The position numbers and the translations under genes were made by a program. 64,000 nt of DNA. Source: Planctomycetota bacterium. GTDB taxonomy: Bacteria; Planctomycetota; SZUA-567; H5-PLA8. Shown here in pieces: positions 1-64,000 of this stretch. The notes under the pieces are model-generated. The model did no database searches and had not been told where the DNA came from. It worked only from the letters and a program-made list of their open reading frames with translations. Position 1 is the stretch's first letter. Every line of letters begins with the position of its first letter. The stretch is from contig JACQFI010000115.1 of assembly GCA_016200135.1 (NCBI GenBank), positions 1-64,000 on the forward strand, in the 5' to 3' direction.

Positions 1-357
1 ATTGAATTTTTAACACCCCCCTGTTATACTCCCATCGTACGCGCACAGGTGCGCAAAACGACACTAGCAAACCCCGAGCAATCGGGGGACGCAAAGCCAC
101 AACTCGCCGAGAACACCCCCCACCCTACCCTCCCCCACAAGGGGGGAGGGGAAAAACGTCAACATGCGTGAGGCACTACACTCGCTTGTATCTGCCGCCA
201 GGTCTCCGAGGGGGGACGAGAAATTGGGGGGAACGCGGAGCGCGCGCTGAAAGCGCGCGCTTCTTTGGCGATTGTGCAACACTCCATTTCCACTATATTT
301 CCACGTGAGCGAACCTGTGCAACCGATTTAAGCGCTTGATCTTAAAGGTGTGAACGC

Positions 358-1455
358 ATGCGCACGCCACGCCCGCGCGGGCGGCCTTCCGGGACGCGTT
401 CCAAGTACCGCGCGGTCGCCGACGATATCGCGAAGAAGATTTCCAGCGGCACGTTCCCTATCGGCAAGCCGCTGCCCACCTGGAGCGCGCTCGCGAAGAG
501 CTACAACGTCGGGCAGATGACCGTCGGGCAGGCCATGAACGTGCTGAAGCGGGAGGGCTTCATCCACGCGGGCCCCCGGCAGCGGCCCGTGGTGCGCCTG
601 GGCCTTTCGTTCGAGGATGTGTTCGAGCAGTCGATCGGGATCGTCACGCACACGTTTCTGGACTGCATCATCCGGCCGCAGGACACTTATTGGATTGCCG
701 CGCTGCTGCGCGGGATCACGCTGGCCGCCATGGAGAGCTCCAGCACGCTCCTCACGCTCCAGGGGCCGCAGTGGCGCAAGGCGTTTCCGGCGGGGCTTGT
801 CCACGTTCCGCTGCAGGGCTTGCTGCTGCTGGCCTGTCCGTTCAAGCCGGAAATGTTCAAGCAATACCAGGCGCTCCAGGCGCGCTATCCCGTGGTGACC
901 CTGGACGAACACTCGGAGTATCTGCATTCGGTGGCGCTGGACAATTACGCCATCGTGCGCGACGCGACGCTGCGGATGATCGCGCTGGGCCATCGCCGGA
1001 TCGCGTTCGTCCGGCCTTATCACGCGTCGCCGGTGGTCCGGAACATCGACGTGAATGCCAAGCAGCGCACCGAGGCCTTCACGGCCGCCTGCCGCGAAGC
1101 GGGTCTGGCGCCGGACGAGCACGCGATCTTCTCGGCCAACGCCAGCATGGAGGTGTCCGGCGGGTCGTTTCGAGATATGGTGCGGGCGGAGCCGCGGTTC
1201 ACGGCCGTGCTCGCCATGGACCACGCCCTGCAGGTCGCGCAGGAAGCGAAGCGGGTGGGCCTGCACGTGCCGCGCGACCTGAGCATCGTCGGGTTCAGCC
1301 AGCACCTGCCTTCGCGCTGGAGCGGCCCCGTGGTCGATTTTGAAGCGTTCGGCGCCAAAGGCGTGGAACTGATCCGGTCCAAGCCGCGCACGCTGCAGCA
1401 CGTCCGCATGCCCGCGGCCTGGAACGAAGGCGAGACCGCTGGGCCGGCGCCGTGA
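358..1455 (+). CDS. AraR-like chimeric transcriptional regulator (GntR-type N-terminal HTH + LacI/GalR-type periplasmic-binding-fold sugar-binding domain)
   Basis: The N-terminal segment KYRAVADDIAKKISSGTFPIGKPLPTWSALAKSYNVGQMTVGQAMNVLKREGFI is a typical GntR winged-helix. The C-terminus has LacI-type motifs (RRIAFV, LSIVGFSQ). The competing minus-frame ORF 328-1479 is Arg-rich low-complexity and was rejected. Confidence 0.7.
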   Translation: MRTPRPRGRPSGTRSKYRAVADDIAKKISSGTFPIGKPLPTWSALAKSYNVGQMTVGQAMNVLKREGFIHAGPRQRPVVRLGLSFEDVFEQSIGIVTHTFLDCIIRPQDTYWIAALLRGITLAAMESSSTLLTLQGPQWRKAFPAGLVHVPLQGLLLLACPFKPEMFKQYQALQARYPVVTLDEHSEYLHSVALDNYAIVRDATLRMIALGHRRIAFVRPYHASPVVRNIDVNAKQRTEAFTAACREAGLAPDEHAIFSANASMEVSGGSFRDMVRAEPRFTAVLAMDHALQVAQEAKRVGLHVPRDLSIVGFSQHLPSRWSGPVVDFEAFGAKGVELIRSKPRTLQHVRMPAAWNEGETAGPAP

Positions 1456-1713
1456 ATCCGAGGAAAGTGGATCCCCCATTCTGTCGATGCTGTGGTAGCC
1501 TTTCGGCGCGGCCGATGACGGAATTCACGTCTCCCGAAAGGATACGGCGCGAGAGGCGTGGAAGGTAGTGTAAGCGGGTATGTGCTGGCTTTGCGAGGTG
1601 GTACTGAAAGCATGGCCTCATGCAACCTGGATGGCTAACCAAGAGTGACGGCCTATGCGTAGTGTGCGGCACTTTTCCATGGGATAGCATGCGCGGCTAA
1701 GGCTTGGCAAACG

Positions 1714-2982
1714 ATGGAAAACAGAGATACCGATTGGGAGCTTAGTGCTGAGAATGGAGACGCGAACGCGCAGTTCCTAATTGGAAAAAGAACGCTCGAG
1801 GCGAGCAAGAATTTCGCTGACGAAAAGGCCGGGGTCCGCGCTTTGGAGGCCGCTGCAGCGCAAGGTCATCTGGAAGCCCAGTATCTTCTAGGAATGTGTC
1901 ATGAGGAAGGTATTGGCGGCGCTAAGAATCCGAGGGAGCGCGACCGCTGGCTGGAGCAGGCGGCGGCCCAGGATCATCCCGCGGCTCTCGCCAGGCTTGG
2001 CTGCATCCGTGAGCGCGAAGCTCTAGAGGACCCGTCGGATATCCGATGGTTTGCCTTGATACAGAAATCCGCGAGATTGGGAGATCCGGTAGGGCAATTT
2101 ATCCTCGGCTATTGCTACGAGCATGGCAGGCAAGTCGAACAGGATTATGAAAGGGCGTTTAAACTGTACCGGGCGTCGGCCGCGAAGAAATCACCCGAAG
2201 CGCTGTACAGGCTTGGCGAATGGCATCTCGACGGGACGCATGTAAAGAAAAATACGGTTGAAGCGCTGCACTATTTTGAGCGCGCTGCAGACCTCGGATA
2301 TGCCGAGGCCCTTTTTCAAGCGGGGCACTGCCACGACCACGGCATCGGAACCGTAAGCAATCTCGCCAAGGCCCTTACCTTCTACAAAAAGGCCGCCGCC
2401 AGGCATGAATTACATGCCTATGCCGCGTTAAAAAGAATTCACCTATTGAGCAAGATTCAATCCGCTTCGTTGCTCCTGCTTTTCATGGCGTCGCTGCTTG
2501 GGTTCTTATTCTCGGACCATCCTGGAAACAGCGGACGTCAAAAGTCTTGGTGCTTGTTTGGAATTGTTCTGACGCAAATGCTCTGCCTTGTGGGCCTGTT
2601 CACCTCGCGAATATGGTTCTCGTTCCGCGCCCTTGGCGGACGGTTCCAATTCAGCCTGTCCGAACTTTTCCAGGCCGTAATTGGACTTTCGGTCCCCATT
2701 CTCATGTTTTATTTTTTTCGTGCGCAGCGCGCGGCCCAAGGCGGATTGACTGAATTCGACGAGCAGCTCGCCGTTTTATTTTTAATCGTTCTTATCGTGG
2801 GCCAATTGTTTGGCGCGGCGACCGGTTACGCTTTTGCTCAAAAACAGCGTCTGACTCTGGTGAAATTCACAGACGAAAAGACCCGCTTTATGCTGGGCGT
2901 GGGCGCCTTGCTGGGGCTCGCCACCGGCCTAACTCTGGAGATTGCCACCGCATCTCTATTCAAGGTAGTCCTGTTCCCTTAG
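1714..2982 (+). CDS. Sel1-repeat (TPR-like) protein with C-terminal multi-pass transmembrane region
   Basis: Repeated AxxYxLGxxYxxGxGVxxNxxxAxxWxxxAAxQGHxxA units (Sel1 signature) across aa 20-240. The C-terminal ~180 aa are strongly hydrophobic in several segments. Confidence 0.65.
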   Translation: MENRDTDWELSAENGDANAQFLIGKRTLEASKNFADEKAGVRALEAAAAQGHLEAQYLLGMCHEEGIGGAKNPRERDRWLEQAAAQDHPAALARLGCIREREALEDPSDIRWFALIQKSARLGDPVGQFILGYCYEHGRQVEQDYERAFKLYRASAAKKSPEALYRLGEWHLDGTHVKKNTVEALHYFERAADLGYAEALFQAGHCHDHGIGTVSNLAKALTFYKKAAARHELHAYAALKRIHLLSKIQSASLLLLFMASLLGFLFSDHPGNSGRQKSWCLFGIVLTQMLCLVGLFTSRIWFSFRALGGRFQFSLSELFQAVIGLSVPILMFYFFRAQRAAQGGLTEFDEQLAVLFLIVLIVGQLFGAATGYAFAQKQRLTLVKFTDEKTRFMLGVGALLGLATGLTLEIATASLFKVVLFP

Positions 2983-3156
2983 AGACCCCATGTGAAACGT
3001 AGGGCTAACTTGCCAGGCAGAGCGCGATTCGTGCTAGGATGGATGAAAGCGGTCAGGAGGTTTGGCCGCGATTGCCTGCGCGCGCGCGCCTCGCTAAGCT
3101 CCGGGCGCGTGATGCCCAAAAGAACGTAGAGCGAAATAACAGCGCGGGGAAGCAGG

Positions 3157-4395
3157 ATGAGCGGCAAGAAATCCGCGAAGACGGGCGGGCGGCGCAAGCC
3201 GCCGGTGGATGAGCGTGGGCGCATCCTGGACGATATCGGCCGGATCGAGGACCCGATCGGGATCGATCTGAACAGCCCCGTGCCGAAATACTACCAGCTC
3301 ATGAAGTGGCTGGAGTTCGACTACAGCCATTCGCCGTTCGGGCGGAAGCTGCCGTCGGAACGGGAACTGGCGCGGCGGAGCGGCGTGACGGTGGCAACGG
3401 TGCGCCAGGCGCTGCGGGAGCTCGAACGGGAAGGCAAGATCCGGCGCGAGCAGGGCCGCGGGACGTTCTCCAAGAACTGCCTCGTGTTGCCCAAGCCGCC
3501 CGGCACGGACCGGCCGCGGGTGGTGCTGGCGTTCTTCGACCTCGGCGGCACGATCGCGGAAGGCTACGGGTACATCGTCTCGGAGCTGATCGCGGGTTGC
3601 GAGGACACGCTGAGCGCCGGAGGCTGCGACTTGCAGGTGCTGGATGTGCGCCCGGGCAAGCGCAAGGAGGCCGGGCACCTGCTCTTCGGCGGCGGCATCG
3701 CGTGGGACGGCCTGGTGCTCACCGACCCGTGGGGCAAGCTGCGCCAGACGTGGGAACAGGCCGCGGCCCAGCACCTGCCGCATGCGGCGATCGGCGAGAA
3801 CGCGCCGCCGGGGCAGGCGGCTCCGCCGGGCGCACAGTGGGTCTGCCTGGACACGGAGCAGGGCGGCGCGCAGGTAGCGGCCGCGTTCCACGAGCGCGGC
3901 CGGCGGCGCATGGCGTATGTGGGCGGCGAGGGCGCGCGGCTGCGGGGCTTCCGCAAGCAGGCCGCGGAGCTGGGTCTGGAGATCTCCGAGGAGTATGTGA
4001 GGATCGACCGCGCGATCAGTCTGGAGGAGTGCGACCGCGCGGGGCATGCGGGCGCGCTGCGGCTGCTGGGGACGTCTCCGCCTCCGGAGGCGATCTTCGC
4101 GGGGAACGACTTTCGCGCGTTCGGCGTGCTGCGGGCGCTGCAGGAACGCGGCGTGCCGGTGCCGCTGGAGCTCGACGTGGTAGGGTTCGACGACGTGGCG
4201 GGCGCGGCGAGCCTTTTGCCGGCGCTGGCGTCGGTGCGCCTGCCGCTGCGCCAGGCCGCGGAACTGGCGGCATGGGCCACGCTCTTCTGGATCGCGCATC
4301 CGCGCGAGCGCACGCCGCGGCTGGACTGCCTGCAACCGCAGTACTGCTGGCGCGAGTCGCTGCGGGCGAAGCCGGTGGACCAGCCCAAAGTCTGA
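3157..4395 (+). CDS. AraR-like chimeric transcriptional regulator (GntR HTH + LacI-type ligand-binding domain), paralog of 358-1455
   Basis: GntR HTH (LPSERELARRSGVTVATVRQALRELEREGKIRREQGRGTFS) followed by a LacI-like domain (RRMAYVGGEG, LDVVGFDD). The alternative Ala/Arg-rich frames 3306-4496 and 3094-4428 were rejected. Confidence 0.7.
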   Translation: MSGKKSAKTGGRRKPPVDERGRILDDIGRIEDPIGIDLNSPVPKYYQLMKWLEFDYSHSPFGRKLPSERELARRSGVTVATVRQALRELEREGKIRREQGRGTFSKNCLVLPKPPGTDRPRVVLAFFDLGGTIAEGYGYIVSELIAGCEDTLSAGGCDLQVLDVRPGKRKEAGHLLFGGGIAWDGLVLTDPWGKLRQTWEQAAAQHLPHAAIGENAPPGQAAPPGAQWVCLDTEQGGAQVAAAFHERGRRRMAYVGGEGARLRGFRKQAAELGLEISEEYVRIDRAISLEECDRAGHAGALRLLGTSPPPEAIFAGNDFRAFGVLRALQERGVPVPLELDVVGFDDVAGAASLLPALASVRLPLRQAAELAAWATLFWIAHPRERTPRLDCLQPQYCWRESLRAKPVDQPKV

Positions 4396-4440
4396 CGACG
4401 GCCGGCCCGAGTTCCTCTTCGAGCGCATGTCCTTCCTTTG

Positions 4441-4560
4441 CTCTGTTGAAATCCCCTCCTTTATGTAAGGAGGGGTTTCAGGAGCGAAGGCGTTAGCCCC
4501 CCCCTGTATCCCCCTTACATAAGGGGAATTTCCTCGCGAGTTCGAAGGTTTTCAACAGAG
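4441..4560. repeat. Nested palindromic element: 11-bp perfect inverted repeat (CTCTGTTGAAA ... TTTCAACAGAG) flanking two internal GC hairpins
   Basis: Read directly: internal hairpins cccctcctt-tatgt-aaggagggg and cccctta-ca-taagggg. The element lies just 3' of the regulator gene and 5' of the next plus-strand gene. Confidence 0.5.
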
Positions 4561-4809
4561 CATCCTTTATTCTATTCCTATCGGTACCTCGGGCAGACTT
4601 TTAAACGCCAAATTCGCGGGCACGGGCCTCCGCTTATCCGCGTCTAGTGTGCAGCCAGAACCGACAAGCGCGGACCTGAACGGGCGCCTCGAATGGACGG
4701 TTGTTTTCAGCGAAAGGAAATGCCGGTTTTTGCTTAAAAGCATGGTTGCTGCATTTCGATATTTGGTTTTGGTGCATAGCCCATCTCGGGTCGGGCGAAA
4801 GGGGTTTTC

Positions 4810-6171
4810 ATGCGCTGGTTCGCATGTGCCATACTGTTGACGGTCTGGGCCGCCGGGCTGCGCGCGGGAGAGTCCGCGAAGCCGGAAGAGAACGAGGTCC
4901 CGGCGCTGATCGAGAAACTGAAAGCGGACGACGGCGAGACGCGCGACCAGGCTCGAAAAAAGCTGGCTTTGCTGGGCGAGCCCGCGCGTGCCAAGCTGCG
5001 CGATGCGCTTAAAGGCGCTTCGAAAGACGCCGATTTCCAGGCGCAACTTCGGGAGACGCTGCGCGACCTGGAGAAGCAGACCATTCTCGGCCGCTATGAG
5101 GCCCCCAAGACGATCGACCTCGAGCTCAAGGATGCGACGGTGAAGGACGCGCTGGAGCGGCTCAAGGCGCATTACGGCTGGTCGGTAAAGGTTACGGACG
5201 AGGCGGGCGCGCACAAGATTAGCCTGGCTGTGAAGGGCGCACGCTACTTCGAGGCGCTGGAGGCGATCCGGACGGCGGGCAAACTGGAGTACGTTCTGGA
5301 CATGGGGGTCATGGTGATGGGCGGTGTTGAGGTCCCCAAAGAGTCCCCGATTCCGCTTTCGCTGAAGGCATCGGAAGGCAAGGGCCTGGCGTGTGCGGGC
5401 GTGAGCGGCCCGTTCATCCTGGTGCTTCAATCAATCAGTCTGACCTCCTCCCGGACGTTGCAAGCGGGCCAGGCACTCGCGCCCGAACAGCGCCAGCTCG
5501 GAATTCAAGGCATGATCATCTCCGAACCCGGGTTGACGGTGAACGGTCTGGAAGCGACCGACCTTGCGGCAACGGACGCGAAGGGAAACGCGGTGGCGCT
5601 TCAGAACCAGGGGATGGGTGGCCGGCAGACCGGCACGAAAGAAGGCTCGAATTGCTTCCAATTCTATGCCTATGCGCTCTTGGGCGAGATGCCCCAGGCG
5701 CCGCTCTGCCTAAAGGCGAACCTGAAGGTCCAAGTGCCGCTCAAGTCTGTCACGCAGCGCGTCAATGACCTGAGCGCGGTCATCAACAAGCCCATCGATC
5801 TGAAGGGAGGCGGGACGATCACCGTCGAGAAAGTCGAGAAGGAAGACAGCGGTTGGAAGGTAAATTACAAGTCAAAGGGCGACGCCAACGAGTTGGCAGG
5901 GGGCGGCGGGATGGGGCTCATGGCCGGCGCGGGCTTTGCCCTGGGCGGGGTGGAGAAGGAGCCATCCGAAGACGAGAACGGCCTGTTCTTCCTGGACGCA
6001 GAGGGACACCTGGTTCCGCACAGCGGCATGAGCTCCGGCGGCGACGGCACTTCGAATGACGTGCGGCTCAGCGGGATGCCGCGCGAGCCCAAGGCGCTGC
6101 TGCTGCGCTGGACCGACGAGAAGGTCGAGCGGAAGTTTTCCCTGGAGCTGAAGGGGATTCCAGTTCCGTAA
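4810..6171 (+). CDS. Secreted hypothetical protein (N-terminal signal peptide)
   Basis: The N-terminus MRWFACAILLTVWAAGLRAGES is signal-peptide-like and the composition is balanced. No recognisable catalytic motif was seen. Confidence 0.5.
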   Translation: MRWFACAILLTVWAAGLRAGESAKPEENEVPALIEKLKADDGETRDQARKKLALLGEPARAKLRDALKGASKDADFQAQLRETLRDLEKQTILGRYEAPKTIDLELKDATVKDALERLKAHYGWSVKVTDEAGAHKISLAVKGARYFEALEAIRTAGKLEYVLDMGVMVMGGVEVPKESPIPLSLKASEGKGLACAGVSGPFILVLQSISLTSSRTLQAGQALAPEQRQLGIQGMIISEPGLTVNGLEATDLAATDAKGNAVALQNQGMGGRQTGTKEGSNCFQFYAYALLGEMPQAPLCLKANLKVQVPLKSVTQRVNDLSAVINKPIDLKGGGTITVEKVEKEDSGWKVNYKSKGDANELAGGGGMGLMAGAGFALGGVEKEPSEDENGLFFLDAEGHLVPHSGMSSGGDGTSNDVRLSGMPREPKALLLRWTDEKVERKFSLELKGIPVP

Positions 6172-6219
6172 GCGCGGCTGCGCTCCGAATACATCCCGCC
6201 TTTACCGCGCCGCGCGGCG

Positions 6220-9078
6220 TTATTTGCCCGCAGACGCCGGGTCGAGGAAGACGCCGCTGGCGATGGCGCAGGTGCCTTCCTGCTGGATCACGCTCGCGAT
6301 GCGCAGCGCGATCTGGCCTTTCACGTTCCAGAGCAGGTACTTGCCTTTCACGAAATCTTTCACGGACTGCGTGTCGAGCACGGCGCCGGTGTCGGCGTCG
6401 ACGGCCTCGACGGTGAGTTCGGTGGCTTTGCCCCAGGAGAGTACGTAGAGCGCGACCTGGTGCTCCTTGCCGTCGGTGATCTCGACGCCGATCTCGAACT
6501 GCTCGGGCGCAGTCCACGACGTAACCGTGCGGTCCTTGGCGGCGCCGGTCTTGACGAGATAGCGCGGGTCCTCGCGGTTGGGCGCCCAGGGAATGCCGTC
6601 GTTCTTGTTCAGCGGCGTAACGTTCGCGCACTTGGGCGCGGCGGAGGTATTCGCGTCGCCGGCGACGACGGCGCCTTCGGAACCGTAGACGGTCTTCCAG
6701 TTGCCCGCGGTGGTCTCGTCGATCTTCACGAACTTGGCCGCGGCGCGCTGCGGTTCGGCGACGGTGGCGGCGATCTTCTCGCGCCGGGCCTCGCCCGAGT
6801 CTGGGCAGTACGCGGCAAAGCTGAGCGCGAGGGCATCGCCGGGCTTCCAAGTTTTGTCGGTGATCAGATTCACGCCGCGGCCCTGCGGGTCGAGGTCGAT
6901 GCGCGTGATCTTGGCGCCGGTAATTTCGTAGGTCTCCGGCTTGTTCCAGAAGCCGTTCTGCTGCAACGGCTGGTCGCCGACGAGCATGAGCGTGTTGTCG
7001 AAGGCCTTGCGGAACTTCAGGCCGCGGGACTCGCTCCAGCCGAAAGCGGGCGAGGCCTGGCCGTTCTTGCCCACGAGCGCGCCCGCGGCGCAGGAGATGG
7101 AGAAGGGCACGGCGGCGTCTCTTACGTCGACGGTGATCTCGTCGCCGGCGATCTGCGCGCGGGCGGGGCGCGTGCCGGCGGTGTCGGCGAGCTGCAGGTC
7201 CTTGAGGCCGGCCGAGGCGTCCTTGGACGCGAGGCCGCCGCCGGTCTGCTTGAAGCGGAAGACGAGCGCATCCTTCTTGGCGGCGACGGCTTCGAGGTAG
7301 ACGCCGTGGTCTTCGAGGTCGTAACAGGCGATGCCGTCGAGCGTGCGGAGGAAGAGCTTGCCGCCGGCGATGGCGGGCGAGGACATCATGCAGATCTTGG
7401 GGTTGAAGCGGCCGAGTTCGACGAACTTGTCGGGCGTAGCCTTGATCATGGCGAACGAATAGGTGAGGTCGCCGAAGTTCTTGGTGAGTTGGTGGGCCTC
7501 GCCCAGGGGCGTGTAGATCTTGCCGTCGGCGAGAATGCTGCCGGAGCATTCGCAGACGCCGCCGGGGACGGGCTTCTTCCAGTTGAACTCGCCGGTCTTG
7601 AGGTCCACGCAGGTGTACATGCCGGCGGGCACGTAGACGTGGTCCTGGTAGACGTGCCCGACGCCGGGGATGGATTTCTTCCAGAGCAGTTCCGCGCCGG
7701 CGGGTGTGATCTTGTAGGCCTTTGTGCCGCTGCCGCCGTACTGCGGGGGCGCGATGAGGATGTCGCCGGCCGCCGTCACCATGCCGCCGATGGGGCTCTT
7801 GAGCGTCCAGAGGCTCTTGCCGGATTCCACGTCGAGGCAGCAGAAGGAGCTGTTGCTCTCTTCCTTGTAATCCGAGGAGACGATGTAGTTCTTGCCGTTC
7901 GCGACCATGACCGTCGGCGACCAGTAGCGCGCGGTCCATTCGTATTTCTTATGTCTGCCGTCCCAGAACGGGTTCTTCCAGAGGAGCTTGCCGGATTCGA
8001 GGTCGTAGGCGCAGCCGACGTGGTAGACGAGGTTGTTGACGACCAGCGGCGAGGCGTGCTCGGGATCGCCTCGCACCATCCACACCTGCGCGCCGTCCTT
8101 GGCGGAGAGGCAGTAGAGGCCCAGCGCGCCCGCGACGTAACACTTGCCTTTGAAGACCGCCGGAGTGGCGCAGACGCCGATGGCCTGCACCGAATTGGCG
8201 CCGCCGGAACCGAAGCACCACCATTGGACGTTCGGGTCCTTCGGCAGGTCTTTCTGTTCGATCGTGAAGGTCTTGCGCCAGAGTTCCTTGCCGGTCGCGA
8301 CGTCGAGGCAGACCACCATGTCCGACCAGGCGTACGCGCGGCCCCACATCGCTCCGGCGAGCCAGCAGGTAATGCCGATCTTTTCGAGCACGTGCTGCCA
8401 TTCGCGGAGATAGGGATGGCGCTCGTCTACTTTGGCGCTGAGCTTGGTGAGGATGTCCCAGGAGAGGCCGTCGGGGATACCCCACTTCTTGACGGGCTGG
8501 TCGATGCAGAGGCGGCGCTTGACGAACGCGCCGTACTTCTTGGCGTCGTCGGGCGTCAACGTGGCGAGGAAGTCTTTGATGAATTTGTCGAGCTCGGGCT
8601 TCTTGGCCAGATGCGCGTCGAGGTCGGAGTCCTTGTGCCCCGCTTCCCACCAAGGAAAGCCGGAGGCCGGGCGTTCCTTGGCGGCCCAGGCGGCCTCGAG
8701 CTTCTTGGCGAGTTCGTCGGGCAGTCCGGTCATCCAGCCGGCATCCGCGAGGACTTCCGGGGTCACGATCGCGTAGGGCTTGCCGGGAACGATGGGCTGC
8801 TTGGCGTTCGAATAGATGAAGACCTTGCCGTCGGAGACGACCGGGCTGCTGCAGCCGCCTTCTTCGCAGCCGGGGATCCACTCGCTCTTCCAGAGCAGCG
8901 GCGGGCCGTCCTTGGGCCAGGCGTCCAGGAGCTTCGGCCCGCCGGGCACGTTGCCGTCTCGGTTCGGGCCGCGGGACTGGGGCCAGTCGGCGCTCGGCGG
9001 CGTCTCCGCGCCGAGAGCGGCGAAGGCCGCGGCCAGAACGAAGGCGAAGAAGAATCGAGTGTACGTGTGAGTGCGCAT
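6220..9078 (-). CDS. Secreted PQQ-like/BamB-like beta-propeller repeat protein, long form with conserved C-terminal extra domain
   Basis: Signal peptide followed by the family-typical N-terminus SADWPQSRGPNRDG. Repeated (K/R)LLW(K/R) ... DG(K/I)(V/L)(Y/F) blade motifs. Member 8 of 8 in the tandem paralog array. Confidence 0.8.
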   Translation of the reverse strand: MRTHTYTRFFFAFVLAAAFAALGAETPPSADWPQSRGPNRDGNVPGGPKLLDAWPKDGPPLLWKSEWIPGCEEGGCSSPVVSDGKVFIYSNAKQPIVPGKPYAIVTPEVLADAGWMTGLPDELAKKLEAAWAAKERPASGFPWWEAGHKDSDLDAHLAKKPELDKFIKDFLATLTPDDAKKYGAFVKRRLCIDQPVKKWGIPDGLSWDILTKLSAKVDERHPYLREWQHVLEKIGITCWLAGAMWGRAYAWSDMVVCLDVATGKELWRKTFTIEQKDLPKDPNVQWWCFGSGGANSVQAIGVCATPAVFKGKCYVAGALGLYCLSAKDGAQVWMVRGDPEHASPLVVNNLVYHVGCAYDLESGKLLWKNPFWDGRHKKYEWTARYWSPTVMVANGKNYIVSSDYKEESNSSFCCLDVESGKSLWTLKSPIGGMVTAAGDILIAPPQYGGSGTKAYKITPAGAELLWKKSIPGVGHVYQDHVYVPAGMYTCVDLKTGEFNWKKPVPGGVCECSGSILADGKIYTPLGEAHQLTKNFGDLTYSFAMIKATPDKFVELGRFNPKICMMSSPAIAGGKLFLRTLDGIACYDLEDHGVYLEAVAAKKDALVFRFKQTGGGLASKDASAGLKDLQLADTAGTRPARAQIAGDEITVDVRDAAVPFSISCAAGALVGKNGQASPAFGWSESRGLKFRKAFDNTLMLVGDQPLQQNGFWNKPETYEITGAKITRIDLDPQGRGVNLITDKTWKPGDALALSFAAYCPDSGEARREKIAATVAEPQRAAAKFVKIDETTAGNWKTVYGSEGAVVAGDANTSAAPKCANVTPLNKNDGIPWAPNREDPRYLVKTGAAKDRTVTSWTAPEQFEIGVEITDGKEHQVALYVLSWGKATELTVEAVDADTGAVLDTQSVKDFVKGKYLLWNVKGQIALRIASVIQQEGTCAIASGVFLDPASAGK

Positions 9079-9093
9079 GTATGTTTCCTCGTT

Positions 9094-11970
9094 CTACTTT
9101 GTGGCCGCACTCACCGGGGCGTCGAAGAACACGCCGCCTGCCGCGGCGGTGGAACCCTCTCCGCCGGTGGTTCTGATGAACCGCAAGATAACAGATCCCT
9201 TGATATTCCAAACCAGATACCTGCCCTTGTTGTCCTTGAACTCGACGGTCTGTGTGTTCAGCACAGCTCCGGTATCGGGATTAAGCACCTCTACAGTCAG
9301 GATTGCGCCCCAGTGAAAACCGTAAACGGCAACCTGATGTTCCTTGCCGTCTGTGAGATCAATAGTGGCCTCGAACTGATCCTCAGAAGTCCATAATCTG
9401 ACGGTACGATCCAGAGCCGCTCCGGATTTTTGCAAGTAGCGCTCATCCTTGGGGTTCGCCGCCCACGGCGTTGCTTCTAACGCTTTCGTCAGCTTCACAG
9501 CCGCATAGGAGGGCGCGGCCGAAGCCTTGTCGCCGGCGATAACCGCGCCATCCTTGCCGTAAATGCCTTTCCAGTTCCCGAGGGTGGCCTCGTCCATCTT
9601 GACGAACGTGGCTGCCGGCCGCTGGGGCTCGACCACCGTATGATTCAACGTCGCCCGCCGGGGCTCGCCTTTTTCCACCGGGAAACAGGTATAAGTCAAA
9701 TTGATCGTATCGCCGGGCTTCCATGCCTTATCCGTGGTCAGGAGGACGTCCTTGAGCTTTGGATCGAGCGTGACGTCGGTGACCTTCGCGCCGGAAACGG
9801 CATAGGTTCCGGCCTTGTTCCAAGCGCCGTCCGGCAACAGGGGCAGGTCGCTGGACAGAATGATAGTGCGGTCCAAGCATATTCGCACCTTCAACTGGCG
9901 TGGCGTGTTCCAAACGAATGCGGGGACCGGTTTGCCGTTCTTGCCGGAAAGCGAATTGGCGGCCGGGAGCGAGACGCTGAACGGCGCCACGGCGTCCTTG
10001 ATATCCACAGCGATCGTGTCGCCGTCCACCTTCGCTTTGGCCGGATTTGAGACCCCTGCGGCATCGACAATCTGGAGGTCGTTCAAGCCGGATTTGACCA
10101 ACAATTCTCCGCCGGTCTGCCTGAACCGAAAGGTGAGCAAGTCCTTAGTCGCTTCCACGCCGCCGAGATAAATGCCGTGTTCCCGCAGATCAAAGCAGGC
10201 CACGCTGTCAAGCAGGCGCGTGAACAACTTCCCGTCCGAAAAGGCCGAGGCGCACATGAGGCACGCCTGCGGATCGAATCGGCCCAGCTCGATGTACTTC
10301 TCGGGCGTGGCCTTGAACATGATGAGCGGAGCGCCGCCGAGATAAATATGGGGACCGGTGCCTCCCATCTGGCCGATGACCTTTCCGTCAGCCAGCAGCG
10401 GTGGGGAGATCGTGTAATCAATGCTGTTCTTCCAGTTCACTTCGCCCGTCTTGAAATCTACACATTGGCGCATCATGTACAGGTGCTCCTGGCAGACGAC
10501 ATCGCCTTCGTAGTGGGCAAACCCCTTCTGCCAGAGCAATTCCGCACCAGTCGTCGACAGCTTATAGGCCTTGGTTCCGCCATACTCTTTGGAAAACCCA
10601 TGGCCGCTCAAACTTGGCCAAGGGACCGGCATGATCAGGGTGTCGCCATCCAGCGACGGAAACCATCCGGTGGGACCTTTCACGCTCCAGAGCTTTTTCC
10701 CGGTCTTCAGTTCGAGACAGGCAAAGTACCGGTCGCCTTCGTGGACGATGAGATGGTTCGTGCCACCGGAGGACCACACAACCGGGAAATTCCAGGCGTT
10801 GTCCCGTTCCCTCGCGCGCTGCGGACGGTCTTTGTTCTTCCAGAGTACAGCGCCGTTCTCGGCACTGTATGCGCACCCGCGGCCGTTGTCATAGACGACG
10901 CCGTCGGCAACCAGCAGCGCGGAGTGCGCGAAATCGCCCGGCACCTGCCACAAAAGCGCGCCGTCCTTCACCGCGAAACAGTACACGCTGAACGCCCCGG
11001 CCACGAAACAGCGGTCGCCGGCCACGGCCGGAGTGCTGCAAGCGCCGAGGAGGGAACAGGCCGCATCTTCCAATGGAATCTTCGTCACCGCGGCCGCATC
11101 GAGGGGAAAATCTTTCCGCCAGAGGGTCTTGCCTGTTGCGGCATCCAGGCAGAAGACGGTGTCCGACCACTTAAAGCAGCGTTTCCAGGACGTGTAGGCG
11201 GGGTACGTCTCGCAGAGGGTAGAGGCGTCGTTGGAAATCTTCCTTAACTCATTCGCCCACTTGTACCGGCTGCGATACCGGGTGTCGCGCAATTTGCTCA
11301 GTTTGCCAAGCGTGTCCCAGGTCTGGCCGGCGGGAACGCCATATCCACCTTTGCACGCGATACAGAGGCGCTTCCGGATGTAATCGCCGTATTTCTTGGC
11401 GTCTTCCGGTTTCAGCGTGGCGACAAAATCCTTGATGTACTTGTCCAACTCCGGCTTCTTGGCGAGAAAAGCATCCAGCGCGCCTTCTTTCTTGGACTGC
11501 GCGAGGTCGTACCACGCCCACCCGGCACTGCTGGGCCGGTCCTTGGAGGCCCACGCTTCTTCTATCTTCTTCGCTAAGTCCTCGGGAATATCCGGCAACC
11601 AACCCGCATCCAGCAGGAGCTCCGTGGTAATGAAACGGTACCCGTCCTGCGGCGCGATGCCCGTCGCAGCGTCGATCCCATCGACGGGCCACTTCGCGCT
11701 GGCGTACACAAACACCCTTCCGTCCGCCATTACAGGATCGCCGCAACCGCCCTCGTCGTAACCGGGTATCCATTCGCTCTTCCACAGGAGCGGCGGGCCT
11801 TCTTTGGGCCAGGTGTCCATCAATTTCGGACTGTTCACGACGATGCCACAGCCGTTCGGCCCGCGCCGCTGGGGCCAGCCGGAGTTCGACGGAGCCTCCG
11901 TGCCGAAGGCCGCGAAGGCTGCCGTAAGGCCAAAGGCCAGGAAGATTCGCGAGAGGACTTGCTTGCGCAT
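9094..11970 (-). CDS. Secreted PQQ-like beta-propeller repeat protein, long form
   Basis: Paralog: signal peptide, GWPQRRGPNG motif, propeller blades, and the conserved C-terminal motif FVKMDEATLGNWKGIYGKDGAVIAGD. Confidence 0.8.
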   Translation of the reverse strand: MRKQVLSRIFLAFGLTAAFAAFGTEAPSNSGWPQRRGPNGCGIVVNSPKLMDTWPKEGPPLLWKSEWIPGYDEGGCGDPVMADGRVFVYASAKWPVDGIDAATGIAPQDGYRFITTELLLDAGWLPDIPEDLAKKIEEAWASKDRPSSAGWAWYDLAQSKKEGALDAFLAKKPELDKYIKDFVATLKPEDAKKYGDYIRKRLCIACKGGYGVPAGQTWDTLGKLSKLRDTRYRSRYKWANELRKISNDASTLCETYPAYTSWKRCFKWSDTVFCLDAATGKTLWRKDFPLDAAAVTKIPLEDAACSLLGACSTPAVAGDRCFVAGAFSVYCFAVKDGALLWQVPGDFAHSALLVADGVVYDNGRGCAYSAENGAVLWKNKDRPQRARERDNAWNFPVVWSSGGTNHLIVHEGDRYFACLELKTGKKLWSVKGPTGWFPSLDGDTLIMPVPWPSLSGHGFSKEYGGTKAYKLSTTGAELLWQKGFAHYEGDVVCQEHLYMMRQCVDFKTGEVNWKNSIDYTISPPLLADGKVIGQMGGTGPHIYLGGAPLIMFKATPEKYIELGRFDPQACLMCASAFSDGKLFTRLLDSVACFDLREHGIYLGGVEATKDLLTFRFRQTGGELLVKSGLNDLQIVDAAGVSNPAKAKVDGDTIAVDIKDAVAPFSVSLPAANSLSGKNGKPVPAFVWNTPRQLKVRICLDRTIILSSDLPLLPDGAWNKAGTYAVSGAKVTDVTLDPKLKDVLLTTDKAWKPGDTINLTYTCFPVEKGEPRRATLNHTVVEPQRPAATFVKMDEATLGNWKGIYGKDGAVIAGDKASAAPSYAAVKLTKALEATPWAANPKDERYLQKSGAALDRTVRLWTSEDQFEATIDLTDGKEHQVAVYGFHWGAILTVEVLNPDTGAVLNTQTVEFKDNKGRYLVWNIKGSVILRFIRTTGGEGSTAAAGGVFFDAPVSAATK

Positions 11971-12096
11971 GTTTCAGGCCCCTTTGCACAGGTGAGGCGC
12001 TCACACCTGCATTGAACGGTGTTACGTCTTCCTTCACATACGCCGCCGGCCGAAGAAGGCGGCCTGGAGAAGTCTTTCCTCGGCCCGATAGTCATT

Positions 12097-12112
12097 TTCT
12101 GTGCTAGAAAAT
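12097..12112 (-). promoter_or_regulatory. Conserved upstream motif TTCTGTGCTAGAAAAT (extended: TCATTTTCTGTGCTAGAAAAT), copy 1, ~127 bp upstream of the 9094-11970 start codon
   Basis: The identical 16-mer recurs at 16905-16920 and 26044-26059, each ~126-129 bp upstream of a long-form propeller paralog. The outer arms TTTTCT/AGAAAA form an inverted repeat. Confidence 0.45.
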
Positions 12113-12179
12113 GCAGCGGACGGCACTGGGCGCCTGCGGGAGGCCGGAACGGCCCGCCATGGTCTTGGAAGCTACGCGA

Positions 12180-13955
12180 TCAAGGCGCGCGGAGATTGTA
12201 GCAGGCGATGACGTCGTTCTGGCGGAGGATGAGCGCGCCGCCGCTTAAGGCAGGAGAGGTCAGCGGGCACAGCTTGGGATCGAACTCGGCCAGGCGGGTG
12301 AATTCCGCGCCGGGCGCAGCGTTGGCGCTGAGCAGTTCGAGGCTGAACGTGTGCCCGCCATGCGGGCGGCTGATGACGTTGATCAGTTTGCCGTCGATGG
12401 TGACGGGACAAGAGGTCCCGCCTTCGCTGTTCTTGTACACTGGGCTGGTCCACTTCTGTTCGCCGGTCTTCAGGTCCAGGCAGTAGAAGGTGGTGGGGCC
12501 GAACTCGCGGATGTTCGAGTACACGTACAGATTATTCTGCGCGACGGTGTAGGTTCCCCAGCCGCCGACGGGTTTCTTCCAGAGCAGTTCCGCCTTGTCC
12601 GGCGACAGCTTGTAGGCGCGCACTTCCGTCGGCGAACCCATGATGGCGGCCAGGATATCGCCGCATACGACGGGAGAACTCCATTCGCTGGGCACGCCCT
12701 CAAACGTCCAGAGGCTCTTGCCGGTTTCCAGATCGAGGCAACACCACGCGTTGTTGCCGTCCGTGGAGATGACGCACGGCCTGCCCTGCGAGACCCACAG
12801 GGCGGGCGAGATGAACTTGCCCTTGGCCCAGACCGCCCACGAGGATTTCCAGGCCGGATTCGTCCAGAGCACCTTGCCGGTATTCGCGCTGTAGGCGGAT
12901 CCGTAGTGATAGACGATGCCATTGGCGGCCAGCGGCGAGGCGTGCGCCGGCTCGGTCTTGGCCTGCCACAGAAGGCTGCCGTCCTTGGCCGAGAGGCAAT
13001 ACAGCCCCGCCATGCCGGCGGCAAAACACATCCCGTCGAGCACGGCCGGCGTGCCGCTCGCGCCGATCTCGAGAAAACCGCCTTGGGGAATGCCGCGCCG
13101 GCCTTTGAGTGCCGTCCAGTCCGCGGGAAAGTCTTTCTTCCAGAGCGTCTTGCCGGTAGCGGCATCCAAGCAAAGAATGGTGTCCATCGGTTTGCATGCG
13201 CGCATCCAGACATTCTTGGAGAACGATCCGAGCACGCCTTGATGGCCGTCCCAGGCGTCCTTCCCGCACAGGAGCGCGGTCTTCTTTGAGTTCCATTCGA
13301 AGATGGACTCGATTTCCGTGTCTCGCAGCGTGCTCATCTTGACCAGTTCATCCCAGGTATACTCGGTCCCGTTCATGCAGAAGCGGCGCTTGATGTACGC
13401 GCCGTACTTTTGGGCATCCTGAGGGGGCAGCGTGCCGATGAAATCCTTCACATACTTGTTCAGCTCCGGGGTCTTCTCGATGAACGCGACGATGTCAGCG
13501 TCTTTGGGGGCTTCGACGTCGTACCAGGCCGGCGCGCCGCGGGTCGCCGGCCGCGCCAATCTCGCGGTCTCGATCTTCTTCGCCAGTTCGTCGGGAAGAT
13601 CGGGCAGCCAGCCGGCGTCGATCAGGGCTTCCGTGGTAATGGGCTTGAATTTCTTGCCACCACCGATGGGTTGCCTGGCATTGAAATAAAGAAACACTTT
13701 CCCATCCGCCACGACGGGACTGCCGCAGCCGGCCTCCTCGTAACCGGGGATCGGCTCGCTCTTCCAAACTAGCGGCGGGCCTTCCTTGGGCCACTCATCG
13801 AGCAGCTTAGGGCTGGCGAGCGCGGCGCCGTCGCGGTTGGGGCCGCGCCACTGGGGCCAGTCGGAGTATTGCGGCGTCTCGGCGCTCAGGAGCGTGGATG
13901 CACTCCACGCACACCATAGAAGAGCCCAAGCTGCACCATTCGACGCGTTGCTCAT
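12180..13955 (-). CDS. Secreted PQQ-like beta-propeller repeat protein, short form (propeller only)
   Basis: Signal peptide followed by YSDWPQWRGPNRDG. 591 aa, lacking the C-terminal extension. Only 16 nt separate it from the upstream paralog. Confidence 0.8.
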   Translation of the reverse strand: MSNASNGAAWALLWCAWSASTLLSAETPQYSDWPQWRGPNRDGAALASPKLLDEWPKEGPPLVWKSEPIPGYEEAGCGSPVVADGKVFLYFNARQPIGGGKKFKPITTEALIDAGWLPDLPDELAKKIETARLARPATRGAPAWYDVEAPKDADIVAFIEKTPELNKYVKDFIGTLPPQDAQKYGAYIKRRFCMNGTEYTWDELVKMSTLRDTEIESIFEWNSKKTALLCGKDAWDGHQGVLGSFSKNVWMRACKPMDTILCLDAATGKTLWKKDFPADWTALKGRRGIPQGGFLEIGASGTPAVLDGMCFAAGMAGLYCLSAKDGSLLWQAKTEPAHASPLAANGIVYHYGSAYSANTGKVLWTNPAWKSSWAVWAKGKFISPALWVSQGRPCVISTDGNNAWCCLDLETGKSLWTFEGVPSEWSSPVVCGDILAAIMGSPTEVRAYKLSPDKAELLWKKPVGGWGTYTVAQNNLYVYSNIREFGPTTFYCLDLKTGEQKWTSPVYKNSEGGTSCPVTIDGKLINVISRPHGGHTFSLELLSANAAPGAEFTRLAEFDPKLCPLTSPALSGGALILRQNDVIACYNLRAP

Positions 13956-13971
13956 GTGCGTGCTTTTTCCA

Positions 13972-16779
13972 CTATTTTGTTACCGTGGTGGGAGAATCGA
14001 AAAAAACGCCGCTCGCTTTAGCGAAGATGGAATGCCAATGGGGTCCATTCTTGCTCGACAGGCGCAGGATCACGCTTCCTTTGACATTCCAGATCAGATA
14101 GCGACTGGTGCTATCGGCGCGATTGACCTCCTGGGTATCCAAAACCGCTTTTGTGTCGGCGTCTTGAACCTCTACCTGCATTCCTTCGAAACTGCAAAAG
14201 CTGATATAAAGCGCCACCTGATGTTCCTTTCCATCCGTGACATCGATATCAATGAACATCTGGTCGAAGGAAACCCAATGCTTGACGGCGCGTCCTTGAG
14301 CGCCGCCCACTTTCTGCAAATAGCGGGGATCCGCGGCATTTACCGCCCAGGGAGTCTCATCGCTCTTTCCCCGAACCGCCACGATTGCGCCCTTAGGCGC
14401 CGCCGTGTCCGGTTCGCCGGCGATCACCGCTCCCTCGGCGCCGTAGACCCCCTTCCAATTTCCGGAAGTGGCCTCATCCACCTTCACGAACTTGGCCGCC
14501 GCGCGTTGGACTTCGGCGACGGTGGCGGTCAGTTTCTCGATTCGCACGTCCCCTGCATCGACTGCGAAGCACGGATACGTTATGCTGATCGCCTCGCCGA
14601 TTTTCCATTTCCTGTCCGTCGTCAGGCTGACGCTCTTGCCCGACGGATCGAGCACGGCGGCGGTGACTTTTGCGCCGTCGATGGAATACGTGCCGGGCTT
14701 GTCCCAATTTCCGACTTGTGGAAGGGGAAGATTGCCCGTCAGCACGAGGGTGTTGTCAAAACACTTCTTGCACTTCAGAAGGCGCGCTTCATTCCATTCG
14801 AACGCCGGCACGGCCAGACCGCTTTTTGCCGCCAACGCGCCGCCCGTGCAGGAGATGTTGAACGGCGCGGCGGCACCCCGGATATCGACCACGATGGTGT
14901 CTCCCGCGATCGTCGCCTGGGCCGGTTTTTCTGCGCCGGCGGCATCGTTGATCTTGAGGCCCGCCGCGTCTTTGACGGACAGCCCCCCGCCCGTCTGCTT
15001 GAAGCGGAAGGTGAGTGCGTCCTTCGCCGCAGTCACGCCTTCGAGATAGACGCCGTGCTCCCGCAAGTCATAGCAGGCGATGCCGTCGAGCAGGCGCGTG
15101 TAGATCTTTCCGTCCGCAAAAGCCGGATAACACATGATGCTGGCCTGCGGATTGAAACTGCCCAGCTCGGCGTACTTCTCGGGGGTGGCTTTGTACATTC
15201 CAAACGGTACTGATTCAGCGCTGACACTATTGTTAAAACCGAAGATCTTCCCGTCGGCCAGGATTTGAGCGTTAAAGATTTCTCTGCCTCTTAATTTCCA
15301 ATTCTCGTTGCCCGTCCTGAAATCCACACAGATGCCCGGAGAATACAGATGGTCCAGGTAAACAACCGAATCAGATAACCCAAGGGATGCTTTCCAGAGC
15401 AACTCGGTTCCGGCCGGCAACATCTTGAACGCCGCAGCACGACCATTCGTGGACGCTTCTATTAGAGTGCCGTCATGAACCGTGGGACTGGAATTTATTT
15501 CGCCTTTCAAGGTCCATTTGACTTCCCCTGTCTTCAGGCTCAGGCACACATAAGCTTCGCGCCCATTGGAGGTGATAACGTATTTCTCGCCGCCCGATGT
15601 CCACAAGAGGGGCGAACTGTATCGTGCGCCGGATTCATCTCTAATATGCTTGCCATCGCCAATCACCCACGCGGAATTTTTCCACAGTAATTTGCCGGTT
15701 TCGGCGTCGTATGCGCACCCGATGTGATAAACGATGCCGTCGGCGATCAGCGGCGAGGCATGCTCCGGACCGCCTTTGACTTGCCACAACAGGGAGCCGT
15801 CTTTAACCGACAGGCAGTACAGTCCCATGGACCCGACCATGTAGCACTTGCCACCCCAGACCGCCGGCGTGGCGCAGGCGCCCAAGGCATCAAACACCCA
15901 CCATTGAACCCCGGGATCTTTCAATACAGCCGGGTCCACCGGGAAAACCTTCCTCCAGAGCTCTTTGCCTGTGGCGGCCTCCAGGCAGATCATGGCATCC
16001 GACCACGTGAAGGCGCGCGTCCAAGCCGCGTAGAAGTTGGATGAAAAAGTAATGTGGTGGGAGAGACCGAACCCGCCCACGTCCTTCAATGCCGCCACCC
16101 ACTCTACGCAGGACTTGTGCCCCACGTCCCGCAGTTTGTTCATCTTCTCCAACTGCTCCCAACTCAGGCCGTCCGGAACGCCAAACTTCCTTTTCGGCGT
16201 ATCAATGCAAAGTCGCCTTTGGATGAAGTCGCCGTATTTCTTGGCGTTCTCCGGACTCAGTGTGGCGATGAAATCCTTGATGTATTTGTCCAGCTCGGGT
16301 TTCTTCGCGAGCAGAGCATCCAAATCTGCCTTCTTAGACTTGTCGGGATCCCACCAGCGCCAGTCCGTGACGGGTCGGTCCTTTGAAGCCCAGGCTTCTT
16401 CTACCTTTTTCGCCAGATCGGCGGGCACATCCGGACACCAGCCCCAGTCGGCCAGAAGCTCCGCGGTTACGAATTTGAACGTGTCTCCGCCAGCGACCGG
16501 CAGTTTGTTGGAATAGACAAAAACTTTTCCGTCCGCCACTACCGGAGCGCCCAGGCCGCCGTCGCGATAGGAGGGAACCAGTCCACTCTTCCAGAGCAGC
16601 GGCGGCCCTTCTTTGGGCCAGGCGTCGAGCAGCTTTGGGCTGTTGACCGCGATGCCGTCGCGATTCGGACCGCGAAACTGCGGCCAGTCGGAACTCGGTT
16701 CCGGCTCCGCTCCGAAGGCGGCGTAGGCCGATACAAGTCCGCAGGCGAGGAGGATTCGCTGGAGCGAGTAGGGGCACAT
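13972..16779 (-). CDS. Secreted PQQ-like beta-propeller repeat protein, long form
   Basis: The ORF extends to 16896, but the start at Met 16779 (MCPYSLQRILLACGLVSAYAAFG-AEPEPSSDWPQFRGPNRDG) gives a canonical ~24-aa signal peptide like the paralogs. The C-terminus carries FVKVDEATSGNWKGVYGAEGAVIAGE. Confidence 0.75.
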   Translation of the reverse strand: MCPYSLQRILLACGLVSAYAAFGAEPEPSSDWPQFRGPNRDGIAVNSPKLLDAWPKEGPPLLWKSGLVPSYRDGGLGAPVVADGKVFVYSNKLPVAGGDTFKFVTAELLADWGWCPDVPADLAKKVEEAWASKDRPVTDWRWWDPDKSKKADLDALLAKKPELDKYIKDFIATLSPENAKKYGDFIQRRLCIDTPKRKFGVPDGLSWEQLEKMNKLRDVGHKSCVEWVAALKDVGGFGLSHHITFSSNFYAAWTRAFTWSDAMICLEAATGKELWRKVFPVDPAVLKDPGVQWWVFDALGACATPAVWGGKCYMVGSMGLYCLSVKDGSLLWQVKGGPEHASPLIADGIVYHIGCAYDAETGKLLWKNSAWVIGDGKHIRDESGARYSSPLLWTSGGEKYVITSNGREAYVCLSLKTGEVKWTLKGEINSSPTVHDGTLIEASTNGRAAAFKMLPAGTELLWKASLGLSDSVVYLDHLYSPGICVDFRTGNENWKLRGREIFNAQILADGKIFGFNNSVSAESVPFGMYKATPEKYAELGSFNPQASIMCYPAFADGKIYTRLLDGIACYDLREHGVYLEGVTAAKDALTFRFKQTGGGLSVKDAAGLKINDAAGAEKPAQATIAGDTIVVDIRGAAAPFNISCTGGALAAKSGLAVPAFEWNEARLLKCKKCFDNTLVLTGNLPLPQVGNWDKPGTYSIDGAKVTAAVLDPSGKSVSLTTDRKWKIGEAISITYPCFAVDAGDVRIEKLTATVAEVQRAAAKFVKVDEATSGNWKGVYGAEGAVIAGEPDTAAPKGAIVAVRGKSDETPWAVNAADPRYLQKVGGAQGRAVKHWVSFDQMFIDIDVTDGKEHQVALYISFCSFEGMQVEVQDADTKAVLDTQEVNRADSTSRYLIWNVKGSVILRLSSKNGPHWHSIFAKASGVFFDSPTTVTK

Positions 16780-16904
16780 GACTTCAGTCCTTTGCATGAG
16801 CGTCAGAATCACATGTGCTTTAATCACCGCTTCGTCCATTGTCGTATACTCCGGCCAAGGTATGCACAGACCTCTAGAAAGAGAGCCGTGGGTCAATAAG
16901 TATA

Positions 16905-16920
16905 TTCTGTGCTAGAAAAT
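16905..16920 (-). promoter_or_regulatory. Conserved upstream motif TTCTGTGCTAGAAAAT, copy 2 (~126 bp upstream of the 16779 start)
   Basis: Exact 16-mer match to copies at 12097 and 26044. An additional half-site-like CTAGAAA lies at 16873-16879. Confidence 0.45.
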
Positions 16921-16976
16921 TACGGTACTGCCCTCTCGGTTCTCCAGACGGCGAAGCGAGGCGCCGGCGCTCCAAA

Positions 16977-19634
16977 CTACTTGGACGGCTCGGGCGGATC
17001 GATGAAGACGCCGCTGACCGCGGCTTCGCTCAGGTAGGTGTTGAGGAAATGCAGCGTCACATGGCCTTTGAGGTTCCAGACGAGGTATTTGCCGTTGCGG
17101 AAGGCTTTTAAGGTCTGCGAATCGAGCACCGCTTTAGTGCCGAAATCCCGCACGTCCACGCGCATCTGGCGTTCGTAGTTCCCGGTGGCATCCAGGCAAT
17201 AGAAGGCGACGCGGTGCTCCTTGCCGTCCGGCAGCGCGACGTCGATCTCGAACATGTCGGCCGCCCAGTAGGCGCCGCTGCGGTCTTTGGAATCGCCCGG
17301 CTTGAGCTGGTTCCGGGGTTCGGCGGGGGGAATCACGGCGTTGGCCCAGGTCCTCCAGACGTCGTCGCGCTTGTTAGACGCGGTCACCACGGCCAGGCTC
17401 GCGGGCGGCGCTTCCTTTTCGAGCGGAATCACGACGCCTTCCGCGCCGTACACGCCCTTCCAGTTGCCCGAGGTCGTCTCGTCGACCTTCACGAACTTCA
17501 CCGACGCGAGCGCGGGATCGGCGGCGGCGGTGAAGGCGAGCTTCTCGCGCGGCGCGTCCCCCGGGCCGTCGAGCACGCCGGCATAGGAGAGCGTTCCCGC
17601 ATCGCCCGGCTTCCAAGCTTTGTCCGTAGTGACGATCACGAACTTGTCGCCGGGGGCGATCTCGACGCGCGCGACGATTGCGCCTTCCACCGCAAAGTTC
17701 GCGGGCGAGTTCCATGCGGTCCTGCGGCCGATGGGCGCGTCGGACTCCAGTACGAGCTGGTTGCCGAAGGAGGTCTTGAACTTCAAATGCACGGGACCTT
17801 TTCCGGCCACGGCGGGCGCCGCGGCGTGGTCCTGTAAGTCGTAGCAGGCAACGCTGTCCAGGAGGCGCACGTACAACTTTCCGCCGGCAAACGCGGGGGA
17901 ACTGAGCGGGCACGCACCGGGATTGAACTGTCCAAGCTGCGCGTAGGGTTCATTGGGCGTCGCGCGAAGCATCTCGACCGCGAAGCCCTTGCCGTCGTGG
18001 TACCAAAGGGTGTGCGCACCGCCAAGCGTGCCGTAGATCTTGCCGTCGGCGAGGAAGGGCCAGCAGATGTTCGATTCGGAGACGAAGGTGGAGACGCGCT
18101 TGGCCCAGGCGATCTCGCCCGACTTCGCGTCCACGCAGCGCCAGATGCCGGCGCTCTCGAGCGCATCGAAGAGGTAGACGTGGTCCCGGTCGACGATGCC
18201 GCCGCCCTGGCCGGTACCGTACGTCTGCTTCCAGAGGAGTTCCGTGCCGGACACGGAGATCTTGTAGCATTGCGCGCCTTTGCCGAACTCCCCGGTATTG
18301 ATCAGCAACACGTCGCCATGAAGCACCGGCGCCGCGAAGTGCGTGGAGACTTTCTCGATGGTCCAGGCCGGCTTTCCGGTTTCGAGATCGAGACAGCACC
18401 AGTTGTTAGGGCTGGTGGTGATGACGTATTTGCGTCCGCCCGAGGTCCACAAGAGCGGCGAACTGTAGGTCTGCAGCATCGTCCAGTTGCCGGGCTTCCA
18501 GAGCGGGTTCTGCCAGAGCGGCTTGCCGGTCTCGGCGTTGTACGCCGCGCCGGCGTGGTAGACGATGCCTTCGGCGACGAGCGGCGAGGCGTGCGAGGGC
18601 TCGCGCGGCGTCTGCCACAGCACCGCGCCGTCCTTGGCCGAGAGGGCATAAAGTCCCGCGGCGCCCGCGGCGTAGACCTTGCCGCTCAAGACCGCCGGCG
18701 TGCTACACGAACCGAAGATGCCGAAGCTGCGGTCGTTGCCGATCTTCTTCACCACCGCCGGATCTTCGGGAAAATCTTTCTTCCAGAGGACCTTGCCCGT
18801 CGCGGCGTCGAGACAGACCACGGTGTCCAAAAGTTTGTAGGAGCGTTCCCAGGCCATGCCGTTGAACGCCGAGGTGCTCGCGGCTTTCTGGTGGAAGCTG
18901 TAATGGAAGCCGTTCTTCCCCAGGGCCTTTACGTATTCGCCGTAGGTGGCGAACTCCAGATCGCGCAGCTTGCTCAGCTTGACGAGGTTCTCCCAGGTCT
19001 CGCCGACCATGGCCACCCAGTCGATCGTCACCTTCTCCTTATTGATGCAGAGACGCCGGCGGACGAACGCGCCGTACTTCTTGGCCTCGTCGGGGCTCAA
19101 CGCAGTGGTGAACTCCTTGATGTACTTGTCCAGTTCGGGATTCTTCGCGAGGAACGCGTCCAGGTCCGCGTCCGCAGGCCGTTCGGCGGACCACCAGCGC
19201 CAGCCGGCGCAACTCGGGCGCTTGGGCGAGGCCCAGGCGTCCTCGATCTTCTTCGCTAAGGGATCCGGCAAATCGGGCAGCCAGCCCGCATCGGCGAGCA
19301 CTTCCAACGTGATGGGCTTGTACTTCGTCCCGCCGGCCACCGGCTGCTTCCAATTCACGTAGAGGAAGACCTTACCGTCGGCCACGACCGGGCTGCCCAT
19401 GCCGCCTTCGTCGCAGCCGGGAATCCACTCGCTCTTCCAGAGCTGCGGGGGGCCTTCCTTGGGCCACGCGTCGAGGAGTTTGGGACTCGCCTGCGCGATG
19501 CCATCCCGATTGGGGCCGCGCCACTGCGGCCAATCGGAGGAATCCGTATTCTTTTCCGCCGCCAAGCCGCCGCCGCACAGCACCAAGATCGTTAAAACCA
19601 GCCAATTCATGTTGTTCTTCAATGTTTTATCCAT
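16977..19634 (-). CDS. Secreted PQQ-like beta-propeller repeat protein, long form
   Basis: The start is refined to Met at 19634 (MDKTLKNNMNWLVLTILVLCGGGLAAEKNTDSSDWPQWRGPNRDG), which removes the overlap with the upstream paralog ending at 19640. Contains FVKVDETTSGNWKGVYGAEGVVI. Confidence 0.75.
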   Translation of the reverse strand: MDKTLKNNMNWLVLTILVLCGGGLAAEKNTDSSDWPQWRGPNRDGIAQASPKLLDAWPKEGPPQLWKSEWIPGCDEGGMGSPVVADGKVFLYVNWKQPVAGGTKYKPITLEVLADAGWLPDLPDPLAKKIEDAWASPKRPSCAGWRWWSAERPADADLDAFLAKNPELDKYIKEFTTALSPDEAKKYGAFVRRRLCINKEKVTIDWVAMVGETWENLVKLSKLRDLEFATYGEYVKALGKNGFHYSFHQKAASTSAFNGMAWERSYKLLDTVVCLDAATGKVLWKKDFPEDPAVVKKIGNDRSFGIFGSCSTPAVLSGKVYAAGAAGLYALSAKDGAVLWQTPREPSHASPLVAEGIVYHAGAAYNAETGKPLWQNPLWKPGNWTMLQTYSSPLLWTSGGRKYVITTSPNNWCCLDLETGKPAWTIEKVSTHFAAPVLHGDVLLINTGEFGKGAQCYKISVSGTELLWKQTYGTGQGGGIVDRDHVYLFDALESAGIWRCVDAKSGEIAWAKRVSTFVSESNICWPFLADGKIYGTLGGAHTLWYHDGKGFAVEMLRATPNEPYAQLGQFNPGACPLSSPAFAGGKLYVRLLDSVACYDLQDHAAAPAVAGKGPVHLKFKTSFGNQLVLESDAPIGRRTAWNSPANFAVEGAIVARVEIAPGDKFVIVTTDKAWKPGDAGTLSYAGVLDGPGDAPREKLAFTAAADPALASVKFVKVDETTSGNWKGVYGAEGVVIPLEKEAPPASLAVVTASNKRDDVWRTWANAVIPPAEPRNQLKPGDSKDRSGAYWAADMFEIDVALPDGKEHRVAFYCLDATGNYERQMRVDVRDFGTKAVLDSQTLKAFRNGKYLVWNLKGHVTLHFLNTYLSEAAVSGVFIDPPEPSK

Positions 19635-19639
19635 GCACT

Positions 19640-21454
19640 CTATTTTGCTCGCAGATCGTAACACGTCACACCGTCTTCGGATCGCACGAACATCAGCCCG
19701 CCCGCCAGCGCCACCGGATTTGACCAGGGGCATATTTTCGGTTTGAACTGCCCGAGGGAGATAAAGTTTTCAGGAGTGGCTCTCACCAAGTCCATCTGGC
19801 AACTTCCCCAGACATCTAGGTCGCCCTTCCCTCTCTTTATCACAATCATTTTCCCATCGGCCAGGAGCCAGGGAACTCCACAACTTTTGTCGGTCCAGTT
19901 CATTTTACCCGTCTTTACATCAAAACAGCATAACCCGGTAAGTTTGCTGGGTTTGATTTCGGTACCGGTGACGTATTCGTATAAGTGGTCTTGGTAGAGA
20001 ATCTGTCCGAGGCAATTGAGGCTTGCCCCCTCGGGACACCCATCCAACCTGGCGAGCGGTTCAACCTTGGCCGGCGATATCCTATAGAGGCCGACCATAA
20101 CCAGAACGTTGCCGGCGATTCCCACGCTGACAGGTTCCGCCTCATCGTTCTTCAGCGTCCAGCAGTTCTCTCCCGTTTTCAGGTCGAGACAGCTGAGAGA
20201 CTCTTTTGCATTTCCGGTGGATGCGAAGACATAGCTCCTGCCGTCCTGCGACCATATGAGCGCCGAGGAGTTGTCGCCGCCTTTCTGCCAGGCAGGAATG
20301 CCCTTCCAGAGAGGATTCTTCCAAAGTAATTTTCCGCTTTCGGCGTCGTAAGCAGATCCGCAATGATAAACAACACCATCCGCCACCAGCACCGAAGGAT
20401 GCACGGGGTCACGCTTAACGTACCATACCAGATTCCCGTCTTTCTCCGACACACAGTACAAGCCCCGGGCTCCGGTGAAATAACACTTGCCGTTCCAGAC
20501 GGCCGGCGAGGAACTGACTCCCAAGACTTCGCCGGCGTCAATGAAGGGGCCATTACACCAGTTGCCCGTTTCCTGTTTTATTTTGGCCAATGCATCGGCA
20601 TCCAGGGGAAAATCCTTCTTCCAGAGCATCTTGCCGGAAGCGGCATCCAGGCAAACCAGGGTATCCGATGCCATCGTGTAACCGTGTTTCCACACCGCTT
20701 CGAAGAACATGGACATGCCCAAGTGGTGCGTCAAATGGCCCCTGCGGGTAGTTTTGCTCAGTTCCCCCGCCCACTTCGTAAGCGACGGATATCCCACGTC
20801 CTGCATTTTGCTCAACGTGACCAACTCTTCCCAGGTAAAGCCGGGATCGTTCCCCCATTTGTTAGACACATGATTGATGCACAGTCGCCGCCGGATGTGC
20901 GCGTCGAATTTCTTAGCCTCGTCCGTACTCAACGTAGCAAGGAAATCCTTGATGTATTTGTCCAGCTCCGGCTTTTTCGCCAGAAACTCGTTCAGCGCAT
21001 TATCGTCCTTCATTTCCCACCACGGCCACCCGACGCTGTTCGGGCGGTTCGGAGATGACCAAGCGGCTTCGATTTTTTTCGCCAGTTCGTCCGGCAAATC
21101 CGGCAACCAGCCCGCGTTCGCCAACACGTCCGTGGTGATGAGTTTGTACAAGTTCCCACCGCCCACGGGTTGTTTCCATTGGACGTAAACGAACACTTTC
21201 CCATCAGCCACGACCGGCCCGCCGCATCCTCCGGAATAAAATCCGGGGATCCACTCGCTATTCCAAAGCACTGGCGGGCCTTCTTTGGGCCAACTGTCGA
21301 GAAGTTTAGGACTGTTGACCGCGATGCCGTCTCGGTTCGGTCCGCGCCATTGGGGCCAGTCGGAATTATTGGCCGGCGGCTCCGCCGCTGAAAGCAAACC
21401 TGCGCCAAGCAACGCCCCTGTCGCAAGGAGCACCGAAATCGCCATGTCTTTCAC
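19640..21454 (-). CDS. Secreted PQQ-like beta-propeller repeat protein, short form
   Basis: Signal peptide followed by NSDWPQWRGPNRDG. 604 aa. Confidence 0.8.
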   Translation of the reverse strand: MKDMAISVLLATGALLGAGLLSAAEPPANNSDWPQWRGPNRDGIAVNSPKLLDSWPKEGPPVLWNSEWIPGFYSGGCGGPVVADGKVFVYVQWKQPVGGGNLYKLITTDVLANAGWLPDLPDELAKKIEAAWSSPNRPNSVGWPWWEMKDDNALNEFLAKKPELDKYIKDFLATLSTDEAKKFDAHIRRRLCINHVSNKWGNDPGFTWEELVTLSKMQDVGYPSLTKWAGELSKTTRRGHLTHHLGMSMFFEAVWKHGYTMASDTLVCLDAASGKMLWKKDFPLDADALAKIKQETGNWCNGPFIDAGEVLGVSSSPAVWNGKCYFTGARGLYCVSEKDGNLVWYVKRDPVHPSVLVADGVVYHCGSAYDAESGKLLWKNPLWKGIPAWQKGGDNSSALIWSQDGRSYVFASTGNAKESLSCLDLKTGENCWTLKNDEAEPVSVGIAGNVLVMVGLYRISPAKVEPLARLDGCPEGASLNCLGQILYQDHLYEYVTGTEIKPSKLTGLCCFDVKTGKMNWTDKSCGVPWLLADGKMIVIKRGKGDLDVWGSCQMDLVRATPENFISLGQFKPKICPWSNPVALAGGLMFVRSEDGVTCYDLRAK

Positions 21455-21496
21455 TTTCTTCTCCTACTACCGCTGGTCCTGTTGCACCCTCCGCCA

Positions 21497-23275
21497 TCAC
21501 CTCGCCGTCAGATCGTAGCAGGCGACACCATCGACAAGACGCAAATACAATTTGTCGGCGGCAATGGCTGGGGAGCTGTACACATTGACTTTCGGGTTGA
21601 AAAGGCCTAGCTGGATATATTTCTCGGGAGTGGCTTTGACCATCTCGACCTGAAAACTGCCGTCATAATGGCCTTTCCCGAAAATATTGACGATCTTGCC
21701 GTCGGCCAGGGCCGTCACATTGCAAAGCGTTTCGCCGGGAAGCGCCTGGGTCCACCGGAGGGCGCCGGTTTTCATATCCAGACAATACCAGACCGCGCCG
21801 CTATCCGAGCAGCCCATCACAAAAAGAGAATCTTGAGCGACGAGATAACTTCCCCTCTCGTTCATTTTCACCGTCTGCTTCCACAGGAGCGTGGCGGCGG
21901 CTGGCGTCACCTTGTAGGCTTCCACTTGGGTCGCGCCGCGCAGAATCAGAGTGTCGCCGCTGAGGACCGGCGTGAAGATACTGGGCGCGCCCGGCACGCT
22001 CCAGACAACCTTTCCAGTATCCAATTCAAGACAGCACCAGGAGCGATTGCCGTCGGTGGTGATGATATAATCTTTGCCTGCCGCAGACCATAGAATCGGA
22101 GAACTGACATTTGCGGCAAATTCCCATTGCCTCAAGTTGGACTTCCATTGAGGGTGTTTCCAGAGCAACTTGCCGTCGGTGGCGTTGTAGGCCGCGCCGC
22201 AGTGATACACCACTCCCTTGGCGACCAGCGGCGAGGCATGCGCCGGTTCATCCTTCACCTGCCACAAGAGAACACCGTCCTTGGCCGACAGGCAATACAA
22301 CCCCATGATCCCGGCAAAGTAGCACTTACCCTCCGAGAGGGTCGGCGTGCCGCTGGCGCCAATGTATCCAAAACCGCCATTGCCCACGTTCAAGTAGCGC
22401 ATCACCCGCTCCCGATCTTCCGGGAAATCTTTTTTCCAGAGTTCTTTTCCCGAGGCGGCATCCAGGCAGACGAGCGTGTCGGACTGCGTACTCGCTCGCA
22501 ACCAGGCGTTGGGTATAAGCCAGCCGGCTTTGTCGTCGAAAACCGCTCTGTCAAAAAACAACTCGCTTCCCGACCTTTTCTGGTAATTCCAGGCAAACTC
22601 CGTCTCCTTGTCGCGCCACGCGCTCATCTTGGTCAATTCGTCCCATGTGAAACCGCCCGTCGGATTCCAACCCTTTTTCGGTCCGGATATGCAGAGCCGC
22701 CGTTTGATATACGTTCCGTATTTTTGGGCGTCTGCCGGAGACAGGGTAGCGACGAAATCCTTGATGTACTTGTCCACTTCCGGCGTTTGCGCGATGAACG
22801 CTTCAAGCTCTGCATCCTTCGGGCCGGTGACGGCATACCAAGGCGGCGCTTTGGCGCAGCTCGGCCGGTTGGGGGAAGCCCAGGATTCTTCGATCTTCTT
22901 CGCCAACGCGTCGGGAAGGTCCGGCAACCAGCCGGCATCCAGCAGCAATTCCGTCGTGACCAGGCGGTATTTGCGTCCTCCACCGACCGGACGCATCCAG
23001 TTGACGTACAGAAAAACTTTTCCATCCGCCACCACCGGACTGCCGGCGCCGCCCTCGCCGCAGCCGGGGATCCATTCGCTCTTCCAGACTTGCGGGGGGC
23101 CTTCCTTGGGCCAGGCGTCGAGCAGTTTGGGGCTATTGAGCGCGATGCCGTCGCGGTTGGGGCCGCGCCACTGCGGCCAGTCGGAACGCGCCGGGGCTTC
23201 CGCGCCTAAAAGCGTGGCGACGCCGCACATAAAGAGGTGCGCAGTGGCGGTCCGAAGATTCAGAGCAAGGGTCAT
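21497..23275 (-). CDS. Secreted PQQ-like beta-propeller repeat protein, short form
   Basis: Signal-like N-terminus followed by RSDWPQWRGPNRDG. 592 aa. Confidence 0.8.
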   Translation of the reverse strand: MTLALNLRTATAHLFMCGVATLLGAEAPARSDWPQWRGPNRDGIALNSPKLLDAWPKEGPPQVWKSEWIPGCGEGGAGSPVVADGKVFLYVNWMRPVGGGRKYRLVTTELLLDAGWLPDLPDALAKKIEESWASPNRPSCAKAPPWYAVTGPKDAELEAFIAQTPEVDKYIKDFVATLSPADAQKYGTYIKRRLCISGPKKGWNPTGGFTWDELTKMSAWRDKETEFAWNYQKRSGSELFFDRAVFDDKAGWLIPNAWLRASTQSDTLVCLDAASGKELWKKDFPEDRERVMRYLNVGNGGFGYIGASGTPTLSEGKCYFAGIMGLYCLSAKDGVLLWQVKDEPAHASPLVAKGVVYHCGAAYNATDGKLLWKHPQWKSNLRQWEFAANVSSPILWSAAGKDYIITTDGNRSWCCLELDTGKVVWSVPGAPSIFTPVLSGDTLILRGATQVEAYKVTPAAATLLWKQTVKMNERGSYLVAQDSLFVMGCSDSGAVWYCLDMKTGALRWTQALPGETLCNVTALADGKIVNIFGKGHYDGSFQVEMVKATPEKYIQLGLFNPKVNVYSSPAIAADKLYLRLVDGVACYDLTAR

Positions 23276-23350
23276 CGTGGGTTGTTCCTATCGGCGCTCC
23301 CGGCGCATGGACTGGCCAGGCGGCGATTGCGTGGTTTTTCTTTCGCGCGG

Positions 23351-25915
23351 CTATTTGGCCGGCGCCGCGGGGGGATCGATGAAGACGCCGCCCACCCAGA
23401 CGGCGTGGCCTTCATCCTGGATGGTGGTGATCACGCGCGCGATCACCTGGCCTTTGAGGTTCCAGACGAGGTACTGCTCCTTCTTGGCATCGGCGAGGGT
23501 CTGGGTGTCCAGGATCGCCTTCGTATCGGCGTCCTGCATCTCCACGGTGATGGCGCCGCCCGCGGGGAGGTAGAGCGCCACCTGATGCTCCTTGCCGTCG
23601 GTGAACTCGAGGTCGACGTCCATCTGTTCGCCGGCGCGCCACCACGTGATCGAACGGCCCGTGGCGTTGCCGGAGAGCTGCAGGTTGCGGGTGTTGGCCT
23701 GCGTGTTCGCCCACGGGACGCTGTCGACCTTGTTGTTCACCGTTACGTTCGCGCACTTGGGGACCGCGCCGGCCTTCTCGGCGCAGATCACGGCGCCTTC
23801 CGTGCCGTAAACGCCCTTCCAGTTTCCGGAAGTGGTCTCGTCGCCCTTCACAAACTTGGCAGCCGCGCGCTGAGGTTCGGCGACGGTGGCGGTCATCTTC
23901 TCGCGGCGGGGCTCGCCCTGGCTCACCGGGAAAGCGGCGTACATCAGCGTCACGGCGTCGCCGGTCTTCCAGGTCTTGTCCGTGATCAGGTTCACGCCCT
24001 TGCCTTCCGGATCGAGATCGACGCGCGTGACCTTCGCGCCGGCGAGTTCGAAGTTCTCGGGCTTGTTCCAGCGCCCGTCCTGCTGGAGCGGCAGGTCGCT
24101 CGTGAGCATGATCGTGTTCTCGAAACCTTTCCGGAATTTCAGCAAGCGCGCTTCGTTCCAGGCGAAGGCCGTCACAGGCTGGCCATTCTTGGCCGCCAGC
24201 GCGCCGCCGCCCGCGTACGAGAGGCTAAACGGGACCGCGGCATTCCGGATGTCGACGACGATCTCGTCGCCGTTGATCTGCGCCGCGGCCGGTCGCGTTC
24301 CGGCGGCGTCGGCGATCTGCAGGCCGTTGGACGGGTCCTTGACCGCCAGGCCGCCGCCGGTCTGCTTGAAGCGGAAAGTGAGCGCGTCCTTGGCGGCCGC
24401 CACGGCGTCGAGGTACGCGGCGTGTTCCTGGAGGTCGTAGCAGGCGATGCCGTCGAGCAGGCGCAGGTACAGCTTCCCGCCGGCGATGGCCGGCGAGGTC
24501 ATCATGCACATCTTCGGATTGAAGACGCCGAGTTCGACGTATTTCTCGGGCGTGGCTTTGATCATCGCGAGGGAGTAGGTGAGGTCGCCGAAGTTCTTGG
24601 TCAACTGGTGGCTCTCGCCCAGCGTCGTGAAGAGTTTCCCATCGGCAAGGACGGTCGCGGAGAACTCGCCGACGCCGCCCCGCATCGACTGCTTCCAGTT
24701 GAACTCCCCCGACTTCAGGTCCAGGCACTTGTAGGCGCCGCCGGGCACGTACAGGTGGTCCTGCCAGACGATGTCACCCAGGCCGTCGCTGAAGGGCTTC
24801 TTCCAGAGGACTTCCGCGCCCGCCGGCGTGATCCTGCACGCCTTGGCGCCGCTCCCGGCGTAACTGGTCGCGACCATCAGGAGGTCCCCGCACAAGGTCG
24901 GGATCGTGTTCATGTCGCCCTTCAGGGACCACTGGACCTTGCCGGTTTCCAGGTCGAGGCAGACGTACGCGGAGTTGTGATCGTCGGCGCAGTTGGAGGT
25001 GACGATGTAGTTCCGGCCGCCGGCGGCGAAGAGGAGCGGCGAACTGTAGCGCGCGTTCGTTTCGTAGCGCTTGTGCTTGGCGTCCCAGAGTGAATTTTTC
25101 CAGAGGACGGCGCCGGACTCGGCGTTATACGCAACGCCCGCGTGGTACACGATGCCGTTGGCGACCAGCGGCGAACAGTGCTCGGGGTCCGCCTTCGCCT
25201 GCCACAGCAGTGCGCCGTCCTTGGCCGAGAGGCAGTACAGCCCCATGGCTCCGGCGGCGTAGCACTTGCCGCTCCAGACCGCCGGCGTGGCGCTGACGAA
25301 ACCGTCTTCAAAGGTCCACCACTGCACCCCGCCCAGCTTTTTCAGTAGGGCGGTATCGACGGGAAAATCCTTCCGCCACAGGGTCTTGCCCGAGGCGGCA
25401 TCCAGGCAGACAACCGTATCGTTCAAGATTGTGGCGTGCCTCCACGCGTAGTATTGAGGATAGCTGGCGAAGGCGCCCAGTTTCACATCCTTGATCTTCC
25501 CCAGCGCTTTTTCCCATTCGCGTTTGCTGGCGATGCCCACATCTTTCAGACTTTCCAGCTTCACCGCGACGTCTGCGGTAATGATGTTGTCCTTGATCGC
25601 GGCGTTGAGGATCTCCGTCGTGACCAGCTTGTACGTCTGCCCGCCGCCCACGGGCAGTTTCGCGTTGGCGTAGACGAACACCTTTCCATCCGCCACGACA
25701 GGACTGGCGACGCCGCCCTCTTCACAGGCGGGGATCCATTCGCTCTTCCAGAGCTGCTGCGGCCCTTCTTTGGGCCAGGCGTCGAGGAGTTTGGGGCTGT
25801 TGAGCGCGATGCCGTCGCGGTTGGGGCCGCGCCACTGGGGCCAGTCGCTGTCCGCGGCGGTGGCGCATGACGCGAAGACCGCCATGCAGAACACTGCTTG
25901 AATGCGCGTGTGCAT
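23351..25915 (-). CDS. Secreted PQQ-like beta-propeller repeat protein, long form (first gene of the array in the direction of transcription)
   Basis: The start is refined to MHTRIQAVFCMAVFASCATAADSDWPQWRGPNRDG (the ORF extends to 25987). Contains FVKGDETTSGNWKGVYGTEGAVICAE. Confidence 0.75.
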   Translation of the reverse strand: MHTRIQAVFCMAVFASCATAADSDWPQWRGPNRDGIALNSPKLLDAWPKEGPQQLWKSEWIPACEEGGVASPVVADGKVFVYANAKLPVGGGQTYKLVTTEILNAAIKDNIITADVAVKLESLKDVGIASKREWEKALGKIKDVKLGAFASYPQYYAWRHATILNDTVVCLDAASGKTLWRKDFPVDTALLKKLGGVQWWTFEDGFVSATPAVWSGKCYAAGAMGLYCLSAKDGALLWQAKADPEHCSPLVANGIVYHAGVAYNAESGAVLWKNSLWDAKHKRYETNARYSSPLLFAAGGRNYIVTSNCADDHNSAYVCLDLETGKVQWSLKGDMNTIPTLCGDLLMVATSYAGSGAKACRITPAGAEVLWKKPFSDGLGDIVWQDHLYVPGGAYKCLDLKSGEFNWKQSMRGGVGEFSATVLADGKLFTTLGESHQLTKNFGDLTYSLAMIKATPEKYVELGVFNPKMCMMTSPAIAGGKLYLRLLDGIACYDLQEHAAYLDAVAAAKDALTFRFKQTGGGLAVKDPSNGLQIADAAGTRPAAAQINGDEIVVDIRNAAVPFSLSYAGGGALAAKNGQPVTAFAWNEARLLKFRKGFENTIMLTSDLPLQQDGRWNKPENFELAGAKVTRVDLDPEGKGVNLITDKTWKTGDAVTLMYAAFPVSQGEPRREKMTATVAEPQRAAAKFVKGDETTSGNWKGVYGTEGAVICAEKAGAVPKCANVTVNNKVDSVPWANTQANTRNLQLSGNATGRSITWWRAGEQMDVDLEFTDGKEHQVALYLPAGGAITVEMQDADTKAILDTQTLADAKKEQYLVWNLKGQVIARVITTIQDEGHAVWVGGVFIDPPAAPAK

Positions 25916-26043
25916 GATGGGTTTTCCTCGTCCGCGTTCATGGTTAGGTGGAAAGAGTTTGCCAAGCCCCTGCATCGTCTTCGACATACGCCACTGTTGG
26001 ACGCCCTGCGGCGAATTCTTGTTGCCTGCTTCTTAAAGTCATT

Positions 26044-26059
26044 TTCTGTGCTAGAAAAT
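26044..26059 (-). promoter_or_regulatory. Conserved upstream motif TTCTGTGCTAGAAAAT, copy 3 (~129 bp upstream of the 25915 start)
   Basis: The extended match TCATTTTCTGTGCTAGAAAAT is identical to copy 1. Confidence 0.45.
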
Positions 26060-26249
26060 AGATGATGGTTAGACGCCTTGAAGCGGGGGAAGCCCGCAGG
26101 CAGAAGGGGCGGACGGAGTTCGTGAGCGCTCTTCTGCATGCGCGGGGTTAAACACCTATCAATTAAAGAAGGCATACATCGTAATTCTTGGTTATCTTGG
26201 CGCTTTGGCGATTCATTTGATGAGACGTTCTAAGGCTTGCCGAGACACG

Positions 26250-26651
26250 TCACGCAGGCTCGGGGAGTTCCCAAACGCGGTGGGTCGCCACTTCCAGATG
26301 ATTGCCGGCGGGGTCGTGGAAGTAGATCGAGTGGCCACCGTTCGGCCAGGCGACTTCGGAGTCGATCGGCACGTCCTTTTCCAAGAGCCACGCGCGCCAT
26401 GCGGACAGGTCTTTCTCGGTAATAGCAAAAGCCGTGTGTCCCGCGCCAAAGGCCCCATGCGCGGACGGGCCTTCCAGGCTCGTGCTGCGCGGGTTGAAAA
26501 GCAGAAACATCTGCGCGCCGCAGCGCAAAAAGAGATGCCGGTCTTCCTTACGCGCGTAGACGGTCATGCCGAGCACCTCGGTGTAGAAGCGCTCGGCTTC
26601 CGCCAGGTCGGCGCAGTACAGACAGGTCTCGAGAACCGCGTCCACTTTCAT
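26250..26651 (-). CDS. VOC-family (glyoxalase/bleomycin-resistance/extradiol dioxygenase fold) protein
   Basis: MKVDAVLETCLYCADLAEAERFYTEVLGM ... GHTAFAI ... HSIYFHDPAGNHLE is typical of the VOC fold. Confidence 0.6.
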   Translation of the reverse strand: MKVDAVLETCLYCADLAEAERFYTEVLGMTVYARKEDRHLFLRCGAQMFLLFNPRSTSLEGPSAHGAFGAGHTAFAITEKDLSAWRAWLLEKDVPIDSEVAWPNGGHSIYFHDPAGNHLEVATHRVWELPEPA

Positions 26652-26705
26652 GCACATTAGCTTCGCGCAAGGTGCCGGGGCAGGCAACGTGAATCTTTAT
26701 GGGCG

Positions 26706-27419
26706 TCAGGCCGGCGCCCGGCCGAGGTCCAGCAGGATCGAGCCGGCGCGGCGGTTCCAGCGCATGCCGACGGGCGGGAGGCCCGTGGCGAAGGCTTCGG
26801 CGTAGGGGCACCAGATCGACTTGCCGAGCGCGGCGTTGTACTCCGTGAGTATCTTCGTCCAGGCTTCCGCGTGCGATTTATGCAGCGCAATCATCTTCAG
26901 CTTCTGTTCGAAAACGGCGCCGATGTTGACGTAGACGTCGGGCTTCGGCACGCAGCGGTCGTCACCGGCCATCAGGCCCATGTAGATCTCGGTGGTCCAG
27001 AACGCATCGGCCAGGTGGAGCGCCTTCCAGGCAATGTTCCAGACGGCGGCGTGGTCGGGCTTTTCGCAGGGCCAGTGCGTGAAGAGCGCGGCGGGCTTGA
27101 GGCGCGCAATGATTTCCGCGGCCTTCTTGCAAACGGTGGAATGCGCGTGGATCTCGCTGTCGGGTTCGTCGAGAAATGTGAGGCTCGCGCCGAACATCTT
27201 GCAGGCGGCGGCTTCTTCCGCGCAACGCGTCGCGGCGACTTCAGGATTGGGCGGCGTGGGCCCCTGGCCTTTCCACTCGTAACCGCGCTCGCCGCGGCTG
27301 GCGACGACGACATGGAATTGGTGCGTCTCCTGGAGCAGCAGCGCGGTGCCGCCCAAGATGAAGGTGACGTCGTCGGGGTGGGCCATGAGGCAGACGATGT
27401 TGGGTTTGGGAGCGGGCAT
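26706..27419 (-). CDS. PIG-L/LmbE-family N-acetylglucosaminyl deacetylase
   Basis: The N-terminal AHPDDVTFILGGT motif (the AHPDDE signature of PIG-L) and conserved His/Asp residues. Confidence 0.7.
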   Translation of the reverse strand: MPAPKPNIVCLMAHPDDVTFILGGTALLLQETHQFHVVVASRGERGYEWKGQGPTPPNPEVAATRCAEEAAACKMFGASLTFLDEPDSEIHAHSTVCKKAAEIIARLKPAALFTHWPCEKPDHAAVWNIAWKALHLADAFWTTEIYMGLMAGDDRCVPKPDVYVNIGAVFEQKLKMIALHKSHAEAWTKILTEYNAALGKSIWCPYAEAFATGLPPVGMRWNRRAGSILLDLGRAPA

Positions 27420-27572
27420 GGGCTATCCTTTCCGGAGAAGGTTTAACGGCTTTCTTTTACCGCGAAGCCGCCCAGAGCGCCAAGCATGCCGCTGCCCGGC
27501 CCTTGGGAATCTGCGATTTGTGCGCGCGCAGCGTGCGCATAGATTGAACGCAAACTTGGGCAAGGATGACGC

Positions 27573-28223
27573 ATGCGCGTTCTGTACCTCGGCAACAGCC
27601 AGATGGTCTGCAACTGCAACCTGCCGGAAATCGTCCGGAAGCTCTCGGATTCGTCCTCCGATCCGAAAGCCAAACTTGAGGCGGACCAAGTGGTGATCGG
27701 CGGCGCGACCATGGATCGGCTCTGGAACGACGGCCGGCCGCTCGCGGCGGTGCAGGCCGCGACGTACGCCTGGGTGCTCTGCCACGAGATCGTCTACAGC
27801 TACGGCGGCAACGGCGAACGGCTGCGTACGTTCGGGCGCAAGTTCTACGCGGAAGCGCGCAAGAAAAATTCGCGCATGCTCTTTTACGCCAGCGGCGACG
27901 TGGAAGGCCAGCGCGGCACGCATGCGGCCATGTATCGCGACGCGGCGGAGCTGGCGCGCGAGTGCGGCGGGCGCGTGGCCGGGGGCGGGATGGCCTGGCT
28001 GCAGGCGTGGGCGCAGCGCCCGGAGCTGGACTTCCATTGTCCGGACCGCGCGCACCCGAGCGCGATGGGCTACTACCTGAACGCGTGCGTGCTCTTCGCC
28101 GCGTTCACGGACTGTGCGCCCGTGGGCCTGGACGCGCATACCTTGAGCACGGCCGACGCGGAGTTCCTGCAGCGGATCGCGTGGGAGCAGTACCACGACG
28201 ACCGCAAGAACGAGAAAGGCTAG
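27573..28223 (+). CDS. SGNH/GDSL-like hydrolase family protein (putative)
   Basis: LYLGNSQ at block I position; DRAHPS near the C-terminus is consistent with the SGNH catalytic Asp-x-x-His block. The call is weak. Confidence 0.45.
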   Translation: MRVLYLGNSQMVCNCNLPEIVRKLSDSSSDPKAKLEADQVVIGGATMDRLWNDGRPLAAVQAATYAWVLCHEIVYSYGGNGERLRTFGRKFYAEARKKNSRMLFYASGDVEGQRGTHAAMYRDAAELARECGGRVAGGGMAWLQAWAQRPELDFHCPDRAHPSAMGYYLNACVLFAAFTDCAPVGLDAHTLSTADAEFLQRIAWEQYHDDRKNEKG

Positions 28224-28353
28224 GCGGCGTCTATCCCGCCGCATGCAGGCTCAAGACCTTTCCGTCCTTTCACTTGGCATAACCGGCGGATTACGCTCGA
28301 ACTCATCATACCTGAACAATTGAAAAGCATCCTATACGTGGGGGTGCCGTCCC

Positions 28354-29046
28354 ATGGCCATTCACTATCAGCGCGAAATCGAGCTGCTTAAGAAACGCGT
28401 GTTGGGCTTGAGCACGATCGTTGAAGAGAGCGTGCACCGCGCCATCGCAGCGCTGGAACGCCACGACGAGCGGAGCGCGCAGAAGGTCGTCCAGGCCGAC
28501 GACGAGATCGACCTGCGCGAAGTAGACCTGGAAGAGGACTGCCTGAAGATCCTGGCGCTGTACAAACCGGTCGCGAACGACCTGCGCTTCATCGTCACGG
28601 TCATGAAGATCAACAGCGACCTGGAACGCATCGGGGATCTGGCGTCGAACATCGCCAAGACCGCGATCTACCTGGCGTACAAGCCCAGGCAAGACTTGCC
28701 GGACGAGTTGATCCGCATGGCCGAGCTGGCCCAGGGGATGCTGCACGGCAGCCTGGACGCGCTGATCGAGCAGGATTCGCAGCGCGCGCGGGAGATCTGG
28801 GCGCGCGACGTGGAAGTGGACGCCCTGAACCGGCACGTGTACGAGCAGATCGTCGCGTCGATCGGCCGGCACCCCGAGCGCGCGGACGCGTACGTGCGGA
28901 TCCTCTCGGTCGCCCGGCGGCTCGAACGCGTGGCCGACCACGCGACGAATATCGCGGAGAACGTCATCTACATGGTGGAAGGCGCCATCGTGCGGCACCG
29001 TTCGGAGCAAGTGCGCGAAGCGCAACCGCGGCAGTTGACGGCGTGA
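28354..29046 (+). CDS. phoU: Phosphate signalling complex protein PhoU
   Basis: Full-length PhoU-like sequence with two repeated helical halves (ERIGDLASNIAKTA / ERVADHATNIAENV). No pstSCAB genes nearby. Confidence 0.85.
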   Translation: MAIHYQREIELLKKRVLGLSTIVEESVHRAIAALERHDERSAQKVVQADDEIDLREVDLEEDCLKILALYKPVANDLRFIVTVMKINSDLERIGDLASNIAKTAIYLAYKPRQDLPDELIRMAELAQGMLHGSLDALIEQDSQRAREIWARDVEVDALNRHVYEQIVASIGRHPERADAYVRILSVARRLERVADHATNIAENVIYMVEGAIVRHRSEQVREAQPRQLTA

Positions 29047-29065
29047 AGGGCAGTGGACAGCGGTT

Positions 29066-29085
29066 AGCTCGTTGGCTGGTTAGCC
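29066..29085. terminator. GC hairpin (CGTTGGCT-ggtt-AGCCAACG) between convergent phoU and the pyruvate-kinase-like gene; candidate bidirectional terminator
   Basis: A perfect 8-9 bp stem read directly. It is followed by a direct repeat AACCAGCCAA x2. Confidence 0.35.
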
Positions 29086-29143
29086 AACGAACTAGTAAAC
29101 CAGCCAATGAGCGAACCAGCCAAACCGGCATATTGAATTGGCG

Positions 29144-30970
29144 TTAGAAATGGAGCGGGCGGAGGAGGGAACTCTTCTTTGCCTGGTGGTCTTCCATGCG
29201 GCGCAGGATGGAGTCGAGCGCGCGGATGGCGGCGACGACGTGCGGGCCCTTGTTGAGCATGACGCACTCGGCCCGCTCGCTCATGGCCGCGTCGGTGATC
29301 TCCGCGCGCGAGGGCAGGCCCTTCTTCGCCATGGTTTCCAGCACCTGCGTGGCCCACACGGAGGGCACGTGGGCGGCCTCGCAGAGCCACAGCACTTCCT
29401 CCTGCACTTCGGCGAGGCGTTCGTAGCCCACTTCCACCGCGAGGTCGCCGCGGGCGATCATGACGCCCGCGCTCGGGCTGCGCATGGCGGCGACGAGCAG
29501 GTCCGGGAGGCGTTCGAACGCGCGGCGGGTCTCGATCTTGAGGACGATGCCCGTGCGCGTGGCGTTCAGCCGTTCGAGGCGCGCTTGCAGCTCGGCGATG
29601 TCCTCGGGCGCGGCCACGAAGGAGAGCCCGACCGTATCGGCGTGCGCGGCGACGAAGGGCAGGTGGCGCAGATCTTCATCGGTGAGGGCCTTGAGGGAGA
29701 AGGCGCTGTCGGGCAGATTGATGCCCTTGTCGCCCAGGAGGCGTTCGCCGCGGGGCCGCGCATGGGTGATGCGCACGCGCACTTCCGCGGCCCCGGCCGA
29801 CTCGATCCGCCCGCCGATCTTGCCGTCGTCGAACCAGATCCGTTCCCCCGCTTTCAGGCTGGCAAAGACCTCCGGCAGCGTGCACGGAATCCGCGCGGGG
29901 CGGAGCACGGCGCCGCCGGGGCCGATCTCGGCGGGCGCACCGGGCGCCTGTTCGGCCGTCAGAACCAGTTCATCGCCGCGATGGAGCAGGAGGGGCTCGA
30001 AGACCTCGGGGAGTTCGCCCACTTGCGCGCTTAAGGCTTTCTCCCGCACGCAGAGTTCGGCGCCCGCGGCCACGTAGGCGGTGCGGTCGGCCTCGGCAAG
30101 CGCCGCCGGCCCTTCGCGGGCGCTCACGCGCAGGCAGCGCCGCGCGCCGCGCTGGTCGGTAAAGTCGATGCGGTCGCCCGCTTCCAGCCGGCCGATGAAC
30201 TCCGCCGGGACGGGCAGGCAGAGATCCTGCGCTCCAGCCGGAGGGCCCGCGTCCGGCGGAACCAGACGCACGCGCGCGGGCCTTACCAGCGCGCCCGCGT
30301 GGTTGCGTGACGGATGCCAGCTCAGGAAGCGGCCCGCGGGGCGCAGCTTGCCCGTGCGCAGTTTGGGGCCGCCCAGGTCCATGTGAACCACGCAGGAGCG
30401 CCCGAGTTCGCGCCGCGCTTGTTTGAGGTTGTCGAGCATGCCCTGCCACGCGGCGGGGTCGTCATGGGCGCAGTTGATGCGCATGCAGTCCATGCCGCCT
30501 TCAAGCATGGAACACATGAGCGGATAATCGGAGGCGGCTTCGGAGGGCATCGTGACCATGATGCGCACGTTCCGCTGGAGCGGCGCGGGGCCGAGCAGAT
30601 CGCACGTGTGGAGGTCGAGCAGCAGGCGGCCTTCCTCGAAGCCTACGCACGCATCCGCGTCGCCGGGCGGATCGTAACTGTGGCCGGCGATGCGGTGGAG
30701 CGCGTCGATGACCGCGTCGAGCGACGCGAGCGCGCAGGCTTCCGAACGGCCCAGCGAAGAGAGCCCCAGGGCGGCCAGGCGGCGCTGCAGGGGGCGGAGG
30801 TCGTGGCGGCGGAGCGCGAGATAATGCGCCAGATTGCGCGCGCTCGGCTGCTTCCGGGCGGGGAGCTCCCGCAGTTTGCCCGACCAGCGCGCCTCTTCTT
30901 CCAAGAGTCCGCGGCGGCAGACCTCCAGCGCCCGCAGGAGCGACTCGATCTCATCCAGATTGATGGGCAT
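29144..30970 (-). CDS. Pyruvate kinase family protein, long form with ~100-aa N-terminal extension
   Basis: PK barrel motifs: MRINCAHD (cf. NFSHG region), KIETRRAFERLPDLL, MIARGDLAVEVGYERLAEVQEEV, ATQVLETMAKKGLPSRAEITDAAMSER. Confidence 0.6.
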   Translation of the reverse strand: MPINLDEIESLLRALEVCRRGLLEEEARWSGKLRELPARKQPSARNLAHYLALRRHDLRPLQRRLAALGLSSLGRSEACALASLDAVIDALHRIAGHSYDPPGDADACVGFEEGRLLLDLHTCDLLGPAPLQRNVRIMVTMPSEAASDYPLMCSMLEGGMDCMRINCAHDDPAAWQGMLDNLKQARRELGRSCVVHMDLGGPKLRTGKLRPAGRFLSWHPSRNHAGALVRPARVRLVPPDAGPPAGAQDLCLPVPAEFIGRLEAGDRIDFTDQRGARRCLRVSAREGPAALAEADRTAYVAAGAELCVREKALSAQVGELPEVFEPLLLHRGDELVLTAEQAPGAPAEIGPGGAVLRPARIPCTLPEVFASLKAGERIWFDDGKIGGRIESAGAAEVRVRITHARPRGERLLGDKGINLPDSAFSLKALTDEDLRHLPFVAAHADTVGLSFVAAPEDIAELQARLERLNATRTGIVLKIETRRAFERLPDLLVAAMRSPSAGVMIARGDLAVEVGYERLAEVQEEVLWLCEAAHVPSVWATQVLETMAKKGLPSRAEITDAAMSERAECVMLNKGPHVVAAIRALDSILRRMEDHQAKKSSLLRPLHF

Positions 30971-31126
30971 AAAGCGAGACTCGGGAAAGACGCACCCGCC
31001 GCTACTATGGCAGCGCTTGATGAAGCCCGGATTTTGTGTGCATTAATTTCAGGTAAGTTCCGGAAACGCGCGCGGCCCGCCAGAGCGCGAACTCGGGCGG
31101 GCCGCGGGGCGTGCGTGCTGCTGGAG

Positions 31127-32776
31127 CTACTTCTTCGTGCCGTCCTTGGGTGGAGCCGGATCGGGGTTCGCGGGCTTTGCCGCGGGAGCGGCCGTTCCGG
31201 TGGCGGCGGGCTCCGGCTTTTTAACGTCTGAGGTCAGCTTGGCGATGTAGTCGGGCATCTGGACGCCGCCGACGTCCTTCATCACTTGCAGCATGGGCGG
31301 GAGGGTGTGCGCGAGGTTCTTGAGGAAGTTCGAGGTCGCGCCGCCCTGGCCGTCGGGGCTGTGGCCGGAGTCCCAGACGACCACCTTGTCGAACTTGATG
31401 TTCGAGATCGCCTTCGCGGAGGTCTCCGCGAGCGTGTCCAGGTGTTCGAGCATCAGGAGCTTGAAGGCCTGTTCGGAGCCGCCGCAGGCCTCGACGATCT
31501 GCTTCAGACCCTCGCCCTTCTTGGCGAGGATCTCATACTGGCCGCGGGCCTCGGCTTCGAGCTTGGCATAGATCGCGGAGGCTTCGCCCTGGGCCTGGAT
31601 GCGGCGCTTCTCGGCGTCGGCCTCGGCGTCCACGATCATCTTGGCCTTCTCGGCCTTGGCGGGCGCTTCGAGCGCGGCGCGGCGTTCGGCCTCGATGCGG
31701 TCGGCCTGCGCGAGGGCGGCCTTGGTCATGGCGCGGTTCTGGGCTTCCTGCACGCCGGCCTCGGCTTCGCGCTTGCGGGTCTCGCCGAGCTGGTAGGCCT
31801 CGGCCTGCTTGACCTGCAGTTCCGCCTGAGACTTGGCGATGGTGGCCTGGGCGGTGTTCTCGCCGGAGACGGCCTTGGCATTCGCGCTGGCGATGGAGAC
31901 GCGCATGGCCTGTTCGGCTTCCTTCACCTGGGCTTCGCGCAGGAAGGCGGCGGACTGTTCGCCGACTTTCTGTTCCTTGTCGAGGTCGGCGACGCGCACG
32001 GCCTGTTCGCGCTGAGCGTGGCGAGTGCCGATGAGGCGGTCCTTGTTGGCGCCGGCAACCGAGATGTCCTTCTCGCGCACGGCTTCGGCGACGCGGATCT
32101 CGCCGAGTTTCTCCTGTTCGGCCACGTCGCCGCGGGCCTGCTGGATGGCGGTGGCGGCGGCCTTCTTGCCGATGGCTTCGATGTAACCGGACTCGTCGGT
32201 GATGTCGGTGACGTTCACGTTGATGAGCGAAAGGCCGACCTTGCCGAGCTCGGATTCGACGTTCTTGCGGATGGCCTCGAGGAAGCGTTCGCGGTCCTGG
32301 TTGATCTGTTCGATAGTAAGCGAGGCGACGGTGAGGCGGAGCTGGCCGAAGATGATCTCGGTGGCCATCTGTTCGATCTGGCGCTGGTCGAGGTCGAGCA
32401 GGCGGATGGCGGCCTGGTTCATGTGCTCTTCGGTGGTGTTGATGGCGATGGTAAAGGTGCTGGGCACGTTCACGCGGATGTTCTGCAGCGAGAGCGCATT
32501 CTTGAGCGGGATGCTGATCGCCATAGGCGTGAGGTCGAGGTACTTGAAGTCCTGGATCAGCGGCCAGACGAACGTGCCGCCGCCGTGCCAGGCCCGCACC
32601 GAGCGCCCGCCGCCGACGCTGCCGTACACGCAGAGAATCTTATTGGAGGGGCAGCGGCGATACCGGCTGGCCAGGAAGGCGCAGAAGACAAAGGCGCCGA
32701 TCACCACCAGGGCGATGGTTACTGCGGCGTAGCTCAGGTCGATCAGCGCCAAGGGCGGAAGTAGCGTGGGCAGCAT
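31127..32776 (-). CDS. Flotillin-like SPFH/band-7 protein (YqiK-like)
   Basis: N-terminal TM segment, an SPFH domain, then a long Ala/Glu/Lys-rich coiled-coil (EAQVKEAEQAMR ...). Confidence 0.8.
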   Translation of the reverse strand: MLPTLLPPLALIDLSYAAVTIALVVIGAFVFCAFLASRYRRCPSNKILCVYGSVGGGRSVRAWHGGGTFVWPLIQDFKYLDLTPMAISIPLKNALSLQNIRVNVPSTFTIAINTTEEHMNQAAIRLLDLDQRQIEQMATEIIFGQLRLTVASLTIEQINQDRERFLEAIRKNVESELGKVGLSLINVNVTDITDESGYIEAIGKKAAATAIQQARGDVAEQEKLGEIRVAEAVREKDISVAGANKDRLIGTRHAQREQAVRVADLDKEQKVGEQSAAFLREAQVKEAEQAMRVSIASANAKAVSGENTAQATIAKSQAELQVKQAEAYQLGETRKREAEAGVQEAQNRAMTKAALAQADRIEAERRAALEAPAKAEKAKMIVDAEADAEKRRIQAQGEASAIYAKLEAEARGQYEILAKKGEGLKQIVEACGGSEQAFKLLMLEHLDTLAETSAKAISNIKFDKVVVWDSGHSPDGQGGATSNFLKNLAHTLPPMLQVMKDVGGVQMPDYIAKLTSDVKKPEPAATGTAAPAAKPANPDPAPPKDGTKK

Positions 32777-32810
32777 GGCGGTCCCTCCTTATATGTTCTC
32801 GGCTAAAAAC

Positions 32811-33395
32811 TCAGGAGGCCCGGGACACCATCACCGTCTGGCCGTCCAGGACCTCCACGACCGTTACCTGCTGAAACGACTCGATCTCTTTCTTGTTCTC
32901 CGCGACGGCGTCGAGTTCGCGGGTGACGCCGTCGAGCACGATCTGGATGCGGCCCTTTCCGCCCGCTGGGATGCGATGGTAGACGGACGCCGACCGGCCC
33001 TTGGCCTGGCCGATGTCGAAGCGCTGGCCCGAACTGTCGAGACGGAGGAAGAGTTTGAGGATGGCCGCGGTGCCGAGCATGCTCGCGAAGCCGGCAGAGA
33101 AAGCTCCGAGGAGCGCGAGCATCGAGCCGAGTTGGAACTGGCGCGAACAGGTGAGGCCGGTCCAGCCGAAGATCATCAGGAAGGCCGTGATGGTGTTGAC
33201 GGTGAGGAGCTTGAAGTCGGTGTCGGTATCGTGGGCATCGGTGGTATGCCCTACGCCCGGGTCGTGCGCGTGGTCGTGGCCGCCGGTGTGGAACATCCAG
33301 AGCACGCGCAGGACGAAGAAGAGCGTGCCGCCGAACGCAATCGCGGCGAAGAAGAGGTCCAGCGAACCGAAGGTATTGAGCGCGTCGTATGGCAT
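32811..33395 (-). CDS. NfeD-like (YqiJ-like) membrane protein, partner of flotillin
   Basis: The start is refined to MPYDALNTFGSLDLFFAAIAFGG (the ORF extends to 33620). Several TM segments, then a C-terminal OB-like soluble domain. Lies immediately upstream of the flotillin gene on the same strand. Confidence 0.6.
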   Translation of the reverse strand: MPYDALNTFGSLDLFFAAIAFGGTLFFVLRVLWMFHTGGHDHAHDPGVGHTTDAHDTDTDFKLLTVNTITAFLMIFGWTGLTCSRQFQLGSMLALLGAFSAGFASMLGTAAILKLFLRLDSSGQRFDIGQAKGRSASVYHRIPAGGKGRIQIVLDGVTRELDAVAENKKEIESFQQVTVVEVLDGQTVMVSRAS

Positions 33396-33744
33396 GGCTT
33401 TTAGCCCTTTCAGGTTACTCGATTTTTCAACTTCGCACTCCTTTCTTCCGCCTTTGTAAGCAGGAATAGACGGGCTTTCTTTTGGGCAATCCAAACCGAT
33501 TCGATGGAACGTGGAAGACGTTGCGGGAGCATGGGCTAGCGCGCTGCGCTCGTGCCGCGTTGCGGGGGCGAATTCGAGGCGCCTAAAACGTGTCCAAGGA
33601 ACCTTTGCACCAGAGCACACGATGGGGTTGAAATAATGGAGGCTACGGGATCGTCAGGTCGTAGCAGCCAATGCCGTCCACCGGACACATTTAGCCTGCC
33701 GCCGGTATGCAATCCGAAAAGGCAGACAATAGCCTTTGTTTGCC

Positions 33745-35724
33745 CTAAACGTTCCAGGTGAGTTCCAGAAAGCTGGGCCGGCCTTCGCGGCCCATGCAGT
33801 TCCGCGCGGCCATCTCGATGCGGTTCGCGCCCGTGTGCAGCTTCCAGAGGAACACCGCATCCTCTTTCCGCCAGCCGCCCCCGTCGAGGTCGACCGCGAA
33901 GCACTCGAAATTCGGCGTGACCGTGCACATCTTCACGCGTACGACGCCGGGTTCGTCCGTGAGTTCCGCGTCGAAGCAGACCTGGTGGAGCGACCAATCC
34001 AGGTCTGCTTTCCGCGAGGTGTAGCGGCGGTACTGGTGAAGTCGCGGGATGCGGGGAGGCTCCCAGACCCAGTAGTCCGTCCAGTCCCACGTGAAGCCCT
34101 GCTCGTACGGAAGCGGGCGCGGCCGGGTGTACCAATCGTTGCGCGGCATGTAGCGAACCTGGAACCAGCGGAACCACGGGGGCCATTGCTCGAGCGGCTC
34201 GTTTTCTTTGCGCGGCTCGAGTGAGAGCCCTTCGCAGGTGCCGATCTCCAGGTCCTGCGGCGGCATCTTGGAAAAGGTGTCCGGTTTGATCTCGCGATCG
34301 GCGTACATCATGCGGACCATGCGCTCCTGGACTTCCATCAAACTTAGGGGCTCGCGAGTGTGTGGATCGACATGATGCAGATTCTCCTTGGCATCCATCA
34401 AGACCCATTTGTTGTACTCGTTCGACCAGACTTCATTGACCTCGTGGCCGCCCGCGTCGGGTCCACCCGGATGCTGGCCGAAGAGGAAACGCGCCTGGTA
34501 TCCCAGCGCCGCGCAACATTGCGCGTAGGTGATGGCGTAATGCACGCAGAAGCCGATCTTGCGTTCCAGGATCTCGTGCGCGTCCCAGCCGGGAAATTTT
34601 CCTTCCACGGGTGGATTGTATTCCCATTGCTTGCTCACCCAGTCGCGCAGCCGGACCAGCGCCTCGAACTCGCTTGCCGTCCCTCGGACGACCTCCTCCA
34701 GTTTGTACTTTGTCCGCAACTCGACCAGTTTGGGATGGCGCGGATCTTCGTAGGCGAAGGGCATCGAGGAGTACCGGACGCGCTCGTTGTGGAAGCGGTC
34801 CACGCGCACGGCCGCGGACCAGGGCGGGGCGGGCTCGGGTCCGGCTTCTTCGCGCACGGTGACCTGGCGCAGAACCGGCGTGCTCGCGGGCTCGGAGGTC
34901 GTGAGCTCGGCCTGCCACTGAAAATAGGCGTGCGCAGGCGGGATCGAATGCTGAGCCGCGGCTGGCGACCAAGCCGACCAGGAACCCTCTTCATAGAGCG
35001 GCGTGGCGCCGGTGCGGACGGAGAAGGCGATGCGCGTACCATTGGGCGCATCCGCGGCGGCTTCGAGCGTGAGCGCGCGAACCTTGCAGCGCCGCACGAG
35101 CGGCTCGCCGGCGTTCGCGGCGGCCAGCTTGAGCACCGGCGAGACCAAGCGGCCGGCGCTCGCGTACTGGATGCGCTGCAAGCGGATGCGGTACTCGCCA
35201 TCGATGGGCTGCCACGTCTTGCCGCCGTCGAGGCTCTTGAAGCTGCGCGGCGGACGGTTCGCGCGGTCCGGCGCGTTGGCGAGGATGTCCGCGCGCGGCG
35301 CCACGATCACGACGCCCTGGCCCGAGAGCACGACCTCGTTGTCGCCGGCTTTGAGCAGTTCCTCGGGAACGATGCGTGCCAGGGGAGCGCCGTCCGCGGG
35401 CACGGGGCGGCCGTTGATCCTGACCTCGGCATCGCGGGAAGTCGGATGCAGGTAGAGGCGCGATTCGAGTGCGGCGGGCCGTTCGAGGCGCAGAATCTTC
35501 TTTACCAGAACGCCCGCGTCGAGCTGCGCGATCTCGGGCAGCGCGAGCTTGTACCAGGGTTCGGTGCTGTAGGCGCGGCTTCCAGGGCCGTCGTCTTCGA
35601 TGAGTTCCCGGTCGTAAAGGACGACGCCTTGGCGGGCCTCGTCCCAGCGGACCTCGCCGGCGTGCATGGCGCGCTCGAAGGCGTCCCGGGCCGATAGCGC
35701 GTGCGTAGGATCGGACACGAGCAC
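33745..35724 (-). CDS. Transglutaminase-like superfamily protein
   Basis: The core GFCVHYAITYAQCCAALG (catalytic Cys) ... HEVNEVW ... VLMDA (His/Asp) fits the transglutaminase-like cysteine protease fold. Confidence 0.65.
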   Translation of the reverse strand: MLVSDPTHALSARDAFERAMHAGEVRWDEARQGVVLYDRELIEDDGPGSRAYSTEPWYKLALPEIAQLDAGVLVKKILRLERPAALESRLYLHPTSRDAEVRINGRPVPADGAPLARIVPEELLKAGDNEVVLSGQGVVIVAPRADILANAPDRANRPPRSFKSLDGGKTWQPIDGEYRIRLQRIQYASAGRLVSPVLKLAAANAGEPLVRRCKVRALTLEAAADAPNGTRIAFSVRTGATPLYEEGSWSAWSPAAAQHSIPPAHAYFQWQAELTTSEPASTPVLRQVTVREEAGPEPAPPWSAAVRVDRFHNERVRYSSMPFAYEDPRHPKLVELRTKYKLEEVVRGTASEFEALVRLRDWVSKQWEYNPPVEGKFPGWDAHEILERKIGFCVHYAITYAQCCAALGYQARFLFGQHPGGPDAGGHEVNEVWSNEYNKWVLMDAKENLHHVDPHTREPLSLMEVQERMVRMMYADREIKPDTFSKMPPQDLEIGTCEGLSLEPRKENEPLEQWPPWFRWFQVRYMPRNDWYTRPRPLPYEQGFTWDWTDYWVWEPPRIPRLHQYRRYTSRKADLDWSLHQVCFDAELTDEPGVVRVKMCTVTPNFECFAVDLDGGGWRKEDAVFLWKLHTGANRIEMAARNCMGREGRPSFLELTWNV

Positions 35725-36036
35725 CTCCGCTGCAGCGGCGCTGCAGCCCGCTATAGCTGTGTAAACCGCGGGTGTATGCCGATTTTCGGGTTATCCGCAA
35801 AAAGTTGCACGATTCTACGCTTACCCTGCTGCGGCTGAGCCCGCCCAGTCATGCTCAACCGTGAAGACCACAAGGGCAGCACGGTCGGCCTGGATTTTGC
35901 TGCCTCGGTTTAGGCCACGGGCAGCAGTCTCATGGTGGACGGCGGCTGGATTTGCATTTATGGTGCGCGGACAAATGACCCACGCGACCATGTGCTTCTT
36001 CTCCCTCACGCGCCGCCGTCCCGGACGAGGCCGGCC

Positions 36037-38202
36037 ATGAGCGATTCGCCCAGTGGCAAGCAACCGCGCTTCGATGGCGAGACCCTCGCCCGCGTGCAGG
36101 GGCTCAACAGCGTTCGCGAAGGCGCGCCGACGTGGCGCGGCTGGGTGCTGGGCTTTTTAAGCGTCGCGTTTCTCTGCAAATTGATCCCGGTCACCGATTA
36201 TGTGCTGCAAGGCACGCGGCTGACCTTGAACGTGCTCCCGTTCACCTCGGTGTTTCTGCTCTTCGTATTGATCCTGTTCTACAACCTCATGCTGAGCACC
36301 CTGCGCGGAACGCTTGGCCTCAAGCGCCAGGATCTCGTGCTCATCTTCTGCATGACCATGGTGGCGAACCACATTCCCGGCCACGGCTTTCTCTCCTACC
36401 TGACGGCCGAGATCTCCGGCGTGCATTACTTTGCGACGCCGGAGAACCGCTGGGCCGAGTGGCTGCATCCGTACGTGAATCCGCATCTCACGCCGCACGA
36501 TCCCGCCGATCCGAACTCACACGCCGCGCGCCCCATCGAGTGGCTATTTACGGGATTGCCCGAGGGCCAGTCAGTGCCGTGGGCCGCGTGGGCCGTGCCG
36601 TACGCGCTCTGGTCGGCCATGATGCTGATGCTCTACGGCATGATGCTCGCCGTCACGCTGCTCCTGCGCCGGCAGTGGGCCGATCACGAGAAACTGCCCT
36701 TTCCGCTGGCGCAGATTCCCGCGGAGATGCTCAGCGGACTCGAGGCCGCTCCGGATGAACAGACGGCCTCGGGCCCGGCCTCGTTCATGCGCGATCCGCG
36801 CGCGTGGCTGGGCATCGGCGTGGTCTTCCTGCTGCACAGTTGGAACGCGATGTCGAACTTCTGGCCGAACTGGCCCGCGATCGAACTGCGCAACATGGGC
36901 TTCGGCGCCAGGTATCTGACGGAAGCTCCGTTGAATCACCTGAATCCGGTCTGGATCGTAATCTATCCTTCCATCATCGGACTCACGTACTTCGTCTCGT
37001 CGGAGATCGGCTTCAGCCTGTGGTTCTTCTATTTGGTTCTTAAGCTCGGCGTGCTGCTCGCGGTGGGCATGGGTCTCGGGTCTTCGGGCGCCGATTTCAT
37101 GTTTCAGTCATCCGGCATGAACGGGATCTTCATCAACCAGGGCGTGGGCGCGCTTCTAGGCATGGTGCTGGCGGGCGTCTGGATGGCCCGCGGGCCGCTC
37201 GCGCACTCGCTCAAGCAGGCGCTGGGCCTCGAGAAGAACCCGCAAGAAGAGAGCGACGAGGGCCTCTCGCCGCGTTCGCTGTGGTCGATGTTGCTGGTCT
37301 GTTTCGCCGGCTTAGTCCTGTGGCTGGCTTGGGCGGGCGTGGGCCTTCTGTACGCGGTGATCGCGGTCTTCCTCGCGCTGCTCATGGCGACGGGCGTAGC
37401 ACGGCTGGTCTCCGAAGGCGGCATCTTCTTCATCGAGATCGACTCTTCGCCGGTGGACCTGACCGTCCTGACGGCGCCGCCGGCCGCGATGGGAATGAGT
37501 TCGTTTATTCCGCTGAGCATGTGGAGCCGCATCGCGGCCTTCGACGGCTACCGCCTCGCGCCCACCATCACGCTGCTGACGACGGTGCAGGCGGGCGCGT
37601 TCTCGGGCTTGCGGCGCAAGCCGCTGGTGCTGGGCCTGGTTGCGGCGACGGTGCTGGCGCTGATCCTCGGCTTCTTCGGATTCTTCGACACGCTGTATCA
37701 CGCGCCCGGCGGAGCGAACAACGCGGGCTGGGTGCTGAAGGCATTCCCGCAGGGCGAGTTCGGGCAGATGGCAGACCGGTCGGCCTCGGTGCATTACTAT
37801 GAAGCGAAGAAGGACGAGCTGGCCGCGGCAGGCAAGCCGATGCCCGAGAGCAGCGTGCCGGCCGCGGCCAAGCGCGACTGGACCTCGATCACCTGGCTGA
37901 GCGTCGGGATGCTCGTCCTGTTTGCATTCGTGCTGCTGCGCTCGCGCATCTTCTGGTGGCCGCATCCCATCGGCTACGTGGTCTGGGCGGGCCAGTGGGC
38001 GCTCTCGCTCATGTGGTTCAGTTTTCTGCTGGGCTGGCTGATCAAGATGGCGATCGTGAAGTTCGGCGGGCTGCGCGTGTACCAGCAGTGGCGGCGCTTC
38101 TTCCTGGGCATGGTGGTGGGCGAGGCCCTCGCGGCGATGTTCTGGATCGCCGTCTGCTGGGCCACCAACCATCCCGGCGGTTACTTCATGCACTTCAATT
38201 AG
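36037..38202 (+). CDS. Large polytopic integral membrane protein of unknown function
   Basis: At least 12 hydrophobic segments. The start was chosen at MSDSPSGKQ (the ORF opens at 35932). Confidence 0.55.
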   Translation: MSDSPSGKQPRFDGETLARVQGLNSVREGAPTWRGWVLGFLSVAFLCKLIPVTDYVLQGTRLTLNVLPFTSVFLLFVLILFYNLMLSTLRGTLGLKRQDLVLIFCMTMVANHIPGHGFLSYLTAEISGVHYFATPENRWAEWLHPYVNPHLTPHDPADPNSHAARPIEWLFTGLPEGQSVPWAAWAVPYALWSAMMLMLYGMMLAVTLLLRRQWADHEKLPFPLAQIPAEMLSGLEAAPDEQTASGPASFMRDPRAWLGIGVVFLLHSWNAMSNFWPNWPAIELRNMGFGARYLTEAPLNHLNPVWIVIYPSIIGLTYFVSSEIGFSLWFFYLVLKLGVLLAVGMGLGSSGADFMFQSSGMNGIFINQGVGALLGMVLAGVWMARGPLAHSLKQALGLEKNPQEESDEGLSPRSLWSMLLVCFAGLVLWLAWAGVGLLYAVIAVFLALLMATGVARLVSEGGIFFIEIDSSPVDLTVLTAPPAAMGMSSFIPLSMWSRIAAFDGYRLAPTITLLTTVQAGAFSGLRRKPLVLGLVAATVLALILGFFGFFDTLYHAPGGANNAGWVLKAFPQGEFGQMADRSASVHYYEAKKDELAAAGKPMPESSVPAAAKRDWTSITWLSVGMLVLFAFVLLRSRIFWWPHPIGYVVWAGQWALSLMWFSFLLGWLIKMAIVKFGGLRVYQQWRRFFLGMVVGEALAAMFWIAVCWATNHPGGYFMHFN

Positions 38203-38284
38203 CACGGTTCGCTCGGTTTGCGGCCGAGTGCGTTAAAGATATGACCGACGCAACGCCTTCGCACAGGCCGGAGTTGCTCGAAAC

Positions 38285-39223
38285 ATGCCGGATACGCTGA
38301 TCTCCATCCTGCGCGAGAAAGTGCTCCCGGCGGCGGAGGCGCTCACGCCCGAGCGGCTGGTGTTGGCGCACGAAGCGGGCAAGAAGCCGCTGGGCGCGTA
38401 TGTGCCGGGAGATGCGCCGCAGGGCGGAACGGATGCCGAAGAAGGCGAAGACCTACCGGGCATGCTCTATCCCTACCAGGGCCATGCGACGCTCGAGATC
38501 GTTTTCGCGGTGCAGGGCCGGGCCGAACTGGCGCTCGCGGGCAGGCGCTACGCGCTGGCGGAAGGCGACGCCGGCATCATCCTGCCGCATGTGCCGCACC
38601 TGGAACGGATCCGGAACCGCAACCAGGGCTATCACCTGCTGTGGCTGCGCGTGGCCCCGGACCATCTCTCGCTGCACTCCTCTTCGTACAGCCGCGGCAC
38701 GCGCTTCCAGCTCGTGCGCGGCGCGTCGATTCCCCGCAGCGGGGCAATCGGGCGATGCTTCGAGTCCGCCGCGGAAGAATCGGCCACCCGTGGCCCGCTG
38801 TGGCTGCAACTTGTGCGCGCGCGCATGGTGGAAGGCCTGGCCCTGGCGATCCGGCATATCGAGACGCACGGGCCCGGGCGCAACCCCGACCAGTCGCGGC
38901 AGGGCAGCGTGGATGTGGCCAAGGCGTTCATCCAGTCGCACTTCAGCCAGGACCTCTCGCTGGAGCTGATCGCCAGCGAAGTTTTCTTAAGCCCCAATTA
39001 TTTCAGCTCGCTCTTTACGCAGGTGGCCGGGAAGACGGTGATCGAGTATCTGCACGAGGTTCGCATCGACGAAGCCAAGCGCCTGCTCGCGGAGACCGAC
39101 CTGCCGATCCGCCAGGTCGCGCGGCGCGTGGGGATTCCCTCGCCGTCGTACTTCTGCCGGCTCTTCCGCCGGACCACCGGGCGCGCCGCGAAAGATTTCC
39201 GGCAGCAAGCGCTCAAGCGTTAG
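38285..39223 (+). CDS. AraC-family transcriptional regulator (cupin-type sensor + C-terminal HTH)
   Basis: C-terminal dual HTH SHFSQDLSLELIASEVFLSPNYFSSLFTQ ... IRQVARRVGIPSPSYFCRLFRRTTG. Confidence 0.8.
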   Translation: MPDTLISILREKVLPAAEALTPERLVLAHEAGKKPLGAYVPGDAPQGGTDAEEGEDLPGMLYPYQGHATLEIVFAVQGRAELALAGRRYALAEGDAGIILPHVPHLERIRNRNQGYHLLWLRVAPDHLSLHSSSYSRGTRFQLVRGASIPRSGAIGRCFESAAEESATRGPLWLQLVRARMVEGLALAIRHIETHGPGRNPDQSRQGSVDVAKAFIQSHFSQDLSLELIASEVFLSPNYFSSLFTQVAGKTVIEYLHEVRIDEAKRLLAETDLPIRQVARRVGIPSPSYFCRLFRRTTGRAAKDFRQQALKR

Positions 39224-39239
39224 GGCGAGGCTGGATTTC

Positions 39240-40271
39240 CTAATCCTTCGATAGTCGTGCGGCTTCGTTCAGGAAGGCGCGGTGGTACTCGGGCAGCAGG
39301 CCCTGGGCGTCGGGCCCCAAGTTGAGCAGCAGGTTGGCGCGATGACTGCGGGCGGTGCGGCGCCAAGCGGCAATGGCCGCGGCCGGCGGATGCGCGTACG
39401 CGTGCGTCGGCGCCCAGAACCAGTCGGGCGTGATGGTCGTTGTGTACTCCAGCGGCAGGAACTGCGCCGCGCCGTCCGGGCCGCGATAGTGCGGTTCGAT
39501 GCGGCCCGGCCAGAGCTTACCGCGCCAGACGAAGTTGAAGTGCTCGCAGGTACGCGCGTCCACGGGCGGATAACGCACTTGGCCGCCGCGGTCGCTCGAG
39601 GAGTTGTTTAGCACGAGGCACGCGGGCTGCAGTTCGTGGATGTGCGCGTAAAGTTCCTTCCAACGCCAGCGTTCGCCGAATTTCAGGCCAGAGTTCGGAT
39701 TCGTCTCCCAGGCCGGGTCGTACATCCATTCGCGGGTGGGAAAGTCCTTGTCCCACGCGCCATCGAACCAGACCTGCAGGATCTCTCCGTAGTTCGTGAG
39801 CAGTTCCTTGAGCTGATCCTGCATGTAGCCGGCATAGCGCTCGTCGTCTTCGTAGCGGGGATAGTTGCGGTCCCAGAGCGAGTAGTAGAAGCCGACCTTC
39901 AGGCCCGCCTTGCGGAACGCGGTGGCGAACTCGCCGACGATATCGCGCCGGCTGGGCGAACGCTTGACGCTGTACTCGGTATGCGCGCTGGGCCAGAGGC
40001 AGAAGCCGTCGTGGTGCTTGGTGGTGAGCACCGCGTACTGCATGCCGGCTTCCGCGGCCATGCCCGCCCACTGTTCCGTGTCGAGGCGCGCGAAGTCGAC
40101 CTTCTCGGCGGGGAACTTGCCGTCGCCCCAGCCGGTTCCGGCAAGCGTGTTCGGACCGAAGTGGAGGAACAGACCGTACTCGAGCGCCATCCAGGCCGAC
40201 TGCGCGGCAGTGGGTGCGGGCAAGGCTTCAGGCATTTCGAGGCCCTTTCTAAGAGGCGAGTCGCGAGCCAT
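39240..40271 (-). CDS. Alpha-L-fucosidase (glycoside hydrolase family 29)
   Basis: GH29 core YAVLTTKHHDGFCLWPS ... VGFYYSLWDRNYP ... WFDGAWD. Confidence 0.7.
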   Translation of the reverse strand: MARDSPLRKGLEMPEALPAPTAAQSAWMALEYGLFLHFGPNTLAGTGWGDGKFPAEKVDFARLDTEQWAGMAAEAGMQYAVLTTKHHDGFCLWPSAHTEYSVKRSPSRRDIVGEFATAFRKAGLKVGFYYSLWDRNYPRYEDDERYAGYMQDQLKELLTNYGEILQVWFDGAWDKDFPTREWMYDPAWETNPNSGLKFGERWRWKELYAHIHELQPACLVLNNSSSDRGGQVRYPPVDARTCEHFNFVWRGKLWPGRIEPHYRGPDGAAQFLPLEYTTTITPDWFWAPTHAYAHPPAAAIAAWRRTARSHRANLLLNLGPDAQGLLPEYHRAFLNEAARLSKD

Positions 40272-40480
40272 CTATAAGGAGGTGTATCCCGCAAGGCGGT
40301 GTATGCGCGCAGCGATGTATGTGCACATAAACTTAAGTTTTACATGACGTTGTATTTTTTAAGCCCAGGACCCTCCACAAGGCGTACGTTGTAGCGCAGA
40401 TATAACCGGCAAATTATAACTGGGCTTGGAGTTGCAAAAAGCTAGACCGCGGGTAGGAAAAACATCTTACACGGTCTTGT

Positions 40481-40503
40481 AACCTTATTATAATTATAAG
40501 GTT
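40481..40503. promoter_or_regulatory. Palindrome AACCTTAT-tataatt-ATAAGGTT in an AT-rich intergenic region upstream of 40661 gene; operator-like
   Basis: Perfect 8-bp inverted arms read directly. Embedded in an AT-rich patch (40272-40660) that contrasts with the ~65% GC background. Confidence 0.35.
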
Positions 40504-40660
40504 GTATCGTATGAGTCCTGGAAAGTGGAACCCGATGAGCGCGGCACATCCTTAATAAAGCGCACATGTAGCCATTGAATTCGGATTATAGACGCATTCT
40601 TACCGTGCTATACAGGAGAGAAGGGAAGTCATTGCGCCTCTCACTAAAAGGAGTGCAAAG

Positions 40661-41647
40661 ATGCCCGCGCTTGAAGCCCGTTCGCAGTCGAAACTCGAAG
40701 CCGTCTTTACGCCCGGACCCATCATCTTGGATTTTGATGACCACGAGTACAATCCCTGCAACGACCTGATTTTCCCCACGATCGTCAAGGCAAAGGGGTA
40801 TCTCGAAAAGCCCCTCAACGCCTACTACATGTACTATGCGCCGCACGATCCACCCGGCGGCATCTGCCTGGCGCATGCGCCTTCCATCGAAGGGCCGTGG
40901 ACCGAGTACCGGCCCAACCCGCGCATCTCGAAGGACTGGCTGCCGCACTACAAGGTCGGCCACGTCTCAGCGCCGCACGCGCTCTGGAACGCGAAGGAGT
41001 CCAAGCTCTTCGTCTACTACCACGGCGATAACGACCAGACCCATTACGCGGTCTCCAAGGACGGCGTGAACTTCGAGTACGGCGGTGTCGCGGTCGACCA
41101 GCGCCATTACGCCGATTTCAAAGAAGGCACGTACGACCGGGTCTTCTACGGGCGTGTCTTCGAGCACAAACTTCCTTCCAAGAACAATACTTACGTCTTC
41201 CTCTTCGCCCGAAGCTGCGGACATCCACCCAATGCCGAGACCGTCGCCAGGAACGGAATTTACCTCTCGTGGTCGAACGACGGGCGCAAATGGAGCACGC
41301 CCGTGCGCATCATCACGAAGGGCGAGGGCATGGGCTTCGTCTGCAGCCCGTGTCTCTTCACTCTGGGCGGTCGGCACTACATTGCGTATCACGCGGACTT
41401 CCAAGGCTACACGGATACCTGGGTGGACGAGTTCGACGTGGAACTCACCACGCGCAAGCCGATCGGTCGGCTCTTCGATCACCGCAATTACGGCGAGAAC
41501 AATCCGCGCGTGAGCGACCCGCTGCTTTACTTCGAGGGCGAGACGGTCTACCTCGTGAACGCCACCGGGAAGGTGTTCAACCAGCGCTTCACGCTGGCGA
41601 AGGCGAAGGTCAAGGACTTGGAGAAAGAACTCGCGGCACGCGGCTGA
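40661..41647 (+). CDS. Putative glycoside hydrolase (5-bladed beta-propeller GH43/GH117-like fold), function uncertain
   Basis: Composition and motifs (YYMYYAPHD, HYIAYHADF, many Tyr/Trp/Asp) resemble beta-propeller GHs. This is not a confident family assignment. Confidence 0.45.
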   Translation: MPALEARSQSKLEAVFTPGPIILDFDDHEYNPCNDLIFPTIVKAKGYLEKPLNAYYMYYAPHDPPGGICLAHAPSIEGPWTEYRPNPRISKDWLPHYKVGHVSAPHALWNAKESKLFVYYHGDNDQTHYAVSKDGVNFEYGGVAVDQRHYADFKEGTYDRVFYGRVFEHKLPSKNNTYVFLFARSCGHPPNAETVARNGIYLSWSNDGRKWSTPVRIITKGEGMGFVCSPCLFTLGGRHYIAYHADFQGYTDTWVDEFDVELTTRKPIGRLFDHRNYGENNPRVSDPLLYFEGETVYLVNATGKVFNQRFTLAKAKVKDLEKELAARG

Positions 41648-41665
41648 CGAACGGGGGAACGTCCC

Positions 41666-42700
41666 ATGTTTCACGACGTGGTCCTGCGGGATACGCGCCC
41701 CGAAGACTGGCCCGAGCAGCGGGCGCGCATCCGCGAGCGGGTGATGCTCTCCATGGGCAAGGCGCCGGACGTTCGCGTCGAGCCTCGCTTCGAGATCCTC
41801 TCCGAGTACGAGGCCTACGGGCTTCGGCACCAGAAGATCCGCTTCTCCGTGCTGCCCGACGAATACGGTCTGGCGGTCCTGGTGCTTCCCAAAGGCACCA
41901 GCCCGGCCAATCCTGCTCCCGCAGTGGTGGTCTGCCACGGCACGTACGGGTGGAAGCACGGCAAGTGGGGGCCGTTGTGCCTCGAACGGCTGATCGACGG
42001 CGGCTGGGGACCGGCGGACTGCGGGTACTCGATCGAGCTGGCCCAGCGTGGGTTCGCGACGGTTACTCCGGACAACTACAAGTGCGGCGAACTGCTCACC
42101 GGCGGCGAGAAGATCTCCGAAGAGGAGTTCCGCACGCGCCGCAAGCAGGTGGTGGAGCAGTTCCACAAGGATTATCCCGAGTGGTCTTTCGACGGCCGGC
42201 GGCTGTTGCATCACCAGCGGCTGCTGGACGTAATGGACCGGATCGAGACGATACAACACGGCAATTACGGCGTGATGGGCCACTCGCTGGGCGGGCGCAC
42301 GGCGATCAATCTCTCCGCGCTCGACGAGCGCATCGCGGTCTCGGTGCCCTCGGCGGGGATCAGCCCGATCTTTCCCAACGTTCCGTCCGCTCTGCGCAAC
42401 CCGTCCAAGAAACCGCCCTTTACCGCCAATGAGACCGCGAGCTGGTTCCCTTACGATTACCAGGATATGTTCGCGCTGAACGCGCCGCGCCCGCTGTTGC
42501 TTCTCGAAGCGTTCAACGACGGCCTGAGTCCCAACATCGAGTCCGGCTTTCAATGCTTCCTGAAAGGGCAGCGCGCGTACGCGCTGCTGGGCAAGCCCGA
42601 GTGTTTCTGCTCGCTGACCCATGGCGACGGCCACGCCACCGAAGGATACGTGCGCCAGTTCGCGTATAGCTGGTTCGAACGCTGGATGCTGAAGCGCTGA
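41666..42700 (+). CDS. Alpha/beta-hydrolase fold esterase (AXE1/dienelactone-hydrolase-like; putative carbohydrate esterase)
   Basis: Nucleophile elbow GHSLGG, plus downstream acidic and His residues. The antisense ORF 40967-42703 was rejected as Arg-rich. Confidence 0.65.
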   Translation: MFHDVVLRDTRPEDWPEQRARIRERVMLSMGKAPDVRVEPRFEILSEYEAYGLRHQKIRFSVLPDEYGLAVLVLPKGTSPANPAPAVVVCHGTYGWKHGKWGPLCLERLIDGGWGPADCGYSIELAQRGFATVTPDNYKCGELLTGGEKISEEEFRTRRKQVVEQFHKDYPEWSFDGRRLLHHQRLLDVMDRIETIQHGNYGVMGHSLGGRTAINLSALDERIAVSVPSAGISPIFPNVPSALRNPSKKPPFTANETASWFPYDYQDMFALNAPRPLLLLEAFNDGLSPNIESGFQCFLKGQRAYALLGKPECFCSLTHGDGHATEGYVRQFAYSWFERWMLKR

Positions 42701-42737
42701 CAAAGCGTCTGGTATGGGTTAGGCTACGGGTGCAGAC

Positions 42738-44174
42738 ATGCGCAACCGACGACCTTTTGCACTCCTCTTGTCGCTGGCATGCCTGGCCGCCGCTATGGGC
42801 CAAGAGGCCGCGCCGCCGGTTCCGCTTGCGCCCTTGCCGGAAGGCGAGACGGGCATCTCCTCCAAGTATCCGGGCGACGCGGGCATCGGGAAAGATCCCC
42901 AGGTTATCTTTGAAGACGATTTCGAGGCCGGCCTGAGCAAGTGGGATACCGACGGCTGGGGCGGAGCGGCCGCGACCAAGCAGGCCGAACATGTCCACCG
43001 CGGCTCCGGCGCGATGGAACTCGAAATGAAACCGCCGAGCCCGGGAAAAGAGACAAGCCTGGGCGTGCAGAACCATTTCAAGACCGGATACGACGTGATC
43101 TTCGTGCGCTGGTATGCGAAGTTCGATAAAGACATGGACATGCTGCACCATAACCACAACAACTGCTGCATCGCCGCGCGCGCCCCCGGCGTGCCCGACG
43201 CCAAGCCGGGCATCCCCGCCGACGGGAAGAACGAGTACACGGTCGCGATGGAGACTTGGCGCTCCGAAGAGAAAGTCAAGCCGCCGGGCGAATGGAACAT
43301 CTACTGCTACCATCCGCAGCAGCGTTCCCAATGGGGCGACCACTTCTTTCCTTCGGGGCTGATCCTGCCGCAGCCGACGGCGAACTCGCCTAAGAATCTC
43401 TTCGGCAAGGATTTTGTCGCGCGGCCGAACGTCGTGCCCGAGCGCGACAAATGGAACTGCTACGAACTGATGGTGAAAGCGAACACGCCGGGGCAACTCG
43501 ACGGCCGCATTGCCTTCTGGATCGACGGCAAGCTGGCCGCGGACTTTCCCAACCTGCGGCTGCGGGACGTGGAGACCCTCAAGGCCAACCGGATCGGCTT
43601 CGGGCTCTCCACGTTGAACAGCAACGCCACGAACGTGAATACGATGTGGTTCGACGACCTTGTGGCCGCCACGTCGTACATCGGGCCCATCGCCTCCGAG
43701 CGCAAGCCCGCGCCGCCGCCGGTGGCGGCGAAACTCGCGCCTCCTCCGGAAAAGCCGCCCGCGGCGCCGGCGGTAAGCGCCCAGGCGCTGGCGGTATGGG
43801 AGGCGAAGCTCGCCGCGCGCGTCACGCAGGGGCTGAAGGACGGCCAGCGGCCCACGGCGCATTTGAAGGTAATGGGCGCGAAGGAAGAACCGGTTAAGGT
43901 AGTGGGCTCGGACGGCAAGACGCTGAAGCTCGAGATCGCCGGCAATACGTTGCCGCTGCCGTGGGCGCAGCTCACCACGGGCGACCGCCTGAACCTCGCG
44001 CGCGCGTTCCTTAAAGAGGACAGCGTGGCCGACCTCGTGCTGGTCGCGGTTTTCGCGCTTGCCGACGGCCGCGCGGAACTCTCCGAGGAATCCTTCGCCA
44101 AAGCGCAAGCCGCCGACGCCAAGGCCGGCGCGGCCAGCGTCGCGGAGGCCCGCAGTTCGCTCGGGTTGAAATAG
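42738..44174 (+). CDS. Secreted hypothetical protein, possibly jelly-roll polysaccharide-lyase/glucanase-like
   Basis: Signal peptide MRNRRPFALLLSLACLAAAMGQEA, then a beta-rich aromatic domain followed by an Ala/Pro-rich linker and a C-terminal domain. The functional assignment is speculative. Confidence 0.45.
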   Translation: MRNRRPFALLLSLACLAAAMGQEAAPPVPLAPLPEGETGISSKYPGDAGIGKDPQVIFEDDFEAGLSKWDTDGWGGAAATKQAEHVHRGSGAMELEMKPPSPGKETSLGVQNHFKTGYDVIFVRWYAKFDKDMDMLHHNHNNCCIAARAPGVPDAKPGIPADGKNEYTVAMETWRSEEKVKPPGEWNIYCYHPQQRSQWGDHFFPSGLILPQPTANSPKNLFGKDFVARPNVVPERDKWNCYELMVKANTPGQLDGRIAFWIDGKLAADFPNLRLRDVETLKANRIGFGLSTLNSNATNVNTMWFDDLVAATSYIGPIASERKPAPPPVAAKLAPPPEKPPAAPAVSAQALAVWEAKLAARVTQGLKDGQRPTAHLKVMGAKEEPVKVVGSDGKTLKLEIAGNTLPLPWAQLTTGDRLNLARAFLKEDSVADLVLVAVFALADGRAELSEESFAKAQAADAKAGAASVAEARSSLGLK

Positions 44175-44479
44175 ATCGTACCTCCGAGCTTGCCTGCGCC
44201 AGCCTGAACCACCGCAAATCCTCGCTGCAATCGTTCGCAACGCGAGCCGATGCTTCGATCAAGAGGCGCGGCAGCCGCGCTCGAATATTTGCCGGTTAAA
44301 TGTGCTCGCGTTGGTTATCGAGTGAAGGTCGCCTGGGAATTGTATTGATAAACCATTCAAAAACATAAAGATGTGTGAACGATAATTCTTCAGACTGCAT
44401 GGGAATCCCGGTTTATTCCGTCTTGGTTCGAATGCGTGCGGTCCGCTCGACGTCGGTGCGAATGGGGAGGGTTGAAGCG

Positions 44480-46339
44480 ATGAAGATGCAACTTTCGGCG
44501 AATGCTTGCGCGTGGCTCTCGGTTTGGACGTTTCTCGCACTCGCGTGGGGGACTCGGACGGCGCAGGCGCAGGACGAGAAACCCTTCACATTGCCCGACG
44601 AACGCAAGATCGACTGGAAGCCCGGTATTCCGGGCGGCATCCCGAACTATCCCGTCTTCGCCAACGCGAAAGACGCGCCCTACAACGCCAAAGGCGACGG
44701 ACAGGCCGACGACACCGCGGCGCTCCAGAAGGCGCTGGACGAATGCCCCGCGGGCAAGGCCGTCCTCGTGCCGCAAGGAACGTACAAGCTCACCGACGAA
44801 CTGCGCATCACCAAAGGCATCGTGCTGCGCGGCGAGGGCCCCGAGAAGACGCGCCTGATCAACGAGGCCACGACGAAACAGATTATCGGCATCTGCAACT
44901 TCGACGAGAAGGAAGTGAAGTCGAAGATCGTCAAGGGCGGCACCAAAGGTTCCACGAGCGTGACGGTGGAAGACGCCGGCGCGTTCAACGTCGGCGACAT
45001 GCTGGTGATCGACGAGAAGAACGATCCGGACCTGGTGGACAGCAAAGGCTGCGGCGGCGCGTGCACCTGGGCCAGCCGGGACGGCGGCGCCCGGGCGCTG
45101 GGGCAGCTCGCGCGCTTGGAGGCCAAGGACGGCAACACGCTTACCTTAAGCCGCCCGCTCTACCACACCTTCAAGGATTCGCTTGAGGCGGAGGTCTTCA
45201 AGACGCGCAAGGCGTACATCGACCACGCGGGCGTGGAAGACCTGTACATCGAGAGTAAGGCGCCCAAGCGGACCGACGAGAAGTCCTCGATCAAGATCTG
45301 GAACAGCATGTACTGCTGGGTGAAGAACGTCGAGTCGTACAAGTGCTGGTTCGGCGGGCACGTGACGTTTCAGCGCAGCCTGGGCTGCGAGGTGCGGGAC
45401 TGCTACTTTCACCACACGAACGCGTTCGGCGCGGGCCACGGGTATGGCGTGTGGCTCTTTGCAGGCACCACGGACACCCTGGTGGAAAACAACATCCTCT
45501 ACTACCTAAACAGCGGCGCGCTGGCCGAGTGCAGCGGGCCGGGGAACGTCGTCGGATACAATTACTGCGGCCGGTTCTTTGGCCGGGACTATCCGGAGAC
45601 GGACTGGGCCTACGCCGGCCTGACCACCCACGGCGCGCACTGCTGGATGAACCTGTTCGAGGGGAATATCGCTCCCGGAATCGGAGGGGATTTCTACTGG
45701 GGCTCCGCCAGTCACAATACCGCTTTCCGCAATTACATTCATATGGACCAACTCATGGCGGACGGGCAGCCGATGCCAACGGCCGTGATCGGCATTCGTT
45801 GGGACCAGCGCAACTACTTCAACTCCGCGATCGGCAACGTGCTCGGGCATGAGGGCCTTCAGGGCGCCCTGGAAGGCGGCGCGGACGTGGGGCTCGATAA
45901 GAAGCAGATCTGGCGCATGGGGTACAACGCGCCGAGCACCGGGGGTGCCCCCAGCGATCCCAAGACCGCGCAGACGCTGCTCCGGCATGGGAACTTCGAT
46001 TACATCAGCGGGAAGACGCAGTGGGCCGAAGGGCTCTCCGAACACGCGCTGCCGAAGTCGCTGTACTTGAGCGCCAAGCCCGCGTTCTTCGGCGAGTTGC
46101 CGTGGCCGGCGATCGGCCCGGACCTTAAGCCGATGACCGGCACGATCCCGGCGCAGGTGCGTTTCCTGAAAGTTCCCAAGGCCGAGCGCGAGGCGCAGGA
46201 CCTGCTCTTCATGGGCGAGTACCTGCTGCACGCGGGCAAGAAGAACGAGGCCAAGGCGGCCCTGCAGCAGATTGTTTCCAAGTACGCCGAGTCGCCCTCG
46301 GCGGAGCAGGCGAAGAAGGACCTGGAGCAGATTAAGTAA
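44480..46339 (+). CDS. Right-handed beta-helix protein of the pectate-lyase superfamily (Pectate_lyase_3-type N-terminal motif), likely glycoside hydrolase/lyase, with C-terminal TPR-like tail
   Basis: Signal peptide MKMQLSANACAWLSVWTFLALAWG. NAKGDGQADDTAALQKALDE is the hallmark start of the pectate-lyase-3 beta-helix domain. Repetitive Gly/Asn-rich beta-helix rungs follow. Confidence 0.6.
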   Translation: MKMQLSANACAWLSVWTFLALAWGTRTAQAQDEKPFTLPDERKIDWKPGIPGGIPNYPVFANAKDAPYNAKGDGQADDTAALQKALDECPAGKAVLVPQGTYKLTDELRITKGIVLRGEGPEKTRLINEATTKQIIGICNFDEKEVKSKIVKGGTKGSTSVTVEDAGAFNVGDMLVIDEKNDPDLVDSKGCGGACTWASRDGGARALGQLARLEAKDGNTLTLSRPLYHTFKDSLEAEVFKTRKAYIDHAGVEDLYIESKAPKRTDEKSSIKIWNSMYCWVKNVESYKCWFGGHVTFQRSLGCEVRDCYFHHTNAFGAGHGYGVWLFAGTTDTLVENNILYYLNSGALAECSGPGNVVGYNYCGRFFGRDYPETDWAYAGLTTHGAHCWMNLFEGNIAPGIGGDFYWGSASHNTAFRNYIHMDQLMADGQPMPTAVIGIRWDQRNYFNSAIGNVLGHEGLQGALEGGADVGLDKKQIWRMGYNAPSTGGAPSDPKTAQTLLRHGNFDYISGKTQWAEGLSEHALPKSLYLSAKPAFFGELPWPAIGPDLKPMTGTIPAQVRFLKVPKAEREAQDLLFMGEYLLHAGKKNEAKAALQQIVSKYAESPSAEQAKKDLEQIK

Positions 46340-46357
46340 GCGAAGCCGCGAGCGCGC

Positions 46358-47047
46358 TCAAAGTTGCTTGATGGAATATTCGCAGACGAGCATGCGTCTG
46401 GCGGTCTCGTCGTGAAGCTCACAGCGGAAGCGCGCCGCGTCGCGCACCGGATGGCCCAAGACCGGAACCGTGCCCGAGTAAACGACCAGGCCATCGCACG
46501 CGGCGGCCTTTCCGTGGGAGAGCACGTGGTCAAGCAAGACGCGCGGCGGCAGGAGCGCGCTTAGTGGCGAACACTGGTAAGGTTCGAAAGCCGCGGCCGG
46601 TTCCGGCGCGACGAAACTCATGAGCATCAACTGGTCCCACCGCAATTTGACTTCCTCGAAGCGCCAGACCCTGCGCGAGGCCACGTTGGGGCAGATCTGC
46701 TTGGACTTCTCGATGCTGAGCGCTTCGAGCTCGCGGTCGGTGTGATCGCTGCCGACGCCGACGAAGATATCCTTTCCACTTAGAAAAAAGACGACTTCGG
46801 CCTCGCCGCTATTCCTACACGGCCAAATCTCAATTTCGCCGTCCAGCGTGATGTTCCGGCTCGCGACGGGAATGCAGAGAGGCACGGACGGCGGCGGGGG
46901 CACACCTTGCTCCGCGAGTTCGTCGATGTGGGCGCGCACCGCGGCCTGGTCTCGGCCCGCATAGCCGACGTTGACCATGCGCCGCACGGCGAATTCCAGC
47001 GGACGAACTGCTCCGCCGGCGTCGAGTTCGAGTTGCAAAGTATTCAT
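46358..47047 (-). CDS. DUF2848-family protein
   Basis: N-terminal MVNVGYAGRDQAAVRAHIDELAEQGVPPP matches my recollection of DUF2848; this was not verified. Confidence 0.45.
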   Translation of the reverse strand: MNTLQLELDAGGAVRPLEFAVRRMVNVGYAGRDQAAVRAHIDELAEQGVPPPPSVPLCIPVASRNITLDGEIEIWPCRNSGEAEVVFFLSGKDIFVGVGSDHTDRELEALSIEKSKQICPNVASRRVWRFEEVKLRWDQLMLMSFVAPEPAAAFEPYQCSPLSALLPPRVLLDHVLSHGKAAACDGLVVYSGTVPVLGHPVRDAARFRCELHDETARRMLVCEYSIKQL

Positions 47048-47409
47048 GCGAAGAAATGGACCTCAAAGAGGAGACAGCCTTCGTCGCTACGGAACGGCCC
47101 GTGAGGCACGTGCGGCGGCCGGCAGGCGTATGTCCAGGGTTTAAAGGTCTGGCCGCCGACCGTGAGCGCGCCGGAGACGAGGAAGACCTCCTCCCAGTAC
47201 TCGTGCTCGAACGGTTCGGTGGTGAACGCGCCGGGCGCGAAGCGTAGCAGGCGCGAGCGCGTGCCCTTGCGCCGGGCTTCGTCGAGGGCGCCTGAGAGAA
47301 CTTTCTGCTGAATCTCCGCGGGATAGCCGGCGGGCACTTCCCAGCCCGCGGACATATCCAGCGTGAAGAACTCGAGGTGTTGCTTGAGCATCATGCGTTC
47401 TCCGTTCAT
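47044..47409 (-). CDS. Cupin-domain protein
   Basis: The start is refined to MNGERMMLKQ. A ~120-aa protein with a beta-rich cupin-like composition. Overlaps the downstream gene by 4 nt. Confidence 0.45.
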   Translation of the reverse strand: MNGERMMLKQHLEFFTLDMSAGWEVPAGYPAEIQQKVLSGALDEARRKGTRSRLLRFAPGAFTTEPFEHEYWEEVFLVSGALTVGGQTFKPWTYACRPPHVPHGPFRSDEGCLLFEVHFFA

Positions 47410-47429
47410 GGCGCCGCGTTTCCCCCGCG

Positions 47430-49148
47430 CTATGCGCGCACTAGCCAGCCGCGCGCGACCGGGTCGTTCTTTAAGAATTTGAAGTACTTTGAGGCGAAGA
47501 TGCGTTCGGCGTGCGGGGCGGGGTGGACGCCGTCGGTGAAGTACGTCTCGTCCCAATGGTTGTCCCAGTGGTACGGGCCCCACTGCAGCCAGGGCAGGAC
47601 GCGCTCGGGGCCTTCGAATGCCGTGCCCTTCTCACCGCGGATCTGGCTCGCAATAAGCCACTTGAGCGCGAAGGCCTCGCGCCAGACGTGGGGCTCGAAG
47701 TTCGTGTAGTGGCGCAGGCCGTCACAGGTGAGGTACGCGAGCTTCAGGTTGGGAAACAGCTTTACGCAATGTGCGAGGACCGTAACCATCGCGCGCTGCA
47801 TCGTTTGCATCTCCGCGGGGAACGCGCCCGGCGGTTGCTTGTCGCGGTTCGAGGCGCCGACCCATGTCGTGTGGAGGAAGAGCGCCTGGATCTGCGATGT
47901 GGCTAGGTTCTGCTGGGCCAGCAGGTCGTTGGTCCTGTCCCAGACCTTGCCTTTCAGTTCCACGATCTGCGGGAGCTGCTGCCCGCCGATGGCGGCGTTT
48001 AAGAGCACGAAAGCGTTGTTCAGCTCGGAGCGCTTCTCGTCTAGGATCCGCCCGACCGCGTTGAAGTATTGGTTGCAGTTAGAGTGGCCGAGCACGAGAG
48101 CTGCGATTTTGCCGGATTCAGGATCGGAACGGCCATCCTTGTCCAGCGGGCGCAGGGAGGCCGCGATGCGGATGCCCGCGGCCTGGTGCGCCTCGGGGAT
48201 CCGGTTCGACGCGCCGGGATAAAGGCCCGTCTCGAACTCGCCGAGGTACGGCGCTCCGTCCGTAAAGCGGCGCAGTGTGGAAACGTCGAAGCCGCTCTCA
48301 TTAGTGGTGGCCGAAGCTTGGGACGACATGGCGCTCCTTTCCGCCGTGAGGCTTCCGCGCGCGGGCTCCGCCGCGACGTGGAAGACACGGTCTCTTTGGA
48401 CGTTGAACTCGCTACGGGTCTTGGCGACTGCAGACGGGTCGATCTCTCCCATAAGCATTTCCTCGCGCTCGCCGGCGGTGGCCAGCGGCTTGCCGATGAC
48501 GTCCACGAACTGGCTGTGCCCCGCGAGGGCGCGGCCTTCCGAGACTCCCGCGCCGTTGCAGGCCAGCACCAGCGCCTGGTTCTCGGCCGCTCGTGCGCGC
48601 AGGAAAAGCTGCCAGCTCTCCAGGCGCGCGAGCGGCCAGGCCGCCGCGATGAGGAAGACCTGTGCGCCCTGGTCGAGCATGCGCCGATAGAGCTCCGGGA
48701 AACGCAGGTCGTAACAGGTCGAGAGTCCCGTGCGGCCCCAGGGCGTATCCACGACCGTGATCTCGCGGCCCGGCGAAAGATGCGCGGGCTCTTCGGAGCC
48801 GCCGTGCCCAAAGAGGTGAATCTTGCGGTAGCGCGCCATGATCGCGCCGCTGCGATCTAAAAGGAGACTGGTGTTGAAGAGCCGCGCGCCGTCGCGCTCG
48901 ACGAAGCTGCCTGTAAAGAGGTGGCATTTCAGCGCCGCGGTGCGGTCGCGGAGCAGCCGGACCGTGGGGCCGTCGAGCGGCTCGGCATCTTGGGCAAAAC
49001 GATCGACAGAGAAGAAGCCGGTCGGCCAGAGCTCGGGCAGCAGCACGAGCTCGCTCCCGCGGGCCTGATCGAGCAGGCCCAGCGCGCGCTCGACGGCCGC
49101 GGACTTGAGCTCGCCGCGCGACTCGAACTGGATCGCAGCGATGCGCAT
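47430..49148 (-). CDS. Carbon-nitrogen hydrolase (nitrilase superfamily) fused to a ~300-aa C-terminal domain of unknown function
   Basis: The start is refined to MRIAAIQFES. C-N hydrolase hallmarks (RIAAIQ, ...LLPELW, and the catalytic Cys in a GLSTCYDLRFPEL context). The C-terminal half has no recognised motif beyond LGHSNC. Confidence 0.65.
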   Translation of the reverse strand: MRIAAIQFESRGELKSAAVERALGLLDQARGSELVLLPELWPTGFFSVDRFAQDAEPLDGPTVRLLRDRTAALKCHLFTGSFVERDGARLFNTSLLLDRSGAIMARYRKIHLFGHGGSEEPAHLSPGREITVVDTPWGRTGLSTCYDLRFPELYRRMLDQGAQVFLIAAAWPLARLESWQLFLRARAAENQALVLACNGAGVSEGRALAGHSQFVDVIGKPLATAGEREEMLMGEIDPSAVAKTRSEFNVQRDRVFHVAAEPARGSLTAERSAMSSQASATTNESGFDVSTLRRFTDGAPYLGEFETGLYPGASNRIPEAHQAAGIRIAASLRPLDKDGRSDPESGKIAALVLGHSNCNQYFNAVGRILDEKRSELNNAFVLLNAAIGGQQLPQIVELKGKVWDRTNDLLAQQNLATSQIQALFLHTTWVGASNRDKQPPGAFPAEMQTMQRAMVTVLAHCVKLFPNLKLAYLTCDGLRHYTNFEPHVWREAFALKWLIASQIRGEKGTAFEGPERVLPWLQWGPYHWDNHWDETYFTDGVHPAPHAERIFASKYFKFLKNDPVARGWLVRA

Positions 49149-49152
49149 TGGC

Positions 49153-49818
49153 TTAGTCCACTCCGCCTTGGTTCGAGAGCAGGTTGCGGCGTGTGGCCTC
49201 AAGATGCGCGTGCATGCCAAGGGCGGCTGCGTCGCCATTGCGTTGGCGCAGGGCCTCGACGATGCGGCGGTGCTCTTCCAGGACCTCGTTCATGCGCCCT
49301 TGCACGGAGAGCGCCTGCCGCCCGAGCAGCGCGATCCGGTCGCGGATATTCTCCATCAGCGAGGCGAGCAGTCCGTTGCCGAGCGTTCGCACGAGATACA
49401 GGTGGAAGGCCGCGTCGGCTTCGATGAAGGCGTTGGGATCGTTCGAGCCCGCGGCGCGCTCCATCCGGACCATGGCCTCGGCGAGCGGCGCTGTATCGAG
49501 ATCGTTCCTTTGCGCGAGGTGCTCGACCACCCAGCGCTCGATGGCCTCGCGCGCCTCGAGGGTGTCCTCGATCTCTTTGCGTGTGAAGCGCCGGACCTGA
49601 AAGCCCTTGCTCCCGAGCGCAGTGAGAAAACCCTCCGAAGAGAGCTGGAGGAGGGCCTCGCGAACGGGTGTGCGGGAGACGCCCAGGCTGTCGGCGAGCT
49701 GGTTCGCGGAGATGATCGTCTCGGCATCCATCTTGCCCGAACGGAGCAACGCCTTGACCTGGCTGTAGGCCATATCTTTCAAAGATTGAGCACGCTTTAG
49801 AGGTCTTATGTTTATCAT
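49153..49818 (-). CDS. GntR-family (FadR/FCD subfamily) transcriptional regulator
   Basis: HTH LADSLGVSRTPVREALLQLSSEGFL followed by an all-helical FCD-type C-domain. The start could be Met 49818 (MINIRPL) or 49773 (MAYSQVKALL); the longer option is reported. Confidence 0.7.
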   Translation of the reverse strand: MINIRPLKRAQSLKDMAYSQVKALLRSGKMDAETIISANQLADSLGVSRTPVREALLQLSSEGFLTALGSKGFQVRRFTRKEIEDTLEAREAIERWVVEHLAQRNDLDTAPLAEAMVRMERAAGSNDPNAFIEADAAFHLYLVRTLGNGLLASLMENIRDRIALLGRQALSVQGRMNEVLEEHRRIVEALRQRNGDAAALGMHAHLEATRRNLLSNQGGVD

Positions 49819-49968
49819 TTCAATACCTTTATGAATTTCATTGACTCGCTCACATACTACATGTAGTATGTAGTATACAAGTGAAGAAGACAAAGGCAAG
49901 CGACATTTGTAGATTTCAGGGGATGGCGCGAGCGAGGCCGGTTTTCCTTTAATAAAGGAGCGTGCGGC

Positions 49969-51420
49969 ATGCGGACGGGACACCAATATCGCGAGGCCCT
50001 GCTAGACGAACGCCGGGTCTATATCGACGGCAAGCGGACGGGACCGGTCGCGGCGCACCCGGCCTTTCGGGGCATTGTGGAGACGCTTGCTTCGCTCTAC
50101 GACTTCGCGGCCGATCCGCAGAATGGGATGACCTACACAGCACCCGAGACCGGCGCGTTCGCGAACAAGGTCTTCATGATCCCGCGCAGCGCGCAGGAAC
50201 TAAAGACGCGGCGCGAGGCGATCGCGGCGTGGGCACGCAAGACGCACGGACTGGTGGGCCGCAGCCCGGACCACGTGGGCTCGTTCCTGGCGGGGTTCGC
50301 GAGCGACCCCGCGTTCTTCGACGCGCCCGGGCGGCCGTTCGGCAAGCACGTCTCCGCGTTCTACAAGAAGACGCTCGAGCAGAGCCTGTACGTCTCGTAC
50401 GTGATCATTCCGCCGCAGATCGACCGCAGCAAGACCGCGCAGTCGCTGGAGGAGAAGTTCCTGCAGGCCGGCGTGGTCCGGGAGACCGACGGCGGGATCA
50501 TCGTACGCGGCGCGCAGATGCTCGGCACGGGCGCGGCGATCTCCGACTACCTCCTGGTCAGTTGCATCGTGCCGCTCAAGCCAGGCGACGAGGAGTACGC
50601 CAACACGTTCGTCGTGCCCGCCGGCGCCAAGGGCCTGAAGCTTTACTGCCGGCCGCCCTATGCGCCGGGCAAGTCGAGCGTCTTCGACTACCCGCTCTCC
50701 ACGCGCTTCGACGAATCCGACGCGCTGGCGGTCTTCGAGGACGTCTTCGTGCCGTGGGAGGACGTCTTCGTGTACCGCGACGTGGAGCGCGTGCGCAACC
50801 AGTTCTTCGCCACGCCCGCGCACACGCTGGGCAACGCGCAGGCTCAGACGCGCCTGACCGCGAAGATGCAGTTCATGTGCGGCCTGGCGCGAAAAATAGC
50901 CGCGATGAACCAAATCGAAGCTGTGCCGTCGGTGATCGAGAAACTGGGCGAGTTGTCCTCGCTGGCCGCCATGGTGGAAGGCATGGTTGTGGCCGCCGAG
51001 GCGGCGTGCGTCCTGGACAAGCACGGCGTCGCGCGGCCGAATGCGCGGTTTCTCTACGGCGCGATGGGCCTGCAGTCCGAGATCGTGCCGCGCGCGCTGG
51101 GGATCCTGCGCGAGCTCTCCGGCGGCGGCGTGCTGCAGGTGCCTTCGAGTTACCACGAACTGCTCGAGGACGAGACGGCCGCGGACATGCGCCGCTACGT
51201 CCGTTCGCCTGGAGTGCCCGCGGAAGAGCGCATCAAGCTCTTCCGGCTCGTCTGGGACCTGGTGGGCAGCGAGTTCGGCGGGCGGCACCACCAGTACGAG
51301 ATGTTCTACGCCGGGGCGCCGTACGTCGCGAAGGGCTACGCCTACCGGAACTACGGCTACGACGAGACAGTCAAGCGGGTCAACGAGTTCCTCGCATCCT
51401 ACGAGTTGCCAAAAATGTGA
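49969..51420 (+). CDS. hpaB: 4-hydroxyphenylacetate 3-monooxygenase oxygenase component family (HpaB-like FADH2-dependent hydroxylase)
   Basis: Strong HpaB-family motifs: VYIDGKRTGPVAAHPAFR, YDYPLSTRFDESDA, GSEFGGRHHQYEMFYAG. Other frames were rejected as Arg-rich. Confidence 0.8.
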   Translation: MRTGHQYREALLDERRVYIDGKRTGPVAAHPAFRGIVETLASLYDFAADPQNGMTYTAPETGAFANKVFMIPRSAQELKTRREAIAAWARKTHGLVGRSPDHVGSFLAGFASDPAFFDAPGRPFGKHVSAFYKKTLEQSLYVSYVIIPPQIDRSKTAQSLEEKFLQAGVVRETDGGIIVRGAQMLGTGAAISDYLLVSCIVPLKPGDEEYANTFVVPAGAKGLKLYCRPPYAPGKSSVFDYPLSTRFDESDALAVFEDVFVPWEDVFVYRDVERVRNQFFATPAHTLGNAQAQTRLTAKMQFMCGLARKIAAMNQIEAVPSVIEKLGELSSLAAMVEGMVVAAEAACVLDKHGVARPNARFLYGAMGLQSEIVPRALGILRELSGGGVLQVPSSYHELLEDETAADMRRYVRSPGVPAEERIKLFRLVWDLVGSEFGGRHHQYEMFYAGAPYVAKGYAYRNYGYDETVKRVNEFLASYELPKM

Positions 51421-51579
51421 AATCAAGCCAGTGAGCACTGGAGTACAACCAAGACGGGCTCGAATTCGCGGCATACGATTTGTTCGGGAATGCAAATCGC
51501 CCGTGTGTTCGAAATCGAACGGTGTGTGTCAGGTGTTCCCCGCCGAACCTGCTGTATGGCCAATAGCTAAGAGAAAGAC

Positions 51580-51609
51580 GGCCCTGCGCGCCCTTCGGGG
51601 CGCGCAGGG
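51580..51609. terminator. Perfect 12-bp GC hairpin (GCCCTGCGCGCC-cttcgg-GGCGCGCAGGGC) between convergent genes; candidate rho-independent terminator
   Basis: Read directly. A T-rich tract (CTTTCTCTT) follows on the minus-strand reading direction. Confidence 0.5.
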
Positions 51610-51677
51610 CGAGACTCTGATAGGCACCGCTGAATGGGCACACCGCGGACAGACGGACTCGCGCAAAGGGCGGATGC

Positions 51678-52205
51678 TTACGGTCGCTGAACCGCCCTCG
51701 TGAGTACGGAGAGGAGATCGGCGCGTTCCCGCAGCGGCACCCAATGGGTCATGCCCGGCGCCCAGACCAGCGAGTTTTCATCGACCTTTCGCGTCCGGCA
51801 CAGTTCTTCCAGTCTTTTGAGATCCATCGGCCCGACCTTTTCGTTTCCAACGGCGACGAACCAGACGGCGCTCCCATCGCCCGGCAACGGCGGGGGCACC
51901 GGAGATTCCTGGACGGTTAGGACCGGAGGGTTCGGGGCCGACAGGGGAGCGGACGGCGGGCCGGCCAGTTTGGCCAACAGCACCGCATGCACCTGTTGCG
52001 CCTGGAGCCGTTCCTGTTTGCGTTCGTCTTCCTCGCGTCTCCGTTCGGCGCGTTCGCGCGCGTCGAGCGTGCGCTGCCGCTGGTAGTGCTGGCGCTTGCG
52101 GTCCGTCTCCTCTTTGAGGTCGGGCATAATGAAAAGAAGAGGGCCGGCCAGGAAAGGGGTAAGGAAGAGGGCGAGGAAGAACCAGGCGATCGCATTCCTG
52201 CCGCG
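51678..52205 (-). CDS. Membrane protein with C-terminal DUF4339 (GYF-like) domain
   Basis: Start chosen at MRGRNAIAWFFLALFL (the ORF extends to 52409). A TM segment and charged coiled-coil precede a C-terminal WFVAVGNEKVGPMDLKRLEELCRTRKVDENSLVWAPGMTHWVPL (DUF4339-like). Confidence 0.5.
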   Translation of the reverse strand, partial: RGRNAIAWFFLALFLTPFLAGPLLFIMPDLKEETDRKRQHYQRQRTLDARERAERRREEDERKQERLQAQQVHAVLLAKLAGPPSAPLSAPNPPVLTVQESPVPPPLPGDGSAVWFVAVGNEKVGPMDLKRLEELCRTRKVDENSLVWAPGMTHWVPLRERADLLSVLTRAVQRP

Positions 52206-52444
52206 CATGCCGGCAAGAACGGCGATGGCGAAATCGCCGGCCAGTAGTGCGAGAACCCAGAATTCTTGCAAGAGGACCTCCTTTCTTAAGCCGCGAGAAG
52301 GGTCAGATAAGCCGTATGGAAGGGGTTCCGGGCAAGGACAGGATAACGGTCCCGTCCGTATGAGCAAATAAGATTCTTGCGATAGCGTAAACGATTCTAT
52401 CGTCCGCATGCTCCCTGGCCGACAACCTATCCGGGGAGCGGCCC

Positions 52445-52846
52445 ATGAGCAATGCAGGCAGGAAGCGCAAAGCGGTCAAGATCGTGCACGACGACGTCAT
52501 ACATGCCTTTGCGACCCGCTTGAAAGAACTTCGCAGCGGGGCGGGCCTGTCCCAGCGGGAGCTGGCGGTGCGGGCGGGCGTGCATCTGACTTATATCAGC
52601 CGCCTCGAACGCGCGGAGGCCGCGCCGGGGCTGGACCTCATGCAGAAGCTATCCAAGGCCCTGGAGGCGCCCTTGTCCGATCTGCTTCCGGCCGAGGCCG
52701 GAAGTTCCTTGTCCATAAAGCAGGCACAGGCACGGCGGCGGCTGGAATCGATCCTGCGCAGGGCGGATGCCGCTACGCTTGGGACGTTGAATGCGCTGCT
52801 GCTCCTGATCGATCAGGAAGTGAGCCGGCACAAGCGCCGTACGTAA
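52445..52846 (+). CDS. XRE-family helix-turn-helix transcriptional regulator
   Basis: LRSGAGLSQRELAVRAGVHLTYISRLERAEAAPGLDLMQKLSKALEAPLSDLL is a canonical Cro/C1-type HTH. Confidence 0.75.
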   Translation: MSNAGRKRKAVKIVHDDVIHAFATRLKELRSGAGLSQRELAVRAGVHLTYISRLERAEAAPGLDLMQKLSKALEAPLSDLLPAEAGSSLSIKQAQARRRLESILRRADAATLGTLNALLLLIDQEVSRHKRRT

Positions 52847-53119
52847 AGGACGCTCCGTGCGACGCGCACGCCTTCCCGATCGCATCCGCCGATCATGCCA
52901 ACCCATGCGTGCCCAAAGGCACGCATGGGCTGGTCCTAGCCGCTACTTGCGCCCAGCTTCGAGCGCGGCTGTGGCGGCTGCCGCCACCGCCACAAGGAGG
53001 ATGCGGACCCAAGGCGCCATAGCTCTTGCTCCTTTCCGGTCCGGCCAGAGGATCGCGCGCGGCCGGCCCGCCGGACCTTCTGTCGGGCCGGCCGGGCGTT
53101 TGGGAACCTTCCTAAGGAG

Positions 53120-53359
53120 CTATAGGCAGGACTCGATCCAGGCGGCTTCGGCGGCGAGGGCTTGCTCGCGGTACTCGTAGGGGCCGAGGACGGCGCCTCC
53201 CAGCGGCGCGAGGTCCACGATCCAGCGGGCATCCGCGGTGGGTTCGACGTGCGAGGCGCGTGAGATCACCGGTGCGCCATGCTCAAGCAACGAGCGCAAG
53301 GCATCGGCGTAAATAAACTGCAGGGATCCGTCCGCACGAAGGAAGATCAGATGTTCCAT
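53120..53359 (-). CDS. Small hypothetical protein (79 aa), last gene of the AAA-DUF1257-DUF2997 unit
   Basis: Good Shine-Dalgarno (AGAGGGAG) 7 nt before the ATG. Starts 14 nt after the DUF2997 stop. Confidence 0.45.
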   Translation of the reverse strand: MEHLIFLRADGSLQFIYADALRSLLEHGAPVISRASHVEPTADARWIVDLAPLGGAVLGPYEYREQALAAEAAWIESCL

Positions 53360-53372
53360 GGCCGCTCCCTCT

Positions 53373-53591
53373 TTAGGGGCCGGCCTGGAGTCGGCGATCC
53401 CGTTCTTCGGTCTGGGTGAACTCGGCGGTCGTGCGGTCCTTCATGGTCTGGCCCAGCGAAGTCTCCAGCCGGCGCGTCAGGTCCCGGCAACCGGGACCCG
53501 CATATCCCTTGACCTGAACCTCAACCGCGCCATCGGCCGAGATCGTGACCTGTATCTGGCATTGCATACGCTTCCTCTCAGCGAAATTCAT
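53373..53591 (-). CDS. DUF2997-family small protein
   Basis: MQCQIQVTISADGAVEVQVKGYAGPGCRDLTRRLETSLG matches the DUF2997 pattern (I-x-V-x-dG-x-v-x-v-x-G-f-x-G-x-x-C). Assigned from memory of the family. Confidence 0.55.
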   Translation of the reverse strand: MNFAERKRMQCQIQVTISADGAVEVQVKGYAGPGCRDLTRRLETSLGQTMKDRTTAEFTQTEERDRRLQAGP

Positions 53592-53599
53592 CGCGCTCT

Positions 53600-53959
53600 C
53601 TAGGCCAGAAGGCGCAGGACGACCGAGCCGTCCTCGCGTTCTTCGCGCCGCACGGCCATGCCCATGCGCTGGGCCTGCCGGACGGCGACGCGCTCGGAAT
53701 AGGTCCTCAAGACCCGGTCCAGCGCTGCTCTCGTGCCCCAGGCGCCGTTGAAGTTGTCGAACTGGACCGTGCCGTCGGCCAGCACGGCCACGGGGTAGCG
53801 CCAGTCCTTGAGCTGAAAAGAGGCCGCGGCCTGGACGCGGCCGGAATAAAGCTTTACTTCCCGGGCGCCGAGGTCGCAGGGCACGCCCAGGTGCCCACAG
53901 ACCTCGGCCAGTATCGGCAGGTCTCTCAGTCGGACCTGCACGGTGGCGATATGACTCAT
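53600..53959 (-). CDS. DUF1257 (Ycf35-like) family protein
   Basis: MSHIATVQVRLRDLPILAEVCGHLG ... FDNFNGAWG resembles cyanobacterial Ycf35/DUF1257. Assigned from memory. Confidence 0.55.
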   Translation of the reverse strand: MSHIATVQVRLRDLPILAEVCGHLGVPCDLGAREVKLYSGRVQAAASFQLKDWRYPVAVLADGTVQFDNFNGAWGTRAALDRVLRTYSERVAVRQAQRMGMAVRREEREDGSVVLRLLA

Positions 53960-53987
53960 GCGGTACGCTCCTTTATGTAGGGACCGT

Positions 53988-55547
53988 TCAAACCTCCACG
54001 GCGACGGGTTGCCGGGACCGGTCGGACTCGAGGCTCAGGCCCGCGGCCACGGCCCGGCCGCTGCGGCACCAGTCGCGCAAGGCCTCGATCTTCTCGGGCA
54101 TCGTCTTGGAGAGCGGCACGGTCTCCCGGAGGGCCTTCAGGACGTCCTGAAGGTCGAGCTTGCGCATCCGGTCGTGGAAGGCCTCGACGAGCGCGTTCTG
54201 GACGGCGGCCTCCAGTTCCGCGCCGGTGAATCCCGCGCAGGCGTGGGCCAGATCGAGCAGGTTGGCCGGCTCGAAGCGCTGCCCGGCGCGTTCCAGGTGA
54301 ATGCGCAGGATCTCCGCGCGGGCCTCGGTTCCCGGGAGGTCCACGGCGAAGATCTCGTCGAATCGGCCTTTGCGCAAGAGTTCCGGCGGCAGCGCGCCGA
54401 TCTCGTTGGCCGTCGCCACGACGAAACACTCGGCCTTCTTGTCGGAGAGCCAGGTCAGCAGGGCCCCGAAGACGCGCTGCGCCGTGCCGCCGTCGTGGCC
54501 GCCGCCGGGACCGAAGGCCTTCTCGACCTCGTCCACGAGGACCACGCAGGGCGCGATCGCCTCGGCGGTCCGAATGGCCTGCCTTAAATTCGACTCGGAC
54601 TCGCCCACCAGGCTCCCGAAGAGCCGCCCGGCGTCGAGCCGGACCAAGGGCAGCCGCCACGCGGCGGCGACGGCCCGCGCTGCGAGGGTCTTGCCCGTCC
54701 CCGGAACGCCGACCAGAAGCACGCCTTTGGGCGGCAGGATGCCGGCGGCCCGCGCCGCGTCGCCGAAGAGACTCGTGCGCTTGGCGATCCAACTTTTAAG
54801 GTTCTCCAGGCCGCCGATATCCGCCATGCCGTGCTCGGGCTCCTCGTATTCGAGCACGCCGGTGCGGCGGACGATCTGGCGCTTCTCGCGGATCGCGAGG
54901 CGGATCGCGTCCGGGCCCAACGCGCGATGATTGACCAGTGAGAGCGCGACGAGGTTGCGCGTCTCGTCCAGGGTGAGCCCCTGGCAGGCGCGCGCGAGAG
55001 CGGGCAGCGTGGCCTCATCGACGGTGACTTTTCCGGCGAGTTGCTCCCGGTAGAGCACGGCGAGGGACTGCACGTACTCGCAGAGTTCGCCTCGGGTCGG
55101 AAGCGGCAGATCGGCGATGAAGAGATCCGACTGCAGCTCCGCGGGAATCCGCCAGTCGCGGCCGACCAGGACCAGGGCCTTGCCCGAGCCGCGGGCATGC
55201 GCGAGAGCTTCCCGAAGCGCGCGCACGAAGATCGGGTTGCTAAGCTCGGCCCAGGGATCGAGCAGGGCCAGGACGACATTCTCCTGGGTCTTCCGAAAGG
55301 CATTCAGCGCCTCGTCCAACCCACACGGATCCTGGAGCGGACGCTCGGGTTCTTCGTCGTCCAGGGACAGGCGCTGCAATCCCGAGGCCGAGGACCAACG
55401 CCACAGTACGCGCGGAACCAGCTGGCCTGACAAGGCCTGGACGGCTTGGCGCAGGGCCACGATGGCCCGGGCCTCTTCGAGGGTGCGCAGATGAACTCCG
55501 GGGAGCCTCGCTTTCAAGGCCGCCAGGAGCGCATGGATCGCTTGCAT
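53988..55547 (-). CDS. Classical AAA+ ATPase (CDC48/FtsH-clade AAA domain; Ycf46-like) with ~250-aa N-terminal domain
   Basis: Walker A GVPGTGKT, Walker B VVLVDEVEK, and the second region of homology. The start was chosen at MQAIHALL (the ORF opens at 55652). A competing Arg-rich frame was rejected. Confidence 0.8.
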   Translation of the reverse strand: MQAIHALLAALKARLPGVHLRTLEEARAIVALRQAVQALSGQLVPRVLWRWSSASGLQRLSLDDEEPERPLQDPCGLDEALNAFRKTQENVVLALLDPWAELSNPIFVRALREALAHARGSGKALVLVGRDWRIPAELQSDLFIADLPLPTRGELCEYVQSLAVLYREQLAGKVTVDEATLPALARACQGLTLDETRNLVALSLVNHRALGPDAIRLAIREKRQIVRRTGVLEYEEPEHGMADIGGLENLKSWIAKRTSLFGDAARAAGILPPKGVLLVGVPGTGKTLAARAVAAAWRLPLVRLDAGRLFGSLVGESESNLRQAIRTAEAIAPCVVLVDEVEKAFGPGGGHDGGTAQRVFGALLTWLSDKKAECFVVATANEIGALPPELLRKGRFDEIFAVDLPGTEARAEILRIHLERAGQRFEPANLLDLAHACAGFTGAELEAAVQNALVEAFHDRMRKLDLQDVLKALRETVPLSKTMPEKIEALRDWCRSGRAVAAGLSLESDRSRQPVAVEV

Positions 55548-55684
55548 ATAAAGGATCTCCTGAGGTTCTGACGTGGGTTGATGGAGGTGCGACGACCGAA
55601 TGGCGATCCGGTTCCTGCGTGGCTTGCCAACACGCGCGGCTTCAGTATTCATTGCCGCATTCCAACCATAAAGGAGGGGGAAAC

Positions 55685-55843
55685 ATGGCGGCCAGACGGG
55701 GCTCTAAGAACGCGGGCAAGAGGCCGTCCAGCGTAAAGCGCGGCCGGAAGGCGATCTTCACGCCGGCACAGAAGAACGTTCTGGAGCGGATGATCCGGTC
55801 CTCGCTTAAGGGGGAACTGAAGACGCTGGTGAAGTCGCTGTAG
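55685..55843 (+). CDS. Small basic protein (52 aa) on the opposite strand, wedged between two minus-strand genes
   Basis: Strong SD AAGGAGGGGG 6 nt upstream of the ATG at 55685. Sequence MAARRGSKNAGKRPSSVKRGRKAIFTPAQKNVLERMIRSSLKGELKTLVKSL. Confidence 0.45.
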   Translation: MAARRGSKNAGKRPSSVKRGRKAIFTPAQKNVLERMIRSSLKGELKTLVKSL

Positions 55844-55897
55844 TCCATTTCTTCGCATGCCTCTCTTCCGAGACCAGCCCGGGCGGCCTTTCACGGC

Positions 55898-56944
55898 CTA
55901 AGCGCTCTTCTGCGTTACCGCCTGCACGTTTTCCTCTACGATGGGGGTCGGCACCGCCTGCGATGTCACCAGCGCCGGAAGCTCGACCAGAGCCTGGTCT
56001 AGAGCCGGCAGGACGGCCTGGACCCTCGGCGAAGAGACGGCCAGCAGGTCGCCGTCAAAAGCCGTGCGCACGATCTGTCCCAAGGCTCCGCCAAGCCTGC
56101 CGGCATGCGCCAGTGTGGCCATCACGTCCAGGTCCGCCTTGGCCACCAGGGCCAGATCAAGCTCCGAGGTGCGGACCTTCGCAAGCAGACCGGCGGCGTC
56201 GGCGGAGAGGCTGCGCGCGAAGACTTTGACCCGATCGAGGTGCTCCGTGAGCGCCTTCCAGCGGTGGCGCGCCTGGCGCTTGGTGAGCCCGTCTTCGGCG
56301 CGTGCTTTTTGCATCTCCTCGAAAAGCCGGACGAGGTCCTCGCGCACGGACTGCACCAGCACCTCCAAGGCCTTCTCGCGGACCAGCTCGTTCTCCAGGC
56401 CCACGGGAACGATTAAGCACTCGCCGCCCAGTTCGCTCACGAACCGGGCCACGCGCTGGAGCAGCCCGCGGTTCTCCCGCGGCACGAAATAGACCGCGCC
56501 GGCATGGCGGAGACTCAACAGGCCTTTCTGGCGTTCGAAGATGCGCCGGACGACCTTCGAGACGTCGCTGGGCAGATAGAGCGCGCCGTAGCGGGCAAAG
56601 AGCGCCTGGACCTTTCCGAACAGCGCCGCGTTGTCGCCGCCCACCGTCTGGGTCTGCTTGTCGAACCAGAACGCGGCCTCGAACTCGTAGCCCAGCCGCT
56701 CCTGCTCGCGGTAGCGGCGCGAGAGCTGCCAGGTCCAGCGCGCCTCGGTCTCCTCGACCTCGTCGATCAGGCCGTCGGCGCGCATGCGGTTTTTGGCCCG
56801 GACGAAGCAGAAACGCTTGGCGAGATCGCGGGCGAACTGCGCGTCCAGGCCGGTGCACTCCAGGGCGCTGCGCACGCGTTCGACGGTCACGGTGGGCAGC
56901 CGGTCCAGGAAGAATATAGAACCCATCGATGGCGAGATTTCCAT
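55898..56944 (-). CDS. Hypothetical protein (~349 aa) in the Ubl-cassette island
   Basis: Balanced composition. Start chosen at MEISPSMGSIFFL. No recognised motif. The alternative frames 56157-56858 and 56302-56919 are Arg/Pro-rich and were rejected. Confidence 0.5.
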   Translation of the reverse strand: MEISPSMGSIFFLDRLPTVTVERVRSALECTGLDAQFARDLAKRFCFVRAKNRMRADGLIDEVEETEARWTWQLSRRYREQERLGYEFEAAFWFDKQTQTVGGDNAALFGKVQALFARYGALYLPSDVSKVVRRIFERQKGLLSLRHAGAVYFVPRENRGLLQRVARFVSELGGECLIVPVGLENELVREKALEVLVQSVREDLVRLFEEMQKARAEDGLTKRQARHRWKALTEHLDRVKVFARSLSADAAGLLAKVRTSELDLALVAKADLDVMATLAHAGRLGGALGQIVRTAFDGDLLAVSSPRVQAVLPALDQALVELPALVTSQAVPTPIVEENVQAVTQKSA

Positions 56945-57058
56945 CTGTTGCACCTCCTTGAGAGACAATCGGGCCGCGTCCATGCCGCCGGATACGGAAG
57001 GACCGAAGAAATGGAATCGTGAGGTGCCGCCAGGGCTTAACGAAGTGACCCCTTGCGA

Positions 57059-57355
57059 CTATTTTGGACTAGATTCTTTTGAAATGTGCTTCCAGACGGC
57101 GTGCTTGACGGATAAACGCCTTTTCAAGATCCCCCATAAGGCAGGCGCCCTCGAACGGTTCTCCACGGTCCAATCCACGCGGCCTCTTCCCGACGGCTCC
57201 AGGATGGCGCCCAGCAGATAGGCCAGGTCCACGCCGATCTCGTCTTCGGCAAAAGACGCGGTCTCAGCGAAGGCAAGTTCGAAGATCTCGCGGGCCAGCC
57301 GTGCCCGTCGAAGAGCACGTACCCTCGAGGCACGTAGGCCATGTGCTGAATTCAT
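57059..57355 (-). CDS. Small hypothetical protein (98 aa)
   Basis: SD AAGGAGAG 9 nt upstream of the ATG at 57355. Confidence 0.4.
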   Translation of the reverse strand: MNSAHGLRASRVRALRRARLAREIFELAFAETASFAEDEIGVDLAYLLGAILEPSGRGRVDWTVENRSRAPALWGILKRRLSVKHAVWKHISKESSPK

Positions 57356-57419
57356 GCGCGAAAGCTCTCCTTCGTTCCTATGATCCCTTGCTACGGAGGC
57401 AGGCGGACGAATGTCCCGT

Positions 57420-58169
57420 TCAGGAACCGCGCCGCGCCAACTCGACGATCAGCGGCGGGAAGTCGCGTTCGCCTTTCTCTTCCAGAAACGCTTCCCACAT
57501 GCGCTCGAGCATGTCCGTGTCCACGGTGACCTCTGCGCGGAAACGCTCGCTTACATAGTCGAGGAAGCCGTCACAGTCCGAGCCGCAGATCCATTCCCGA
57601 TCCACCACCTCGGACTCCGCGTCGTCCCGAGCCTCCTGCCGGCGGTGGCGTTCGGCCTGGCGTGCGGCGTTGCGCCGCTCGCGAGCCTGGCGCACCCGCT
57701 TCGAGAGGCCCGGTGCGTTCGCGTCCTCGTCCGGTTCGACGTCTTCCGCGAGAGGACCGTCGTACGTGCCGTAGGTCTCCTCGTACGCGTCCTCGCATTC
57801 CTCGCAATAGGACCGGCAGTCGTCCCTCACGTAGTCGTAGTCGGGAAGGTCCACGCCGTCGTCCTTCCAGTCGGGATAGACTTGGTTCGTGAACTCGATC
57901 AGAAGCGCGCGGACGTGGGGACTCGGGATCTCGTCGAAGAGGTCGGCATCGAGATGGTAGTCGTCGGAGAACGCGAAGGTCGGCAGCCCGCAGCGCTTGC
58001 GGACGATTCCTTCCATAAATAGGACATACTCGCCGATCCAGGTCCCGTCGGCCTCCTCCGAGCCGTGGTCGTCGCGGGAGTCCACTACCTCCAACTTGGG
58101 GACGTCGACGTGCGGCAAGCCCAGTCGCTGCTTCTTCAGAGCCAGGGCGCTGAGCACGAAACAGGCCAT
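57420..58169 (-). CDS. Highly acidic hypothetical protein (249 aa, Asp/Glu-rich with a Cys-containing segment) immediately downstream of E1-like gene
   Basis: SD AAGGAGG 5 nt upstream of the ATG. DYDYVRDDCRSYCEECEDAYEETYGTYDG; the C-terminal half is basic/acidic mixed. Confidence 0.5.
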   Translation of the reverse strand: MACFVLSALALKKQRLGLPHVDVPKLEVVDSRDDHGSEEADGTWIGEYVLFMEGIVRKRCGLPTFAFSDDYHLDADLFDEIPSPHVRALLIEFTNQVYPDWKDDGVDLPDYDYVRDDCRSYCEECEDAYEETYGTYDGPLAEDVEPDEDANAPGLSKRVRQARERRNAARQAERHRRQEARDDAESEVVDREWICGSDCDGFLDYVSERFRAEVTVDTDMLERMWEAFLEEKGERDFPPLIVELARRGS

Positions 58170-58181
58170 GCGTCCTCCTTG

Positions 58182-58901
58182 TCACGCGTTGACCGGAACG
58201 AGCGCCATCGCGCAGTTCCCGGCGTCGAAATAGACTTCCTGCGGCACTACGGTGTTCTTGCGGCGCCCATGGCGCGCGCCATGGGTCCAGAGCGCGTGAA
58301 AGGCCGCCAGAAGACTGGCCGCGGCCAGAAAATTCGTGACGAGCAACTGCGTCTCGCCTTGTGCGACCCGCTCTTCGCAGCCAGCCTCCGCGCGGTCGCC
58401 TTTCAGGCTGTGGGCGACCTCGGGGTGGCGGGCGAGCAGGGGCACCGTCAGGTCCTTCGCTCCGCGGCGCAACGTGACGTGGACGTTCCCGTCCAGGGTC
58501 TCGTTGCCGGACGACAGGACATAGACCTCGCGCAACTCCGCCGCGCGCCGGGCGATCAGCGCCCGCGCCGGATGATTGTCGACGGCCACCAAGATCAGGG
58601 CACGTTCACACACGGCCGCGTGGACGTTTCCAGATGTGACGTACTCGGCATGAACGCGCAGCCGCAGGGCCGGATAGCGGCCCGTGAAAATCCCCGCCTG
58701 CCCCAGCGCCTTGTTGGCGCCGAGGTGTTCGAAATCAAACTCCTGGCGCGCGGCGTTGCCCGCGCTGTAGCGGTCGCCGTCCCAGAGGTGGATCGCGCCC
58801 TGAAAACGCTCCGCATTCAAGAAGCGCAGCAACGGTCCAAGTAGCCACGACCCGATCCCGCCGCAGCCGATCAGGGCCATACACTCAACGTTTCGAACCA
58901 T
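58182..58901 (-). CDS. ThiF/MoeB-family E1-like adenylyltransferase (minimal ubiquitin-activating-enzyme-like)
   Basis: The start is refined to MVRNVECMALIGCGGIGSWLLGPL (Rossmann GxGxxG), then DGDRYSAGNAARQ (nucleotide-binding Asp/Arg). SD GGGAGGGA precedes the ATG. Overlaps the JAB gene by 17 nt. The long N-terminal ORF extension (to 59381) was rejected as Arg/Ser-rich. Confidence 0.75.
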   Translation of the reverse strand: MVRNVECMALIGCGGIGSWLLGPLLRFLNAERFQGAIHLWDGDRYSAGNAARQEFDFEHLGANKALGQAGIFTGRYPALRLRVHAEYVTSGNVHAAVCERALILVAVDNHPARALIARRAAELREVYVLSSGNETLDGNVHVTLRRGAKDLTVPLLARHPEVAHSLKGDRAEAGCEERVAQGETQLLVTNFLAAASLLAAFHALWTHGARHGRRKNTVVPQEVYFDAGNCAMALVPVNA

Positions 58902-59724
58902 GGGTCCCTCCCTCGAGTTCCAGGTGCTCGGCCGCCCAGAGCCGCTCTTCGATCTCCTCCCGCATCTGCTCCAGGTGTTCGAGGTACTCCTCGCGGCTCG
59001 CGAAGGGTTCTCCGAGCAAATCGCACCAGCGTTCGTCCGTCTCCGTGCCCAAAGGCACGGGGGTGAATAACTCCCGTTCCAGCACAGGGGCGGGGCTGAC
59101 CTGTGCGAGCCACGCCGGGTCAGGCGCCGGCAGGTCTTCCGCTTCCAGGACCTCGGCCAGGTCCGTCTTGAACGCGCGCCCGGCCAACATCCAGCGGCAG
59201 GCATACGAGCGGATGGGCTTGTCCAGATTCCCGACCGTGATGTGCAAACCATCGAAACCGCTCTCGTCGGCATCGTCCGTGCCGGAGTGAAAGGCCTGGA
59301 TGTCCGCGTGCGAATGGATGGAGCCGAAGAGCTGGAATCCGGCCGGTGCGTTGGGCCGCGCGTGCAGGTCGTACTCCACACGCAGTCCGCGCACCTGTTG
59401 CGGCGGAACGATCACGCGCCACGCTTTCACGTTCGGGTTGCAATAGAGCAGGACGACCGCCTCGCTCTGATAACGCCGATAGACCTCGCCAAAAAAGCCC
59501 TCCACCGCGCGAAAGAGCTTTAACGGCAGCAGCGGCACATGCAGCTCCGCTTCTTCCTTGAGATCGGCCAGCGACGGGATGCCGTCGAGCTTCACGCAGG
59601 CGGTATAGAATTCGTTGCGCACGAGCTTGAAGAGGCCGTTCGCGCCGGAAGCGAAACAGACGGGCGCGTCGGGCAACGCGACTTCAGCTCCCGGCAGCGG
59701 CTTGGGTACCGGATATATCTGCAT
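58885..59724 (-). CDS. JAB/MPN (JAMM) metallopeptidase, deubiquitinase-like
   Basis: Intact JAMM motif HSHADIQAFHSGTD (H-x-H-x7-S-x2-D), with upstream acidic residues. Start refined to MQIYPVP. Confidence 0.8.
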   Translation of the reverse strand: MQIYPVPKPLPGAEVALPDAPVCFASGANGLFKLVRNEFYTACVKLDGIPSLADLKEEAELHVPLLPLKLFRAVEGFFGEVYRRYQSEAVVLLYCNPNVKAWRVIVPPQQVRGLRVEYDLHARPNAPAGFQLFGSIHSHADIQAFHSGTDDADESGFDGLHITVGNLDKPIRSYACRWMLAGRAFKTDLAEVLEAEDLPAPDPAWLAQVSPAPVLERELFTPVPLGTETDERWCDLLGEPFASREEYLEHLEQMREEIEERLWAAEHLELEGGTHGSKR

Positions 59725-60025
59725 GGCTGCCCGCCTTTCTCTTTTTTGAGGGCTTTGTTTCGTTCGGGAGGCGCTGCAAAGCATCCTCCAATGCCTGGAA
59801 CCGTTTGCCCTTCCGGCGCACGGACTCCCGCAAGGTCACCGCGCCGCGCGCGTAGTAGGTGAACTGAGCGCAGAGAACTTGCCCAGGCGAGCCGGGAAGT
59901 TGCGCGAGGGTTTCCAGGTCCGCGTCGAGCAGATGGTTCAAAAATTCTTCCAAGGACCTCGTCCCGGCAGCTGGACAACGGCACAGGATGGCGTTCAGGT
60001 CAGGGCTCTTGGCCACGGGATCCAC
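59684..60025 (-). CDS. Candidate small ORF (GTG start, ~113 aa) between the E2-like and JAB genes; unknown, possibly a second small partner protein
   Basis: Open frame with an SD-like GGAAAGGAGG just upstream. It overlaps the JAB start by 40 nt. No recognisable motif. Confidence 0.25.
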   Translation of the reverse strand: MDPVAKSPDLNAILCRCPAAGTRSLEEFLNHLLDADLETLAQLPGSPGQVLCAQFTYYARGAVTLRESVRRKGKRFQALEDALQRLPNETKPSKKRKAGSHADISGTQAAAGS

Positions 60026-60035
60026 CCTCCTTTCC

Positions 60036-60761
60036 TTATCCAGGGTGTTCGGCCAGGAATTTCAGCATCTCGCCCACGTGGGCGCGCAGATGCTGCTTGA
60101 GTTCAAGCTGCGCGTGGAACTCGGGATCTTTTCCAGAGGCCAGCGCCCAGTCTTCCAGGCTCTTGATCGCCAGGCCCTCGAAGGAAGGCAGGAGGTCGCC
60201 GTTCCAGGCCGATTCGAGCACCTGGCGGATCAGGGCCGTGACGCGCACGCCGGCCGGCGCCTTGGTCTCTTCCAGGCTCAGGTTGCCCATGCAGAGGGCG
60301 CCGTTGCCCTCCTCGTAGATATTGGGCATGGGGAGGCGGAAGAGAGGCGTGTCGTGACCGGTTTCGAGAACGGGCGTGCGCGTCGCCGTCAGCCACAAAT
60401 CCTGGATCGCGGCGCACTCCGCACTCGGCGCCTGACTGGTCCGGCAGAACCAGAGCGTGCGCGGCCAGGAGAGCGTGAGTTCGTTGGCCTCGTGGCCGCC
60501 GCGCACCGCGTTGTACTGGACCACCTGAAGGCCCGGCGGGCGTTCGATCAGATAGATCGTGCGCGTGCGTTTATTCTCGTCGCAGGCCCGCGAGAACAGC
60601 ACGCAGCCCTCGGGCAGGAACCCCGAGTCCACGGGCTGCGTGCGCGCGAGTTCGGCCAAGAAGTCCGTCGTCGTGGCTTCCCGTTCCACGACCGTCCGTT
60701 CCAGGCGCACCAAGTCGCCCTCGATCAGGATGCGCTTTCCTTCCGATGTGACCGCGGCCAT
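60036..60761 (-). CDS. UBC-fold E2-like ubiquitin-conjugating-enzyme homolog
   Basis: PMPNIYEEGNGALCMGNL closely mirrors the eukaryotic E2 active-site signature HPN-I-x3-4-G-x-IC-L (catalytic Cys after the HPN-like turn). SD AGGAGG precedes the ATG. Confidence 0.65.
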   Translation of the reverse strand: MAAVTSEGKRILIEGDLVRLERTVVEREATTTDFLAELARTQPVDSGFLPEGCVLFSRACDENKRTRTIYLIERPPGLQVVQYNAVRGGHEANELTLSWPRTLWFCRTSQAPSAECAAIQDLWLTATRTPVLETGHDTPLFRLPMPNIYEEGNGALCMGNLSLEETKAPAGVRVTALIRQVLESAWNGDLLPSFEGLAIKSLEDWALASGKDPEFHAQLELKQHLRAHVGEMLKFLAEHPG

Positions 60762-60847
60762 CCCATTCCTCCTTTGGAAAAAAGGCGCGCCCCGTCTGGC
60801 GGACAGCCGGGGCGCGCCGAGGCTTGCCTTAGGAATGCCGGCGGCGC

Positions 60848-61066
60848 TTACGCGGCGCCTTTCTCGCCGGCCACTTTGACGAACTCGACGCTCGCGCCTT
60901 CGGGCACGCGCGCGTCCTCCGAGACGGGCGCGCCGTTGATGCGCGGTTGCGCGTTGGCCGCTACGCCGAGCAGGTCGCCGACCTCGTCGCGGACCTCACG
61001 AATCGTCTTCCCTGCCAAGCTGTCCAAATTGGTGCTGTTAACGCCACAACGAACGCAGATGCTCAT
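60848..61066 (-). CDS. ThiS/MoaD-like beta-grasp ubiquitin-like protein (72 aa)
   Basis: MSICVRCGVNSTNLDSLAGKTIREVRDEVGDLLGVAANAQPRINGAPVSEDARVPEGASVEFVKVAGEKGAA has the ThiS/MoaD pattern (M-I-V-x-x-G ... TV-x-L-x-x-LG ... V-x-NG-x-V ... L-x-eGD-Ve-f). SD GGAGGG lies 8 nt upstream of the ATG at 61066. The C-terminus is not Gly-Gly and may be processed by the JAB peptidase. Confidence 0.55.
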   Translation of the reverse strand: MSICVRCGVNSTNLDSLAGKTIREVRDEVGDLLGVAANAQPRINGAPVSEDARVPEGASVEFVKVAGEKGAA

Positions 61067-61158
61067 GAGAAATACCCTCCAACACGATGAGAAGAAATAA
61101 TGCGGCCTCCGGCGCCCGTTGCGCCGGCAGGTTAGGAGTCGAAGAACGCGGAAAGCGC

Positions 61159-61443
61159 TCAGCGGGACGAAACGGCCTTCCGCTTGGGACGACGAATAAG
61201 GCGACGCAGCCATTCTCCCGGCGGCAGGCTGAGCGGCTGCGTGCACCCGTCGCAGAGCAGGAGGATCGGCGCCACCGGCTCGAACGCCTTCGGCATCGGT
61301 CGGAAGGCCTTCCAACGCTTCGGGGAGAGCTGCTGCACCGGATGAACGCGTAGCGTGGCGACCAACACCACGAAGCCCGTGCGATTCCCGCATACCGGGC
61401 ACCGGACCGGACCTCGGGCCCTGGGAGCGAACGAATTTTTCAT
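61159..61443 (-). CDS. Small zinc-ribbon protein (94 aa)
   Basis: C-P-V-C ... C-D-G-C gives four Cys in ribbon spacing. SD GGAGAT 7 nt upstream. Confidence 0.4.
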   Translation of the reverse strand: MKNSFAPRARGPVRCPVCGNRTGFVVLVATLRVHPVQQLSPKRWKAFRPMPKAFEPVAPILLLCDGCTQPLSLPPGEWLRRLIRRPKRKAVSSR

Positions 61444-61486
61444 GGTTAGGATCTCCGTGCGAGCGCGCCCAGAAAGCGAACGCGTA

Positions 61487-61705
61487 TCAGGTGGGGACCG
61501 CCAGGCGTCGGCGCGTCCGGGGGCGGGCGAGTTCCTCCGCGAGCAGTTCGACGATCTCTTCCAGGGCCTCGTCCACGGCCAGGCCCTCCCCCACCCCTTC
61601 GAGGGCCCGGTCCACGGCGGCGACCTCGGTGACGATCTGCCGGATCCGGCCGAAGGCCTCGTCGCGGCGGCGGGGTGGCATCTGGAGTACGTTGAGCGTG
61701 CGCAT
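61487..61705 (-). CDS. Small acidic helical hypothetical protein (72 aa)
   Basis: SD AAAGGAG 9 nt upstream of the ATG at 61705. Confidence 0.35.
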   Translation of the reverse strand: MRTLNVLQMPPRRRDEAFGRIRQIVTEVAAVDRALEGVGEGLAVDEALEEIVELLAEELARPRTRRRLAVPT

Positions 61706-61810
61706 GGTTCGAGACTCCTTTCAAGAAAGTTGCCTTGGAAAAACCGGACCGGACACCCGGCCCGGGTACAAAAGAATGACGTCAGCGGATTAGTGTCGGA
61801 TTCCGTGCGA

Positions 61811-62629
61811 TTAGCGGCCCAGACACCGGACCCGGAACGGACAGCTCGTGCAGGGCCAGCCCTCGCGCCTGGGGAAGGCGCGTGCCCGGATCGCCGTCCA
61901 GGTGGCCTGGACCTGTTCCTTCAGGCGCGCGGTCTCCGGCGCGCCGACCGGCGTCTCCAGCACCTGCACCCTGGGCTGGCGGGCCTTGGTGAGCACGACG
62001 AAGCGGGCCCGGACCTCCCGCACGCCCAGCGTCCGCGCCCAGGGCGCGAGACCTTCCACGTAGATCACCAACTGCGAGACCTGCTCGCGCAGCTTGCTCT
62101 CGTTCCAGGCCGCACGGGCGGTCTTCAGATCGGTCAGGAGCAACGTGTCGCCCTCGCGTTCGATCAGGTCCAGCCGCGCGTGGATCGGCGGGGCGTCCGG
62201 CAGGAGCCGGAAGCGTGCCTCCTCCTCTATCCCTAAGACCTCCCGGGCGCAGCATTCGGGCCGTTCCAGATGCTGGCGATAGGCAGCAAGCATCCGGCGG
62301 GCCTGGTCGCTCAGGGACAGCGGGCCTTCGCTCGGCCCGTAGACGATCTGCGGGCGCGCGCGCGCCTGCTCTCCCCAGGCGCCCTCGTAGATCGCGGTCA
62401 GGGCCTCGGCGCTCGGAAGCCCGCGGCCGAGCAGCCGTGCCTCGTGCAGGCGTTCCGTGGCCGTATGGAACGCCGTGCCGAAGAGTAGCGCCGCAGGCGC
62501 GCGTTCCTCCGGTGCGCGTTCGAGATAACGGTAGAAATATTTTTGTGGACACTGCGCGTAGGTTTGCAACGCGGACCACGAAGTATGGTCGACGTCGGCG
62601 GGGGCGTCTCTTGTTTTCGCATTCGACAT
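61811..62629 (-). CDS. PD-(D/E)xK nuclease, Cas4/AddB-like with Fe-S cysteine cluster
   Basis: One N-terminal Cys (YAQCPQKYF) plus a C-terminal CTSCPFRVRC, which is the Cas4/DUF83 4-Cys arrangement. Central acidic/Lys residues (DLIE, DLK) are consistent with a PD-(D/E)xK core. Start refined to MSNAKTRD with SD GGAGAG. Confidence 0.6.
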   Translation of the reverse strand: MSNAKTRDAPADVDHTSWSALQTYAQCPQKYFYRYLERAPEERAPAALLFGTAFHTATERLHEARLLGRGLPSAEALTAIYEGAWGEQARARPQIVYGPSEGPLSLSDQARRMLAAYRQHLERPECCAREVLGIEEEARFRLLPDAPPIHARLDLIEREGDTLLLTDLKTARAAWNESKLREQVSQLVIYVEGLAPWARTLGVREVRARFVVLTKARQPRVQVLETPVGAPETARLKEQVQATWTAIRARAFPRREGWPCTSCPFRVRCLGR

Positions 62630-62684
62630 GCGTGGCTCTCCTTTTTCAGTCGGGTAGGAAAAGACGGCAGGCTTCGGGAAGACT

Positions 62685-63116
62685 TCAGGGGTGGGTGCCG
62701 CAGGCGGCCAGGCGTGACTTGAGATCGTCGATCGCCTTAGAGGCACCGACGATGCTGAGCGGGGCGGCCTCGGTCACGCCCTGCTCGGCCAGGAACGGCT
62801 CGGGCTCAAGCCCCAGGTCCTTGCAGAGGGCCCGGATCGCCCGCAACTGCGCATTGGTCGCCGGCGCGATGCGCCGTGTCCCATGCCCATTGCCGTTGCC
62901 GTTTCGAACGGCGGTGACCGGTGGAGAGCTGTTCTCTGGCAGCGAATGGGCCGCACCCTCGGACGAGATCGTCTCTTGGCGATCGTGATCATGTGCCGGT
63001 TGTTTCGCGAGGACGCTCAATTGCTCTTGGATACATCCGTCCAGGAGCGTGTAGAGTTTGCGCAGCTTCCGTTGTATGGCCGCGGGCTTCGCGGTCCCTG
63101 CGAGTTCCAGTTCCAT
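62685..63116 (-). CDS. Hypothetical protein
   Basis: Open frame. Start chosen at MELELAGTAKPA (the ORF extends to 63197). An AT-rich putative promoter patch lies upstream at 63281-63330. Confidence 0.35.
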   Translation of the reverse strand: MELELAGTAKPAAIQRKLRKLYTLLDGCIQEQLSVLAKQPAHDHDRQETISSEGAAHSLPENSSPPVTAVRNGNGNGHGTRRIAPATNAQLRAIRALCKDLGLEPEPFLAEQGVTEAAPLSIVGASKAIDDLKSRLAACGTHP

Positions 63117-63372
63117 CGTGGCCCCGACCTGCAGGCTGGAATAAGGCACGCCGGGCAGCGGCGTCTTGCGCGAGAGGTTTCCAGAAATGCGAACCATGAG
63201 AGGCTCCTTATTTTTGGGTGAAGGGGGTAGCGGGGCAACGGGCGCCGACAGGCTGGGCCGGCCATTAGGTCATAGGCGACGTCCAATACATACTATAATA
63301 ACACATAAATACATATATTTTAGGAGGCGGGCACAAAGCCGGCCGTTGGCGTGCCTCGGGCCGCCCGAGATC

Positions 63373-64000
63373 TCAGGCGGCGGCCCAGGAAGCGCCCCAG
63401 GCGTGGGAGCTGAGCCGTAATGCGTACGTCAAGGCATGCAGCACGTCGTCCTGGCCGCCACTGGGACAGACGAAGCGATGGCGCCGGGCGGCGTTGTCAT
63501 AAAGCGCGGTCTCGTGCCAGAGCTCTTCGAGGCATTTCCCGCAGTCCGTGAGCCTGGGGAAGCGGATTTTCTTTTTCTTGATCCGCGTAAACACTTCGCC
63601 GATCCATGCAGTGCGATCGACGGTCCAGCGGTACATGCTCCGAGAAAATTGGGGACTCGACTCCGTATCCGCATACATCAGGCCGTAAAGCCCTAGGCTG
63701 CGGTGGGCCTCCTGGCAGTTCATGAGCAGCAGGCGGTTCAGAACGGAGCCGTTGCCGTTCGCGTCGGCGGCCACCAGATCGATCCCGAGTGCGATTATCA
63801 AGTCCTTGGCCCGCGCCAGAGCGTCATCGAAACCGTCGGCGATCGGCATCGACTCCAGATGGAGGACCTGAAAGATCCCCTGGGCGTCGTGGGCGCCCAC
63901 CACGAACGCCGTACGCGAGTTCACGCCGCCGGACCAGTCGATGCCCAGCACCAGGGACTGCAGCATCAGGTTCACACCGCTCAACTTCTGCCGCTCCCGT
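63373..64000 (-). CDS. Partial CDS (3' part; continues beyond window) with RNase-H-like nuclease domain resembling phage terminase large-subunit C-terminal / RuvC-like resolvase
   Basis: LVLGIDWSGGVNSRTAFVVGAHD resembles the first strand and acidic residue of terminase/RuvC nucleases. The frame is still open at the window edge (no stop upstream of 63984). Confidence 0.35.
   Translation of the reverse strand, partial: RERQKLSGVNLMLQSLVLGIDWSGGVNSRTAFVVGAHDAQGIFQVLHLESMPIADGFDDALARAKDLIIALGIDLVAADANGNGSVLNRLLLMNCQEAHRSLGLYGLMYADTESSPQFSRSMYRWTVDRTAWIGEVFTRIKKKKIRFPRLTDCGKCLEELWHETALYDNAARRHRFVCPSGGQDDVLHALTYALRLSSHAWGASWAAA

What the first reader, a model, noticed from the sequence alone, without database searches (positions are those of the whole stretch)
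53120..55547. AAA+ ATPase - DUF1257 - DUF2997 - small ORF module co-oriented with and 2.6 kb downstream of the Ubl cassette
A CDC48/FtsH-clade AAA+ ATPase (Walker A GVPGTGKT, Walker B VVLVDEVEK) with a large N-terminal domain is followed within 30 nt by a DUF1257 (Ycf35-like) gene, 8 nt later a DUF2997 gene, and 14 nt later a 79-aa ORF with its own SD. The AAA/DUF1257/DUF2997 triad resembles a stress-induced triad that I recall from cyanobacteria (Ycf46-like AAA with Ycf35-like partners), but its biochemical role is unknown. Its placement on the same strand as an E1/E2/JAB/Ubl cassette suggests a proteasome-like logic: Ubl-tagging coupled to an AAA+ unfoldase/segregase. Aravind and colleagues noted such logic for some prokaryotic Ub-like operons, but it has not been shown experimentally for this domain combination.
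Basis: partly seen in the sequence, partly recalled or inferred. Interest (0 to 1): 0.72.

Follow-up and report, generated by a model that had tools for sequence, protein, structure and literature searches.

The report
Phage AAA+ module beside ubiquitin-like cassette
The four genes are real and belong to a phage-borne ATP-driven machine of unknown function, which usually occurs without the neighbouring ubiquitin-like tagging genes, so the proposed "tag-then-unfold" partnership is possible but unproven.

Summary
On the minus strand sit a Cdc48-D1-like AAA+ ATPase (53988-55547), a divergent DUF1257 gene (53600-53959), a DUF2997 gene (53373-53591) and a conserved 79-aa gene (53120-53359), spaced 28, 8 and 13 nt apart.

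- The module's most constant partner is the DUF6744 gene just upstream (55898-56944).
- A probable plus-strand ORF separates DUF6744 from the AAA gene.
- The region is the end of a prophage-like element in a Planctomycetota MAG.

Comparative loci give an asymmetric picture:
- The DUF2997/DUF1257/DUF6744/AAA block recurs in about 15 distinct phage or integrated-element contexts. About 10 of these lack any Ubl/E2/JAB/E1 genes.
- The wider AAA-DUF2997 neighbourhood in 80 species genomes and in cultured Rhizobium phages never carries the cassette.
- This particular cassette type (Ubl-E2-x-JAB-E1-249aa) was always followed by the block wherever contigs ran far enough.

The module is therefore self-sufficient. 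The cassette is a facultative, repeatedly lost or gained upstream insert in one lineage. Functional coupling is allowed (about 0.2) but not shown. The biochemical role is unknown, and my best guess is a protein-remodelling hexamer with small cofactors.

The parts
53988..55547 (-). AAA+ ATPase, 519 aa: N-terminal ~244-aa family-specific domain (weakly RFC/AAA-like) followed by one active Cdc48-D1-like AAA domain and lid
   Evidence: phrog_8638 matches full length at 1.2e-133.
53600..53959 (-). 119-aa divergent DUF1257 (Ycf35-like) protein
   Evidence: Pfam is sub-threshold. Transitive link to DUF1257. AF2 model pLDDT 87 with no PDB analogue.
53373..53591 (-). 72-aa DUF2997 protein
   Evidence: Pfam 4.7e-14. 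phrog_23133 2.4e-8.
53120..53359 (-). 79-aa lineage-specific protein, last gene of the module
   Evidence: No family hit. Homologues at the same position in L002, L009, L091 and L095.
55898..56944 (-). DUF6744-like protein (348 aa), the constant upstream partner of this AAA clade
   Evidence: Pfam 25.7 bits against a cut-off of 27. Homologues carry PF20529. Linked to the AAA gene in 19 loci and in L113/L114. AF2 pLDDT 80. Only uncharacterised viral structural relatives.
55682..55843 (+). 52-aa basic ORF on the opposite strand with an AAGGAGGG RBS, between DUF6744 and AAA
   Evidence: No homologue found in any fetched locus and no family hit.
57420..58169 (-). 249-aa acidic, Cys-rich protein that always follows the E1 in this cassette type
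58182..58901 (-). E1-like ThiF protein, 239 aa, single adenylation domain
   Evidence: Pfam ThiF 1.3e-13. PRTRC_ThiF 47.8 bits, below cut-off. Start site.
58885..59724 (-). JAB/JAMM peptidase (279 aa)
   Evidence: Prok-JAB 25.9 bits. PRTRC_A is sub-threshold. HSHxxxxxxxSxxD motif seen.
59684..60025 (-). 113-aa gene between E2 and JAB. A 110-aa gene occupies the same position in L002/L091; homology was not tested.
   Evidence: No family hit.
60036..60761 (-). E2-like protein (241 aa) with conserved Cys in NGALCMGNLS
   Evidence: Prok-E2_D E=0.015. Alignment A5.
60848..61066 (-). Ubl (72 aa) ending ...AGEKGAA
   Evidence: 53-60% identical to small genes at the same position in L002, L091 and L094.
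61159..61443 (-). 94-aa CxxC...CxxC protein. This backbone gene directly abuts DUF6744 in cassette-less relatives.
61487..61705 (-). 72-aa backbone gene, present with and without the cassette
61811..62746 (-). PD-(D/E)XK exonuclease (phage recombination type)
   Evidence: Pfam PDDEXK_1 6e-32. phrog_69 exonuclease.
63373..63984 (-). C-terminal part of a terminase large subunit; the gene runs off the window
   Evidence: phrog_675 8.8e-9.
52445..52846 (+). Cro/CI-type HTH regulator, convergent with the module, at the border with host metabolic genes
   Evidence: Pfam HTH_3 1.1e-13. Phage repressor PHROGs.

Best explanation
The four genes are the 3' part of a self-contained, phage- or mobile-element-borne module built from four families: DUF6744, a Ycf46-like AAA+ ATPase, DUF1257 and DUF2997. 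This sub-lineage adds a 79-aa protein.

Inferred mechanism:
- The ATPase forms a ring. Its catalytic motifs are intact, its active domain resembles Cdc48 D1, and its pore loop is aliphatic (SLVG).
- The ring remodels or extracts a protein target.
- The small DUF1257 and DUF2997 proteins bind each other and act as cofactors, adaptors or regulated substrates. They are apparently fused in some genomes.
- DUF6744, an alpha/beta domain plus a long helical hairpin, is the clade-specific adaptor.
- The element deploys the module with its early replication and recombination genes.

The Ubl-E2-113aa-JAB-E1-249aa cassette is a separate six-gene unit. It is inserted at the 5' boundary of this module in one Planctomycetota element lineage. 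It is dispensable for the module and is probably an independent mobile-element cassette of the PRTRC/Bil kind. The JAB peptidase needs no AAA partner to be explained, because it could trim the Ubl's C-terminal ...G-AA.

Shown: gene content, homology and the co-occurrence patterns. Inferred: ring formation, remodelling activity, cofactor roles and independence of function.
For: Block without cassette:
- L009/L010, about 81% identity in the AAA N-domain, with the '94' gene abutting DUF6744.
- L095, L005 and L006/7/11.
- Phage-like contigs L096-L098, L113 and L114. Their genes include ThyX, peptide deformylase, ligase, primase, RusA and a polyvalent protein.

The module moves as a unit:
- The DUF1257-like gene lies either downstream of AAA or just upstream of DUF6744, but is present in 18 of the 19 loci with DUF6744.

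Wider family:
- AAA with DUF2997 in 31 of 80 species genomes, none with the cassette.
- Cultured Rhizobium phages carry AAA-x-DUF1257-DUF2997 next to DnaB/PolA.
- Candidate DUF1257-DUF2997 fusions: the DUF2997 half scores E 3e-6 to 8e-4, the DUF1257 half only 0.005-0.03.

The cassette is a unit with clean boundaries:
- The trees place UBL+ elements in three lineages interleaved with ubl- ones.
- In the window, a 350-nt gap with an opposite-strand ORF precedes the AAA gene.

ATPase motifs are intact. The closest solved relatives are Cdc48/p97.
Against: - No biochemical or genetic data exist for any of the four families.
- DUF6744 and DUF1257 have no informative structural relatives, so the adaptor roles are guesses.
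- The pore loop lacks an aromatic residue, so threading is uncertain.
- The cassette of this exact type was never seen without the block downstream. That would be unexpected if the two were wholly unrelated, unless it reflects shared descent in one element lineage.
- In L094, L101 and L102 the whole run from Ubl to AAA is contiguous on one strand, with the only spaces between called genes a few hundred bases at most. This is compatible with one operon.
Confidence: 0.55

Rival explanations
1. The cassette and the AAA module form one pathway. Targets, or a module subunit, are tagged with the Ubl by E1/E2. They are then recognised through DUF6744, DUF1257 or DUF2997 and unfolded or extracted by the Cdc48-like ATPase, with the JAB peptidase recycling the Ubl. 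This would be a viral analogue of Ub-Cdc48 or Pup-Mpa.
For: - Every locus of this cassette type that extends far enough has 249aa-(DUF2997-like-DUF1257-like)-DUF6744-AAA immediately downstream on the same strand. These are the window, L002/L091/L092, L094, L101, L102 and L108.
- The arrangement persists across E2 divergence down to about 46% identity, and across a rearrangement of the small genes.
- The AAA domain is closest to Cdc48/p97.
Against: - About 10 distinct elements keep the block without the cassette.
- The wider family never has the cassette.
- More distant cassettes lack such an ATPase: L109, and PRTRC and Bil from what is known of them.
- No Ubl-binding or Cdc48-N-type domain was detected. 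The N-domain gives only weak RFC-like matches.
- No protease partner is present.
- In the window, an opposite-strand ORF and a 350-nt gap separate the units.
- The sample of independent cassette-bearing lineages is small (3) and confined to one clade, so shared descent explains the linkage equally well.
Confidence: 0.2
2. The AAA module is a prophage-carried conflict system, acting in superinfection exclusion, anti-phage defence or anti-defence rather than in the element's own life cycle. It sits at the repressor/integrase-proximal end, where such cargo accumulates.
For: - In the window the module is the last block before a CI-type repressor gene and host genes.
- In L091 it abuts the integrase.
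- Opposite-strand cargo genes are inserted inside it: an NYN nuclease gene in L002/L091 and a 262-aa gene in L010.
- The AAA domain resembles IetA/IteA anti-phage ATPases at domain level.
Against: - None of DUF6744, DUF1257-like, DUF2997 or the 79-aa protein matches any PADLOC model, and the IetA hits cover only the generic AAA domain.
- No IetS-type protease is present.
- The block is conserved inside the early/replication regions of phage-like contigs, all genes co-directional (L096-L098, L113, L114), and in cultured Rhizobium phages next to DnaB/PolA. That is atypical for defence cargo.
- Chromosomal relatives in Bacillaceae and cyanobacteria look like stress or housekeeping genes.
Confidence: 0.15
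3. The module matures or inserts a metal or Fe-S cofactor. The AAA+ would act as an assembly chaperone and DUF2997 as a small metal-binding partner.
For: - DUF2997 has a conserved Cys. The phage-type DUF2997-like proteins end in a His-rich tail.
- Cyanobacterial DUF2997-ycf35 genes sit next to the ferredoxin gene fed7.
- In many bacteria the AAA-DUF2997 pair travels with an NrdG-like radical-SAM activase.
Against: - This rests purely on context.
- The window's version has neither the radical-SAM gene nor a ferredoxin gene, and its DUF2997 lacks the His tail.
- No metal-binding fold was identified.
Confidence: 0.1

Closest known systems
Cyanobacterial/plastid Ycf46 (slr0374) stress operon slr0373-slr0374-slr0376, and the DUF2997-ycf35(DUF1257)-fed7 cluster
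   Same: An AAA+ protein of about 500 aa with a long N-terminal domain plus a single classical AAA domain. Small DUF1257 and DUF2997 partners. Function unknown in both (PMC7496141, PMC4284462).
   Different: Here the module is on a prophage-like element in a Planctomycetota MAG and is linked to DUF6744 and a 79-aa gene. Its DUF1257 member is too divergent for Pfam's threshold. Orthology to Ycf46 itself was not tested. Only one locus whose record title says 'Cyanobacteria' was recovered by the N-domain profile (L049).
AAA-DUF1257-DUF2997 genes of Rhizobium phages RHph_I4 and vB_RleS_L338C
   Same: A phage-borne AAA ATPase (557 aa) about 36% identical to the window's. It is followed on the same strand by DUF1257 and DUF2997 genes that pass Pfam thresholds, in the early/replication region.
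   Different: A 212-aa unknown protein sits between AAA and DUF1257. No DUF6744 was detected at E <= 10. There is no 79-aa gene and no Ubl cassette.
Cdc48/p97 (D1 domain) and other classical-clade AAA+ unfoldases (PAN, FtsH)
   Same: Walker A/B, sensor-1, SRH arginine fingers and lid. The best PDB matches fall at Cdc48/p97 residues about 200-445, E about 1e-64. From my own knowledge I recall the pore-loop segment GSLVGESESNLR resembling p97 D1's KLAGESESNLR.
   Different: Single active AAA domain. No double-psi-barrel N domain, no second ATPase ring and no protease domain or partner. The N-terminal domain is family-specific and only weakly RFC-like.
Bil (BilABCD) anti-phage ubiquitin-like conjugation systems
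   Same: Gene set and order Ubl-E2-JAB-E1 (PMC11601596).
   Different: The E1 is 239 aa with one adenylation domain, not the IAD-AAD-CYS architecture described for BilD. No PADLOC, NCBIfam or PDB sequence match to Bil components. Two extra genes (113 aa, 249 aa). The cassette is carried by a phage-like element rather than a host defence island.
PRTRC (ParB-related, ThiF-related cassette) of plasmids and ICEs
   Same: A small ThiF-type E1 and a JAB protein give their best NCBIfam hits to PRTRC_ThiF and PRTRC_A. The context is a mobile element. One relative (L094) has a ParB_N gene nearby.
   Different: Both scores are far below the curated cut-offs (47.8 against 144.75; 31.5 against 101.8). No other PRTRC proteins were detected. 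There is no ParB gene in the window.
IetAS (IteA/IetA ATPase + IetS protease) anti-phage system
   Same: The AAA domain matches IetA/IteA models (5.7e-26 in PADLOC; 81.8 bits in NCBIfam).
   Different: The match covers only the generic AAA domain and lies far below the NCBIfam cut-off of 510. No serine protease partner. Different N-terminal domain.

Membership tests
Classical-clade AAA+ ATPase (Cdc48/FtsH/PAN group) | Walker A GxxGxGKT, Walker B hhhhDE, sensor-1 Asn, SRH with two Arg fingers, C-terminal helical lid | tested here: met
   GVPGTGKT, VVLVDEVE, ATAN and RKGRFD are present. Pfam AAA 110 bits and AAA_lid_3 32.5 bits, both above cut-off.
Classical-clade AAA+ ATPase (Cdc48/FtsH/PAN group) | Aromatic-hydrophobic-Gly pore loop 1 used for substrate threading | tested here: not met
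   The pore loop reads S-L-V-G with no aromatic residue, and is conserved as FGSLVGESE in the close clade. It resembles my recollection of p97 D1 (KLAG).
Pfam DUF2997 (PF11211) | Score above the gathering threshold of 24.1 bits | tested here: met
   52.4 bits, E 4.7e-14, residues 13-58.
Pfam DUF1257 / Ycf35 (PF06868) | Score above the gathering threshold of 22.2 bits | tested here: not met
   14.7 bits, E 0.037, C-terminal 44 residues only. None of 13 close homologues carries the Pfam label.
Pfam DUF1257 / Ycf35 (PF06868) | Homology by profile (transitive) to bona fide members | tested here: met
   A profile of the 119-aa family finds 944 representatives at E<=1e-3. 21 of 58 sampled hit PF06868 at E<=1e-3, best 2.3e-9.
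Pfam DUF6744 (PF20529) | Score above the gathering threshold of 27 bits | tested here: inconclusive
   The window protein scores 25.7 bits. The identical database protein and most of its 20 homologues carry precomputed PF20529.
Ycf46-type AAA+ (cyanobacteria/plastids) | Orthology to slr0374/ycf46 with the same N-terminal domain | not tested
   No Ycf46 reference sequence was available. The N-domain profile recovers relatives in 157 stretches of species genomes, among them one record titled 'Cyanobacteria bacterium' (L049).
Bil (BilABCD) | Ubl, E2, JAB and E1 encoded together in this order | tested here: met
Bil (BilABCD) | [quoted passage not shown] | tested here: not met
   The E1 is 239 aa with a single ThiF domain. 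It has no PDB sequence match.
PRTRC | ThiF and protein A scoring above the TIGR03736 and TIGR03735 cut-offs, with ParB and proteins B-F present | tested here: not met
   47.8 bits against 144.75, and 31.5 bits against 101.8. No other PRTRC models hit.
IetAS | IetA-type ATPase above cut-off together with an IetS serine protease | tested here: not met
   IteA scores 81.8 bits against 510. No protease gene lies in the neighbourhood.
Ubl-directed AAA+ unfoldase pathways (Ub-Cdc48, Pup-Mpa, SAMP-PAN) | Consistent co-occurrence of tagging enzymes and the ATPase | tested here: not met
   The ATPase block occurs without the cassette in about 10 of about 15 distinct related elements and in all 80 wider genome loci. 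The cassette of this type always has the block.
Ubl-directed AAA+ unfoldase pathways (Ub-Cdc48, Pup-Mpa, SAMP-PAN) | A tag-recognition domain on the ATPase or an adaptor | tested here: inconclusive
   No known Ubl-binding domain was found. The N-domain is weakly RFC-like. DUF6744 and DUF1257 have no characterised structural relatives.
Ubl-directed AAA+ unfoldase pathways (Ub-Cdc48, Pup-Mpa, SAMP-PAN) | Physical or functional dependence between conjugation and ATPase | not testable with these tools
   This requires genetics or biochemistry.

The most novel reading that the evidence does not exclude
A lineage of Planctomycetota phages or integrated elements encodes a complete ubiquitin-like conjugation cassette that feeds a Cdc48-D1-like AAA+ machine, with DUF6744, DUF1257 and DUF2997 as cofactors. 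This would be a virus-encoded 'tag and extract' pathway analogous to Ub-Cdc48. The far more widespread untagged version of the machine (phages, Bacillaceae, cyanobacterial Ycf46) would represent the ancestral, tag-independent state.
Probability: 0.2. Interest if true: 0.85.

Novelty: new variant of a known kind. Interest (0 to 1): 0.5.

Why it matters
- The AAA/DUF1257/DUF2997 neighbourhood is one of the widely conserved "known unknowns". It includes the plastid and cyanobacterial ycf46/ycf35 genes, and the literature searched here gives no established mechanism.
- Phages carry it as a portable block, here with a fourth constant partner (DUF6744) that appears in none of the papers searched. 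This gives a compact, transferable version to study experimentally.
- Bacterial ubiquitin-like systems (Bil, Bub, CBASS Cap2/3) are an active field. None of the papers consulted here describes one paired with an unfoldase.
- If the lineage-specific adjacency found here reflects function, it would be the first prokaryotic-virus analogue of ubiquitin-directed Cdc48 action.
- If it does not, the loci still show that this cassette type is phage or mobile-element cargo rather than host defence. That bears on how such cassettes should be interpreted.

Tried and rejected
- Known defence system: PADLOC and NCBIfam gave only generic AAA (IetA/IteA), ThiF (Cap2-like E1-E2, PRTRC) and JAB (PRTRC_A) hits below cut-offs. 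Rejected as a member of IetAS, Bil, CBASS, 6A-MBL or PRTRC.
- Structure-based function for the 119-aa protein: pLDDT 87. No PDB hit at E<=1e-3. Weak TBP-like and RNase H3 N-domain resemblances are treated only as a lead.
- Is the ~156-aa membrane protein next to the AAA gene in Bacillaceae a DUF1257? hhalign gave E 2.6e-3 but probability 11%. The broad DUF1257 HMM hits only 2 of 28. Left open.
- Cluster O mycobacteriophage AAA (33% identical, full length): no DUF1257 or DUF2997 neighbours were recognised, so this was uninformative.
- IMG/VR scans with DUF6744, the E2 and the 249-aa protein found nothing. The AAA N-domain found 3 distant loci.
- Promoter and terminator scans of 52.8-57.5 kb gave no signal above shuffles. 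Transcription units therefore remain inferred from gene spacing and strand.
- The window has no tRNA gene. The 243-aa gene left of the HTH regulator has a GYF_2 domain and is not an integrase. The element's left end is therefore placed only approximately, at about 52.4-53.1 kb.
- PDB sequence searches with the E1, JAB and E2 found no solved relatives.

Full report
**What is there**

The finding lies on the minus strand. Reading 5' to 3' on that strand, the genes are:
- AAA+ ATPase, 55547-53988 (519 aa)
- 119-aa gene, 53959-53600
- 72-aa gene, 53591-53373
- 79-aa gene, 53359-53120

The gaps are 28, 8 and 13 nt, and each gene has an SD-like motif. All four genes have the GC3 bias of coding sequence in this 64% GC genome. 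All four have homologues at the same relative positions in other contigs, so none is a chance ORF. The ATPase is 100% identical to a protein annotated in a 67.8-kb Planctomycetota MAG contig.

**Family assignments**

*ATPase.*
- It has Walker A GVPGTGKT, Walker B VVLVDEVE, sensor-1 Asn and RKGRFD arginine fingers.
- Pfam AAA and AAA_lid_3 both pass. The best NCBIfam hits are CDC48, PAN and FtsH, all far below equivalog cut-offs.
- The best solved relatives are Cdc48/p97 at residues about 200-445, which I identify from my own knowledge as the D1 domain.
- The pore loop reads SLVG, with no aromatic residue.
- The first ~244 residues form a family-specific domain. It gives only weak RFC-like matches (E about 0.05).
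- The whole protein matches phrog_8638 end to end (1.2e-133).

*Small proteins.*
- The 72-aa protein is a clear DUF2997 (52.4 bits).
- The 119-aa protein fails Pfam's DUF1257 threshold (14.7 bits against 22.2).
- A profile of its family reaches 944 cluster representatives. Of 58 sampled, 21 hit DUF1257. It is a divergent member.
- The 79-aa protein has no family.

1. The 2.6 kb between the E1 gene and the ATPase gene holds a 249-aa acidic Cys-rich gene and a 348-aa DUF6744-like gene (55898-56944).
2. Between DUF6744 and the ATPase gene lies a 350-nt gap. It carries a plus-strand 52-aa ORF with an AAGGAGGG ribosome-binding site.
3. The whole minus-strand block is the end of a prophage-like element:
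   - a terminase large-subunit fragment at the window's right edge, a PD-(D/E)XK exonuclease, and a CI-type HTH regulator at the left border;
   - host metabolic genes beyond that border (HpaB, a nitrilase-family gene, DUF2848).

**The block recurs as a phage or mobile-element module**

Contigs encoding close homologues of the ATPase or of DUF6744 repeatedly carry the same four families. DUF2997 (or a His-tailed DUF2997-like protein), a DUF1257-like protein, DUF6744 and the ATPase were found together in 19 fetched loci and in two more.

Two gene orders exist:
- DUF6744-AAA-DUF1257-DUF2997-79aa: window, L002, L009, L091, L095.
- DUF2997-like-DUF1257-like-(37 aa)-DUF6744-AAA: L006, L094, L096, L097, L101, L102, L108 and probably L113. 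L098 and L114 are looser variants of this order.

The contexts are of two kinds:
- Integrated elements, with a tyrosine integrase next to nuo genes in L091 and a serine recombinase in L095.
- Phage-like contigs with co-directional genes for ThyX, peptide deformylase, NDK, ligase, DnaJ/Hsp70, primase, RusA and a polyvalent protein.

**The wider family**

- An N-domain profile recovered 80 loci from species-representative genomes. DUF2997 lies within 10 kb of the ATPase gene in 31 of them.
- In many of these the ATPase also travels with a small membrane protein, a ComEA-like HHH protein and an NrdG-like radical-SAM activase, in permuted order.
- Candidate DUF1257-DUF2997 fusions occur in four loci. 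The DUF1257 half scores only E 0.005-0.03.
- Cultured Rhizobium phages RHph_I4 and L338C encode AAA-x-DUF1257-DUF2997 beside DnaB and PolA. Both small proteins pass Pfam thresholds there.
- The literature confirms a stress-induced slr0373-slr0374(ycf46)-slr0376 operon and a DUF2997-ycf35-fed7 cluster in cyanobacteria. Function is unknown for both.

**Relation to the Ubl cassette**

The cassette is Ubl (72 aa, ending GAA), E2-like (conserved Cys), a 113-aa gene, JAB, a 239-aa single-domain ThiF-type E1 and the 249-aa protein.

*It is absent from most relatives of the block.*
- It is absent from all 80 wider genome loci. One unrelated ThiF lies 5 kb away in L086.
- Among elements with the DUF6744-AAA block, it is absent from about 10 distinct contexts: L005, L006/7/11, L009, L010, L095, L096, L097, L098, L113 and L114.
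- In L009, L010 and L095 the backbone gene '94' abuts DUF6744 exactly where the window has the six cassette genes. The cassette therefore behaves as a unit with clean boundaries.

*It is present, always directly upstream and co-oriented, in a few.*
- These are the window, the L002/L091/L092 type, L094, L101, L102 and L108.
- A reverse survey seeded with the E2 found 11 metagenome loci. Every one that runs far enough downstream (L101, L102, L108) has the block.
- L103 and L104 have an interruption after JAB. The distant L109 has no ATPase.

*Trees.* NJ trees of the ATPase and DUF6744 place cassette-bearing elements in three lineages, interleaved with cassette-less ones inside one subclade. This implies at least three losses or at least three gains.

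**Interpretation**

The block does not need the cassette. Within this limited and phylogenetically narrow sample, the cassette was never seen without the block. That asymmetry fits two readings:
- an accessory cassette that plugs into the machine;
- plain co-inheritance in one element family.

I favour independence, with coupling at about 0.2, for four reasons:
- The cassette moves as a clean unit.
- JAB is already explained by the need to trim the Ubl's C-terminal GAA.
- No tag-recognition domain or protease partner is detectable.
- In the window the two units are separated by an opposite-strand ORF.

Against full independence, in L094, L101 and L102 the run from Ubl to AAA is contiguous on one strand, with only short spaces between called genes.

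**Mechanism**

None of the four families has a known activity.
- Structure prediction gave confident models for DUF6744 (pLDDT 80) and the DUF1257-like protein (pLDDT 87).
- Neither has an informative solved relative.
- DUF6744 has only uncharacterised viral structural relatives.

I therefore commit, at moderate confidence, to a ring-forming remodelling ATPase with DUF1257 and DUF2997 as an interacting cofactor pair and DUF6744 as a clade-specific adaptor. The element would express it with its early genes.

Two alternatives remain:
- a prophage conflict system, suggested by its position next to repressor or integrase genes and by the inserted cargo genes;
- a metal or Fe-S maturation role, suggested by the His-rich tails and by ferredoxin and radical-SAM neighbours elsewhere.

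**Comparison with known systems**

- The cassette is not a Bil member. Its E1 lacks the IAD-AAD-CYS architecture described in PMC11601596.
- It does not reach the PRTRC cut-offs.
- The ATPase is not IetA.
- The word 'AAA' does not occur in Iyer et al. 2006, so the cited precedent for Ubl-plus-AAA logic was not verified.
- No paper in the searchable library mentions DUF6744.

**Verdict**

The feature is a new phage-borne variant of a conserved but uncharacterised AAA/DUF1257/DUF2997 module, with a lineage-specific and functionally unproven adjacency to a ubiquitin-like cassette.

Noticed in passing
L027:9950-13649, L079:8080-11887, L039:9483-13240, L062:8820-11608: In Bacillaceae, Prevotellaceae, Selenomonas and Pseudomonas fluorescens the homologous AAA gene travels with four other families in permuted order. 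These are DUF2997, a small membrane protein, a membrane-anchored ComEA-like HHH protein and an NrdG-like small radical-SAM activase. The set is not named in PADLOC or NCBIfam.
   Followed up: partly
L062:8820-9449; also L060:8813-9469, L069:6580-7230, L086:7905-8558: Proteins of about 210 aa have a DUF1257-like N-terminus (weak, E 0.005-0.03) and a DUF2997 C-terminus (E 3e-6 to 8e-4). These candidate fusions suggest that the two small proteins interact.
   Followed up: partly
L094:9292-9504, L101:5047-5343, L102:13585-13881, L006:7908-8123, L097:9148-9354: In the phage-type gene order, the ~70-aa protein upstream of the DUF1257-like gene is only weakly DUF2997-like (E 0.04-1.6). It ends in a His-rich tail such as HRHDHAHHQHEHDH.
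   Followed up: partly
window 55682-55843 (+); L010:1731-2516 (-); L002:10086-10628 (-): Opposite-strand genes are inserted at different points inside the module. The window has a 52-aa basic ORF, L010 a 262-aa gene, and L002/L091 an NYN-domain nuclease gene. This suggests a hotspot for cargo insertion.
   Followed up: partly
window 63373-63984 (-): This ORF matches the C-terminal part of a terminase large subunit (phrog_675, 8.8e-9). The gene runs off the window's right end, so the right ~11 kb of the window is phage-derived.
   Followed up: partly
window 57420-58169 (-): A 249-aa acidic protein with conserved Cys pairs (CRxYCxxC, WxCxSDCD) always follows the E1 gene in this cassette type. 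It has no family or structural match and could be a target, an adaptor or an E3-like factor.
   Followed up: partly
L103:1722-8923 and L104:10084-14149: Two metagenome contigs carry the same cassette type. L103 has about 6 kb between JAB and E1. In L104 no E1 was found in the 3 kb after JAB. An insertion may have disrupted the cassette.
   Followed up: no
L114:1601-2491: A DUF6745 gene (the Pfam family numbered next to DUF6744) lies 2 kb upstream of the DUF2997-DUF6744-AAA block in a phage-like contig that also encodes a 2094-aa ART-PolyVal protein.
   Followed up: no
window 51678-52409 (-): The first gene left of the element's HTH regulator encodes a 243-aa protein with a C-terminal GYF_2 domain. 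It is not an integrase, and no tRNA gene occurs anywhere in the window.
   Followed up: partly
window 6220-25987 (-): Several very long minus-strand ORFs (952, 958, 591, 918 and 878 aa) with coding-type GC3 lie in the first 26 kb. They were not examined.
   Followed up: no

What the first reader, a model, noticed from the sequence alone, without database searches (positions are those of the whole stretch)
58182..61066. Complete ubiquitin-like conjugation cassette: Ubl (ThiS-like) - E2 (UBC-like) - [small ORF] - JAB deubiquitinase - E1 (ThiF-like), Bil/Bub-like
Four co-directional, tightly packed genes (17-nt E1/JAB overlap, 10-nt E2/small-ORF gap). Each gene has a recognisable catalytic signature read directly from the translation: a 72-aa beta-grasp ThiS/MoaD-like protein; an E2 with an HPN-like active-site turn (PMPNIYEEGNGALCMGN); an intact JAMM motif HSHADIQAFHSGTD; and a Rossmann GCGGIG ThiF-type E1. 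This is the operon class predicted by Iyer/Burroughs/Aravind as a prokaryotic antecedent of ubiquitination, and recently shown (Bil and Bub systems) to act as anti-phage defence by conjugating a Ubl to phage structural proteins. The Ubl here is a single minimal ThiS-like domain that does not end in Gly-Gly (..FVKVAGEKGAA), implying JAB-dependent maturation or a non-canonical conjugation chemistry. The gene order (Ubl-E2-X-JAB-E1) and the extra small ORF differ from the described BilABCD order. The cassette is embedded among uncharacterised acidic and small proteins that may be substrates or effectors.
Basis: partly seen in the sequence, partly recalled or inferred. Interest (0 to 1): 0.88.

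Follow-up and report, generated by a model that had tools for sequence, protein, structure and literature searches.

The report
Mobile-element ubiquitin-like tagging gene cassette
A Planctomycete mobile element carries a real but very divergent set of ubiquitin-like tagging genes (tag, E2-like, trimming protease, E1), always next to a Cdc48-like unfolding ATPase; it belongs to the one predicted bacterial "ubiquitin-like" operon class for which I found no experimental study.

Summary
On the minus strand of 58182-61066 lie five tightly packed genes with Shine-Dalgarno sites: a 72-aa Ubl, a 241-aa E2-like protein, a 110-113-aa ORF X, a 279-aa JAB/JAMM peptidase and a 239-aa ThiF-type E1. The quoted motifs, the 17-nt overlap and the 10-nt gap are all there.

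- **Ubl:** a confident predicted beta-grasp. All 89 full-length homologues end in an invariant AGEKG plus a variable 1-14-aa tail, so it is a pro-Ubl trimmed after Gly70.
- **E1 and JAB:** intact catalytic residues; the E1 has a single invariant Cys.
- **E2:** it links only to Pfam Prok-E2_D / PRTRC protein B. Asn147 and Cys157 are invariant, but a UBC fold could not be shown.

The closest known kind is Iyer-Burroughs-Aravind operon type 6d (the PRTRC system), not Bil or Bub. The gene order equals BilABCD.

The cassette is the core of a conserved module of about 8.6 kb here and 11-14 genes. The module also has a Cys-rich acidic protein, DUF6744, a Cdc48/p97-like AAA+ ATPase and DUF1257-like/DUF2997 proteins. 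It sits in an integrase-bearing element that is multi-copy in Planctomycetota MAGs. The biological role, element function or defence, is undecided.

The parts
61744..61765 (-). Terminator-like hairpin (9-bp stem, 8 G-C pairs, then TTTTT) between the PD-(D/E)XK gene and the first conserved module gene. Probable upstream boundary of the module's transcription unit.
   Evidence: Its position coincides with the start of conserved synteny.
61487..61705 (-). 72-aa conserved protein, the first gene of the conserved module. Function unknown.
   Evidence: 48-57% identical orthologues lie in the same position in L001, L002, L011, L016-L020 and L024. No family hit.
61159..61443 (-). 94-aa protein with two CxxC pairs (zinc-ribbon-like). 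Present in the window and in L024 only.
   Evidence: Sequence; weak zinc-ribbon hits; 40% identical orthologue in L024.
60848..61066 (-). Pro-Ubl, 72 aa, beta-grasp. Invariant C-terminal AGEKG (Gly70 codon at 60857-60859) followed by a 2-aa tail (AA) that is presumably removed.
60036..60761 (-). E2-like protein, 241 aa, a distant Prok-E2_D / PRTRC-B relative. Putative catalytic Cys157 (60291-60293) lies 10 residues after invariant Asn147 (60321-60323) in MPNIYEEGNGALCMGNL.
   Evidence: Pfam Prok-E2_D E=0.015 and NCBIfam PRTRC_B E=0.083 for the window protein. The family profile finds 453 representatives. 34 of 63 diverse relatives hit Prok-E2_D (best 2.5e-10), 19 hit PRTRC_B, and no other family is hit. 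P50, N147, C157 and G159 are invariant in the 63. The fold test was inconclusive.
59684..60025 (-). ORF X, 110-113 aa, with a conserved core LxxFLxxLLDxDLxxLAxLPGxPGxVLxAQF. Function unknown. It is 213 aa in other loci, where it carries an extra N-terminal half.
   Evidence: Orthologues lie between E2 and JAB in every locus. Alignment. No hit in Pfam, NCBIfam, PADLOC or PHROGs.
58885..59724 (-). JAB/JAMM metallopeptidase, 279 aa, with an N-terminal extension of about 80 aa. Glu88, His137-x-His139, Ser147 and Asp150 are invariant. Predicted Ubl-processing and deconjugating enzyme.
   Evidence: Pfam Prok-JAB 9.9e-6 (25.9 bits against cut-off 25); NCBIfam PRTRC_A 1.2e-7 over residues 48-206 of the 299-aa ORF submitted, i.e. 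about 28-186 in 279-aa numbering. Invariant catalytic residues, including in the remote Butyrivibrio plasmid homologue.
58182..58901 (-). Single-domain ThiF/MoeB-type E1, 239 aa. Motifs: GxGGxG (12-17), DGD (41-43), N49..R52-Q53, K64, D108-N109..R113. The only invariant cysteine is Cys175 (58377-58379), in GDRAxxGC.
   Evidence: Pfam ThiF 3.8e-14; NCBIfam best hit PRTRC_ThiF 3.3e-13. The profile hits 55 PDB E1-superfamily sequences: TcdA 2.4e-11, ThiF, UBA5, MoeB, SAE2, Uba1, Cap2. Invariants.
57420..58169 (-). 249-aa very acidic protein (61 D+E against 31 K+R) with five invariant Cys (C118-x3-C122-x2-C125 ... C195-x3-C199). Always directly downstream of E1. Candidate metal-binding adaptor, E3-like factor or substrate.
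   Evidence: Conserved position in L001, L002, L007, L013, L015, L018-L020, L023 and L024. Alignment; composition. No family hit.
57059..57355 (-). 98-aa protein homologous to the N-terminal half of the 213-aa X protein of other loci. Here it is encoded separately, downstream of the 249-aa gene.
   Evidence: tblastn hits to the 5' half of X in L001, L002, L007, L010, L012-L014 and L017-L023.
55898..56983 (-). DUF6744-family protein (348-361 aa).
   Evidence: Pfam DUF6744 6.6e-6. Precomputed PF20529 on 14 of the 20 homologues. 52-67% identical orthologues in the same position.
53988..55652 (-). AAA+ ATPase of the classical clade (AAA + AAA_lid_3) with a family-specific N-terminal domain of about 270 aa. 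The likely true start is Met36 (55547).
   Evidence: Pfam AAA 1.1e-31, AAA_lid_3 6.3e-8. phrog_8638 1.2e-133. Best solved relatives are Cdc48/p97/VAT, about 1e-64. 65-76% identical orthologues end the module in L001, L007, L019, L020 and L024.
53600..53959 (-). 119-aa DUF1257-like protein.
   Evidence: Pfam DUF1257 E=0.037, weak. Orthologues in L001, L007, L013, L019, L020 and L024.
53373..53591 (-). 72-aa DUF2997-like protein.
   Evidence: 51% identical to the L024 gene that carries PF11211 DUF2997. 30% identical to the L001 70-aa protein.
53120..53359 (-). 79-aa conserved protein (..RASHVEP.. motif), the last gene of the block in the window. In L024 its orthologue is followed by a tyrosine integrase.
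   Evidence: 51% identical orthologue in L024; gene list.

Best explanation
This is a functional but highly divergent ubiquitin-like protein-conjugation module of the Iyer-Burroughs-Aravind '6d' / PRTRC type. It is carried in the backbone of an integrative mobile element of Planctomycetota.

Proposed mechanism:
1. The 72-aa beta-grasp protein is made as a precursor. The JAB/JAMM peptidase removes the short variable tail (AA here) to expose Gly70. This is inferred from the sequence pattern and by analogy with BilC/BilA.
2. The single-domain ThiF-type E1, presumably a homodimer, adenylates Gly70 and probably takes the Ubl onto its only invariant cysteine, Cys175 (inferred).
3. The Ubl passes to Cys157 of the E2-like protein, within the HPN-like loop MPN..C (inferred).
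4. The E2, perhaps helped by ORF X and/or the Cys-rich acidic 249-aa protein, attaches the Ubl to lysines of target proteins. The JAB enzyme can reverse this (inferred).
5. The co-conserved Cdc48/p97-like AAA+ ATPase, with DUF6744, DUF1257-like and DUF2997 proteins, acts on the same targets or conjugates, for example by unfolding or extracting them (speculative).

The module most likely serves the element itself (establishment, maintenance or competition with other elements and phages). It is less likely to be a stand-alone host defence island.
For: - Genes and motifs are real and conserved.
- The Ubl is a beta-grasp in a confident model.
- Invariant AGEKG plus a variable 1-14-aa tail in 89 of 89 homologues. 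This is the pattern shown experimentally to need DUB pre-processing in Type II BilA (PMC10557695).
- The JAMM catalytic residues are invariant.
- The E1 adenylation motifs and a single invariant Cys175 are present.
- The E2-like family has invariant N147 and C157 in 63 diverse members. It links only to Prok-E2_D / PRTRC_B. hhalign puts N147 and C157 on the HPN Asn and the catalytic Cys of canonical E2s.
- The best curated matches of E1, JAB and E2 are all PRTRC components. The 6d description (small Ubl with C-terminal Gly, E2-like with Cys but no HPN His, JAB with an N-terminal extension, E1, extra proteins) fits (PMC1779556).
- The module from the 72-aa gene to the AAA gene is conserved as a block while the flanks differ.
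- Mobile-element context: L024 is syntenic over window 53120-63197 and ends in a tyrosine integrase next to the host nuo genes. There are 2-3 copies per MAG. Neighbours include a PD-(D/E)XK nuclease, DNA ligase, DUF2958, ParB_N-like and terminase-like genes.
- The AAA domain is closest to Cdc48/p97/VAT.
Against: - No biochemical data exist for this family or, as far as the searchable literature shows, for any 6d/PRTRC system.
- All PRTRC and Prok-E2_D scores of the window proteins are far below curated cut-offs.
- No homologue of PRTRC proteins C, D, E, F or ParB was detected in the window.
- The DUF6744-AAA pair also occurs without the Ubl cassette (L026), and the AAA occurs alone in mycobacteriophages. 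The functional coupling is therefore only by conserved adjacency.
- Some loci sit beside defence-type genes: MAD7/NERD in L002, a reverse transcriptase and Imm33 in L007, a possible HEPN-SNF2 protein in L015. A defence role is therefore not excluded.
Confidence: 0.6

Rival explanations
1. It is a Bil/Bub-type anti-phage defence system. The Ubl would be conjugated to structural proteins of an infecting phage, and the cassette would be defence cargo (for example superinfection exclusion) of the element or island.
For: - Same gene order as BilABCD and the same Gly-plus-tail Ubl with a JAB enzyme.
- Operon classes 6a, 6b and 6c are now described as anti-phage systems, and 6e (Bub) has been shown to perform protein conjugation.
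- The module is a self-contained block with variable flanks that in some loci include defence-like genes.
- Its distribution is patchy and multi-copy.
Against: - Family membership fails. The E1 is single-domain with no Prok-E2_C/IAD, the E2 matches only Prok-E2_D, there is no DUF6527, and Cys rather than Ser/Tyr sits at the catalytic positions.
- PADLOC gives no system hit.
- In the window and in L024 the cassette is embedded co-directionally among element backbone genes (nuclease, ligase, integrase), not in a recognisable defence island.
- There is no experimental evidence for defence by any 6d/PRTRC system.
Confidence: 0.25
2. The 241-aa protein is not an E2 and no protein conjugation occurs. 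The Ubl, E1 and JAB would act as an adenylation or sulfur-carrier system, or as a Ubl-processing system of the ThiS/ThiF or MoaD/MoeB kind. Alternatively the cluster is a PRTRC-like maintenance cassette that works through some other chemistry.
For: - The UBC fold is not recovered.
- The E1 is the size of ThiF/MoeB, and its top solved relatives are TcdA, ThiF and MoeB.
- The Ubl's best structural matches are MoaD.
- JGI annotates some homologues as 'molybdopterin converting factor small subunit'.
Against: - No thiamine, MoCo, rhodanese or other sulfur-transfer genes are in the conserved module.
- The Ubl has a cleavable tail and ends in KG rather than GG.
- A JAMM peptidase and a protein with an invariant Asn-x9-Cys loop are strictly co-conserved with it.
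- The module resides in a mobile element.
Confidence: 0.1
3. The copy in this window is a decaying, non-functional remnant of the element.
For: - No integrase lies between the module end (53120) and the host genes.
- ORF X is split into two genes (59684-60025 and 57059-57355) compared with the 213-aa form elsewhere.
- Degenerate copies exist in other MAGs (L014, L021, L022).
Against: - All catalytic residues and all module ORFs are intact, with ribosome-binding sites.
- The short X form also occurs in L006, L015 and L024.
- The window ends at 64000, so the other end of the element is unseen.
Confidence: 0.05

Closest known systems
Operon type 6d of Iyer, Burroughs & Aravind 2006 (Genome Biol 7:R60), which equals the TIGRFAM/NCBIfam 'PRTRC' (ParB-related, ThiF-related cassette) system. 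Its E2-like protein is Pfam Prok-E2_D.
   Same: - Stand-alone small beta-grasp Ubl with a conserved C-terminal Gly.
- E2-like protein with a conserved Cys and no His in the HPN position.
- JAB peptidase with an N-terminal extension.
- Single-domain ThiF-like E1.
- Additional small uncharacterised proteins.
- Location on mobile elements.
- The best curated hits of E1, JAB and E2 are PRTRC_ThiF, PRTRC_A and PRTRC_B. Relatives of the E2 hit Prok-E2_D or PRTRC_B and nothing else.
   Different: - All scores are far below the curated cut-offs: 49.5 against 144.75, 31.5 against 101.8, and 12.2 against 131.45 bits.
- The Ubl, X and all neighbours show no similarity to PRTRC proteins C, D, E, F or ParB.
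- The host phylum is Planctomycetota (plus one Nitrospira MAG).
- There are extra conserved partners that, to my knowledge, are not part of PRTRC: the Cys-rich acidic 249-aa protein, DUF6744, the Cdc48-like AAA+, and DUF1257-like/DUF2997 proteins.
Type I/II BilABCD (Bacterial ISG15-like) anti-phage systems.
   Same: - Gene order Ubl-E2-DUB(JAB)-E1.
- Ubl with a conserved Gly followed by a non-conserved tail that the JAB DUB removes.
- Cys-based E1 and E2 (PMC10557695).
   Different: - BilD is a multidomain E1 (IAD + AAD + CYS domain, with an N-terminal Pfam Prok-E2_C). Here the E1 is a 239-aa single adenylation domain.
- The E2 belongs to a different Pfam family.
- An extra ORF X lies between E2 and JAB.
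- There are no curated or PADLOC hits.
- Defence activity is unknown here.
Bub (6E/DUF6527) operons.
   Different: Bub uses Tyr/Ser oxyester intermediates, has a DUF6527 serine protease, and has fused Ubl-E2, JAB-E1 or E2-E1 proteins (PMC11601596). Here all proteins are separate, Cys is invariant in both E1 and E2, and no DUF6527 is present.
Eukaryotic and archaeal ubiquitin/SAMP systems coupled to Cdc48/p97/VAT unfoldases.
   Same: A Ubl tagging set encoded together with a classical-clade AAA+ ATPase whose closest solved relatives are Cdc48/p97/VAT. The SAMP2 sequence is the top, though weak, PDB sequence hit of the Ubl profile (E=0.075).
   Different: - The ATPase has a single AAA domain with an unrelated N-terminal domain.
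- No proteasome or Ubl-binding adaptor is evident.
- The coupling is inferred from adjacency only.
- The AAA-DUF6744 pair also exists without the Ubl genes.

Membership tests
6d / PRTRC-type Ubl operon | Small stand-alone beta-grasp Ubl with a conserved C-terminal glycine | tested here: met
6d / PRTRC-type Ubl operon | E2-like protein homologous to Prok-E2_D / PRTRC_B, with a conserved Cys | tested here: met
   Met at superfamily level only. 34 of 63 profile-linked relatives hit Prok-E2_D (best 2.5e-10), 19 hit PRTRC_B (best 8.5e-8), and no other family is hit. C157 is invariant.
6d / PRTRC-type Ubl operon | Proteins score above the curated cut-offs of PRTRC_A, PRTRC_B, PRTRC_ThiF and Prok-E2_D | tested here: not met
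   31.5 against 101.8, 12.2 against 131.45, 49.5 against 144.75, and 15.5 against 25 bits.
6d / PRTRC-type Ubl operon | JAB peptidase with an N-terminal (JAB-N) extension and an intact JAMM site | tested here: met
   Prok-JAB 25.9 bits against cut-off 25. The PRTRC_A match spans residues 48-206 of the 299-aa ORF submitted (about 28-186 in 279-aa numbering), which includes the region N-terminal to the JAMM core. E88, H137, H139, S147 and D150 are invariant. The JAB-N Arg/Trp signature was not specifically checked.
6d / PRTRC-type Ubl operon | Single-domain ThiF-like E1 | tested here: met
   239 aa; ThiF 3.8e-14; PRTRC_ThiF is the best NCBIfam hit; 55 PDB E1-superfamily hits.
6d / PRTRC-type Ubl operon | PRTRC ParB-family protein and PRTRC proteins C, D, E, F in the cluster | tested here: not met
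   No NCBIfam hit at E<=1 for the Ubl, X or ten neighbours. A weak ParB_N lies upstream only in L001. The window ends at 64000, so genes further upstream are unseen.
BilABCD (Type I/II) | Gene order Ubl-E2-DUB-E1 | tested here: met
   One extra ORF (X) lies between E2 and JAB.
BilABCD (Type I/II) | Ubl with a conserved Gly followed by a non-conserved tail, plus a JAB DUB | tested here: met
BilABCD (Type I/II) | Multidomain E1 (inactive plus active adenylation domains and a CYS domain; N-terminal Pfam Prok-E2_C) | tested here: not met
   The E1 is 239 aa with one ThiF domain only.
BilABCD (Type I/II) | E2 of the BilB/CEHH type | tested here: not met
   Only Prok-E2_D / PRTRC_B similarity for the family.
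BilABCD (Type I/II) | Protects against phage by conjugating the Ubl to phage tail proteins | not testable with these tools
   Needs an experiment.
Bub (6E/DUF6527) | DUF6527 serine protease BubE in the operon | tested here: not met
   No DUF6527 among the Pfam hits of any module or flanking gene.
Bub (6E/DUF6527) | E1 and E2 lack a catalytic Cys (Tyr/Ser oxyesters); fused Ubl-E2, JAB-E1 or E2-E1 proteins | tested here: not met
   Invariant C175 in E1 and C157 in E2; all proteins are separate.
Type II CBASS Cap2/Cap3 | E1-E2 fusion protein with a CD-NTase and an effector | tested here: not met
   Only the Rossmann part of the E1 matches PADLOC E1-E2 models (best 5.2e-9 over residues 7-67). There is no CD-NTase.
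UBC/E2 fold superfamily | alpha/beta UBC fold with a catalytic Cys after an HPN-like turn | tested here: inconclusive
ThiS/ThiF or MoaD/MoeB sulfur-carrier pathway | Ubl ending in Gly-Gly, with thiamine/MoCo biosynthesis or sulfur-transferase partners | tested here: not met
   The Ubl ends in KG plus a tail. No such partner genes are present.

The most novel reading that the evidence does not exclude
The module is a bacterial, mobile-element-encoded 'tag-and-unfold' pathway. A minimal E1-E2-JAB set would attach a ThiS-sized Ubl to specific host or rival-element proteins. A dedicated Cdc48/p97-like AAA+ ATPase, with DUF6744, DUF1257 and DUF2997 partners and a Cys-rich acidic adaptor, would recognise and unfold or extract the tagged proteins. 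This would be a prokaryotic analogue of the ubiquitin-Cdc48 axis and the first assigned function for the 6d/PRTRC class.
Probability: 0.2. Interest if true: 0.85.

Novelty: new variant of a known kind. Interest (0 to 1): 0.6.

Why it matters
Of the five bacterial E1/E2/JAB operon classes predicted in 2006, 6a, 6b (Type II CBASS) and 6c (Type II Bil) are now described as anti-phage systems, and 6e (Bub) has been shown to perform protein conjugation. I found no functional study of class 6d/PRTRC in the searchable literature.

This Planctomycete family is a compact, highly diverged 6d-like system with clear testable features:
- a pro-Ubl with an invariant AGEKG cleavage and activation site;
- single invariant cysteines in a minimal E1 and in the E2-like protein;
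- a constant partnership with a Cdc48-like unfoldase.

If conjugation is demonstrated, it would show that a ThiF-sized E1 can drive E2-dependent protein tagging. It would also give a first handle on what PRTRC-type cassettes do for mobile elements, and it might reveal a bacterial link between Ubl tagging and AAA+ unfolding. If instead it proves to be a defence system, it would add another ubiquitin-like immune family.

Tried and rejected
- **tblastn against phages and plasmids.** The E2-like protein finds nothing in the phage or plasmid collections. A distant relative (P0122) finds nothing in plasmids. The DUF6744 protein finds nothing in phages.
- **IMG/VR viral contigs.** No relative found, so there is no evidence that the cassette is phage-borne, despite a terminase-like fragment at the window edge.
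- **PADLOC.** No defence-system assignment.
- **Sequence searches against PDB.** Nothing useful for the E2 family profile. Single-sequence searches with the E1 and JAB gave nothing; only the E1 profile worked.
- **hhalign to canonical E2s.** Only the catalytic loop aligned, with 8.8% probability.
- **Literature search for 'PRTRC'.** Most hits were false matches to the plasmid name pRtrCIAT899c. The real mentions only list it as a mobile-element cassette of unknown function.
- **Other dead ends.** The look-up of the second copy in the same MAG (P0006) was not on record. The P0021 contig was too short and had no DNA.
- **Rejected readings.**
  - Sulfur-carrier pathway: no partner genes, and the Ubl is tailed.
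  - CBASS: no CD-NTase and no fusion protein.
  - Radical-SAM reading of the CxxxCxxC motif in the 249-aa protein: there is no radical-SAM family hit, and on my own judgement a 249-aa, very acidic protein is an unlikely radical-SAM enzyme.

Full report
**1. Observation**

The window is a 62-69% GC contig of a Planctomycetes MAG. The E2-like protein is 100% identical to NCBI HY291_21910. On the minus strand between 58182 and 61066 there are five co-directional ORFs:
- Ubl, 60848-61066, 72 aa.
- E2-like, 60036-60761, 241 aa.
- ORF X, 59684-60025, 110-113 aa.
- JAB, 58885-59724, 279 aa.
- E1, 58182-58901, 239 aa.

X and JAB overlap by 41 nt. Each start has a GGAGG-like ribosome-binding site. GC3 is 0.77-0.85. 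An independent gene call on identical Logan contigs gives the same genes. All quoted motifs are present.

**2. The individual proteins**

*E1.* Pfam ThiF scores 3.8e-14, and the best NCBIfam hit is PRTRC_ThiF at 3.3e-13. A profile of nine orthologues hits 55 E1-superfamily sequences in the PDB, including TcdA, ThiF, UBA5, MoeB, SAE2, Uba4, Uba1, Cap2 and MccB. The nucleotide-binding GxGGxG, DGD, N..RQ, K and DN..R motifs are invariant. The only invariant cysteine is Cys175, in GDRAxxGC. The protein has a single adenylation domain.

*JAB.* Prok-JAB passes the Pfam cut-off (25.9 against 25 bits). PRTRC_A is the best NCBIfam hit (1.2e-7) and its match also covers the N-terminal extension. Glu88, His137, His139, Ser147 and Asp150 are invariant, even against a remote Butyrivibrio plasmid homologue.

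*E2-like protein.* The window protein gives only sub-threshold local hits: Prok-E2_D at E=0.015 and PRTRC_B at E=0.083, both over the Cys loop. Its close family is tiny, 17 clusters among 5.8 billion proteins. A profile search nevertheless finds 453 representatives at E<=1e-3, 154 of them at E<=1e-10. Of 63 diverse full-length relatives, 34 hit Prok-E2_D (best 2.5e-10), 19 hit PRTRC_B (best 8.5e-8), and none hits any other family. Across these 63 sequences only P50, N147, C157 and G159 are invariant. The loop MPNIYEEGNGALCMGNL resembles HPNINSNGSICLDIL of UbcH5.

The fold test was inconclusive:
- The AF2 model from 17 sequences has pLDDT 70. Its topology is helix, six-stranded meander, Cys loop, then helices.
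- Foldseek finds UbcH5c only at rank 28, E=0.53.
- The family profile finds no E2 in PDB sequences.
- hhalign against three canonical E2s aligns exactly the Asn and Cys loop, but at 8.8% probability.

The protein is thus a member of the predicted 'prokaryotic E2 family D' lineage. Its UBC fold remains unproven here.

*ORF X.* It has no hits anywhere but is conserved between E2 and JAB in every locus. In many loci it is 213 aa. The window encodes the equivalent of the N-terminal half separately at 57059-57355.

**3. The cassette is the core of a larger conserved module**

Full copies are found in the window, L001, L007, L019, L020 and L024, and up to the contig end in L002, L013, L018 and L023. 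The gene order is:

72-aa protein, Ubl, E2, X, JAB, E1, 249-aa acidic protein, (DUF2997-like, DUF1257-like), DUF6744, AAA+ ATPase.

In the window and in L024 the DUF1257-like, DUF2997 and a 79-88-aa gene follow the AAA gene instead. All-against-all clustering shows that the flanks are unrelated between loci while the block is conserved.

- The 249-aa protein has 61 acidic residues and five invariant Cys (CxxxCxxC...CxxxC).
- The AAA+ ATPase is of the classical clade (AAA + lid_3). Its closest solved relatives are Cdc48/p97/VAT, about 1e-64. Full-length relatives exist in phages (phrog_8638 1e-133; mycobacteriophages of the Catdawg type at 33% identity).
- The DUF6744-AAA pair also occurs without the Ubl genes (L026). 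The pair is therefore a separable sub-module, and its functional coupling to the Ubl set rests on adjacency only.
- A strong terminator-like hairpin at 61744-61765 precedes the first conserved gene.

**4. Genomic context**

Window positions 1-51.4 kb are ordinary chromosome: GntR-type regulators, five PQQ-propeller paralogues, a pyruvate-kinase-like gene, Band 7, CAZymes, a nitrilase and HpaB.

The module lies in an island at the contig end, next to a PD-(D/E)XK nuclease (6e-32), a conserved 170-aa protein and a terminase-large-subunit-like fragment (phrog_675, 8.8e-9).

L024, from a 582-kb contig of another Planctomycete, is syntenic with window 53120-63197. It additionally carries a DNA ligase and a NYN gene, and it ends in a tyrosine integrase directly beside the host nuo operon. 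The module is therefore part of an integrative element.

Other loci have these neighbours:
- a serine recombinase, a RuvB/MoxR-like AAA, DUF2201 and a ParB_N-like gene (L001);
- a DNA ligase, a clamp-like 250-aa protein and DUF2958 (L006 and L015);
- MADS/NERD genes (L002);
- a reverse transcriptase and Imm33 (L007).

Several MAGs hold 2-3 diverged copies, and truncated remnants exist (L014, L021, L022). No relative is present in IMG/VR viral contigs or in the phage or plasmid collections. A remote E2-like/JAB/ThiF trio sits beside Rad52, helicase and SSB genes on Butyrivibrio plasmid pNP144.

**5. Mechanism**

*Shown by computation:*
- a beta-grasp pro-Ubl with an invariant Gly70;
- an intact JAMM peptidase;
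- an intact adenylating E1 with one invariant Cys;
- an E2-D-family protein with invariant Asn and Cys;
- strict co-conservation of these genes.

*Inferred, by analogy with the experimentally characterised Bil system:*
- JAB trims the tail after Gly70.
- E1 adenylates Gly70 and forms a thioester at Cys175.
- The Ubl transfers to E2 Cys157.
- The Ubl is conjugated to target lysines, and JAB reverses the conjugation.

*Speculative:*
- X and/or the Cys-rich acidic protein act as specificity factors.
- The Cdc48-like AAA+, with DUF6744, DUF1257 and DUF2997 proteins, processes the conjugates.

On biological role, the position in the element backbone favours an element-serving function, which I put at about 0.55-0.6. 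Bil-like defence or superinfection exclusion remains a serious rival at about 0.25.

**6. Comparison with known systems**

The description of operon type 6d in Iyer et al. 2006 fits well: a small Ubl with a C-terminal Gly, an alpha-helical extra protein, an E2-like protein with Cys but no HPN His, a JAB with a JAB-N domain, an E1, and residence on mobile elements (PMC1779556). All three curated best hits are PRTRC components. Even so, every score is far below the PRTRC cut-offs, and no PRTRC C, D, E, F or ParB homologue is detected. I therefore call it a divergent relative, not a member of PRTRC in the strict sense.

Bil shares the gene order and the Ubl maturation logic but not the E1 architecture or the E2 family. 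Bub and CBASS fail their defining features (see the membership table).

**7. Novelty and verdict**

This is a new variant of a known, bioinformatically predicted kind. It is interesting for three reasons:
- I found no experimental study of 6d/PRTRC in the searchable literature.
- This family offers clean catalytic predictions.
- The constant association with a Cdc48-like AAA+ ATPase suggests a possible tag-and-unfold pathway.

The class was already predicted, the Bil/Bub analogy is only at superfamily level, the E2 fold is unproven, and the biological role is open.

Noticed in passing
window 63373-63984 (-): A 203-aa ORF resembling the C-terminal nuclease half of a phage terminase large subunit (phrog_675, E=8.8e-9). 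It may be a truncated gene or a remnant. It hints that the element is prophage-like, yet no relative of the cassette was found in IMG/VR.
   Followed up: partly
window 61811-62746 (-) and 62685-63197 (-): A PD-(D/E)XK (Cas4/RecB-like) nuclease (PDDEXK_1, 6e-32) and a 170-aa protein. Both are conserved with L024, just upstream of the module. They may form a recombination pair of the element.
   Followed up: partly
window 55548-55897: A gap of about 350 nt between the DUF6744 gene and the likely true start of the AAA gene (Met36). It contains overlapping 68-aa (-) and 74-aa (+) ORFs, both with GC3 of about 0.77. It is unresolved whether either is a gene or whether the region is regulatory.
   Followed up: no
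window 52445-52846 (+): An XRE-family HTH_3 regulator (1.1e-13), convergent with the end of the module, at the probable island/chromosome junction. No integrase and no tRNA are found in the window.
   Followed up: partly
window 6220-25987 (-): Five large paralogous proteins (591-958 aa), each with a PQQ_2/BamB-like beta-propeller, arranged in tandem on the host chromosome.
   Followed up: no
window 57420-58169 (-): A very acidic 249-aa protein with invariant CxxxCxxC...CxxxC cysteines and no detectable family. It is always immediately after the E1 gene.
   Followed up: partly
window 57059-57355 (-), compared with L001:10714-11355: Gene fission and relocation. The N-terminal half of the 213-aa X protein of other loci is encoded here as a separate 98-aa ORF, downstream of the 249-aa gene.
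   Followed up: partly
L024:14922-16178 and flanks: In a 582-kb Planctomycete contig the syntenic element ends with a tyrosine integrase directly next to the host NADH dehydrogenase (nuo) operon. It also carries a DNA ligase and a NYN nuclease that are absent from the window copy.
   Followed up: partly
L026:10001-13174: The DUF6744 + AAA+ pair occurs in another element full of small ORFs, with an integrase, DnaJ and HSP70, but without the Ubl/E2/JAB/E1 genes.
   Followed up: partly
L009 (Butyrivibrio hungatei plasmid pNP144, NZ_CP017832.1, 67.3-72.3 kb): Remote E2-like, JAB-containing (558 aa) and ThiF genes, all annotated as hypothetical, interleaved with Rad52 and followed by helicase, Pol III delta and SSB genes. 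This is a Firmicute plasmid version of the same superfamily of cassettes.
   Followed up: partly
L014, L021, L022: Degenerate copies with a 5'-truncated E2, X and JAB, but no Ubl, E1 or downstream genes. They are followed by unrelated host transporter genes.
   Followed up: partly
L015:7508-11230: A 1240-aa SNF2-type helicase lies immediately downstream of a cassette copy. It has an N-terminal region containing an RNKWAH motif, which may be a Swt1-like HEPN domain.
   Followed up: no
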